Of a DNA stretch of 35,588 nucleotides, positions 1 to 35,588 are shown one piece after another (within the stretch, counting starts at the first letter, position 1; every line of letters begins with the position of its first letter). Both the position numbers and the translations under genes were made by a program. Source of the DNA: a virus. Taxonomy: Duplodnaviria; Caudoviricetes. The stretch is taken from IMG/VR virus record IMGVR_UViG_3300038679_000136, positions 1 to 35,588 of that record; one strand, 5' to 3'. Below the pieces are notes generated by a model. It saw only the letters and a program-made list of their open reading frames with translations. It ran no database searches and was not told where the DNA came from.

Positions 1-107
1 GGCTACGACGGGTTTTCCAGGCCAATGGATCGCTTCGGCAAGGCGCATGGCTGTTTCTGCCTCTCTTCCGCGCACACCCCTGTCACTGACCGATTACGGA
101 CCAGGGC

Positions 108-1361
108 TCAATGCCGGAACGACCGCTGGCCCGTGAAGACCATCGCGGCGCCGGCTTCGTTGCAGGCCTCGATGACCTCGAAGTCACGCATCGACCCGCC
201 GGGCTGCACGACGGCCGAGACACCTTCGCGCAAGCCGATATCGATGCCGTCGCGGAACGGGAAGAAGGCGTCGGAGACCATGCAGCAGCCGATCAGGCCA
301 CCTTTCCTCGCGGCGACTTCCGCGTCGATCTCGCGCTTCTTGACCGCGTCTTCAAACTCGTTGTAGGACTTTGCGTGGCGTTCCCAGCACAGCCAGTCGG
401 CCAGTTTACGGTAGGCCTTGTCGCGGGCGATCTCGGCCACGCCCACGCGGTCCTGCTCGCCCGTGCCGATGCCAACCGTCGCGCCGTCCTTCACATACAG
501 CACCGAGTTGCTCGTGACCCCCGCCTCGACGAGCCAACCGAAAAGCAAGTCGTCCAGCTCGCGCGCCGTCGGCGCACGGTTCACGCGGTAGGTCTTGCCC
601 TTGTGCTCGACCTCGGCCGGAAGGAACTGGTCGGTGCGTCGTGCCTCCGGGACGAACGACCACTGCGCGATCAAGCCGCCATCGATCAGGGACTTGAAGT
701 CGACGAACCGCGTTCCGGCATAGGAGGCAAGCTTGGCCATGTTGCCGATGCGCATGACGCGCAGGTTCTTCTTCGCGGCGAAGACCTCCATCACGCCTGG
801 TGCGAATTCGGGTGCAAGAACGACTTCGGCATACTGCTCCGCCACGAGCTTCGCGGTCTCGAGGTCGCATTCGCGGTTGAGCGCGATCGCGCCGCCGAAC
901 GCCGCCAAGCGGTCGGCGCGGTTGGCGCGGTCGTACGCCTCCGCCAGCGTTCCCGCCTTGGCGACGCCGCAAGGGTTGTTGTGCTTGACGATGACGGCGC
1001 AGGGAGTCTCGGTCAGGTACCGCAGAATGTTCAGGGCGTTGTCGGCGTCCGTGATGTTCGTCTTGCCGGGATGCTTGCCGGACTGCAGCAGTTCCACGTC
1101 CGACGCCAAGTGGCGGCCGGGCTGGATGCTGGTCACGTCACCCAGCGTCAGGTTGCCGTTGACGAGACGGTACATCGCCGCTTCCTGCCCAGGGTTCTCG
1201 CCGTACCGCAAGCCCTTCTCGACGCCGTCGATCCGCCACGAGGCCTTCTCGAAGAACAAGGTCTGGCGCCCTTCCCCGCCGACGAAGCTGATCTCCAGCT
1301 TGGGCGGAAAGTGGTCGTCCATGATCGTCTTGTAGGCGGATTTCAGGTCTTGCGGCTTCAT
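108..1361 (-). CDS. purH: PurH-like AICAR transformylase / IMP cyclohydrolase family protein (short form), host gene
   Basis: Motifs LRYGENPGQ, KHNNPCG, AFGG, SDAFFPFRDG, QPGGSMRD and FTGQRSFRH. Likely start is ATG 1361 (MKPQDL). No N-terminal ALISVSDK-type IMPCH domain seen. Confidence 0.85.
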   Translation of the reverse strand: MKPQDLKSAYKTIMDDHFPPKLEISFVGGEGRQTLFFEKASWRIDGVEKGLRYGENPGQEAAMYRLVNGNLTLGDVTSIQPGRHLASDVELLQSGKHPGKTNITDADNALNILRYLTETPCAVIVKHNNPCGVAKAGTLAEAYDRANRADRLAAFGGAIALNRECDLETAKLVAEQYAEVVLAPEFAPGVMEVFAAKKNLRVMRIGNMAKLASYAGTRFVDFKSLIDGGLIAQWSFVPEARRTDQFLPAEVEHKGKTYRVNRAPTARELDDLLFGWLVEAGVTSNSVLYVKDGATVGIGTGEQDRVGVAEIARDKAYRKLADWLCWERHAKSYNEFEDAVKKREIDAEVAARKGGLIGCCMVSDAFFPFRDGIDIGLREGVSAVVQPGGSMRDFEVIEACNEAGAAMVFTGQRSFRH

Positions 1362-1608
1362 GGTTTGGTTCCTAGGACACGATGGAGGCTCGAACGAAGG
1401 CGGATCGCGGTCGCGAAGGGACACCCGGCAGCGATGGCGAAAAGGGTATCAGCGCACCGCCCTCCCTGTCCATTCCAGAAGCCGCACCCGCGCCACCAGT
1501 CTTCGGTGTCATCCTGCCGGGAAGACCCGGCAGATGTGGCGGTCGAGTAGGTTGGCGGAAACCTCCCGGGCGATACACCAGGGGAGGAAGCCTCTTGACC
1601 ACGGGGCA

Positions 1609-1968
1609 TTAGCTGTCGCGGCGAAGCCTGGGCCATGCGCCGCGGACACAACCCTCGTGGAAGACGATCGCGTTGCTGTTCAACGCCGACGTCAGCGCAT
1701 CCCCCGTGAGGCTGGGCAGTTCCCCGTTGCGAGTCAAGACGCACGTTCCCACATGGTCTTCGGGCAACCGCGCGGCGATGTCTTCGGCCTCGCGCAGCAT
1801 CGTGCGCCATGTCCGTCCCAACGCCTCGATGTCCGGCATGCGCCCGTCGAAGGCCAGCGTCGCCAAGTCCGTCTTGGAGTAATGGGCAGAGCGGCTGGCC
1901 TGCTCGAGGATGAAGGCAGGGCTGAGACCTGGATCCTTGCCTGACGTGGCCCACGCAAGGTATCCGAA
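1609..1968 (-). pseudogene. 3' half of host AbiEii-like nucleotidyltransferase split by the prophage
   Basis: Reads FGYLAWATSGKDPGLSPAFILEQASR...WPRLRRDS with no convincing start. It continues in frame the 5' half ending at 34709, giving a restored protein of 272 aa. Confidence 0.85.
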
Positions 1969-1972
1969 GGGC
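1969..1972 (+). repeat. Left target-site duplication GGGC
   Basis: GGGC also occurs at 34709-34712. Removing the element plus one copy restores codons TTG CAG CCC TTC GGA on the minus strand. Confidence 0.8.
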
Positions 1973-2117
1973 AGCAGGGAGACGGACGGTGTGACACACG
2001 CCGACAGACGGAGGCAAAGCGCGGCAGATCAACGGGTTACGGAGGGATAAAGGGTGGCCTCGAGGTTTGACACAGATCAGGCTGCAAAGCGCCAAAGTGC
2101 CGTAGGTTTGACACAGA
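1973..2117 (+). repeat. Left end with putative transposase-binding sites
   Basis: GACGGTGTGACACA at 1985-1998, plus an exact AGGTTTGACACAGA repeat at 2063-2076 and 2104-2117. These match the inverted right-end GACGGATTGACACAGA. Confidence 0.75.
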
Positions 2118-2151
2118 AAAGCCCCCCGCACGTCGAGCGTGCAGGGGGCTT
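2117..2151 (-). terminator. Intrinsic terminator of the leftward early operon
   Basis: 14-bp stem (2119-2132 / 2138-2151) whose single mismatch is a G-U pair only on the minus strand. It is followed by a short U run and lies 25 nt after the stop at 2176. Confidence 0.75.
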
Positions 2152-2175
2152 GCAGTTGGGATGCAGGACCAGGTC

Positions 2176-2715
2176 TCAGGCCACGTGCCGATGCGCACGG
2201 GAGTCTGCCAGCTCCGCGGCTCGGGTTCCGCGGATACGCCAGGGCGATCCGGCCGACGGAAGGTCGCATGGCCGCAAGCCAGCAGCCTTGCGCAATCGCC
2301 GTGCGTACGAGTCCGCGATTTGTACGATGATGTGCAGGTGCTCGACCGGGATGTCGTCAATGGTCGTATAGGCCGGGTGCCCGGCTTGGTGGTAGATGCC
2401 AGCCATGTAGGCATCCGTATGTCCTCGCGCTCGGAGGTAGTCCAGGTCAGCCGAGATCGCGCGGAGGACATGCCGGTGGCGACGCTCGACCGCGACGGCC
2501 CAGTACTGCACGGCAGAGAAGTCTTCGGCGAGCTTCGCGAAATGTAGCATGAGCGCGTCGTAGTCCTCGGTGCAGAGAACGTCGGATACGCTGTGACAGC
2601 CTACTATGGCCTGACCCATTTCAAACTTGCGCCACACTTCGCGGTCCCCGATCCCAGACCGCGAATAGGCTTTGCCGACGAGGCGGAAGAAGGCGACTCT
2701 TTGCATGGTGGTCAT
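2176..2715 (-). CDS. Hypothetical phage protein (possibly GemA/gp16-like by position)
   Basis: 179 aa with GAGGAGG RBS, directly after MuB. Family assignment is weak. Confidence 0.6.
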   Translation of the reverse strand: MTTMQRVAFFRLVGKAYSRSGIGDREVWRKFEMGQAIVGCHSVSDVLCTEDYDALMLHFAKLAEDFSAVQYWAVAVERRHRHVLRAISADLDYLRARGHTDAYMAGIYHQAGHPAYTTIDDIPVEHLHIIVQIADSYARRLRKAAGLRPCDLPSAGSPWRIRGTRAAELADSRAHRHVA

Positions 2716-2718
2716 GGG

Positions 2719-3666
2719 CTAATCCTCCTCGGTGGCGGCGCCGATCAGGGTGCGGGCTTCCACGAACGCAGCCGCTTGGCTCTTGCGCCACGCGGCTGAC
2801 TCGCTGAGCCGGATCGCGATGCGCAACTGCTTGACCAGGCGACGGAGGTGCCCAGGCTGACGAGCGGTCTCCTGAGCGAGAAGACGCACTTCGGCGGGGG
2901 CGGACGGCCACATCGCGGAGAGTATCTCCGCAGATGCCGCGTCGAGCCACGCCATGTCGCGGCGGGCACCAATGTCCGCGCGCAGTCCGATGCGGCTGTG
3001 GAGTTGGTCCGAACCAGACACCTTGTCCGGGACGTCGGGGTTTCCCACCAAAGCGACCGGAACGCCTGATTGGTCCGCGAGGTCGAACAACCAGCGCAGT
3101 CCGCTGAGCGTTGCACGCTGGGCGTTGTCCACGATGATGAGTCGCTCGCTGCCGGAAAGGCGCGAGACGACGGCTTCGGAGCGGGTATCTCCACCCTTCC
3201 GCCGGCTCCATGCCCGCATGTCGAGCTGGCCGAAGATGAGCCTGATGATGGACCACGAATCGCCGCATCCCTCGCTGAGGGTGATCAGGATCGACGTATC
3301 CGAGTTGGCTGCGTAGCGTCGGCATGCGGTGGTCTTGCCGATGCCGGCCGGGCCTGTTACAAGGCCGATGTCGCAGGCGCCGCGAATCAGCTCCAACACC
3401 GTCATGGTCTCGGCGCAGCCCTGCGTCTCGATGTAGGTCTCCGCCCATGTCTGGCGGCGGGCGTCCGCCTGGATCATGTCGCGGAGCTTTGCCTCCAGGC
3501 CGGCGATGTCGCCGGTCATCGTGTTGGCGAGGTACCGGGAGATCGTGGCCTCGTTGACGCCGGCGCGTTTCGCGACGGCCGCCATGGACATGTTGCGCTC
3601 GGTCCGCCAGGCGGCGAGCTGGTCCCGCATGGACGCGGGGGCTGTGTCACCATTCTTCGGTTGCAT
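2719..3666 (-). CDS. MuB-like AAA+ transposition protein
   Basis: N-terminal HTH, Walker A GPAGIGKT, Walker B LIIVDNAQ, sensor-I LVGN and Arg finger LHSRIG. Lies immediately downstream of the transposase. Confidence 0.9.
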   Translation of the reverse strand: MQPKNGDTAPASMRDQLAAWRTERNMSMAAVAKRAGVNEATISRYLANTMTGDIAGLEAKLRDMIQADARRQTWAETYIETQGCAETMTVLELIRGACDIGLVTGPAGIGKTTACRRYAANSDTSILITLSEGCGDSWSIIRLIFGQLDMRAWSRRKGGDTRSEAVVSRLSGSERLIIVDNAQRATLSGLRWLFDLADQSGVPVALVGNPDVPDKVSGSDQLHSRIGLRADIGARRDMAWLDAASAEILSAMWPSAPAEVRLLAQETARQPGHLRRLVKQLRIAIRLSESAAWRKSQAAAFVEARTLIGAATEED

Positions 3667-5698
3667 GTGCTGTCTCCTGTCTCAGAGCCTGGCGGGATGA
3701 AGTCGCCGCCGCCAGATCGGCGATGAGATTGCGGGTGGGTTTGAGCGCAGGGGCCCGCACTCGCTTGCGCGGGGCATCTGGCGCGGAGTCGATCAGGATT
3801 TCGTTGTGGCGCATCGCGGCGAGTCGGTCGTCCGCGTCGCCGCGGTGGCGGGCGATTATAGGGGCGTCCATGGCAGCGACCATGCGGCCTTGCGCGGCCT
3901 GCATCGTGGACACTTGTAGCGTATCCAGCGGGTTGACGGACGCCCACTGCGGCGCGGCTCCAAGCACCGCGCCGTTCGAAAGTTCCACGACGATGGCCTG
4001 CTTGGTCGAGTAGGGAGTGACGAACAGGCCGTATTCTCGCCCGGCGCACAGTGCCATGCTCGATCCATCCGGGCAGACTACGGCGCCGGCGAAACGGTGG
4101 GTGCCCGGCCCGAGGAAGCGGTCGTCGAATGAGATCAGGTGGTTGTCCTGCACGCGGACGCGTTTGACCCGGTCCATGCCCAGGATGTCCACTATGCCCC
4201 ACGCCGGCATGCGAACCAGGTTCTGCTGTCCGGATTCCCACGCCTCGATCGGGGACCATCGGCGCATGCGGGTCAGGCCGGGCGTGCGCATGCAGGTGAT
4301 CGCCAGATCCTGCGACGCGGGCTTCAGCATGGCGATCTCGCGCGCCGGCCGCCAGTCCCCGCGGCCGTCGACGGACCACTCGGCCTCGAGCCATTCGTTG
4401 GCCTCCCATCCTTCAATGTTGTGGTCCGTGCGCGATCCGATCGCGTGGACGATCTCGGCGTACACCCTGCCGTAGCCGCTCCAGGACAAGCCGCCGAGCC
4501 AAAGCCGTTCGCGCAAGTTGGCGGGCATCCGCTCCCATGCCTTGAGCATCGCCGACGCGTAGCGCTCCAGTCCGTCGAGCTGCTCCGGGCGGTCGCCGCC
4601 GCGCGAGATCCCGCCCGTCTGGGCCGGGAGCATGCCGCTCTCGTAGTGGTGGATGCGGTGCGAGCCCTCCATCAGCGCCTTGGTCTTGAAGTTGCCCTTG
4701 CCCGCCCCGTTGAACAGGCCCTTGTGGACGGCGGCGCCGAGGATGTCCGAATCGCGGTACGTGATCGCCCCGCCGGTGAGGCGGTCGATGATCTTGCGGA
4801 GCGGATCGCGGATCGCGGCCGTGCCGTGCTCGACGCACCAGACGCAGCCGTCGCGGTGCCACCCGATGTCCGTGAGCACGTGGCACGCGAGCCAAAGCAT
4901 CTCGACTTCCTTCAGGCTGTCGCGCGTGCCGTCCGCGCGAGGCACCTGGGGACGCAAGCCGTAGGCGATCTTGTGGGTGGACGCGACGTCGTTGCACGCG
5001 AACTCCTGGGCGCGCACCAGCACCTTGGCCAGGTCCGGGGCGACAACCTCGTCGTCGTGCGTCATGTCGTCGAACTGGTAGATCTGCCCAGGGCGCAGCC
5101 CCGCCCGCGTCGTGTACACTCCGGGGACGTGCGCGCGCGCGGCCTTCGTCCCGATCCGCACGGCCTTCTCCTCGTACTTCGTCAACGCCGCGTAGCGCTG
5201 GAAGTTCCTGTAGCTCATGCCGGGCGGCACCCACATGGACGGGCATTGCGCAGGCGGCCGCTCGCCCTTGTAGCAGGCGCGCCAGATGTCGCGCCAGTCG
5301 CCGACGCCCTCGAAGCGGACGCCGCGCCGGATGTCCAAAACGAGCTGCTTCCACGCGGGCTTGTTGGCGCGCTGGTGCCGGCCGCAGTACGTCTTGTAAA
5401 TGCTGTCCATCGTGGCGCGCGGGCAGGCCGGCTTGTCCGGCGCGCGGGCCTTGTCGGCGAGGGACATCAGCGTCCGCCCCCCGCGCACCCACTTGTAGTA
5501 CTGGGTGCGCAGGGTGTGCTTGCTGTGCCCGCGCATGTGCCCGTACCGGGCGCACACGTCCCGGCAGGCGTCCGAGACGTTGCGCTGCCCGTCGATCCAC
5601 TGCATGATGTCGTAGCGGTCCATGGTGTCCGCGCGCACGGCGGCGGGGAGCTTGGCGAACGCGGAGTCGGCTGTCGGGTGGGTGCGGTCCGGGAGCAT
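3647..5698 (-). CDS. MuA-like transposase (683 aa)
   Basis: Start ATG 5698 after AGGAAAGG. Motifs LRPGQIYQFDD, VEHGTAA and GKGNFKTKALME. Size and coupling to MuB match Mu A-B. Confidence 0.85.
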   Translation of the reverse strand: MLPDRTHPTADSAFAKLPAAVRADTMDRYDIMQWIDGQRNVSDACRDVCARYGHMRGHSKHTLRTQYYKWVRGGRTLMSLADKARAPDKPACPRATMDSIYKTYCGRHQRANKPAWKQLVLDIRRGVRFEGVGDWRDIWRACYKGERPPAQCPSMWVPPGMSYRNFQRYAALTKYEEKAVRIGTKAARAHVPGVYTTRAGLRPGQIYQFDDMTHDDEVVAPDLAKVLVRAQEFACNDVASTHKIAYGLRPQVPRADGTRDSLKEVEMLWLACHVLTDIGWHRDGCVWCVEHGTAAIRDPLRKIIDRLTGGAITYRDSDILGAAVHKGLFNGAGKGNFKTKALMEGSHRIHHYESGMLPAQTGGISRGGDRPEQLDGLERYASAMLKAWERMPANLRERLWLGGLSWSGYGRVYAEIVHAIGSRTDHNIEGWEANEWLEAEWSVDGRGDWRPAREIAMLKPASQDLAITCMRTPGLTRMRRWSPIEAWESGQQNLVRMPAWGIVDILGMDRVKRVRVQDNHLISFDDRFLGPGTHRFAGAVVCPDGSSMALCAGREYGLFVTPYSTKQAIVVELSNGAVLGAAPQWASVNPLDTLQVSTMQAAQGRMVAAMDAPIIARHRGDADDRLAAMRHNEILIDSAPDAPRKRVRAPALKPTRNLIADLAAATSSRQALRQETAHATEEW

Positions 5699-5724
5699 GG
5701 CGGGTCCTTTCCTCGCGGCGGGCG

Positions 5725-6507
5725 CTACGCGTTGTTGTTCCTGGAGGCCTTGCCCGCGGCCTTGCCGGCGTTCTTGATGAACGTCAGCATCTGGTCGGCG
5801 ACGGCGCGCAGGTTGCTCGCCACCGTCTCCAGCGTCTCGGTGTCGAGCAGGCGCCAGTCGGGCCGCGCGATCCCGTGGTCGGCCACCTGCCCGGCCAGGT
5901 TCTGCCACCGTCCGGCGGCTGCGAGACGGCGCTCGGCGACGGTCGGTCCGCGCTTCCCGCCGTCGTCCTCCGCCTTCGGCTTTTTCTCCGCGTCCTTCTC
6001 CGCCAGCCATTCGGCCGCGTCCGCCGCGGGCTGCGGGAGCGCGTCCCCGTCGCCGCCCGGCCCGAGCAGCCGCCCGGAGCGCTGGCCCACCTGCGAGAGC
6101 GGCAGCCACACCTCGTGCGCCATCAGCGCCTTGGCGTCCAAAAACTGGCGGGCTCCGGCGATGTAGCGTTGCAGCGTGCGCGGGTGGCGCCCGGGGATCA
6201 TGCGCAGGGCCTCGGGCATGAACTCGCCGTGGGCGCAGAGCTCCTTGACGACGATCAGGCCCACGCCGGCCCTGAGCTCGAAGAAGCGACCCAGCTCGGC
6301 GTTGTCGATGTCCTGGCGGACCTGGACGAGGATGCCGTCCGACCGCTCGCGCGAGGCCGCCGCGAGCGCGGCCGGCGAGCCGGCCGGCATCACCTCGGGC
6401 TCGTGCGGCGCCCCGGACTCCGCCGCCTTCCGGTACGCTTCCTTGAGGGTGGGGGCCGCGGGGGACAATTTCTTGGCGAGTGCCTTCGTCTGCTTCTGCT
6501 TCTGCAT
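5725..6507 (-). CDS. DUF3102-like phage protein
   Basis: AGVGLIVVKELCAHGEF...RTLQRYI matches the G..L...K....HGeF...rtaqry pattern. Located just upstream of the transposase. Confidence 0.65.
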   Translation of the reverse strand: MQKQKQTKALAKKLSPAAPTLKEAYRKAAESGAPHEPEVMPAGSPAALAAASRERSDGILVQVRQDIDNAELGRFFELRAGVGLIVVKELCAHGEFMPEALRMIPGRHPRTLQRYIAGARQFLDAKALMAHEVWLPLSQVGQRSGRLLGPGGDGDALPQPAADAAEWLAEKDAEKKPKAEDDGGKRGPTVAERRLAAAGRWQNLAGQVADHGIARPDWRLLDTETLETVASNLRAVADQMLTFIKNAGKAAGKASRNNNA

Positions 6508-6528
6508 GGTGCGTGTTCCTTGTGCGGC

Positions 6529-7176
6529 CTACAGGCCGGCGGGTTGGTGTGCGAATTTGCGGGACGCCGCGTCGCGGCGGTAGAAGCGGAGGTAGTCCTT
6601 GGTGGACTGCACGCGGATGGAGTCGCGGATCGCGCGCATCGCCTCCAGCCAGCGGGGGTCCTGGATGGACCACCGCAAAAGGCCGAGGATGCGCCCGACG
6701 CTCAGGTGCCCCTGGGCGTCCGTGCGGAAGGCGTCGTCGGCGATCACCTTGAGCTCGTCCCTCGCGCCGTCCGTCCAGTCCGCGAGGCACGCGAAGATCA
6801 GCTTCTTGGCGGCGTGGATCTCGTCGCTGAACGCGATCGACTTCTCGACCGCGCGCTGGATGCGCAGCGAGCCGTCGTAGCTGGAGAGCGTGAGGTTGCC
6901 CTCCTGCCCTCCCATCGCGACGCCGTACTGCTCGGCCACCAGGGCGAGGTGCGCGTCGATGTCCGCGTCCGCGCATTGGCGGAAGGCCATGCAAGCCGCC
7001 TGCATGGCCTCGAACTTGGCGAACAGCTCGCGCACGAGCTTGTCGCGTTGGAGGTCCGCCGGCTTGACCAGCGCGAGCGGCACGAGCCGCCCGGCGCCGT
7101 CGCGCAAATATCCCGCGGGCGCGGCGCCTTCAAGCGCGGCGCCGGATGCAGGGGCGTAGTGGGCCTGTGTTTCCAT
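6529..7176 (-). CDS. DUF3164 family protein
   Basis: YLRDGAGRLVPLALVKPADLQRD, GNLTLSSYDG and KDYLRFYRR, typical of Mu-like early regions. Confidence 0.85.
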   Translation of the reverse strand: METQAHYAPASGAALEGAAPAGYLRDGAGRLVPLALVKPADLQRDKLVRELFAKFEAMQAACMAFRQCADADIDAHLALVAEQYGVAMGGQEGNLTLSSYDGSLRIQRAVEKSIAFSDEIHAAKKLIFACLADWTDGARDELKVIADDAFRTDAQGHLSVGRILGLLRWSIQDPRWLEAMRAIRDSIRVQSTKDYLRFYRRDAASRKFAHQPAGL

Positions 7177-7204
7177 GGGTCTCTGTCTCCGTTGTGGTGG
7201 CGGC

Positions 7205-7546
7205 TCAGCCGCCGATGTTGGTGAAAACCTTGCACGCCTCCTCCAGCGAGAGGAGGCTCTTGCGCGCCGGGTCGAAGGGCCGGTCGGCCCGGACGATGAC
7301 GCGCCAGTGGGTGCGGTCGGACTCCGCCGCCGCCCCGACGCGGCGGGCCAGCAGCGTCCCGGATTCGACCATGTTGCGGACGGTGCGCTCGCAGCACCCG
7401 AGCGCGGCGGCCGCCCGGGCGGGCGTGGCGGTCGCGGCGCCGGCCGGGACGCCGGCCAGCGCCGCCTCGACGGCGGAGCGGTCCACCGCGGCCTCCGCGC
7501 CCCAGGGCATCAGCGTCTGTCGCGCGTCGTCGAGTTCCCGCGCCAC
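7205..7546 (-). CDS. Excisionase/MerR-type HTH DNA-binding protein
   Basis: AAAALGCCERTVRNMVESGTL. GTG start after GGAGG. Confidence 0.7.
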   Translation of the reverse strand: MARELDDARQTLMPWGAEAAVDRSAVEAALAGVPAGAATATPARAAAALGCCERTVRNMVESGTLLARRVGAAAESDRTHWRVIVRADRPFDPARKSLLSLEEACKVFTNIGG

Positions 7547-7550
7547 GGCC

Positions 7551-7730
7551 CTACCTCCCCAGCGCCGCGGCCAGCAGGCAGCGCAGCCCCAGCGCCGCGA
7601 GGCGCAGCCTGCGTCCGGGTCCGCGGCGGCGCAGCCTGCGGCGCTCCGCCACGCGGCGGTCCTCCGCGGCGCAGGCCGCGGGCGACATCGGGAAGTTCGC
7701 GTAGTCCAGGTTCAAGGTTTCCGTCCGCAT
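7551..7730 (-). CDS. Small basic hypothetical protein
   Basis: GGAG RBS then ATG 7730. Fills the operon gap. Confidence 0.45.
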   Translation of the reverse strand: MRTETLNLDYANFPMSPAACAAEDRRVAERRRLRRRGPGRRLRLAALGLRCLLAAALGR

Positions 7731-7753
7731 GGGGTTGTTCTCCAAGGTGACAC

Positions 7754-7783
7754 TTCATCCTTCATACTTCAGCCTTCATCCTT
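7754..7783 (+). repeat. Heptamer tandem repeat, family A (TTCATCC/TTCAGCC)
   Basis: TTCATCC TTCATAC TTCAGCC TTCATCC, intergenic. Confidence 0.8.
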
Positions 7784-7787
7784 GCCG

Positions 7788-8381
7788 CTAGTAGCTCGCG
7801 CAGCAGGCGCCGTACTGCCGCCAAAAAACGACCGCGCACGCGGCCAGCACGATCCACGGCGAGAGGATCGCCAGCACCCCGAGCACCGTCAGGAACGTCC
7901 CGCCGGCGCGGTGCTCGCCGGGAAAGTTCGCCGTCAGCGCCCGCCCCATGCCGCGCGGTCCGTTCAGGACCCAAACCGCGCAGCCGTCTCGGCGCAAGGT
8001 ATGGCCGTCGGCATCCTTGCGCCGGATCTCGTGCTTGGCGTTCAGGGCGGTGAACCGCCCGCTGATGTTGTTCGGGTGCGTCTCCATCCGCGCGGCGCAC
8101 TCCTTGACCGTGACGCCGAAAGCCCCGGACCGGCCGATCTCCGCCAACACGCGGGCCTCCTGCAGTGCGAGTGCCCCGGAATCGACCAGCGCGTCGAACG
8201 CCGCCTCGCTCTCCGCGTTGCCTCCGTGGCGTTCGCCGCAGAAGTCTAGCGCAGCCATGGGGGCGCGGGCGTCCCGCCCGCCGTACGTCGAGGGTTCGTT
8301 CGCCAGCGTGGCCACGCCTCGCGCTCCGAAAAGCGGGAGGTCGGAGAAGCCGATCCTCGGTTCGCGGTACTTCGTTCCCAT
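7788..8381 (-). CDS. Winged-HTH protein with C-terminal membrane anchor
   Basis: GVTVKECAARMETHPNNISGRFTAL followed by hydrophobic FLTVLGVLAILSPWIVLAACAVVFW. AGGAGG RBS. Confidence 0.65.
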   Translation of the reverse strand: MGTKYREPRIGFSDLPLFGARGVATLANEPSTYGGRDARAPMAALDFCGERHGGNAESEAAFDALVDSGALALQEARVLAEIGRSGAFGVTVKECAARMETHPNNISGRFTALNAKHEIRRKDADGHTLRRDGCAVWVLNGPRGMGRALTANFPGEHRAGGTFLTVLGVLAILSPWIVLAACAVVFWRQYGACCASY

Positions 8382-8392
8382 GGCGCGTCCTC

Positions 8393-8659
8393 CTAGAGTT
8401 CCACGCACACGTCGGCCTCGGGGAGGTCGAACGTCCCGGCGACGGCGACCGTCGCCGAATCCTCCGGGGAGAGGTAGCCCACCGCGCGGTCCGGCCCGGC
8501 GCCCGCGACGACCCACGGCGTGGAGGGCGCGCTGCCCGGCGCTCTTCCGTGGAGGACGCCGCGGACGACCGCCAGCGGCATGCCGTCGCGCTTGTAGTGG
8601 ATGGCCGCGCGCGTCCGCTCCGGCAGCGCGTCGAGCCTGGCGATCTGTCCCTGCGTCAT
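8393..8659 (-). CDS. Hypothetical protein (88 aa)
   Basis: ATGA overlap with the upstream gene and GGGAGG RBS. Confidence 0.6.
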   Translation of the reverse strand: MTQGQIARLDALPERTRAAIHYKRDGMPLAVVRGVLHGRAPGSAPSTPWVVAGAGPDRAVGYLSPEDSATVAVAGTFDLPEADVCVEL

Positions 8660-8910
8660 GCCCTCCCCCCTTCCTGCCGGTGTGTGGCGGAGGCGACGCG
8701 GCCTAGTTGCTCGTCCTCGAATATTCTCCCGACCACCTCGAATGTGAGCGGGTGCATGGACGTGTAAATCATGTCGTGGCGGTCCGTCGGGTAGGTGCAG
8801 AATGCCAGGCCGTAGAGGTTCATCCCCGTCACAACCACAGTGCGGCCGTACCACGGGTCCTGCTCGTCGACCACTGAGACGATGTCTTTCTTCTTGAAGC
8901 TCGTCGTCAT
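8656..8910 (-). CDS. Hypothetical protein (84 aa, SH3/KOW-like start)
   Basis: MTTSFKKKDIVSVV...GRTVVV. GGAGG RBS and ATGA overlaps on both sides. Confidence 0.6.
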   Translation of the reverse strand: MTTSFKKKDIVSVVDEQDPWYGRTVVVTGMNLYGLAFCTYPTDRHDMIYTSMHPLTFEVVGRIFEDEQLGRVASATHRQEGGRA

Positions 8911-9539
8911 GCCGTCCTCCCTTCGCGTCCCTTCGCGCCCTTCGCGGTTCGGTCTTTTTCCGCGTCCACGTCTCCGTCTCCGCGCCGGTACTCCGCCATG
9001 CCGCGCAGCCAGGCCGTCTGCAGTTCGGGCTCCGTACCGCCCTGGTACGGGCAGCCGCCCGCGTCCTCTCCCCGCGCGGCGGCGATCGCGCCCGCCGCGA
9101 ACGCGTACAGGTTCGGAGGGCTGTCGGGGTCCGCCATCCGTTCCGCCCGCAGCGCCCGCGCGCCGGTGCAGACCGTGCGCTCGCAGGTGCCGCAGAGGAA
9201 GTCGCACTCCAGGTGCGCGCCCCGCGCCTCCGGGGCGGCTGTGCAGACCTTGCGCACGTACTCCTGGTACGCGGCCCGAGCCTCCGGGCACGCATGGGGT
9301 TCGCCCGGCGCGACCGCCCCGCCGCAGCGCTGGCACCGGCCCTCGTCGGCGCCCTCGGGCACCAGCACCGCCGCGATGCCGGTGGAGTCCCGGTACCACT
9401 GCGCCAGGGCGATGGCTACGGCCTGCGGGTACGAGTCCCCGAAATCCTCCAGCAGCGTCCACGCGGGCTCGCCCGAGTCCAGCACGCAGTCGAACGTCAC
9501 CCACCCCTCGCGCTGCCGTATCCTCGACCGCTTGCTCAT
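8907..9539 (-). CDS. Cys-rich protein with C-terminal Rmf-like motif
   Basis: CQRC...HAC and CDFLCGTC clusters, then AFAAGAIAAARGEDAGGCPY...AWLRG. Confidence 0.6.
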   Translation of the reverse strand: MSKRSRIRQREGWVTFDCVLDSGEPAWTLLEDFGDSYPQAVAIALAQWYRDSTGIAAVLVPEGADEGRCQRCGGAVAPGEPHACPEARAAYQEYVRKVCTAAPEARGAHLECDFLCGTCERTVCTGARALRAERMADPDSPPNLYAFAAGAIAAARGEDAGGCPYQGGTEPELQTAWLRGMAEYRRGDGDVDAEKDRTAKGAKGREGRTA

Positions 9540-9961
9540 GCCGGCACCGCCTTCCCCGCCGCCAGAGCCTTCAGCGCTCCGTCGGTCGCCCTGGCCATCG
9601 CCCAGCCGACGCGGAAATCTTCGCTTGCGGTCCGCTCGGCCATGGCCTCCCAGGCCTCGACGGTCGCGTACGCAGGCCGCGCGGCCAATGCCGCCGCCAT
9701 GCCGTAGCGCGAGTTCCATGCCCGCGCGGCGGAGTCGCGCGTGTCGGCGATCGCCATCGCGATTGCTGGACACCCCGTGCCCCGTTGCCTGTGGGCTTTG
9801 GAGTCGTGCGAGCATTCCGCCACCCAGTACTCCTCATCGATGTACGGCGGATCGGCGTCCACGCGCCGCATCGTCCCCTTCTCTCCGCAGAACGGGCACT
9901 GCAGCAAGCTCACGCGCGTCCCCTCTTTTGCCTTCATCCTTCTGCCTTCATCCTTTCTCAT
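9536..9961 (-). CDS. Lar family restriction-alleviation-like protein 1
   Basis: LLQCPFCG...C...C...AARAWNSR. Start inferred from an ATGA overlap. Confidence 0.7.
   Translation of the reverse strand: MRKDEGRRMKAKEGTRVSLLQCPFCGEKGTMRRVDADPPYIDEEYWVAECSHDSKAHRQRGTGCPAIAMAIADTRDSAARAWNSRYGMAAALAARPAYATVEAWEAMAERTASEDFRVGWAMARATDGALKALAAGKAVPA
9926..9955 (+). repeat. Heptamer tandem repeat, family A
   Basis: TTTTGCC TTCATCC TTCTGCC TTCATCC at the 5' end of the Lar-1 gene. Confidence 0.8.
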
Positions 9962-10152
9962 GCTTCCACCTCGATCCCCTGCTCCGCCATCCGCCGCGCC
10001 AGGCGGCGCGAGGGCTGCTCGCCCGTCACGTGGCGGCGCACCTGCGTGTCGCTCACGCCCAGGACGCGCGCCGCCGCCCGCAGCCCCGTCCACTTCTCCG
10101 TCATCCGCCGCCGGATCACCGGCGCGGCGGCCGCGCTTCGTTTCGTTCCCAT
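9958..10152 (-). CDS. Small Cro/Ner-like HTH regulator
   Basis: GLRAAARVLGVSDTQVRRHVTGEQPSRRL, near the start of the early operon. Confidence 0.7.
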   Translation of the reverse strand: MGTKRSAAAAPVIRRRMTEKWTGLRAAARVLGVSDTQVRRHVTGEQPSRRLARRMAEQGIEVEA

Positions 10153-10208
10153 CGTGTTCACCTGCCTTCTTGTTTGTGGTAAGCTCCCCCGCGAAGGAGA
10201 GACAGCCC

Positions 10209-10661
10209 ATGACCGTCGAGGAAATCCTCAAGTCCCGCTCCTGCGGGCCGCGCTTCACGAGCCTGCTTGCGGAGGTTGGCTCATGCGCCTACCCGGGCAA
10301 GTGGCCCGCATCGCGAACGCGCATCCTGGCTCGTCTTCGAACGATAGACGGGCAAACACAGGGCACCCTAGACACGTTTGCCACGGAACCCCATGCGCTT
10401 CCGTCCATTCCCTCATGGGGCGCACCCGAGCGGTACATGCTGAAACATCGGCTTCTGAACGCTCTAGATATTCTCTCGCGCCTTGCATACTCATCACCTT
10501 CCGAGGGACTGCTCCGCACGACGGGAGGCCTGAAGGAGGAAGACGACTGGCTGTTCCGGGGACTGTGGTACGCGTTCGGATCGATCTGGATGGAGCGCCT
10601 TGCGGAGAGCCTGTCCCGCGGCCTGCCCCAGCCCCAGCCGCCTCCATCGCCTCCGGCCTGA
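10209..10661 (+). CDS. Hypothetical protein (150 aa) oriented against the early operon
   Basis: AAGGAG RBS plus ATG, protein-like composition, and visibly more A/T than neighbours. Confidence 0.6.
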   Translation: MTVEEILKSRSCGPRFTSLLAEVGSCAYPGKWPASRTRILARLRTIDGQTQGTLDTFATEPHALPSIPSWGAPERYMLKHRLLNALDILSRLAYSSPSEGLLRTTGGLKEEDDWLFRGLWYAFGSIWMERLAESLSRGLPQPQPPPSPPA

Positions 10662-10905
10662 CGGACGCGCGCCGGTTCCATTCGCGCACCGCGCCCTCGA
10701 CGGTTTTCGAGGCCGACGCCGACGCGCCGCACGCCCGGCACCGGCAAACCGCCGGAGTCGGATTCATGGCCGCCATCACGTCGGCGCTCCCGCCGCAGAA
10801 CGGGCAGGCCAGCATCGACGCCAAGAGCGCCGTCTCGCGCGCCAACTCGGCGCGTGTCGCTGGCAGAGGTCCCCTGTCCACCGCCGTATTCGCTTTCTTC
10901 TTCAT
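10255..10905 (-). CDS. Lar family restriction-alleviation-like protein 2 (alternative start 10974)
   Basis: LACPFCGG...CRACGA...AVREWNRR. The tail beyond about 10660 is antisense to another ORF and doubtful. Confidence 0.65.
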   Translation of the reverse strand: MKKKANTAVDRGPLPATRAELARETALLASMLACPFCGGSADVMAAMNPTPAVCRCRACGASASASKTVEGAVREWNRRASVRPEAMEAAGAGAGRGTGSPQGAPSRSIRTRTTVPGTASRLPPSGLPSCGAVPRKVMSMQGAREYLERSEADVSACTARVRPMREWTEAHGVPWQTCLGCPVFARLSFEDEPGCAFAMRATCPGRRMSQPPQAGS

Positions 10906-11003
10906 TTCCTGTCTCCCTTGCAGGACGATGGTCCCCTGCGGGACGACGCCGCACTCAAAAGCTACCTTCTTCATTCCCTGTCTCCTTCGCTTGTGGTATG
11001 TTG

Positions 11004-11016
11004 CAACCACTGGTTG
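11004..11016. promoter_or_regulatory. Putative repressor/Ner operator
   Basis: Perfect CAACCA-C-TGGTTG dyad just downstream of the early promoter. Confidence 0.5.
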
Positions 11017-11030
11017 TTTCAACGGCGGGC

Positions 11031-11059
11031 ATATTAGTAAGCGGAGGTTGCTGTGTCAA
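11031..11059 (-). promoter_or_regulatory. Sigma70-type early promoter
   Basis: Minus strand TTGACA (11059-11054), 17-nt spacer, TAATAT (11036-11031), pointing into the early operon. Confidence 0.75.
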
Positions 11060-11532
11060 CGGAAAAAGCAAGTGGAAGTGATTTTTTCCGAAGGCTAGAT
11101 GAACTGCGCAAGTTGCACGGGGAATCATTGACCGACGTGGCTGCGGTATGCGGCGTGTCGGCGCCGGCTGTTCATGGGTGGCGCAAGGGAGGGATGCCCA
11201 AGCTGGATAAGCTGCGCTTACTTGCCGACCACTACCGTTGCGATGTCGGCTATTTTCTTGGTCATCCGGGCATTAGAACTGTGCCCGCAGACGAGCCGGG
11301 CGTAGTGGTTTCAGGTTCTAACTCCGTCGTGCCTGTATCTTCGCCATCGCCCGTGGCCGAGTCGCCACCCTGCCCCGGATGCAGGACGCGCGACGGCGAG
11401 ATCGCGTACTTGCGCGGAGTCGTCGCGGACCAGGCCGCCGCGCTCCGGGCCGTCACGGCCGGCGTCTGCCGCCACCCGCAGGGCGCCGAGGGGCCTACCG
11501 CCGGTGGCGGCGCCTTGCAGAAAACTGGATGA
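11053..11532 (+). CDS. XRE-family prophage repressor, no S24 peptidase domain seen
   Basis: RLDELRKLHGESLTDVAAVCGVSAPAVHGWRKGGMPKLDKLRLLADHY. GGAGG then GTG. Divergent from the early operon. Confidence 0.85.
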   Translation: MSTEKASGSDFFRRLDELRKLHGESLTDVAAVCGVSAPAVHGWRKGGMPKLDKLRLLADHYRCDVGYFLGHPGIRTVPADEPGVVVSGSNSVVPVSSPSPVAESPPCPGCRTRDGEIAYLRGVVADQAAALRAVTAGVCRHPQGAEGPTAGGGALQKTG

Positions 11533-11579
11533 CCGTTCGGCGCTAGTCGACAACAACCGCAGCCAAAGGCAAACCAACT

Positions 11580-12233
11580 ATGCAAAAGTCGCATCTACTG
11601 GTCGCTGTCGTCGCGTCGGTCCTATGGTCAGAAGCGGCGCTCGCCGACCTGTTTACTCTCACGAATGGGGTGGTCGTGGCAGGCACGGTCGTATCTGGAA
11701 TGGTGGCTCAAGTGGCGATTCGCGATGGCGACGGAACGATACGAACTATTCCGGTCTCCGCGTTTAATCCGCCAGACAGAGAGCGTCTGCCGTGGGACGC
11801 GGCCGGCATTTATGTCGCGTACGCGGAAGTGCGAGACGTGGCAAAAACGGCGATGGCGGAGAACGAGAAGCTCCTGTCTGAAATGACACTGTTGAAGGGC
11901 CATATGGAGAAGCTGTCCGCTGCCACGGAACGGCTGACGGCGGCGATGGCGGAACCCAAGCAGGGATCTGCGACGGCTTCCGCTCGGGAAGTCTCTCGCA
12001 GCGCAGGCTACGTCAACGTCGCATGGAAAGCCGAGATCCCGAACCAAGAACCAGAAGCGATCAAACGTGACGTGGTCTTTCGGTTCTTGGACGAAGACGG
12101 GTTCGTCGTGAAGTCAGAACGAGAATATGACGTCGTTTTGAGTCCGGGAGTAACCAAGGTCGCTCAAGTGACGATCATCAAGGCTGACGTCTACGATCAA
12201 GTGAAGACGTGCGACGTTCTGGTCGAGGAATAG
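11580..12233 (+). CDS. Exported protein (signal peptide, coiled coil, beta-rich C-terminus), lysogenic cargo
   Basis: MQKSHLLVAVVASVLWSEAALA|D. Lies between the repressor and a terminator, with lower GC by eye. Confidence 0.7.
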   Translation: MQKSHLLVAVVASVLWSEAALADLFTLTNGVVVAGTVVSGMVAQVAIRDGDGTIRTIPVSAFNPPDRERLPWDAAGIYVAYAEVRDVAKTAMAENEKLLSEMTLLKGHMEKLSAATERLTAAMAEPKQGSATASAREVSRSAGYVNVAWKAEIPNQEPEAIKRDVVFRFLDEDGFVVKSEREYDVVLSPGVTKVAQVTIIKADVYDQVKTCDVLVEE

Positions 12234-12268
12234 CGACCCATTACTGCTTGATAAAAACACTCCACTTC

Positions 12269-12302
12269 GCCCCCTTGCAGGCCACCTGCAAGGGGGCTTT
12301 TT
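12269..12302 (+). terminator. Intrinsic terminator of the repressor operon
   Basis: Perfect 13-bp stem GCCCCCTTGCAGG-CCA-CCTGCAAGGGGGC followed by TTTTT. Confidence 0.85.
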
Positions 12303-12494
12303 CGCGCCGTGGCAGAGTCCGCACCGTGACGCGCGCGGCAGGGTCCGCACGCTGCCGCCGCGGCACGGTTCGCACTCCGACGCCGTGGTTGGGTGCCCGG
12401 GCCGACGCCGCGGCAGTGTCCGCGCGCCGCCCCGGAATCCCGCGTTTTCCTTCGGAAAACAGCGCGTGGCGAGGTCCCGACCCTGCCCAAAATA

Positions 12495-12531
12495 CGTTGT
12501 GACAACGCAAATGCGACAGTCTGTCGCATTT
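12495..12531. promoter_or_regulatory. Two adjacent perfect dyads upstream of the late operon
   Basis: CGTTGT-G-ACAACG (12495-12507) and AAATGCGACAG-T-CTGTCGCATTT (12509-12531). Confidence 0.5.
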
Positions 12532-12836
12532 CCGTGCGCGCGCGCGCGCGCGAGGCTGGCCGCTTTTCCGACCCCCGGAAAATAGTCCGCACGCACGGCA
12601 CGCAGGCGCGCGCGCAGGGATGGAAAGGAGGCAAGATGGGCGGCATCGCAACGCAGCATTGCAACGCGGCACGCCCCACGCCCATGAGAGCCCTACCCCA
12701 CACCCCACACACTCGCTCGACATCGGCCCGGACGGGCCACGCCGGGCCGCGCGGTCCTGTCTCCCGCGCGCATCCCGCCGGTTCGCGCCGGTCCCTGCCC
12801 GGGGAGGACGCCATCGGCGCCTCGGGATTCCTTTTC

Positions 12837-12871
12837 GATTTCGGATCGCGGATTGCAGATCGCAGATTGGG
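12837..12871 (-). repeat. Heptamer tandem repeat, family B (reverse orientation)
   Basis: GATTTCG GATCGCG GATTGCA GATCGCA GATTGGG, just before the first late gene. Confidence 0.75.
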
Positions 12872-12880
12872 GAACGCCGC

Positions 12881-13249
12881 ATGAACTACACGCCTCCCGT
12901 GGAAATCGCCGCGTTCCTGGCCTGCGTCCTGTTCCTGGTCGCGTTGGCGAACCAGGTCGCGACCCTGTGGTACCGGATCAAGGGCAAGCCCACGCCCGCC
13001 GAAATGGCGTCGGCCTCCGCCACGCTCTCGGAGCGGATCGGGCGGATCGAGACCTGCATGGGCGCGTGCCAGTCGGACCACGGGCGGCGGCTGTCGAACC
13101 TGGAGTCGCACCAGGAGAACGCCCGCAAGCTGATCGCCGACGAGGTCGACAAGGTCTTCAACCGCGTCAACAACGTGGCCGACGAGTGCGCCAACATCCG
13201 CGGCGAGCTCACGGGCATCAACCGCCAACTCGAAAGGCTCGGCAAATGA
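12881..13249 (+). CDS. Membrane-anchored coiled-coil protein (Mu gp25/DUF2730-like position)
   Basis: N-terminal TM segment then heptad-like helix. Precedes the gp26/gp27-like genes. Confidence 0.65.
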   Translation: MNYTPPVEIAAFLACVLFLVALANQVATLWYRIKGKPTPAEMASASATLSERIGRIETCMGACQSDHGRRLSNLESHQENARKLIADEVDKVFNRVNNVADECANIRGELTGINRQLERLGK

Positions 13250-13494
13250 GCGACATCGACTCCGACCTTTCCCAGGCCATCGTCACCGTGCTCAAGGAAT
13301 GCGCCGGCAAGCCCCTGGCCGTCCGCCCGCTGACGACCTACGCGAACGGGTACAGCCGCGCGCTGGCCTCCGTCGCGGACGTGCAGCGCCACGTCGACGA
13401 CCTGGAGCGCCGCGGCTACCTGCGGCGCGTGGCCGACCGCTTCAACCCGTCCAACCTCTCCTGGACCCTCACCGAAGCCGGCCAAGCCCTTTAG
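13246..13494 (+). CDS. Small winged-helix protein (Mu gp26-like)
   Basis: DVQRHVDDLERRGYL...WTLTEAG. ATGA overlap and synteny. Confidence 0.65.
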   Translation: MSDIDSDLSQAIVTVLKECAGKPLAVRPLTTYANGYSRALASVADVQRHVDDLERRGYLRRVADRFNPSNLSWTLTEAGQAL

Positions 13495-13523
13495 CCTTTA
13501 GCCTTCAGCCTTCATCCTTTCCC
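13490..13523 (+). repeat. Heptamer tandem repeat, family A
   Basis: TTTAGCC TTTAGCC TTCAGCC TTCATCC TTTCCC fills the whole stop-to-ATG gap. Confidence 0.8.
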
Positions 13524-14090
13524 ATGAACCAGAAACCCTCCCCCCTCGCGGCCCTGGCCGCGATCACCCCCGAGCAGGCGGACGAGCTCTTCGACCGCCT
13601 GCGCACCGCGCCGTACTACGCGGCCGTGGCGTGGGTGGCGGAGACGTGGGGGATGAGCGTCTCCATTTCGGGACTGCGCCGCTGGTGGCTGCGCGAGAGC
13701 TCGGCCCGGGCGAGGGCCGACCTGCGCGCCGCGATCCGCGCCTCCGAGCAGTTCGACAAGGACCTCGACGCCCGGGCGCTCGACCAGCGCGCGGCCCACG
13801 CGATGCGCGCCAAGTTCTGGCAGGCGGTGACCTCCGGCGACAAGAAGGCCACGCTCGACTTCGGCGCGGCGGTCCTGGACTACAACGCGGACGGCCGCGA
13901 CGACGAGAAGCTCCAGCGCGTGCTGGCCGCGGAGCGGGAACGCGACGCCGCCAAGGCCGAGGCGTCCGCGCTGCGGGCCCGCGTCTCCGAGCTGGAGGCC
14001 GCGCTGGCCGCGGCGGGCCGCGACTCCGCCGCGGACCCCAAGGCCGTCATGGCCGAGGTGGACCGCATCCTGGGGAGGAAGACGGCATGA
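13524..14090 (+). CDS. Terminase small subunit-like (Mu gp27/DUF3486-like)
   Basis: N-terminal HTH-like WVAETWGMSVSISGLRRW, helical, directly before TerL. Confidence 0.65.
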   Translation: MNQKPSPLAALAAITPEQADELFDRLRTAPYYAAVAWVAETWGMSVSISGLRRWWLRESSARARADLRAAIRASEQFDKDLDARALDQRAAHAMRAKFWQAVTSGDKKATLDFGAAVLDYNADGRDDEKLQRVLAAERERDAAKAEASALRARVSELEAALAAAGRDSAADPKAVMAEVDRILGRKTA

Positions 14091-15535
14091 GCGCCACCGC
14101 CACAGCCGCGGCAGCCGCGGGCTCCTACTTCCTCCCGTACCAGGACCGCTGGATCGCCGACGAGGCGCGGCTCAAGATCGCGGAGAAGTCCCGCCGCGTG
14201 GGCTTCACCTACGCGAGCAGCTACCGCATGTTCAAGAAGTGCATGGAGCGCGGCGACGGGTACATCCAATGGGTGTCGAGCCGCGACCAGTTCACCGCCC
14301 AGGAGCTGATCCGGGACTACGTCGCCCGCTGGTGCCGCCTGGCCAACGTCGCCGCCAAGGGGATGCACGGCGACAACGTGCAGGTCTTCGACACCGCGCG
14401 GGACATCCGCGCCTTCGTGTGCCAGTTCCCGAACGGCGCGCGCATCGTCTCCCTGGCCAGCACGCCGGAAGTCTTCGCGGGCAAGGGCGGCGACGTGTTC
14501 CTCGACGAGGTGGACCTGCACAAGGATTCCGGGCGCCTGGTGGACATGGCGCTGCCCTGCGTCACCTGGGGCGGGCAGCTCGAAATGGTCAGCGCCTACC
14601 GCGTGGACGGCTCCGCCAAGACGCCCTTCGCGCAGATGGTCGCCGAGGCCAAGAACGGCAACAAGCAGGGCGCGTCCCTGCACCGCGTGACGATCCACGA
14701 CGCGGTGGCCGAAGGCATCGTCGAAAAGATAAACGAGGCCAGCGGGCAAACGATGACGCGCGAGGCGTTCGTCGTCCGCATGCGCGGGCTCTGCCGCACG
14801 CTGGCCGCGTGGATGAGCCAGTACGAGTGCGTCCCCCAGGACGCCGGCGGGCGGCTGCTGCCCTTCGCCGAGATCGCCGCCTGCGAGATGGACGCCGTGG
14901 AACTCGCCGCGCTGCTCGCGGCCAACCCGAAGGCGCCGCGCTTCGCGGGCTACGACGTCGCCCGGCGCGTCCACGCCTGCGCCTGGCACGAGTACGCGCA
15001 GGTCGGCGTCACGCTCTTCCTCGCCCGGCGCGAAGTCTTCCGCGACATGAAGTTCGACGACCAGGAGAACTGGATCCGCTCCCGGCTGGAGGACAAGGCC
15101 CAGCCCCGGATCGCCCGCATGGCCATCGACGCGACGGGCCTCGGCATGCACATGGCCGAACGGCTTTCCGGGGACTACCCCGGGCGGGTCGACGCCGTGA
15201 ACCTCGAAAGCCACCGCCGCCACGAGCTCTGCCTGATGCTGGCCGACCGCGTGCAGCGCCGCCAGGTCGCGTTCCCGCCGGACGACCAGCTCCGCGCGGA
15301 CCTCAACGCGCCGCTCAAGACCGTCGCCGCCAACGGGGCGCTGCGGATCGAGGTGCCCAGCTTCTCCTCGGCGGACGGCGAGGTCTCGCACGCCGACGAG
15401 TTCATGGCCGCCGTGCTCGCGCTGAGCGCGGCGGATTCCGCCCCCGCCGGCGCGCCCCCCACCGTCGCCCGCTGCGCCTCCGTCCGCCGCCACGCGGCGC
15501 GCGAGGCCCGCCGCAACCGGAGCATGGCAGCATGA
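14087..15535 (+). CDS. terL: Terminase large subunit (Mu gp28-like)
   Basis: FLPYQ, EKSRRVGFT, VFLDE, GYDVAR, IDATGLG and SHAD motifs. Confidence 0.93.
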   Translation: MSATATAAAAAGSYFLPYQDRWIADEARLKIAEKSRRVGFTYASSYRMFKKCMERGDGYIQWVSSRDQFTAQELIRDYVARWCRLANVAAKGMHGDNVQVFDTARDIRAFVCQFPNGARIVSLASTPEVFAGKGGDVFLDEVDLHKDSGRLVDMALPCVTWGGQLEMVSAYRVDGSAKTPFAQMVAEAKNGNKQGASLHRVTIHDAVAEGIVEKINEASGQTMTREAFVVRMRGLCRTLAAWMSQYECVPQDAGGRLLPFAEIAACEMDAVELAALLAANPKAPRFAGYDVARRVHACAWHEYAQVGVTLFLARREVFRDMKFDDQENWIRSRLEDKAQPRIARMAIDATGLGMHMAERLSGDYPGRVDAVNLESHRRHELCLMLADRVQRRQVAFPPDDQLRADLNAPLKTVAANGALRIEVPSFSSADGEVSHADEFMAAVLALSAADSAPAGAPPTVARCASVRRHAAREARRNRSMAA

Positions 15536-17124
15536 GCGCCCCCGCCCACAACAACCGCATGCTCCGCAACGCCAACACCTGGCGGCAGCAGTACGACGCG
15601 CTCCGCTGGCTCGACGTGCCGCGCGCCGTGCGCCTCCTGGAGCAGGAGCGCCGCGGCATCCACGCCGAGACGCAGTACACCTACGACCTCGTGGACAGCG
15701 TGGACCCCGACATGCTGGCCCTCATCCAGCTCCGCCTCGCCGCGATCAAGCGGCTCAAGTGGCGCGTCGCCTGCGCGGCGGAGGACACCGCCGGGTTCGA
15801 CAAGGTCCTCGCCGACGAGCAGGAGGAGGCGCTCCGCGCGCTCTACGACCGCATGCGGAACCTCGTCGCCGCCACGGCCGACCTCGCGCTCGCCACCTTC
15901 CGCGGCTACTCGGTCCTGCAGATCCGGCGCGACTCCGCGGGCGACCCTGTCTCGATCTGCCCGCTCGACCGCTGGCTGTTCGCCAGGGACGGCATGCGCG
16001 GCGACTGGTGGTGGAACCCCACCGCGCAGACGCTCGCCGGCCGGTCCCTGCCCGAGGCCGACCGCCTCGGCGGACCCGAGCTGCCGCTCGCGGACTTCGT
16101 GCTGCGCGAGGTGCCGTTCGCCGTGGACCGCGTGGCGCTCCTGGCCAGCGTCCGCAGCTCGACCGTCGAGAAGGACTGGGACGCCTGGTGCGAGATGTAC
16201 GGGCTCCATCCCTCCATCGTCACCGAGCCGCCCAACGCCAAGCCGGAGGACCGCCCCTCCTACGACGCCGCCGCGCGCGCCTTCAGCGACGGGCAGGGCG
16301 GGACGCTCCCCAACGGCGCCGCCGTCGTCTTCCCCAACTCCGTCACGGTGGACGCCCCGTTCGAGAAGCGCGCGGAGTACCTCACGCGGAAGAAGGTGCT
16401 GGCCGGCACCAGCGGCATGCTGACGATGCTGGCCGAGTCCGGCTCCGGAACGCTCGCGGGCGGCGCGCACCAGGACACGTTCGACTCGCTGGCCGAGGCC
16501 GAGGCCGCGGAGATCTCCGAGCTGCTCCAGCGCTCGATCGACGCGCCTTTCCTCACCGCCCGCTTCGCCGGGCGCCCGGTCCTCGCCTGGTTCGAGCTGC
16601 AGCCCCACCGCAAGAAGGACCCCGACAAGGTGGCCGACCGCGTCGCCAAGGTAGCCGCGCACTACGACTTCGACGCCGACGAGCTGACCGAGGAGCTCGG
16701 CCTCACCGTCACGCCGAAGGCGGTTGTCCCCGGGGGCGCGGGCGTCCCGCCCGCTCCCTCCCCGTTGGGCCTGGCCTTCGCCAACGGCGCCACGCTGCGC
16801 GCCGCCGTCAACAGCCGCGCGACCGCGCCCGCTCCGGCGGACGTCCCGGATCCCGACGACTTGGAGGGCGCGGCGGTCGAAGCGCTGGCCGAGGCCCGGG
16901 CCGAGGGACTCGCGCCCGTCGTCGAGCGGCTCCTGGACGCGCTGTCCAAGACCGATCCCGAGTCGCTCCGCAAAAGCCTCGCCTCGCTGCTGGCCGACCT
17001 GCCCCGCCTCGCGGAAGCGGCCGGCGCCGGCGCTGAGGCGGACGCCGAGCTCGTGGAGCGCATCCTCTCCGACGCCGTCGGGGCCGGCCACGCCGACGCC
17101 GCCAAGAAGGGAGCCACGCCGTGA
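15532..17124 (+). CDS. Portal protein (Mu gp29/DUF935)
   Basis: ATFRGYSVLQI, DWDAWCEMYG and GSGTLAGGAHQD. Follows TerL with an ATGA overlap. Confidence 0.88.
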   Translation: MSAPAHNNRMLRNANTWRQQYDALRWLDVPRAVRLLEQERRGIHAETQYTYDLVDSVDPDMLALIQLRLAAIKRLKWRVACAAEDTAGFDKVLADEQEEALRALYDRMRNLVAATADLALATFRGYSVLQIRRDSAGDPVSICPLDRWLFARDGMRGDWWWNPTAQTLAGRSLPEADRLGGPELPLADFVLREVPFAVDRVALLASVRSSTVEKDWDAWCEMYGLHPSIVTEPPNAKPEDRPSYDAAARAFSDGQGGTLPNGAAVVFPNSVTVDAPFEKRAEYLTRKKVLAGTSGMLTMLAESGSGTLAGGAHQDTFDSLAEAEAAEISELLQRSIDAPFLTARFAGRPVLAWFELQPHRKKDPDKVADRVAKVAAHYDFDADELTEELGLTVTPKAVVPGGAGVPPAPSPLGLAFANGATLRAAVNSRATAPAPADVPDPDDLEGAAVEALAEARAEGLAPVVERLLDALSKTDPESLRKSLASLLADLPRLAEAAGAGAEADAELVERILSDAVGAGHADAAKKGATP

Positions 17125-18074
17125 GCGAAGCAATCCAACCCCCCTTCCGCGCCGTCGCCGTCCGCCAGGGCGAGTACCCCACCGTCCTCACGGACGACGC
17201 CGGCAAGGAACGCACCGTCGTGCAGGTGGTCGATGCCGAGGCCGTCGCCGCCATCCTCGCGGCCTACGCCGCCGATCCCCGGCCGCTGCTGGTCGACGGC
17301 GACCACAGGGCGGACAAGGGCGGATCCACCGAGGCCTACGCCTGGGCGTCGGAGCTGCGCGGGGAACAGGGCGGCATCTCCGTCCTGCTCGAACCCACGG
17401 ACATCGGCGCGCCCGCCATCGCCACCAAGCGCTACCGCTACCCGTCGCCCGTCTTCGAGCAGGCCGACCTGCAGTGGCTCGACGCCGCGCAGACCCGTGC
17501 CCGCCCGCTGCGGCTGGCCCGGCTGGGCCTGACCAACCTTCCCAACATGGATCTCCCCGCGCTGGTCAACAGCGCAGCCACGCGCGCCGGCCGGGCGCCG
17601 CAACCCACAACCCCCCAAGAAGGTACCCCCAGCATGGACTACAAAGCCAAGCTGCTCGCGGCGCTGGGCCTGCCGGCCGAAGCGACCGACGAGGAGATCG
17701 ACGCCAGGCTCGCCGAGGTGGAGGCCGCCAAGGCCGACGCCGACGCCGACGCCGCCGTCAACGCCGCCGGCATCCCCGACGAGGCCAAGCCCGACGCCAA
17801 AAAGGCCTGCCTTGCCGCCCCCGCGGCGACCAACGCCGTCCTCGGCGCCTTGAAGGCCGCCTGCAACGCCGTTGCAAGCCGGGCCGCCAAGCCCGCACCC
17901 AAGCAGCCGCAGCGCGTGCTGCTCAACTCCGACGGCCGCCAGCCCCGGCCCGGCGCCGCCGACACGGCCCGGCTGCGCCAGGCCGCGCTCAACGCCCACG
18001 CGGCCGCCAACCCCGGCCTGTCCCGCGACGCGGCCTACAACGCCGTCCGCGCCACCCACCCCGAGCTGTTCTAG
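17121..18074 (+). CDS. Prohead protease/scaffold (Mu gp32 I/Z-like); probable internal scaffold start at 17634
   Basis: LLVDGDH, AYAW, YRYPSPVF and GLTNLPN, then MDYKAKLLAALGLPAEATDEEI. Confidence 0.88.
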   Translation: MSEAIQPPFRAVAVRQGEYPTVLTDDAGKERTVVQVVDAEAVAAILAAYAADPRPLLVDGDHRADKGGSTEAYAWASELRGEQGGISVLLEPTDIGAPAIATKRYRYPSPVFEQADLQWLDAAQTRARPLRLARLGLTNLPNMDLPALVNSAATRAGRAPQPTTPQEGTPSMDYKAKLLAALGLPAEATDEEIDARLAEVEAAKADADADAAVNAAGIPDEAKPDAKKACLAAPAATNAVLGALKAACNAVASRAAKPAPKQPQRVLLNSDGRQPRPGAADTARLRQAALNAHAAANPGLSRDAAYNAVRATHPELF

Positions 18075-18090
18075 CCCCATCCGCTAGCGC

Positions 18091-18117
18091 AGTCCCGCAA
18101 TCCCGCAATCCCGCAAT
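18091..18117 (+). repeat. Octamer variant of family B repeat
   Basis: AGTCCCGC AATCCCGC AATCCCGC AAT, intergenic. Confidence 0.7.
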
Positions 18118-18128
18118 AGGAAGTTCCC

Positions 18129-18473
18129 ATGTCCAATCGCATCATCGCGGCCACCATGGCCGGAGACCTCGCGGCCGTCAAGGGCCGCTTCGTCAAGCTG
18201 ACGGCCGGCGCCGTCGTGCTCTGCACCGACAACCTCGACGTCGCCATCGGCGTCGTGGACCACGTCGTGCCCGGCACGCAGAACGTCGGCGTCGCCCTCA
18301 AGGGCGCGCAGACCGAGGTCCTCGTGGACGGCACCGTCAAGCGCCTCGCGCTCGGCACGATCGACACGAGCAACGACACCACCCAGTACGACGGCACCGC
18401 CGACACGCAGAAGCTCTGCCAGTTCCTGGCGGACGGCGCGGACGGCGAGTACGTCCCGGCCATCGTCCTCTAG
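18129..18473 (+). CDS. Capsid decoration/cement protein
   Basis: 114 aa, beta-rich, between scaffold and capsid genes. Confidence 0.65.
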   Translation: MSNRIIAATMAGDLAAVKGRFVKLTAGAVVLCTDNLDVAIGVVDHVVPGTQNVGVALKGAQTEVLVDGTVKRLALGTIDTSNDTTQYDGTADTQKLCQFLADGADGEYVPAIVL

Positions 18474-18521
18474 CCGCCCCGCGCGGCCCCACCGACAACA
18501 CCGCCAGAAAGGCACGCATCC

Positions 18522-19454
18522 ATGCCCGCAAACCCCAGCTTGGTTCTCAACGACGGCCTCACCCAGTACGCGCAGTTCATCGCGCCGGACTGGAAGAAGG
18601 TCATGCAGGAGGCGCTCGGTCTCGCCCCGGTCGTCCCGACCGGCGCGATGGCCGGCCGCTACGCGAAGTTCAACAACCGCCAGGCGTTCCTGGTCCCCGA
18701 CGCCCGCCGCGCAAGCGGCGGCGAGACGCAGACCGCGCAGTTCGCCGGCGAGATGGTGGACTTCATCCTCGACCCCAACGCGCTGCGCATCCCCATCGAC
18801 CAGGAGATCGAGGTGCCCCTCGCGGGCGAAACCTCCACGCTCCTGGAGCAGGCAAAAACGCGCACGCTGCTCTCGCAGAGCGGCAACGCGTTCGCCGTCT
18901 CGGTGTTCGACACGGTCCTCGCCGCCGTCGCCGCCAAGGCCGGCAAGGGCGCGTGGGGCGACGCCTCCAAGGACCCCCTCGCGGAGCTGGAGGAGGCGTT
19001 CGACGAGATCGAGTCCAAGACGGGCCTGACGCCCAACGTCATCTCGATCAGCAAGCCCATGTGGCGGCTCTTGAAGCAGCACCCCAAGACGCTCGCCCGC
19101 TTCCCCGGCAAGTCGGCCGCCATCACGGCGCAGCTCGTGGCCGAGGAAATCGGCGACGGCGACCTCGCGATCGAGATCGTGTCCGGGCGCGGCTTCCGCT
19201 CCGCCAACATCGGCACCAAGGCGGCGACGACCACGCCCTTCATGGGCAACAGCGTCCTGGTCCACTACCGGGACGCGATGCCGACGCAGTTCTCTCCGGG
19301 CTTCGCCGCCACGCTGGCCATGGACTCCAACATGCTGGAAGGCATCTACGAGTACATGTCCGACGACGGGACCACCAAGTTCCTGCGCACCAAGTGGCGC
19401 GTGAAGACCGTCGTCCAGTCCGCGCTGCTCTGCTACCGCATCGACCTGACCTAA
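18522..19454 (+). CDS. Major capsid protein
   Basis: 310 aa in capsid position. W.D...DPLAEL...I...TGLTPNVI.I....W..L..HP resembles lambda E-type capsids. Confidence 0.8.
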   Translation: MPANPSLVLNDGLTQYAQFIAPDWKKVMQEALGLAPVVPTGAMAGRYAKFNNRQAFLVPDARRASGGETQTAQFAGEMVDFILDPNALRIPIDQEIEVPLAGETSTLLEQAKTRTLLSQSGNAFAVSVFDTVLAAVAAKAGKGAWGDASKDPLAELEEAFDEIESKTGLTPNVISISKPMWRLLKQHPKTLARFPGKSAAITAQLVAEEIGDGDLAIEIVSGRGFRSANIGTKAATTTPFMGNSVLVHYRDAMPTQFSPGFAATLAMDSNMLEGIYEYMSDDGTTKFLRTKWRVKTVVQSALLCYRIDLT

Positions 19455-19536
19455 CCGCCGCCCGGCACCGTCCGCGGCGGACGCAAGCCCGCCGCGGACG
19501 AACCCGAGCCAACACCCACCAAGGAACACGCAGCCC

Positions 19537-19965
19537 ATGAAGAAGTTCTTGCTCCGCATCCAGACGCCCGCCGTCGCCGTCGCCATCCTGGCGATCTTCG
19601 CCTGCGCGCCGTCCGCCACCGCCCAGTCCGTGCCCCAGCGCGAAGTGGTCGACGTGGCCGTCAACGCCACCACGACCTGGACGATCCCGCACTACGCCAA
19701 CGCGCGGATCCTCAGCGTCCAGCAGCTCAGCGCCGCGACCAACGGCGTCGCGATCACGGACGCCACGATCCAAGTCAAGCACCTGCTGATGGCCGGCACG
19801 AACACGCTGGCCACCAACACGCTGCTCGCCGCGGGGACCAACGCCGTCGTCTACGCGGGGTCCGCCCTGCCCGCCGCGTACGCCATCCCCGGCGACCAGG
19901 TCACCGTCAAGCTCTCCAACACGAACGCCGCCGGCAAGGTGGCCGTCGTCATCGGAGGCTATTAG
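19537..19965 (+). CDS. Signal-peptide-bearing beta-rich late protein
   Basis: MKK...AVAVAILAIFACAPSATA|Q, directly after the capsid gene. Confidence 0.7.
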   Translation: MKKFLLRIQTPAVAVAILAIFACAPSATAQSVPQREVVDVAVNATTTWTIPHYANARILSVQQLSAATNGVAITDATIQVKHLLMAGTNTLATNTLLAAGTNAVVYAGSALPAAYAIPGDQVTVKLSNTNAAGKVAVVIGGY

Positions 19966-19967
19966 GC

Positions 19968-20411
19968 ATGGCCTGGCGCGCGTTGACCGAGGCCGACATC
20001 CGCTCCGTGCTGTCCGACTCCGAGATGGCCGCGCTCTCGCGCGCCGCCGGTCCGGACGGCGCCTCGGAGCGGATCGCCGCCCAGGTCGAGGCCGTCGTCG
20101 GCACGGTCCGGGGGCATGTCGCGGCCAACCCGCGCAACGCCCTCGGCCCCGCCGGCACGGTCCCGGACACGCTGCGCCAGGCCGCCCTCGCCATCCTCGC
20201 GGTGGACATCCCCGCCCAGATGGCCGGCCTCAATCTCGACCCCAAGGGCGTGCGCAAGGACGCCAAGCGCGACGCGCTCGCGCTCTTGCGGTCGGTGGCC
20301 GACAACAAGTTCGACATCGGGGAAGGCGCGGCCTCGTCCGCGCCCACCCCCCCCACGGCCTACGCCAAGCCGCGGGTCTCCACCCGCGACCGCCTGAAGG
20401 GGGTGCTGTGA
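19968..20411 (+). CDS. Head-tail adaptor (Mu gp36/DUF1320-like)
   Basis: TVPDTLRQAALAI...DALALLRSVADNKFDI and synteny. Confidence 0.7.
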   Translation: MAWRALTEADIRSVLSDSEMAALSRAAGPDGASERIAAQVEAVVGTVRGHVAANPRNALGPAGTVPDTLRQAALAILAVDIPAQMAGLNLDPKGVRKDAKRDALALLRSVADNKFDIGEGAASSAPTPPTAYAKPRVSTRDRLKGVL

Positions 20412-20821
20412 TGGGCGCCCTGACGGACCTCCAGCGCGCCGCGGCGGCCATCCTGGTTCAGGACGAGCAGCTCTCCGCCCCCGGCATCGTCGTCGTTTGC
20501 GTGGACAAGGCGTCCGCGCTGGCCGAGGTGATCGCCGCGATGGCGGGCGCCGGCATCCTGATCGCCGTCGGTCCCCCCGCCGCGCCCACGCCCCCCTGCG
20601 CCTACGCCAAGCCGCGCGTCTCCACCCGCGACCGCCTGAAGGGGGTGCTGTGATGGGCGCCCTGACGGACCTCCAGCGCGCCGCGACCGCCCTTCTGCGG
20701 GCGGACGAGCTGCTCCGCAACCCCGGCGTCGCGATCCTCGCCGTGGACAAGGGCGACGCGCTGCTCGCCGCCCTGGAGGCCATGGGCGCGGCCGGCATCC
20801 TGATCGCGGTGGGTCCCCCCA
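20338..20821 (+). repeat. 242-bp imperfect tandem duplication across a gene junction
   Basis: Units about 20338-20579 and 20580-20821, with near-identical ends and a diverged, indel-free middle. Confidence 0.9.
20411..20653 (+). CDS. Chimeric 80-aa ORF created by the duplication
   Basis: N-terminus parallels 20653-21126 and C-terminus (AYAKPRVSTRDRLKGVL) equals that of the gp36-like gene. Confidence 0.55.
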   Translation: MGALTDLQRAAAAILVQDEQLSAPGIVVVCVDKASALAEVIAAMAGAGILIAVGPPAAPTPPCAYAKPRVSTRDRLKGVL

Positions 20822-21126
20822 GCGCCACGTTCCGGGGGGACAGCTCCGTCGGCCCCGTCGCGGACGGCGGAGTCCGCCTCGCCGTGCAGGTCAGCGAGCC
20901 GGCCGGATCCGGTCGCGACCAGGCGCTGCCTTCCGCGATCGACGTGGCCGAGCGCGTCGCCTGGCTGCTGCACAACGCCAACCACGAAGGCGAAGCGGAC
21001 GGACCCGCGCTCGCCGTCGACAGCGTCTCGCCCGTACCGGACGAAAGCGCCGTCGTGTACTCCGTCCTCTGCCGCGCCACCGTCGCCCTGACCGGAGACT
21101 TCTCCGAACCGGAACCGCAACCATGA
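20653..21126 (+). CDS. Tail terminator/neck protein (Mu gp37-like position)
   Basis: 157 aa between adaptor and tail tube, with a TGATG overlap. Confidence 0.6.
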   Translation: MGALTDLQRAATALLRADELLRNPGVAILAVDKGDALLAALEAMGAAGILIAVGPPSATFRGDSSVGPVADGGVRLAVQVSEPAGSGRDQALPSAIDVAERVAWLLHNANHEGEADGPALAVDSVSPVPDESAVVYSVLCRATVALTGDFSEPEPQP

Positions 21127-21239
21127 ACCACGACACTCCTTTGGCTATCGTCTTGGCCCCCGAATCCGCGCACGTCCTCGCCGCTCTCGCCCGCCGCTGG
21201 CGCGCTAGCCGCCGCCTCCAAATCCGCCGCGCAGCCTGA
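21123..21239 (+). CDS. 38-aa basic peptide (absent from the ORF track)
   Basis: ATGA overlap. MNHDTPLAIVLAPESAHVLAALARRWRASRRLQIRRAA. Confidence 0.35.
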   Translation: MNHDTPLAIVLAPESAHVLAALARRWRASRRLQIRRAA

Positions 21240-21240
21240 C

Positions 21241-21275
21241 TTCATCCCCAAATCAGCAATCCGCAATCATCGATC
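21241..21275 (+). repeat. Heptamer tandem repeat, family B (with one family A unit)
   Basis: TTCATCC CCA AATCAGC AATCCGC AATCATC GATC before the tail tube gene. Confidence 0.65.
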
Positions 21276-21287
21276 GGAGTAATCCCC

Positions 21288-22241
21288 ATGGCTCCTCCCC
21301 AACGATCCTCTTTAGTGCGCGGCCCCGGTGCCGTTCTTGTCGGCTCCGTCTGCGTGCACGACGCCGGCGGAATCGAGTCCGAGCTTCTGGTTGCCTCCGA
21401 AGAAGTCCAGTCGTCGCTGCACGGATCCGTCGAGCGGTTCATCAGCTCCCGATCCGGGACGACGACGCTCACCCCCACCGGCGAAATCAGCGCTGGCCTG
21501 GTATCGCTGCTGTGCCCGTGGCAGAGTCCTGACATCGGCGCATCTCTGTTCGGCGCGACCGACGTCGCCACGGTCATCCACAGCAAGGCCGGCGTCAAGT
21601 GCACATGGACGGCCACCGCCGTCGTCGGAGCCCCCGTGCTCCGCATGTCGGCGGCCCGAACCCATTTCAGCGGTCCACTCCAACTGCGGCATATGATCGG
21701 CTCCGGTTTGGACCCCCACGCAGCCAATGCGTTGGTCAAAGTGGAGTCCGCCGCCTATGTCGCCGCCACCTACCCGTTCGACGCGCGCACGATCAAGGCC
21801 GGCCCTGTCGTCGCCACGCACAACAGCGTCACGATCTCCACACAGGACGGCTGGGCTGTGGCCCCCTCCGCGCAAATCACCCCGGAATCTGTCGACGAAG
21901 CGGGCGAATACGACCTCGTGCTGCAGGGCGCCGCGTGCGTCGCCACCTGCACCCCGATGGGCATGTCCGAGGCCGCGCTCAAGACGCTGGTCAACCCCGA
22001 GCGGGCGCAGGGCGCCACGGTCCGCAGCGGGCACAACCTCGTCCTCACCCAGGCCGCGTCCGGACTCGTCGTCACCCTCTACGACGTCTCCGTCCTCGCC
22101 GGTCCCCTGCGCTGGGGCTCCGTCTCGATCCGCACCGGCCAGCTTGCCTTCGCGGCCAACCGCGTCCTGACGGCCGGCGTCCCCGGCGCCCTCTACAACG
22201 TCGCCTGGACCGATCCCGACACCCCGCCCGAGGAGCCGTGA
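21288..22241 (+). CDS. Probable major tail tube protein
   Basis: 317 aa, Thr/Val/Gly beta-rich, after the neck genes. Called by position only. Confidence 0.55.
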   Translation: MAPPQRSSLVRGPGAVLVGSVCVHDAGGIESELLVASEEVQSSLHGSVERFISSRSGTTTLTPTGEISAGLVSLLCPWQSPDIGASLFGATDVATVIHSKAGVKCTWTATAVVGAPVLRMSAARTHFSGPLQLRHMIGSGLDPHAANALVKVESAAYVAATYPFDARTIKAGPVVATHNSVTISTQDGWAVAPSAQITPESVDEAGEYDLVLQGAACVATCTPMGMSEAALKTLVNPERAQGATVRSGHNLVLTQAASGLVVTLYDVSVLAGPLRWGSVSIRTGQLAFAANRVLTAGVPGALYNVAWTDPDTPPEEP

Positions 22242-22252
22242 CCGTCGGCCGC

Positions 22253-22281
22253 AATCCGCAATCCGCGATCTGCAATCTAAA
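22253..22281 (+). repeat. Heptamer tandem repeat, family B
   Basis: AATCCGC AATCCGC GATCTGC AATCTAA abutting ATG 22282. Confidence 0.8.
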
Positions 22282-22674
22282 ATGACGATCACCTGGCCAA
22301 CCTCCGCGACGACCATCTGCCACGGCGCCACGCGCACCGTGGGGCAGGCGGCCGGCCCCGCGTCGCTCGACATCGACGTGGCGCCCGGCCTCCGCCGCCG
22401 CGCGTACCTGGAAGCGCCCGGCGTCGCGTACGAGCATGCCGGCAACGACGAGTGCGTCGTCGCCTTCCGCGTCCGCGTCGCATGCGCCAACGCCAGCGCC
22501 GCCGCGGCGCTCGCCGTCTCCGTCGCCGCGGACACCGCCCGCGTCGGCGCCCTCGGCATCGGCGGGCTCACCCTCGCCGACGCCGGCCTGCGCCGCTGCC
22601 GCCCCGTCGTCCAGGGGCTGGCCGTGCTGATCGACTACCAGTTCGCCGGCTACGCCACCCCCACCCCCGTCTAG
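22282..22674 (+). CDS. Hypothetical tail protein (possibly distal-tail/tube fold)
   Basis: 130 aa with a mixed beta-alpha-beta pattern, in tail position. Confidence 0.5.
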   Translation: MTITWPTSATTICHGATRTVGQAAGPASLDIDVAPGLRRRAYLEAPGVAYEHAGNDECVVAFRVRVACANASAAAALAVSVAADTARVGALGIGGLTLADAGLRRCRPVVQGLAVLIDYQFAGYATPTPV

Positions 22675-22685
22675 GAGGATGCCCC

Positions 22686-23975
22686 ATGCGCCGCGCAGCA
22701 ACCCTCGTCGCCGCCCTTATCCTTTTGCCTTCGTCCTTTTGCCTTTCTTCCCCTCCCGCGTTGCGATGGACGGCGGACGTGGCGCGCCCCGCCCCCGCCG
22801 AGTGGACCCTGCTGCGCGGCGAGACCCGCCTGCTGCAGCCCACCGTGCAAGAGGGCCGCACGCCCCTTGCATGGCCGTCCAACACCGTCGCCACGCTCTA
22901 CTGGCAGACCAACGGGATGGCCGCCGCCTGGTGGACGGTCCCCGCCTCGCTCGGCGCGTCCGCCGGCCAGCTCGGCGCCGTGTGGTCCGCAACCAACGAC
23001 GTCGGCGCGTCGGCCTACGCGTTCTTCCTCGGCGCGGAGACTCCGGACGGCCGCACCTACAGCGCCCACGGCACCATCCGCTACCGCCACGGCCCCGGCG
23101 CGACGCCCAACGCGCTGCCGCTGCCCGTGGCCCGGCTGGACTTCGCCGCGCTGTCCGTGACCAACGCGCCGTGGGCCACGCCGGCCGCCCTGCATTCGGC
23201 CAGCAACGCGCTTGCGGAGGCCCTGCAGGACGCCGTCGCGCCCCTGTCCACGACGCAGGACCTGGCAGAGGCCATCGCGGCGATTCCCGAGGGCGTCACT
23301 CCTGGGCAGGTCGCCGCCGCGCTGACCAATGCCCACGACTACGCGGACGCCGCGGCGTCCAACGCGGTCGCGGCGGCGGCATCCGACCGACACGCATGGT
23401 CCGCGACCGGCGCCGTCATGCGCGCGACGGAGGCCGCCAGGCTGCGCGACGGCGACGGCGGCGTGGAGTGGGACGGGGGGACGAACTGGTGGACCGTCGC
23501 GATGACGGACGAGACGGTCGCCGTCGTGACGGCCGCCGACATCGAACCGGGGACGTCGGGGCCGTCGGAGGGCACCACGTTCTCCGCGTGGGAGTGGGAC
23601 GATCCGAGCGCCACGTGGACGAGCACGGCCGGGACCTCGCCGTGGTACATGCAGTTGGCCGGATCGCCGGACGATGTGTTGCTGGCCACTAATCCGGTGG
23701 TGCAGACCGCCGAAATACTGCCCGATCCGCCAGGCTATTTCGTCTCGGCGGGATCGTTGCCTATCGTGCTGGAAGACATGAACGGCAGCGCGTCGACGAT
23801 CTCGGTGCAGTGGAGGCAGGTGGCGGTGCGCGCGCCTCTGGCAACTATGCCCTACGTCGACGCGCGAGTCGCCGCCGCCTCGTGGCCCAGCATGGACGTC
23901 GCCACCAACCTGACGTGGACCACGACGATCAGCAACGGCCACTACATCGCCGTGGGAACCCCGGTGTCTCCATGA
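22686..23975 (+). CDS. Signal-peptide-bearing fibre/baseplate-like protein (429 aa)
   Basis: AGGAGG RBS and MRRAATLVAALILLPSSFCLS leader. LLRGETRLL recalls BppU-type N-termini, followed by a helical stalk and LATMPYVD fibre-like motif. Confidence 0.6.
   Translation: MRRAATLVAALILLPSSFCLSSPPALRWTADVARPAPAEWTLLRGETRLLQPTVQEGRTPLAWPSNTVATLYWQTNGMAAAWWTVPASLGASAGQLGAVWSATNDVGASAYAFFLGAETPDGRTYSAHGTIRYRHGPGATPNALPLPVARLDFAALSVTNAPWATPAALHSASNALAEALQDAVAPLSTTQDLAEAIAAIPEGVTPGQVAAALTNAHDYADAAASNAVAAAASDRHAWSATGAVMRATEAARLRDGDGGVEWDGGTNWWTVAMTDETVAVVTAADIEPGTSGPSEGTTFSAWEWDDPSATWTSTAGTSPWYMQLAGSPDDVLLATNPVVQTAEILPDPPGYFVSAGSLPIVLEDMNGSASTISVQWRQVAVRAPLATMPYVDARVAAASWPSMDVATNLTWTTTISNGHYIAVGTPVSP
22716..22750 (+). 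repeat. Heptamer tandem repeat, family A, inside a signal-peptide coding region
   Basis: CTTATCC TTTTGCC TTCGTCC TTTTGCC TTTCTTC encodes LILLPSSFCLSS. Confidence 0.8.
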
Positions 23976-24712
23976 AGTACTTTCTCCCCCTCGCCATCCT
24001 CGCGGCGCTGTCCGCGCCCTGCCGCGCGCAGGTCGTCATGGATTTCCTGACCGTCGACCAGAACGGCGTAATCTCCCCGGCCGGGGCGGTCTCGACCATC
24101 GACTCGCTCGCGTCGGTGGCCGCGTCCAACGTGGCCACCGCCGTGCAGCTGGAGATCGTGGCGGCGACGACGGCGTCCGTCGCCGCGATGGTGTCCAACG
24201 TGACCGCCACGGTCGACGCGCTGGAGGGCGTGATGTACTGGGACGGATTCGTCCTGGACTACGGCGTCTCCGAGAGCGTGGCGGACACCAACTACGTTTC
24301 CCGCATCCTGCGGTTCGACCCCGCCGTCAGCAACGACGCGGGGTTCGTCTACTCCGACGTGTACTCCTATTTCTCGACGGTGCCGGAGGATCTGCCCGTC
24401 ATCCGGTTCGCCTCGTCGCCGGACCGCGACGGGACATGGGACGAGGCCGCGCTGGCGGGGATCGCCGAGGACGAGGTGCTCGTCGGCGAAACCCTCTTCG
24501 AGTGCTTCCGCATGACGGTGGCGCACCCGCTCGCCTACACGTCGGCGTTCTTCCGCGTGGTGTCCGCGACCGTCTACAGCGACGCCGGCGCATTCCTGCC
24601 CGTGGAGAACGGCATCTCGCCGGGGGGGCGCGTCCCGCTGACCGGGACGTTCGCGGCCGGCACCAACGGCTTCACCTACGTGGGGGGGCTGCGTGTCAAC
24701 CCTGCCGAATAG
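23972..24712 (+). CDS. Signal-peptide-bearing late protein (246 aa)
   Basis: MKYFLPLAILAALSAPCRA|Q with an ATGA overlap. Confidence 0.75.
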   Translation: MKYFLPLAILAALSAPCRAQVVMDFLTVDQNGVISPAGAVSTIDSLASVAASNVATAVQLEIVAATTASVAAMVSNVTATVDALEGVMYWDGFVLDYGVSESVADTNYVSRILRFDPAVSNDAGFVYSDVYSYFSTVPEDLPVIRFASSPDRDGTWDEAALAGIAEDEVLVGETLFECFRMTVAHPLAYTSAFFRVVSATVYSDAGAFLPVENGISPGGRVPLTGTFAAGTNGFTYVGGLRVNPAE

Positions 24713-25613
24713 CGTCGCGGGCGCGGCCCTCGCGGCCCTGGTCCCCCTGGCGGTCCTGCTGATCGCGGCCGCCAAGTGCGGCGCGCGGCGCAGGGCGCTG
24801 CGCGGCGCGACCCACTGGCAGCGGGCGCTGGCGCTGGCCGCGTTCGCGGTCGTCGCCTCGTACGGCGGGGACAAGGGCGGCCCCGCGGTCCCCCCGCGCG
24901 CGGTGCAGTTGCTGACGGTGCTCCGGGACGGCACGCTCAAGGACCGGTCGGGCCGCGTCGCGAGCGGCGCGGCGGAGGCCGCGGTCGCGGCGTTCGGGGA
25001 ACAGACCGCGGCGCTGGCCGCCGCCGCCGCGGAGGTCGCCGGGCGGGCGCAGGCGGACTGCGACGCGCTCGTGGCCCGCATGGCGACCAACGACTACTCG
25101 GTCGCCTACGTGCGGATGGAGCTGCCGCGCGGCACGTCCGTCGTAAGCAACCACAACATCATGGTCACCTGCGAGCGCACCGAACGCACGGCGAGCGACA
25201 CGGTCGACCGGCTCGTGTGGTTCAGCGCCCCGCCGACCACCAACGTCGTGGTCCACGCGCGCTACCGCACGTCCGGCGGGCACGTCGGCACGCTGGCCCC
25301 GTCGACGAACTTCTGGCCGGCCACCGAGACGGTCGGAGGGGTGGAGTGCGTGCGCTACCGCTACGAGTTGCCGGCGGACGTCCGCGCGTACGCCCTGGTC
25401 CCCTCCTACGAGGTGGCGTTCGGCGGCCCGGAGCCGGGGCAGTACGTGTCCGTTCCGGAGAGCGGCGTCACGGTGCGGGTCGGGGCGGCCGAGCACCTGC
25501 CGTTCACGGGATGGGACGACTACGGGGACGGAGTTCGCGTACGAAGCGTCGGCGGCGTCGCCGTCGCCATCGAAATCGCCGGGACAACCTACGAGGGAGT
25601 GAATCCGCTATGA
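24693..25613 (+). CDS. Membrane-anchored late protein (two N-terminal hydrophobic segments ending in YGGDK)
   Basis: Two hydrophobic helices separated by a basic loop, then a helical stalk and beta-rich domain. Confidence 0.7.
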   Translation: MSTLPNSVAGAALAALVPLAVLLIAAAKCGARRRALRGATHWQRALALAAFAVVASYGGDKGGPAVPPRAVQLLTVLRDGTLKDRSGRVASGAAEAAVAAFGEQTAALAAAAAEVAGRAQADCDALVARMATNDYSVAYVRMELPRGTSVVSNHNIMVTCERTERTASDTVDRLVWFSAPPTTNVVVHARYRTSGGHVGTLAPSTNFWPATETVGGVECVRYRYELPADVRAYALVPSYEVAFGGPEPGQYVSVPESGVTVRVGAAEHLPFTGWDDYGDGVRVRSVGGVAVAIEIAGTTYEGVNPL

Positions 25614-26065
25614 GGACGATGATCGCAGCCCTGTTGGCCGTCGCGGCGCTGTCCGCACCCTGCCGCGCCGACAAGCCGGCCGAGCCCGGCAGCCAGCCCG
25701 GCAAGGCGGAGATGAAGCGGTCGCCGAAGGTGGCGTCGCGCAGGATCGCGGGCGAGACCGTGCAGACGGTCTACGCGGACGGGACGACGGAAACGAAGCC
25801 GATCAAGCGCGTCGCGATGCCCGCCGGGGCGCACGCGGCCGTGCGCATGCTGGTCGCCCGCAAGGCTCTCTGCGACGCCGTGTTCGCGGCCGCCGATCTC
25901 GGCGCGGACGCGGGGCCGGACGCGCAGGCCGCCGCCTTGGGGGCCGCGGCCAAACAGGCCGGCAAAAAGGGCTCGGACTTGAACGACATCCTCAAGGGCG
26001 TCGGACTCCTCGCGGCGGGTGCCGCGGCGGGCGCCGCCGCGAACAACAAACCGAAAGCAGGCTAA
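25610..26065 (+). CDS. Signal-peptide-bearing protein with C-terminal Gly/Ala hydrophobic segment
   Basis: MRTMIAALLAVAALSAPCRA|D ... GVGLLAAGAAAGAAA. Confidence 0.7.
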   Translation: MRTMIAALLAVAALSAPCRADKPAEPGSQPGKAEMKRSPKVASRRIAGETVQTVYADGTTETKPIKRVAMPAGAHAAVRMLVARKALCDAVFAAADLGADAGPDAQAAALGAAAKQAGKKGSDLNDILKGVGLLAAGAAAGAAANNKPKAG

Positions 26066-26067
26066 CC

Positions 26068-26730
26068 ATGCCACGCAAGCACAACATCCACGCGGCGCTG
26101 TCCGCGCTCTGCATCGCCGCCGTCGTCGCCATGACCGGTTGCTCCACACTCACGCGCCTCGGCATCGGCGAGGACGCGACGGTCGCCGCCGTGCGGCTTG
26201 CGCTCACGCGCCAGGGCCTTGCCGGCGCCGTGACCGACGCGCAGGTCCGAGAGATCGCGAACGTCGTGAAGGCGAACGAGCGGCTGCAGCAGATCGGAGA
26301 GGAGGTCGCCGCGGACGCCCGCGTCCAGGCGAAGATCGACGAGTTGGTCGCCAAATACATGGAGGACGGCGCCGTCGTCGACCCCGCCGCCACCAACGAA
26401 CCGATCCACGAGCTGGCCCTCACGGTCACGTCGCTGACGGCCGACACGGTCAAGTTCGACTGGGCTCCGAAAGTCTACGCGTGGCCGGTCAAGGTCGTCG
26501 GCGCCGAGTGCGACGCGGTCCTCGAAATGAGGCTCGCGAACGGCCAGGGCGGCAAGGTGGACTGGATCCGCAAAGGCGGACAGTCGAGCAAGGGCCTGGA
26601 AAACATCCACGACGGCTACGGCGTGTGGAAGACGCTCGGCGTTCCCGGATCGGGCGAGCCGGTGACGTTCCGATGGGTGTCCGTCGACGGCAAGCGGCGC
26701 AGCAACGACGCCGCGGCGGTGTGGCCGTGA
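26068..26730 (+). CDS. Lipoprotein
   Basis: Basic n-region, hydrophobic h-region and lipobox-like MTG|C. Confidence 0.75.
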   Translation: MPRKHNIHAALSALCIAAVVAMTGCSTLTRLGIGEDATVAAVRLALTRQGLAGAVTDAQVREIANVVKANERLQQIGEEVAADARVQAKIDELVAKYMEDGAVVDPAATNEPIHELALTVTSLTADTVKFDWAPKVYAWPVKVVGAECDAVLEMRLANGQGGKVDWIRKGGQSSKGLENIHDGYGVWKTLGVPGSGEPVTFRWVSVDGKRRSNDAAAVWP

Positions 26731-26936
26731 TCTCGCCCAGGGCAACAGACCGCGCGGCATCCGCCGCGATGGCCGCCGCGGTCGCGGCCTTGGTTTCCTT
26801 GGCGATGCAGTCGTGCTCCGGCTGCATCGGCGTCGTCGAGTGGGGCGACCCGGGCGACGGCGTCCCCGTCGAGTTTGCCGGGCCCGCCGCCGCGACCGAG
26901 CTCGAAGCCGCCCTGTACCCGGAGGCCACGCCATGA
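26727..26936 (+). CDS. Small putative lipoprotein/membrane peptide (69 aa)
   Basis: GTGA and ATGA overlaps. Hydrophobic stretch then QSCSGC. Confidence 0.45.
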   Translation: MISPRATDRAASAAMAAAVAALVSLAMQSCSGCIGVVEWGDPGDGVPVEFAGPAAATELEAALYPEATP

Positions 26937-27460
26937 CTCCCGCCGCATCCGCCGCGCTGCTCGCCCTCGCCCGCAAGATCGACGCCGCGCCGCTCGCCAC
27001 GCTGTACCGGCTGACCCGCAACTACACGCTGCCCCCGTCGCCGCGCCTGCTGGAGATCACCGGCGGCCGCGACGTGTCCGTGACCGGCGACGCCGATCCC
27101 GGGCTGCGCATCCATCCCGACGGGAGCATGACGGTCTACGCCCCGTTCGCATGGGACGGCTGCAGCCCGCGCGCGGCGGTCCGCTTCATGGGCCGCGTCG
27201 TGATGACGGTCGGCACGCCCAACGGCCCGCGGCTGCCCGGCGGCATCCGCGCCGCCACGCGGGGCGGGATGCTCCACGACCGCGTCTGCTCGCTGGCCGA
27301 GAAGATCGCCGGGGTCCTCGGCATCCAGCCGTGGCGGGTCTACGCCGCGGCCGACCTGCTGATGCTCGACGTGGTCTCCGAGGATTGGTCGCCCCGCGCG
27401 GGGCGGTTCTACTACTGGTTCGTGTCCCGCTTCGGCGACGCCTACCGCTCCTTCGGCTGA
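26933..27460 (+). CDS. DUF1353-like protein
   Basis: FAWDGCS, LHD, AD and YYWFVSRFG motifs. Confidence 0.7.
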   Translation: MTPAASAALLALARKIDAAPLATLYRLTRNYTLPPSPRLLEITGGRDVSVTGDADPGLRIHPDGSMTVYAPFAWDGCSPRAAVRFMGRVVMTVGTPNGPRLPGGIRAATRGGMLHDRVCSLAEKIAGVLGIQPWRVYAAADLLMLDVVSEDWSPRAGRFYYWFVSRFGDAYRSFG

Positions 27461-27470
27461 CCGTCCCCAC

Positions 27471-27505
27471 TTCTGCCTTTTGCCTTCATCCTCCATCCTT
27501 TCCCC
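27471..27505 (+). repeat. Heptamer tandem repeat, family A
   Basis: TTCTGCC TTTTGCC TTCATCC TCCATCC TTTCCCC abutting ATG 27506. Confidence 0.8.
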
Positions 27506-28738
27506 ATGCCCTACGACCTGCCACGCGTCCCGCTCCCGACCGGTGCCTCCAGCTCCGACCTCGCGCGGCTGCCCTCGGAGCTCCGCCGCCAGGCGCTCTT
27601 CTCCGCGCGGCTCAACCGGCTGGAGCCCGTCGCGGAGATCGGCGCGTCCATCAAGGGCATCCTCGACGGCCAGCTGTCCGACTCCGAGGCGCGGACCAAC
27701 ATCCGCTCCGTCCTCGCCGCGACCGGCTACCGCCCCCCGGCAGGCCGGGAGGGCGGCCTGCTCGACCACACCAGCCGCACGCGCCTCGACCTGATCCTGA
27801 CGCAGAACGTCCGCGCCGCGCGCGGCTACGGCAAGTGGGCCGCGGACATGGACCCCGACCTGCTCGACGTCTGGCCCGCCCAGGAGCTGGTCCGCGTGAT
27901 GGCCCGCAAGGCCCCGCGCGGGGACTGGCAGACGCGGTGGGAGGAGGCGGGCGGGACGTTGGTCGAGGGGCGCATGGCGGCCCTCAAGACGAGCCCCGTG
28001 TGGGCGAGCCTCAGCCGCTTCGGCCAGCCCTTCCCCCCGTACGACTACGGCAGCGGCATGGGCGTCCGCGACGTCCGCCGCGACGAGGCCGAGCGCCTTG
28101 GGCTCATCGGCCCCGACGACACGCTCACCCCCGAGCCCGTCCCGTTCCCGGACATGGCCGAGGCCCGCATGCCGGACCTCGCCGGCATGGACGCGCTGCA
28201 AGCCTCCATCCTCAAGGTGTTCGGCGAGGGCGCGAGCTTCGACGGCGGCTCGCTGACGCTGGCTCCGAAGCTCGGCGTCCCCGCCACGGGCGACGCGGCG
28301 TCTCTGCGGCTCGGCCCGCTGGGCGCCGCGACCGTCAAGCCGGCGCCGCCGCTCGTCGGCCCGAAGGAGGCGCGCGGCCTGGTCTCCAGCGGCCAGGCCA
28401 ACGCGAAGGCGCCGGACGGCACCGTGGTCCGGTTCTCCGGCGACGTCGAGGCCCACTGGCGCCGCAAGAAATACACCGACGCCGCGGTCGACGCGCGCCT
28501 CGCCCACATCCGCCACGCGTTCGCCGCCGTCCGCGAACCCCAGGAGGTCTGGGAACGCGAGGGATCCAGGTGGTACCTGCGGGAGTTCGAGCCCGGAGCG
28601 GACGGCAGGCGGCTGCGCATCCTCGTGCAGACCCGCGTCGACGGCGAGGCGTTGACGTGGATTCCCGTCAACCAGAAGCCCGGCTACTTCGAGCGGAAAA
28701 GAACGGGCACCCTCCTAACGAAGGAGGGCGCCCTATGA
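27506..28738 (+). CDS. MuF (gp30)-like minor head protein with C-terminal PBECR-like nuclease domain
   Basis: RLDLILTQNVRAARGYG and PFPPYDYGSGM are MuF-like. The C-terminus AHW...R...I...VREPQEVW...YLREF...LTW...YFERKRTG is PBECR-like. Confidence 0.75.
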   Translation: MPYDLPRVPLPTGASSSDLARLPSELRRQALFSARLNRLEPVAEIGASIKGILDGQLSDSEARTNIRSVLAATGYRPPAGREGGLLDHTSRTRLDLILTQNVRAARGYGKWAADMDPDLLDVWPAQELVRVMARKAPRGDWQTRWEEAGGTLVEGRMAALKTSPVWASLSRFGQPFPPYDYGSGMGVRDVRRDEAERLGLIGPDDTLTPEPVPFPDMAEARMPDLAGMDALQASILKVFGEGASFDGGSLTLAPKLGVPATGDAASLRLGPLGAATVKPAPPLVGPKEARGLVSSGQANAKAPDGTVVRFSGDVEAHWRRKKYTDAAVDARLAHIRHAFAAVREPQEVWEREGSRWYLREFEPGADGRRLRILVQTRVDGEALTWIPVNQKPGYFERKRTGTLLTKEGAL

Positions 28739-28841
28739 GCCTGGAAGAACGGACATCCCCGTCCCAGGCGCCCGGAGCCGCGCGCATCGGCGGATGCGCC
28801 CCGCGCGGTCGATTGGCGCATATCCTACCAAAGGCGCGGCC

Positions 28842-29452
28842 ATGGACGCAATGAACATCCAGGTCAACGTCGACGCCCGCGCGGCCGTCGCGGTCCTGCG
28901 GGACGCCCGCGGCGTCATGCAGGCGCGCGAGGCCGCACACAAGGTCGCGGCCAGCGCGGTCGGCCGCCAGGTGCGCGGCTGGTTCCTCGACCGCAACGCG
29001 CGGTCGCAGACGTCCAACTACTGGAGCCGCGCCGCCGAGGCGACGACGGCGGAGTGGGACGCGGCCGGCGGCGCGGTCGTCGTGCGGCATCCCGGCGTCG
29101 GCTGGCACCTCCGGGGCGGCACGATCGTCCCCTCCGGCCGCGTCAGCCCGGCGACGGGCAAGCCCGTGACGACGCTCGCGATCCCGCTCAAGGGCCGCTC
29201 CGGCGAGGGCATCTGGCCACGCGAGCGCTTCCAGGACGACGCGGAAAAACCATTCGTCTGGCGCCGCAGCGGCAAGGCGTTCCTCGCCGTCCGCGAGGGC
29301 AACGCGCTGCGGCTCCTGTACCTGCTGGTCAAGTCCGTCTCCAAGGGCGAGGACCCGTCCGTCCTGCCGCCCGGCCCGGAGATGGCGGCCGAGGCCGCCC
29401 AAGCCGTCCTGCTCCTGGTCCGTCGCACGCTGCGTCAAAGAATGAAGGCCAC

Positions 29453-29456
<4 letters not shown>
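28842..29456 (+). CDS. Virion morphogenesis protein (Mu gpG/gp31-like)
   Basis: Basic protein with HLRGGTIVP and LAIP, directly after MuF. Confidence 0.6.
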
Positions 29457-30870
<1,414 letters not shown>

Positions 30871-30874
<4 letters not shown>

Positions 30875-32793
30875 GCGTGGCCTGGCAAGTCAAGATAGGC
30901 TCCGGTTCGCTTGCGGCCGCCGCGACCCTCGGCATCGAGGACGTCGCCCTGGACTATGCGTCCCGGTCCGCCGACTCGTGCGTGCTCACCGGATCCGCCG
31001 CCGTGCTCGACCCCACCTTCGGCGACGTTGTCGAAGTGTGGTGGGGCACGCCGGCCGTGCGCCGGTTCGTGGGCTCGATCGGTCCTTCCACGCGGATCGG
31101 CGCAGCCGACAGGCAGGTCCTCTGCCACGGCCTGTGGCACGACATGGAGCGCGTCGTCTACTGCCAGCGCTGGCGCATCTCGGTCGACGGCGCACTCCAG
31201 TGGGTCTACAGCTCCCGCGCCATCCTCGGGCAGGCCGAGACCGGAGACTGGCCCCGCCGCCAGAACGTGGGGCAGACCGTCGCCGCCGTCGTCGCGTACG
31301 CAGCCCTGCGCGGCGTCGCGATCCAGCTCGGGGCCTGCTCCGTCGACATGGTGCTTCCGCTCGACGAGGTGCGCGACGTCACATGCTCCGCCGCGATCGA
31401 CCGCGTGCTGCGCTTCGCCCCGTCGCTTTGCTCGTGGTTCGATTACTCGACTACCCCGCCGACGCTGCACTTTGGTTTGGGCTCCGCCGTCGGCACGGTG
31501 CCCGTCGAGGACCGCCAGATCTCGCTGCGCCACGACCTCGTCGTCCCCGGCGTCCGCCTCGAGGTCGAGACGACGACGGACACTCCGTCCGGATCTCTGC
31601 GCGTCCTGACGTTCCAGGAGGCTGGCGACGCCGACGCGCTCGGCGCCGTCTGGGCTACGGTGCCGTTGTCCGGGGGCCAGACGTCCCGGACCAAGTCAGA
31701 GCTCGACGTCGTCACCGAGCCCGTGCCCGACCCGCTCGACGACGCCGCATGGTGGATCGCGCGCCATCCCCGCCTGCGCGGCATCGCCGAAGTGGATTTG
31801 TCGTTCATTCAGACCACGCGAAGCTTTGTCGATCCGGCGGACTACCCCCGAATCAGCCTCACGCCGCTGGCCGACCTGGAGGGGCATTCGCTGCGCGGCC
31901 GCGTGGAGACGTTCCGGGCAACCGTGGACATCGTCAAGCGCGACGAGACGGGCAACGTCCTTACCCAGGAACACGCCGTCCATCTCGACCTCGACCTCGT
32001 CACCACCGACGCCAACACGCGCAACTACAGCCGGGTGGACAGCGTCGACTTCGAGGAGGCGGAGACGATCCCCGCCGACTTCGCCGCGCAGTTGTATGCT
32101 CGCTGGTCGGTCCTGTACGCCGAGGGCTCGTCCGTGTGGCCGCTGGCGGCCGCGTGGCCGCACCCGGGCGCGCTGATGCACGAGACGCCCCTGCAGCGCG
32201 TTTCCGTCTCGGCCAAGGCCATGACGGCATCGGGCACCTACGGTCCGCCCCAGCATCTCAGCGCCTCCGACCTTGCCGCGTTTCTCAACCGCTTTCGCCA
32301 GCGCGTCGCGTCCCGGCGCGCGCAAGCCCGCGAAGACGGCAAGCAGCCCGCCGACTCCGTGCGCGACGCCAACGCCGTCGCGCCCGTCAAGGCCGGCGGC
32401 CACGCCGACGGAGCCCCGACCAGGACGCGCATGGTGCAGGGCCTCAGCAGCGCCGCCAAGACCATCGACCTCGACCCCGCGCTGCTCGACGACGGCAAGA
32501 CCGCCAAGCCGCGCGTCATCTCTTTCCTCGACGCCGAAGGCAACCCGGCGCATGCGACGTTTATTGCCACCGCCGACGAGGCCGGCGAAGCCGAGGACCC
32601 GTCGGCCCCCGTCCCCGGCGACCCCGACTATCCTCCCCCCTGCGGACACCCCGGCAACGGCGGCGGCGGCGGCGGCGGTTCGGAAGACTTGGCACACCCC
32701 GGCGACGAGCCTGGCGGTGGCCCCGGCGTGACAGACACCGACCACCCCGGCGACGAGCCCAGCCCGCCCTCCAGCGGCGACGCCTGCGACTAA
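30871..32793 (+). CDS. Tail-tip/hub-like protein (640 aa)
   Basis: Follows the tape measure. VEVW...RRFVGSI and AIDRVLRF...WFDY...TLHF resemble hub proteins. Low-complexity C-terminus. Confidence 0.6.
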
Positions 32794-32805
32794 GGAGCGA
32801 CCCCC

Positions 32806-34200
32806 ATGGCTACCACGATCACCTACCACCGCACGACCCGCCACGTCCTCCAGGGGCGCACGCCGATCCCCGTTTCCGTGACGGCCATGGACGCGGCCCT
32901 TTCCGCGGCCTACGCCGCCATGGCCGCCGCCGCGTGGCGCCCCGCGTCGTCGCTGACTTCCAATCTTCCGCGGCACGACTGGCAGCAGACCGGAACTTCC
33001 GACGCCTACGACGCCTATGCGTACTGCGGCGACTACGACACCGACCTCCGCACCCAGCACGCCTACATGGGCGCCGTCGACTACTGCCTCAAGACCCCCA
33101 CGTCCGCCTCCGCGAAGAACATCGTCTCGGTGCAGGCCACGCTGCATGGAGACCGCTGGCTGGCAGACGGCGCCAAGGTGTCGGTCATCCCCTCGGCGAG
33201 CGCCACGCCCCCCACGTGGGCACAGGTGCTCGCTGCGACGACTCAGAGCGCCGCCGTCATGGCCGTCGTCCCCGGCAACACCGGCCCCGACAGCACCTAC
33301 GCACTGGACATCGACCTGCCCGCCTTGACCAACGTCACGGCCTACATCCACGTGGTGCTGCGCCTTGCCAGCTATGCCACCCGCCGCGGCGCGTGGATCG
33401 AGGGCGGCGCGATGCTCGATGCCTCGACGCTGCAAGTGGAATATACCGGCACAGTCACCGCCGACGCGGCGGAGAGCATCGGTGCCGTGTCGCTCCTGTC
33501 GGCTGCCTCATGGCTGCCCAACGAAGATGCGGGTTTTTTAAAGTGCATCAGCTCACTGGGCTATGCTCCGTACATGTCGCTGGTCGCGACGGCTGCGGAG
33601 TGGCGTGCAGTGATGTACGACTATACGTTTGGTAGCGCCCAGTCCAGGGGGGATGATTACACGGTCGGAGCGACAATCTTCAGCTCCGGGGCGGGTTACA
33701 ATAACGCGCGGGTTTTCGGACGTGCGTTCACTCGGAGTTTCTATTTCTACCGCACGTGTTCGGTGTTGGGCGTGTCGTGGGCTACGGCATTCGCGCCGGC
33801 ATCGGGCAGCCCTTTCTCGTATCGCCTCACGGCATACGCTCTAGGGCAGGTCTACAGCTCCGGAGGGTATCGCATCAATCCAAGCCCGTCATACATGCAT
33901 TACAACAGCGCGGATGACGGAGCCTGGGCACTGTTGGATGGCCGCGCTTCGGAGATTTCCACGAAGGCCGTCACTGGCTTTACGTCTCCCGTTCGCACGT
34001 ATTCCGTACTGGCGTCCGCGTCGGTGGAGGTGCTGCCTGGCACGTCGGTGTCGTCCCTGCCCTTGACCGTGCCCGATGCGGATACCCTGACGTGTCTGGT
34101 AATTGCGACTCCATTGCGCATGCTGAGCCTACCCGGAACCGGGATTGGAGATTATGTGACGACGTGGAATCAGGGCGTCGTGAGTGCGACCGTGCGGTAG
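32806..34200 (+). CDS. Putative receptor-binding/tail protein (464 aa)
   Basis: TAAGGAG RBS, Ser/Thr/Tyr beta-rich, distal position, with an A/T-richer 3' half. Confidence 0.55.
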   Translation: MATTITYHRTTRHVLQGRTPIPVSVTAMDAALSAAYAAMAAAAWRPASSLTSNLPRHDWQQTGTSDAYDAYAYCGDYDTDLRTQHAYMGAVDYCLKTPTSASAKNIVSVQATLHGDRWLADGAKVSVIPSASATPPTWAQVLAATTQSAAVMAVVPGNTGPDSTYALDIDLPALTNVTAYIHVVLRLASYATRRGAWIEGGAMLDASTLQVEYTGTVTADAAESIGAVSLLSAASWLPNEDAGFLKCISSLGYAPYMSLVATAAEWRAVMYDYTFGSAQSRGDDYTVGATIFSSGAGYNNARVFGRAFTRSFYFYRTCSVLGVSWATAFAPASGSPFSYRLTAYALGQVYSSGGYRINPSPSYMHYNSADDGAWALLDGRASEISTKAVTGFTSPVRTYSVLASASVEVLPGTSVSSLPLTVPDADTLTCLVIATPLRMLSLPGTGIGDYVTTWNQGVVSATVR

Positions 34201-34223
34201 TCTAAAAATGAAAGGGAGGCGTC

Positions 34224-34619
34224 ATGCCTAGTCTTACACTGAATGTGTCTGCGGTTCATGAGGCGGCAGGCGGGAGCCTGGCGCTCGCGACGGGCAATCT
34301 GGTCGTCGCGGATTTGCTCGAGTCCTCGGTGAGGGCCAATCTCGAGTTTGACACTCCGGAAACGCCCAAGGCCATACCCTCCGATGCCATTGGCGACCCC
34401 GACATGCTGGTCGTCTGGCATTCGGCTGGCTCGGGCGGGATTGAGTTGGGATACATGGTGGACGCCGCTTTCGTGTCGTCCGGCCAAACCGTGCGCCCTG
34501 GTCGGTGCCTGATCGTGGACCTCACGGGATTTACTGGGGAGCCGTACGCGCAGATGGCCGCCGACGGCTCCGGAGCCACCATCAGCTGTCTGCTTCTCCG
34601 CAAACCGACGCCACTGTAG
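34224..34619 (+). CDS. Hypothetical protein, last prophage gene
   Basis: GGGAGG RBS, 131 aa. Confidence 0.6.
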   Translation: MPSLTLNVSAVHEAAGGSLALATGNLVVADLLESSVRANLEFDTPETPKAIPSDAIGDPDMLVVWHSAGSGGIELGYMVDAAFVSSGQTVRPGRCLIVDLTGFTGEPYAQMAADGSGATISCLLLRKPTPL

Positions 34620-34680
34620 CCCGTGCCTATCCCGGTTCTCCGATGCGTCGTCCATGCAGGTTGTGTTGTACCTGCGTCAT

Positions 34681-34708
34681 TCTGTGTCAATCCGTCTGGC
34701 GTGATACT
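34681..34708 (-). repeat. Right end, imperfect inverted repeat of the left end
   Basis: Reverse complement AGTATCACGCCAGACGGATTGACACAGA versus left AGCAGGGAGACGGACGGTGTGACACACG. TGACACA lies at offset 20-26 at both ends. Confidence 0.8.
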
Positions 34709-34712
34709 GGGC
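34709..34712 (+). repeat. Right target-site duplication GGGC
   Basis: Matches 1969-1972. Confidence 0.8.
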
Positions 34713-35167
34713 TGCAACGAAGCGTGGCAATGAACGATGTCCACCCAATCCCGCACCTCCGCCCGGCCAACCAAGGCGAGGACCTTGTTGGTGGCCAGAT
34801 CAAACGGGTGCAATGCCAATCCGAAGTCGGGATGCTCGACGAGCGGGAAGAAGCGGAAGGCGCTGTCCTGCACCCACTGCAAGATCACTCCGTCCGCGCC
34901 CATCCTCACCTCGGCTTCCACGAATGTCGGGAACTCGCGAAGCGACCGCACGTCGTGGCCATCGCGCAAGAGAGCCTGACGGTCGGCCGCCCAAGAAGCG
35001 AGAACAGCGTCCGCGGCGTCGTGAAACAAATCAACATCGTGCGAGACGCGGGGTGCCGCCAGCAGTTCGTTGAGGGCGGCGCCTCCGGCAACATACTGCT
35101 CTCCGCGCGAAACGCGTTCCGCCGCCAGAAGGCGGCATACGCGGCGTTGGTAGGCGGTTAGAGACAT
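34709..35167 (-). pseudogene. 5' half of host AbiEii-like nucleotidyltransferase
   Basis: YVAGGAAL, RVSHDVDLF, DLATNKVLAL and RDWVD are DNA pol beta-like NTase toxin motifs. Truncated after LQP (codon 153). Confidence 0.85.
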
Positions 35168-35379
35168 TTCTGCAGTTTCCGGGCGAGCACGAAGGTGGCG
35201 CGGTCCCCATGCCGGGCCATGAGCAGCAAGCACCGAGCCAAGTCGTCTCGTGTTTCGGGTACCAGATCGCCACGGATAAACCAACCGCAGCGCAGCCGGT
35301 TGCGTTCCCAGAGCGCCTGAATTTCCTTCCGGACGTCCGCCGGGGCGGCATCCGGGCTCGTAAGCGATGAACCTTCCAT
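35158..35379 (-). CDS. Small putative antitoxin partner (73 aa)
   Basis: Overlaps the NTase start. Pattern CGWFIR.D...L..MARHGD. Role inferred from gene pairing. Confidence 0.55.
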   Translation of the reverse strand: MEGSSLTSPDAAPADVRKEIQALWERNRLRCGWFIRGDLVPETRDDLARCLLLMARHGDRATFVLARKLQKCL

Positions 35380-35588
35380 GACACGACGCAGTGTACCGCA
35401 AGTCGGTTTCGCGGACAAGCACGGTCCCTCGGCGCCGCGTATTCGGTCGACCGGGGTGTGCGCGTTATAGCGGAAGAGGGATCGCATGAGTGTGCGGCAA
35501 GCTCTTGCCGCTTTCCCACGGGGCGAGCTCTCGCCCCGACAGAAAGAGCCCAAAGACAGCCCGAGGTGCCGGCCGCAAGAGCTTGCGG

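Follow-up and report, generated by a model that had tools for sequence, protein, structure and literature searches.

The window, a 35,588-nucleotide stretch of viral DNA (IMG/VR record IMGVR_UViG_3300038679_000136), harbors a transposable, Mu-like prophage which reads 5'-AG...CT-3' and is bounded by a 4-bp direct repeat. Both properties recur at independent insertions of related elements, among which right ends starting with A are restricted to a single transposase clade. It is considered probable that the transposase of this prophage prefers, frees and joins a 3'-T. The element is a transposable phage of the proposed Saltoviridae and lies outside the Mu and B3 types as these are defined; its new trait is the 3'-T end, while the 4-bp repeat has precedent in Porphyromonas gingivalis phages, in the Escherichia coli prophage Sp18 and in TG-ended relatives.

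The record represents a provirus with host DNA on both flanks. The left junction reads CCGAA[GGGC]AGCAGGG, position 1973 being the first base of the element, and the right junction reads GTGATACT[GGGC]TGCAAC, position 34708 being the last. The overlap between the flanks is exactly four bases, with no extension possible on either side and no slide, which bears out the AG...CT ends and 4-bp duplication proposed in an earlier note on this DNA. The boundary features are as follows.

1973..34708, no strand assigned: whole transposable prophage, 32,736 bp, delimited by its junctions and gene content
1969..1972, + strand: left copy of the target duplication, GGGC, from the sequence
34709..34712, + strand: right copy of the target duplication, GGGC, from the sequence
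1973..1998, + strand: left terminus, 5'-AG..., with TGACACA at 1992-1998 as putative first transposase-binding site
2068..2115, + strand: two extra left-end TGACACA copies (2068-2074 and 2109-2115), putative L2/L3-like sites; similar repeats occur at the left ends of relatives
34664..34708, - strand: right terminus, 5'-AGTATCACG..., with TGACACA at 34689-34683 and a degenerate second copy near 34670-34664
2119..2151, - strand: terminator-like hairpin at the end of the leftward early operon, from a consensus scan only (0.4 expected in shuffles)
34709..35167, - strand: 5' half of the host gene split by the prophage, an AbiEii-family nucleotidyltransferase (PF08843, E 2e-6; homologs up to 93% identical)
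1609..1971, - strand: 3' half of the same AbiEii-family gene, from its translation and intact homologs

When aligned in inverted register, the termini agree at 17 of the first 26 positions, a level reached by 52 of 200,000 random window pairs, and in both of them base 20 is the first base of TGACACA, in agreement with the identical motif offsets described previously. The degenerate right-end copy is located 39 bases from the right end, and the right ends of relatives carry two motif copies spaced 21 to 22 bases apart. A generic inverted-repeat search of the element returned GC-rich chance pairs only.

The halves of the interrupted host gene translate as ...HCHASLQ and PFGYLAWA..., and the junction motif was readable in 77 of 120 intact AbiEii-family homologs, the other 43 having been missed by the search pattern. 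All 77 display Q-x-x-G with no extra residue (QPLG in 35 and QPFG in 31), and the empty site CCGAA-GGGC-TGCAAC deduced in the earlier note, in which one GGGC is kept, is therefore correct at the protein level; an intact allele of the interrupted gene was not found at the DNA level. The empty site alone does not fix the division of the four bases between target and element.

In the survey of relatives, 83 loci were fetched and 20 genomes or records were searched, with ends set 19 bases outside the first motif; the locus searches employed a 21-row transposase alignment, a 60-row alignment being too diverse. Tabulation of ends and duplications for prophages with homologous transposases revealed that 10 of the 12 relatives for which both ends were placed carry a 4-bp repeat at the position set by the motif, where 0.004 to 0.008 would be expected by chance per site (P about 2e-10, even with nine offset choices per element). 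These relatives are listed below with the 5' dinucleotides of their left and right ends.

G001, clade: repeat CCGC; AA and AT
L041+G017, clade: repeat TGCT; CG and AG
G019, clade: repeat GGCC; AG and AG
G002, clade: repeat AGGC; AG and AG
G003, clade: no repeat; AG and AG
G016, clade: no repeat; AA and AA
G005, outside the clade: repeat CTTC; AC and TG
G006, outside the clade: repeat ACGT; GC and TG
G007, outside the clade: repeat CTTT; GG and TG
G011:C16, outside the clade: repeat CCGT; TG and TG
G013 (from Rubritalea spongiae), outside the clade: repeat GTCT; TG and TG, at offset 20, chosen after looking
G015, outside the clade: repeat CCGG; TG and TG

The repeats of G019 and G002 were prospective findings: each was read at one end before the opposite end, on a separate contig, was located and proved to carry it; in both cases the host frame stays open across the rejoined site and the ends read AG...CT. 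The two records which make up L041+G017 show no difference over 14,388 bases, and their rejoined site gives a 200-aa open frame. With the window counted, the repeat is absent from two of the seven two-ended clade members, G003 and G016, which may be contigs joining different insertions; the flanks of G016 span only 25 to 29 bases, from which a mixed-site assembly is suggested. The insertion sites are unrelated genes, of AbiEii-family, GlmS-like, ThiF-like and other types, the names GlmS-like and ThiF-like being read from translations. The gene split in G019 (L006 and L176) is read as that of glucosamine-6-phosphate synthase (GlmS), which is normally essential.

The two-ended count leaves out G008, G010, G011:C8, G014 and G018, whose ends were not placed, and the left end only was placed for G009, G012, G020, G024, G025, L034, L037, L040 and L051. 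A search for right ends in G024, G025 and G004 yielded no credible end; one-mismatch matches were comparable to the reversed-pattern control in G024 and exceeded it in G025 and G004, none of these being exact. Scanning viral contigs with the left-end pattern returned 43 matches, one of which, an element already in the set, is accompanied by transposition genes. The right-end scans recovered the G017 junction (L122/L123), the window's own junction (L124) and L169; L124 was not counted, being 100% identical to the window junction over 1,520 bases, nor was L169, which starts AT, its record G021 carrying no transposase. In G021 (L169 to L172), a 42-kb viral contig with no transposase match contains a clade-type right end together with approximately 0.9 kb of related DNA.

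In a transposase tree (quick search, 26 rows, no bootstrap, midpoint root), a 14-row clade with an SH-aLRT value of 100 contains the window together with all right ends on the tree that start with A; L037, which the tree does not include, was placed in the clade by identity. Left ends of the clade start with AG in eight cases, AA in three, AC in one and CG in one (n = 13), and right ends with AG in five, AT in one and AA in one (n = 7), so that base 1 is A, corresponding to a 3'-T, at 12/13 left and 7/7 right ends. The earlier note had described the ends as non-canonical AG...CT termini: they are indeed distinct from TG...CA, but the conserved trait is the terminal 5'-A (3'-T) and not the AG dinucleotide, as AA, AT and AC also occur. 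Its proposal of a distinct lineage of transposable phages is upheld by the recurrence of AG...CT with a 4-bp repeat in G019 and G002 and by the carriers forming one transposase clade. The single CG start (G004/L041) lies inside a palindrome which spans the junction and has perhaps been altered; at the left junction of L041/L010, the host-phage boundary is crossed by a perfect 7-bp inverted repeat, and the odd start may reflect a later template-switch change.

Outside the clade, all six two-ended elements possess a TG right end at the same or an adjacent offset, and the nine left ends start with TG (four), AC (two), GC, GG and AG (one each). Since TGTA at outgroup right ends occupies the same offset as AGTAT at most clade ends, the simplest history is that A-starting ends were derived from TG ends through a T-to-A change at base 1 (TGTAT to AGTAT at the right end), the tree being rooted by midpoint only. 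The mixed outgroup left ends, in turn, argue that different bases were already tolerated at position 1 before the clade arose.

A further feature of the outgroup is that seven of nine left ends follow, at a distance of 13 to 25 bases, an intact tRNA gene (Ala, Ser in three cases, Val, Arg and Pro) in the same orientation, in a raw count with no weighting for kinship, and that another left end follows a duplicated 3' fragment of a tRNA. The loci concerned are L011, L012, L013, L022, L025, L029 and L051 (and L016), with the MuB-side end nearest the tRNA. No tRNA was detected in the clade loci scanned, several of which have flanks of fewer than 60 bases and among which the G002 left locus was not included, and no TniQ-like gene was recognized among the MuB-like proteins scanned in the tRNA-adjacent loci. 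Targeting directed by tRNA genes in the outgroup is possible.

The predicted structure of the window transposase (pLDDT 85.6) has the Mu transpososome (4fcy) as its top fold match, followed by TnsB, and profile searches match MuA. The profile alignment begins at MuA residue 93, with no counterpart matched to residues 1 to 92, and places D210 on MuA D269, the MuA catalytic triad being taken from the part of PMC3362531 that was available. Two other acids are invariant: E290, at a strand end within an EHG motif, and E344, in the helix which follows. D, E and E are found in 213/213 aligned homologs, with nine of 222 rows gapped, and the catalytic triad, as read from this alignment rather than from superposition on a structure, is probably D210/E290/E344 (D-E-E). 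G013 had seemed to carry D in place of the second acid, owing to a spurious pattern match; it has E in the alignment. No Pfam family was assigned to this protein, and tblastn against 50,697 phage records gave no match at E values up to 1; its profile recovers 772 clusters (50% identity) at E values up to 1e-30.

Seven alignment columns separate 11 clade from nine outgroup transposases, two of which are situated in the E344 helix (P 0.005 for 2 of 7, for a region picked post hoc). R348 is present in 11/11 clade and 0/9 outgroup proteins, and Y352 in 10/11 and 0/9, respectively. A link between these residues and the terminal base is hypothesized, shared descent being a confounder. In HIV integrase, the catalytic residue E152 is carried by the alpha-4 helix, which we infer to be equivalent to the E344 helix. 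K156 and K159 of alpha-4 are reported to contact the viral DNA ends in the accessible part of PMC3012736.

By analogy with Mu, the transposase is presumed to bind the repeated TGACACA sites; it would then nick 19 bases outside the first TGACACA, producing a 3'-T-OH instead of Mu's 3'-A, and both ends would be joined to target bonds four bases apart. The enzyme is predicted to favor T as the 3' base exposed by cleavage and to tolerate variation at base 2, and the clade-specific R348 and Y352, on the helix with the third catalytic acid, may set the T preference. The 4-bp stagger would be older than the clade and family-wide, and MuB-assisted replicative transposition is assumed, again on the Mu model. 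A broader and more tentative proposal, which we put forward at somewhat less than even confidence, is that, in one clade of phages of Kiritimatiellia/Lentisphaera, a MuA-type D-E-E transposase was adapted to recognize and process a 3'-T at both termini. This would represent a natural switch of a nucleotide that is otherwise A in the Mu/Tn7/retroviral branch, set by a few catalytic-helix residues (R348 and Y352), and the oriented insertion 13 to 25 bases behind tRNA genes seen in sister lineages would have been given up.

A base preference would be superfluous if the enzyme simply cut at a set spacing from the site it binds, the terminal A having been fixed by descent and being functionless. 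Such a ruler, which we regard as unlikely, is kept alive by the mixed outgroup left ends, which vary in sequence and yet are accompanied by clean 4-bp repeats where both ends could be read; the variability of base 2 in the clade, the one clade left end starting CG and an almost constant motif offset (19, once 20) point the same way. It sits poorly with the retention of A at base 1 of both ends among clade proteins which are 44 to 58% identical to that of the window and despite the divergence of left-end bases 2 to 8, and with TG at all six outgroup right ends; together, these observations indicate selection on base 1.

The remaining alternatives concern the position of the ends themselves. Were the element to start at C1972, it would have either CAG...CTG ends with a 2-bp GG repeat, an alternative raised in the earlier note, or an asymmetric end with a 3-bp repeat. 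The contigs of public runs X5 and X6 begin at 1972 (C) rather than 1973, a mild point against the 1973 boundary which a C bias of the targets can explain, and the G019 junction is compatible with CAG...CTG. However, although the base just outside the clade left ends is C in seven of 13 cases, it is T in three, G in two and A in one; the base following the right end is A (G002 and G003) or T (G017) rather than G; and the overlap is exactly four in the window and in seven of the 10 repeat-bearing relatives, those of G002, G007 and G011:C16 being able to slide by three bases. The CAG...CTG reading is accordingly rejected, and a start at C1972 in either form is highly improbable. Hardly more credible is an element which inserted with TG...CA ends later mutated in place, or whose true ends are the internal TGACACA (1992) and TGTGTCA (34683-34689), which do form a TG...CA pair within the element, with captured flanks outside them. 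A T-to-A change shared by both ends of many separate insertions cannot date from after integration, and the 19 bases flanking the motif on its outer side are kept across independent insertions, with the repeat lying beyond them. Moreover, high-depth contigs in other runs reach 1972 and include these outer bases, and no repeat abuts the internal motif in the 12 two-ended relatives. A transposase acting on AG...CT ends, with a preference for the 3'-T, remains the preferred reading.

A terminal 3'-CA is typical of the Mu/Tn7/IS21/retroviral branch and not of all DDE elements. Mu, whose record begins TGTATT, has three sites per end and is nicked at the terminal CA with a 5-bp stagger, according to the portion of PMC3145075 available. 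The window prophage resembles Escherichia phage Mu in the MuA-like fold and end-binding domains of its transposase, a MuB-like ATPase, a Mu-like I protease, repeated sites at both ends (their binding being presumed here) and insertion inside ordinary genes. It differs in its 3'-CT and 4-bp repeat, in the predicted second acid E in place of MuA D336, in the unmatched MuA N terminus, in a divergent two-arm layout and in its size (32.7 kb). In the available text of PMC8705779, Mu and B3 types are defined by TG...CA ends, duplications of 5 bp (Mu) or 6 bp (B3) and genomes of 36 to 39 kb; the window element has AG...CT ends, 4 bp and 32,736 bp. As in the B3 type defined there, its divergent arms surround regulatory genes. 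The Leptospira prophages described in the same text have TA-TA ends with a 6-bp repeat, likewise non-canonical and confined to one clade; they differ, as does B3, in the 6-bp repeat and in a 3'-A which is kept, and perhaps in a transposase of the B3/Tn552 type.

The 4-bp duplication, which the earlier note had offered as part of the departure from known phages, is confirmed but not novel, as it is found in TG-ended relatives, in Sp18 and, in the part of PMC10367356 available, in P. gingivalis transposable phages (phage006-015; 33 to 35 kb). The latter share 4-bp bounding repeats and non-TG...CA ends with the window prophage but have TA...TA ends, in which the 3' base is still A, and a Bacteroidota host (PMC10367356). 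Sp18 of E. coli O157:H7 Sakai (L121, 1471-40225) was measured to possess a 4-bp repeat (TAAA), TG...TA ends, TGATACC at base 20 of both ends and paired right-end motifs 22 bases apart, the annotated prophage feature (1472-40230) being offset from these ends. It therefore shares the end geometry of the window prophage, namely, motif position and repeat length, and differs in retaining a 3'-A and a Mu-type gene order; comparison of the transposases by hhalign gave a probability of 2.5%, and no relation between them was detected beyond a weak N-terminal signal. Burkholderia phage KS10, like the window prophage, is without TG...CA termini, and no flanking repeat was identified for it in the available text of PMC2628397. 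As far as these partial sources extend, the comparators with known end sequences (Mu, B3, Leptospira, P. gingivalis and Sp18) all have a 3'-A. The accessible portions of PMC5977238, PMC10132054, PMC2669165, PMC7761591 and PMC6776037 give no repeat length for prophage ends, and the literature searched, which was mostly open access with subscription journals largely outside it, yielded no description of 3'-T ends or this lineage.

TG-ended and AG-ended relatives constitute matched natural pairs whose transposases can be aligned and whose 4-bp stagger is identical, which renders end and residue swaps feasible. Prophage-end searches based on TG...CA termini and 5- to 6-bp scars would miss this group.

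The genes of the prophage are arranged in two arms which, based on ORF strands, point away from a central repressor gene, and the MuB/TnpB-type ATPase gene adjoins that of the transposase. A tailed-phage head module is present, comprising terminase, portal, protease, major head protein and adaptor.

2176..2715, - strand: conserved gene with no Pfam or PHROG family, the last before the left end in the clade (tblastn)
2719..3666, - strand: MuB-like HTH and AAA ATPase, 315 aa (AAA_22, E 3e-17; phrog_296 DNA transposition protein, E 2e-46)
3647..5698, - strand: MuA-like transposase, 683 aa (phrog_310, E 1e-7; best fold match Mu transpososome 4fcy, E 2e-12)
6529..7176, - strand: DUF3164 protein (profile search)
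11053..11532, + strand: HTH repressor-like gene between the arms (profile searches)
14090..15535, + strand: terminase large subunit (profile search)
15532..17124, + strand: portal protein (profile search)
17121..18074, + strand: Mu-like I protease/scaffold (profile searches)
18522..19454, + strand: major head protein (profile search)
19968..20411, + strand: head-tail adaptor (profile search)

No annotated tail family was matched among the late-arm ORFs scanned beyond 20.4 kb, no Mor/C or GemA marker genes were detected among the ORFs scanned (small ORFs being left out), and no Rfam family was found in seven loci scanned. Late-arm genes in the 21288-34619 interval are common to relatives, and the ORF at 27506-28738 has a weak C-terminal match to a PBECR2 nuclease-like domain, under the Pfam cut-off. 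The interval between MuB and the left end holds one gene in the window (2176-3666 region) and in G001; outgroup loci encode longer MuB proteins and several genes before the left end, some of which are DNA methyltransferase-like by translation.

Named homologs and most related genomes belong to Kiritimatiellia, Lentisphaeraceae and Verrucomicrobiota, and the host of the window prophage is, on this taxonomic basis, likely to be of such a type. In public runs X5 to X7, the phage part is covered at a depth of 20 to 299 and the host stretch 1434-1969 is without coverage, a pattern consistent with active copies at other sites, contig depth not being equal to copy number. The left host flank also carries, at 108-1361 on the - strand, a gene of the AICARFT/IMPCHase family, whose 417-aa product covers profile positions 76 to 311 only.

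Follow-up and report, generated by a model that had tools for sequence, protein, structure and literature searches.

To our knowledge, the assembly of tailed phages is regarded as wholly cytoplasmic, and the BppU-type proteins known to us are made in the cytoplasm. Virion proteins of the filamentous and membrane-containing phages M13, PRD1, and PM2 cross or enter the host membrane before assembly. Exported proteins are also encoded among the late genes of temperate phages, namely, Lom and Bor of lambda and Eib of Escherichia coli, and these are outer-membrane proteins or lipoproteins that have no virion anchor fold. The virions of mycobacteriophages are glycosylated, their structural proteins are not known to be signal-bearing, and the O-glycosylation motif of Bacteroidota is D-(S/T)-x. 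In the available text of PMC13445384, the mycobacterial host enzyme MepM methylates phage tail proteins at a short motif, and the available text on the T9SS cargo of Bacteroidota describes a C-terminal domain that marks surface proteins. Here, we analyzed a viral stretch of 35,588 nucleotides (hereafter the window), in which seven late genes, named below by their start positions, had been read as encoding proteins with export or membrane signals.

Signal-bearing genes in a Mu-like late operon

The window is a Mu-like prophage with a MuB-type ATPase and Mu portal, protease, and Gp36 genes (phrog_296, PF06074, PF10123, and PF07030). Its host is probably a Kiritimatiellia bacterium; this placement rests on a flanking PurH-type IMP cyclohydrolase gene (108..1361, minus strand; PF01808, E = 2e-61), whose top match (79%) is a Victivallales-titled record and which matches Kiritimatiellae-titled records at 73 to 76%. 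The Mu-like transposition genes (2719..5698, minus strand) encode the MuB-type ATPase (phrog_296, E = 2e-46) and a putative transposase A, which had no match in a Pfam search and whose label comes from its location and from prophage G237, which has a 53% homologue. On the plus strand, the head genes at 14087..19454 (terminase, Mu portal, Mu protease, small head protein, and major capsid) lack signals, and Asn preceded by Ser or Thr (S/T-N) occurs in their products at background. The genes at 19968..22674 (plus strand), identified by PF07030 for Gp36 and by families in related phages, encode the Gp36 head-tail adaptor, two probable neck/terminator paralogues, a probable tail tube, and a conserved beta protein of 130 amino acids, all cytoplasmic. 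This last protein (22282) is possibly Dit-like; PDB and PHROG gave no informative match for its family, and the assignment as Dit failed. MuF-like, gpG-like, tape measure, hub, and tail-tip genes follow at 27506..34200 (plus strand), labeled by position and related phages, with an observed-to-expected S/T-N ratio (O/E) of about 1 or lower. Because the window also has this cytoplasmic tail-tip protein (32806, 464 amino acids), the exported fibres may be accessory.

All seven ORFs (19537, 22686, 23972, 24693, 25610, 26068, and 26727) are present and N-terminally hydrophobic, and six are consecutive, with overlaps at four of the five junctions, as had been described. Signals were called with our own heuristic, which uses hydrophobicity, AxA, and the lipobox. 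It classed 19537, 23972, and 25610 as Sec/SPI-like and 26068 as lipoprotein-like, and found an N-terminal hydrophobic segment with ambiguous cleavage in 22686. Two of the seven proposed signals were not called: in 24693, one N-terminal membrane segment was scored and a second was seen by eye, and 26727 is the weakest of the set. Since the heuristic itself makes false calls (0–3 per cytoplasmic family of 4–51 members), conservation across relatives is the stronger evidence. A hydrophobic leader stands immediately ahead of the domain in 67 of 72 relatives of 22686, and 142 of the 149 members of the 23972/24693 family carry a signal, so the signal-like leaders read from the window are conserved across Kiritimatiellia phages, as is the dipeptide bias described below. 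From these sequence features, we infer Sec export and leader cleavage.

The S/T-N bias in phage and host proteins

A recount of S/T-N reproduced the values of the sequence-only reading: 6/8 (19537), 11/13 (22686), 5/8 (23972), and 4/7 (24693), or 26/36 together, with 0/12 in the terminase and 1/10 in the major capsid protein. The number expected from the Ser plus Thr content of each of the four proteins was 5.7 (O/E 4.5; binomial p = 9e-14), and 20,000 shuffles never gave more than 15; the proposed enrichment therefore exceeds composition, which was excluded as its cause. Sixteen cytoplasmic late proteins had 9/103 (O/E 0.71). The remaining signal genes, 25610, 26068, and 26727, had 0/3, 2/7, and 0/0 (2/10, p = 0.22), and the motif is limited to 19537, 22686, 23972, and 24693. 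The seven genes, previously treated as one set, thus form two groups, four motif-rich and structural-like and three motif-poor and probably encoding envelope proteins. The bias was also found in three homologue sets (477/1032, 139/280, and 776/1907; O/E 2.7–3.2), is restricted to position −1 of Asn, and spans unrelated folds. In fusion proteins with an internal signal, S/T-N was 2/16 ahead of the signal versus 20/38 after it (p = 0.007).

Ordinary signal-bearing host proteins showed no such bias, with O/E values of 0.60 (25 proteins, G001) and 0.87 (42 proteins, G237), and the value for 26 signal-bearing proteins of a Desulfobacterota-titled control was 0.56. These host values of 0.6 to 0.9 exclude a general periplasmic signal. 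By contrast, C25-family surface proteins of Kiritimatiellia had an O/E of 1.85, and those of two other phyla had 0.84 and 0.64, which excludes a generic trait of large surface folds. In Kiritimatiellia surface proteins, the bias is a trait specific to the lineage; the earlier idea of a host periplasmic signal holds in that phage proteins and large host surface proteins have it in common, but not for ordinary signal-bearing proteins. Enrichment on the host surface is modest (1.2–2.7) and is not significant in the G396 host proteins (O/E 1.17). In the host G224, whose prophage has neither signal nor motif, five surface-like proteins had an O/E of 0.66. Kiritimatiellia surface proteins have a C-terminal domain, for which Pfam matches were not consistent. 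Its profile gave 0, 0, and 2 matches in the hosts of the signal-less phage clade described below, faintly suggesting that these hosts lack the domain, although one protein of G224 has a segment resembling it at its end. G201 has no host match to this domain, yet its phage retains signal and motif. We found no description of either the bias or the C-terminal domain of these surface proteins in the accessible part of the open-access literature.

Glycosylation was one example offered for the modification. S/T-N is not the N-x-S/T sequon, of which the four proteins, with 36 Asn in total, contain 4; N-x-S/T shows no excess in the host classes (O/E 0.7–1.1); and STT3 exceeded the cut-off in only 6 of the 61 class genomes and not in G237. 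Canonical N-glycosylation is thus unsupported. The same sequon and STT3 counts, together with the modest host enrichment, would suit proteins that are exported but in which S/T-N is no modification site, being instead a sorting cue for a lineage-specific secretion route or reflecting structural or compositional preferences such as those of turns and helix caps. Some TN sites are also invariant family positions, such as T106-N107 and T231-N232 of 23972 in 25 sequences. We nevertheless regard this explanation as rather unlikely, given the C25 fold without bias in two other phyla, the restriction to position −1 across unrelated folds, and the appearance of Thr-Asp once the signal is lost.

Fibre-like, spike-like, and probable envelope proteins

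The product of 22686 (22686..23975, plus strand) is predicted to be a signal-bearing fibre with a BppU-type N-domain, a helical stalk, a variable middle, and a conserved C-terminal hairpin motif, as judged from AF2, Foldseek, and VIA. In the AF2 model of the N-domain, pLDDT is mostly >90, and the top five VIA matches (Z 10.1–11.6, rmsd 2.7–7.1, 107–144 aligned residues) were the 80alpha baseplate, TP901-1 BppU (twice), the NF5 baseplate, and the Sf14 neck, with the best non-phage match at Z 8.9. Foldseek agreed, giving phage baseplate and neck fibre anchors (E = 2e-6 to 1e-4). The N-domain is therefore predicted to be a BppU-type virion fibre anchor, in line with the fibre-like character first suspected. 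Because none of 42 aligned family members matched the Pfam BppU family at E ≤ 0.05, we class 22686 as BppU-like and not as a member. The helices after the anchor (residues 145–196), where BppU-type fibres have a trimeric coiled coil, were predicted at pLDDT 48–74 in a single-chain model.

Across the family, the N-anchor is conserved and the ends are variable (LRR_5 in 2/42, GDSL, CBM5/12). In the loci inspected, 22686-type genes always lie among late structural genes, after tube, gp36, or tail tip, often without the paralogue pair or lipoprotein described below, and one 1.4-kb contig (P0069) encodes Gp36, an internal signal, and a BppU-type domain in one fusion. Signal-less members in G158, G224, and G118 lie downstream of gp36 and have repeats of the collagen or phage-tail type, and that of G158 matches PHROG tail fibres; by sequence, this clade is an ordinary tail fibre. 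It has Thr-Asp where the family has conserved Thr-Asn, so signal and motif were lost together, in this single clade that serves as the control. Signal-less proteins of 156 to 615 amino acids in G392, G089, G231, and G313, taken by eye for N-domain homologues, were not supported as such, with hhalign scores within the null.

The next gene (23972..24712, plus strand) encodes a signal-bearing short fibre-like protein, modeled by AF2 (pLDDT 71) as a hairpin, a 45-residue helix, a beta-sandwich, and a C-terminal beta motif. Its paralogue 24693 (24693..25613, plus strand) has an N-terminal membrane anchor; iterative profile searches started from either protein gather both, as alignment A2 reflects. 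The 23972 family (292 clusters) is present also in HK97-like and podovirus-like phages, and one member has a LamG domain. Fold searches with 23972 produced no clear match, from which a new fold cannot be concluded, and its beta-sandwich profile found nothing among 1070 host proteins. The fibre-gene beta-sandwich shows a weak similarity to the domain at the C terminus of host surface proteins (hhalign E = 7e-5 to 1e-3); local scores were 26.5–32.8, with 18 other phage families reaching at most 18.0 and 60 shuffles at most 14.0, and the tool probability was only 1–7%. In the phage proteins, this domain does not lie strictly at the end of the chain.

Between the major capsid and head-tail adaptor genes, 19537 (19537..19965, plus strand) encodes a signal-bearing small protein with a predicted beta-sandwich, assigned by position and by an Atlas match (TM 0.75) to a mostly viral cluster of 141 amino acids from a low-confidence model (pLDDT 0.52). 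Among 18 members of its family, Pfam matches were not consistent. The sequence-only reading had placed an exported protein at a decoration position, and a signal-bearing small beta protein indeed recurs after the capsid gene in 14 of 38 loci (S/T-N 66/88 versus 16.6 expected). We regard 19537 as a candidate exported decoration or spike protein.

The three motif-poor proteins resemble components of the envelope or of lysis. The signal-bearing product of 25610 (25610..26065, plus strand), usually encoded after the paralogue pair, has a C-terminal Gly/Ala hydrophobic basic tail, matched only one weak PHROG of unknown function, and is a candidate anchor or chaperone. The predicted lipoprotein 26068 (26068..26730, plus strand; lipobox call) probably belongs to a lysis or envelope module, and in L199 the C-domain of this protein occurs as a fusion with an S8 protease. 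The genes at 26727..27460 (plus strand), a small hydrophobic Cys-bearing ORF with a homologue in L100 and a DUF1353-like gene in phrog_1158, which also contains a DUF1353 protein of G313, are probable lysis-region genes. Sequence searches with the seven signal proteins in Pfam, PHROG, NCBIfam, and PDB gave nothing useful. No spanin profile was matched, although 26068 has a lipobox and 24693 an anchor; the beta domains are large.

Proposed assembly outside the cytoplasm and comparison with known systems

We favor, with a probability of roughly 0.55, the reading that the four S/T-N-rich proteins are outer parts of the virion that are exported, modified by the host, and docked at lysis. The capsid and tail would be assembled in the cytoplasm, and the BppU-anchored fibre, the two short fibre-like paralogues, and the small spike would pass through Sec and be modified by the host surface-protein machinery at Asn or the preceding Thr/Ser, most likely by glycosylation with a non-STT3 enzyme. 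Membrane-anchored 24693 and 25610 would keep the fibres envelope-bound until the compartments mix upon holin-type lysis, when the parts would dock on finished particles, and 26068 and 26727 would belong to lysis. Spontaneous late addition of fibres to finished virions is known from T4 and lambda. A wider version, which we hold tentatively and at somewhat below even odds, is that assembly is split across the inner membrane in Kiritimatiellia tailed phages of several head types and that T/S-N is the sequon of a new non-STT3 glycosylation or surface-sorting system.

The fibre genes could instead have been redeployed to make, as with Lom, Bor, or Eib, an appendage on the surface of the lysogen or of an infected cell, such as an adhesin or a receptor shield, that never joins virions. 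The dipeptide bias and the weak beta-sandwich similarity shared with host surface proteins, the anchors on 24693 and possibly 25610, and the adhesin-type variable domains would fit, and the modeled BppU fold, being Ig-like, could be redeployed on a cell surface. However, the genes are overlap-coupled within the late operon with GC3 of 0.89–0.97, as in their neighbors, and a low-power scan found 0 sigma-70-like sites versus 0.6 expected. The virion anchor fold is retained beside gp36, tube, or tail tip, one fusion joins it to Gp36, and the signal-less relatives are tail fibres; we therefore consider an appendage unlikely. Least probable is a release or docking complex across the envelope, in which inner-membrane 24693, periplasmic 23972/22686, and the lipoprotein 26068 would act as an elaborate spanin or tether heads and tails for exit. 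For it speak the membrane-anchored 24693, the S8 protease fusion, internal-signal fusions that would tether Gp36 or an adaptor to the membrane, the location of the cassette in several phages next to and ahead of genes for holin-like, DUF1353, peptidase, and lipoprotein products, and no known endolysin among the window ORFs scanned. Against it, hypervariable carbohydrate-binding ends on a BppU anchor fit receptor binding and not membrane fusion, 19537 sits among head genes, and 22686 relatives often lack the paralogues and lipoprotein. Release functions, raised earlier as the alternative, better suit 25610, 26068, and 26727 than the four structural-like genes.

Because fibre- and spike-like proteins carry conserved signals and a bias shared with the host, the particles are likely finished with parts matured outside the cytoplasm, for which we found no earlier report in tailed phages. 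No published description of signal-bearing tailed-phage fibres was found in the accessible open-access literature, and the available text of PMC6920513 contains neither "signal peptide" nor "tail". If true, a lineage-wide signal-bearing fibre module would mean that assembly has a second compartment, and it would account for the ability of phages to take up host surface domains whose folding or modification requires the envelope. The analysis also exposes a host feature, the T/S-N bias and C-terminal domain marking Kiritimatiellia surface proteins.

Among known systems, BppU/ORF48 of the lactococcal phage TP901-1 (PDB 4v96, 3uh8) and the related baseplate proteins of 80alpha and NF5 resemble 22686 in late-gene position and in having an Ig-like N-anchor (predicted here) that leads into a helix and then a variable distal region, and the neck proteins of Sf14 and Bas63 (9c39, 9mt4) and lactococcal neck passage structures appear to have the same anchor type. 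Unlike them, 22686 has a conserved signal-like leader and is T/S-N-rich, with about 10% identity to BppU-type proteins and no Pfam match. Compared with Lom, Bor, and Eib, the window has a multigene module with a fibre anchor that is conserved across head types. The MepM system resembles the one proposed here in that a host enzyme modifies virion proteins at a short motif; as far as the available text of PMC13445384 describes it, signal-bearing structural proteins are not involved there, and in the present phage the modification is putative. In both Kiritimatiellia and the T9SS lineage, a phylum-level short motif and a C-terminal beta-sandwich mark surface proteins, and motif and lineage differ. 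Finally, in contrast to M13, PRD1, and PM2, the window belongs to a tailed phage whose portal, terminase, and HK97-type capsid genes are without signals.

Motif bias in the signal-bearing late genes

Besides its host flanks, the window contains MuB-type ATPase (phrog_296), terminase, Mu portal, Mu protease, major capsid, and Gp36 genes of a Mu-like prophage; ORFs are named here by their start positions. The sequence-only reading had described seven signal-bearing ORFs and counted Asn preceded by Ser or Thr (S/T-N); all these ORFs and counts were reproduced, using an in-house heuristic rather than SignalP for signal calls. In the four motif-rich proteins (19537, 22686, 23972, and 24693), S/T-N accounted for 26/36 Asn against 5.7 expected from S+T content, and the highest count in 20,000 shuffles was 15; S/T composition is thus not the cause of the enrichment. 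The values were 9/103 for 16 cytoplasmic late proteins and 2/10 for 25610, 26068, and 26727 together. The cassette of signal-bearing genes is overlap-coupled and has ordinary GC3.

Another signal-bearing protein (11580-12233, +; S/T-N 1/5) lies between a repressor-like ORF and the late operon, and genome G237 has a similar small exported gene at the matching place. At 20411-21126, a tandem paralogue pair shares its starting sequence and identical upstream 18-mers, and the end of the first paralogue (80 aa) resembles gp36, which suggests local duplication or an assembly artefact. The right flank (34256-35553, −) encodes an AbiEii-type nucleotidyltransferase (PF08843, E 2e-5) and a small upstream partner, likely a type IV toxin–antitoxin pair.

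Conservation of leaders and motif in relatives

The expected conservation of signals was borne out: a hydrophobic leader stands immediately ahead of the domain in 67 of 72 unique, non-truncated relatives of 22686, the BppU-like fiber candidate (three truncated rows were left out). The short fiber-like proteins 23972 and 24693 are paralogous; all 24 close relatives of 23972 have hydrophobic leaders except two N-terminal fragments, and two Thr-Asn sites are invariant among them. The 23972 family comprises 292 clusters. Of the 149 new clusters listed, signals were called in 104, and another 38 have a hydrophobic segment at the N terminus; S/T-N in this set was 776/1907 (observed/expected, O/E, 2.70). 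A small signal-bearing protein immediately precedes gp36 in 14/38 loci (S/T-N 66/88), a count that takes in the window and one near-duplicate pair. In the same loci, O/E was 0.6 to 1.6 for core structural families versus 2.58 and 3.32 for the two fiber families.

Members of the 23972 family lie amid the late genes of phages of Mu-like, HK97-like, and podovirus-like type, and the 22686 contexts listed look Mu-like wherever head genes are visible. The 23972 profile matched 12/401 genomes of the class; the 22686 profile matched 15/401 of the phylum sample, all 15 already drawn as class members. As relatives of the cassette were found in the class to which a Kiritimatiellae-titled genome belongs, and the flanking PurH-type gene matches a Victivallales-titled record best (79%) and several Kiritimatiellae-titled records at 73 to 76%, above most Desulfobacterota-titled matches, the host is probably a member of Kiritimatiellia.

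Three 22686 relatives (G158, G224, and G118) lack a signal, are located after gp36, and contain collagen or phage-tail repeats. They have Thr-Asp where 58/68 signal-bearing rows have Thr-Asn (the other 10 did not match the pattern), and their S/T-N counts are 1/11, 1/14, and 4/25. In a quick tree they form a single clade amid signal-bearing rows, and therefore reflect one event. A fourth row without a signal (L229), which retains Asn, resembles either a fragment or a tube fusion. An internal signal-like segment is present in three proteins, namely, P0069 (Gp36 plus a BppU-type domain) and one fiber each of G392 and G089, with S/T-N at 20/38 past it versus 2/16 ahead of it.

The motif in host surface proteins

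The proposal that S/T-N is a host periplasmic signal did not hold in general: ordinary signal-bearing host proteins (400-kb samples) were not enriched, but large surface-type proteins were, most of them sharing a C-terminal domain (25 matches in G237). For 45 proteins picked via this domain and counted outside it on partial ORFs, O/E in five genomes was 1.42, 1.81, 2.16, 1.17 (not significant), and 2.73. TN was the top dipeptide in these proteins and in both phage families. In a family-matched control using the longest low-Arg frame per locus, peptidase C25 proteins gave 1.85 in the Kiritimatiellia class (30 loci) versus 0.84 (18 loci) and 0.64 (29 loci) in two other phyla. Host G224 showed 0.66 in five surface-like proteins, in line with its prophage. 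N-x-S/T was not enriched in host protein classes (400-kb samples), and STT3 is sparse among host-class genomes. As a separate question, the role of S/T-N may lie in sorting or structure instead of modification, which we regard as possible though doubtful.

Kiritimatiellia genomes (G237 L165-L189, G001, G003, G005, and G396 L311-L340) each encode dozens of large surface proteins that end in this 80- to 90-residue C-terminal domain, which had no consistent Pfam match. The domain is a candidate secretion or anchoring signal, for which the T9SS CTD is the proposed analogue. C25 (gingipain/PorU-like) proteins, present in 56/101 class-sample genomes with at most 12 matches each, are a possible sortase-like partner. 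Phage β-sandwiches resemble the domain weakly; 22686 lacks it, and 23972 and 24693 contain a look-alike.

Predicted folds and a possible export route

The 22686 N-domain model (pLDDT mostly >90) best matched phage baseplate and neck fiber anchors in Foldseek and VIA (VIA Z: 6v8i, 11.6; 4v96, 11.1; 9m8o, 11.0; 3uh8, 10.8; 9c39, 10.1), and the best non-phage chain scored 8.9 in VIA. The 23972 model runs from a hairpin through a long helix and β-sandwich to a β tail and had no clear match in fold searches. The weak model of 19537, a small post-capsid protein, may resemble small viral β-sandwiches.

A short C-terminal hairpin motif (window 23870-23975; about 25 relatives), common to exported fibers of different head types, is a candidate trimerization or docking cap. 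The fiber region of a siphovirus-like prophage (G089, L119:13189-15831) encodes an 880-aa signal-bearing repeat protein, extremely Cys/His-rich, a composition that would fit disulfide or metal loading in the periplasm. In G380 (L113:6375-7574), a CBM5/12 carbohydrate-binding module is inserted in the major capsid protein (SU10_MCP).

We favor, with a probability of roughly 0.55, the reading that all four proteins belong to the outer virion and would pass through Sec, be handled as host surface proteins are, and join virions at lysis. They could alternatively form a cell-surface appendage, a reading we consider unlikely. That they form a release complex is more improbable still. For 25610, 26068, and 26727, roles in anchoring and lysis are the better reading, because L199 has the domain of 26068 joined to an S8 protease and because the cassette is followed in other phages by holin-like, DUF1353, and peptidase genes. 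Lysis regions of related phages encode an S8 subtilase (L199:9480-10664) and a papain-like C1 peptidase (L115:15721-16428), a hint that lysis may target a proteinaceous layer of the envelope.

The component folds are already known, and the titles and abstract openings of the open-access literature searched described neither the proposed export route nor the T/S-N code. The terminal domains of 22686 relatives differ (LRR_5, GDSL, and CBM5/12), as the end domains of receptor-binding fibers do.
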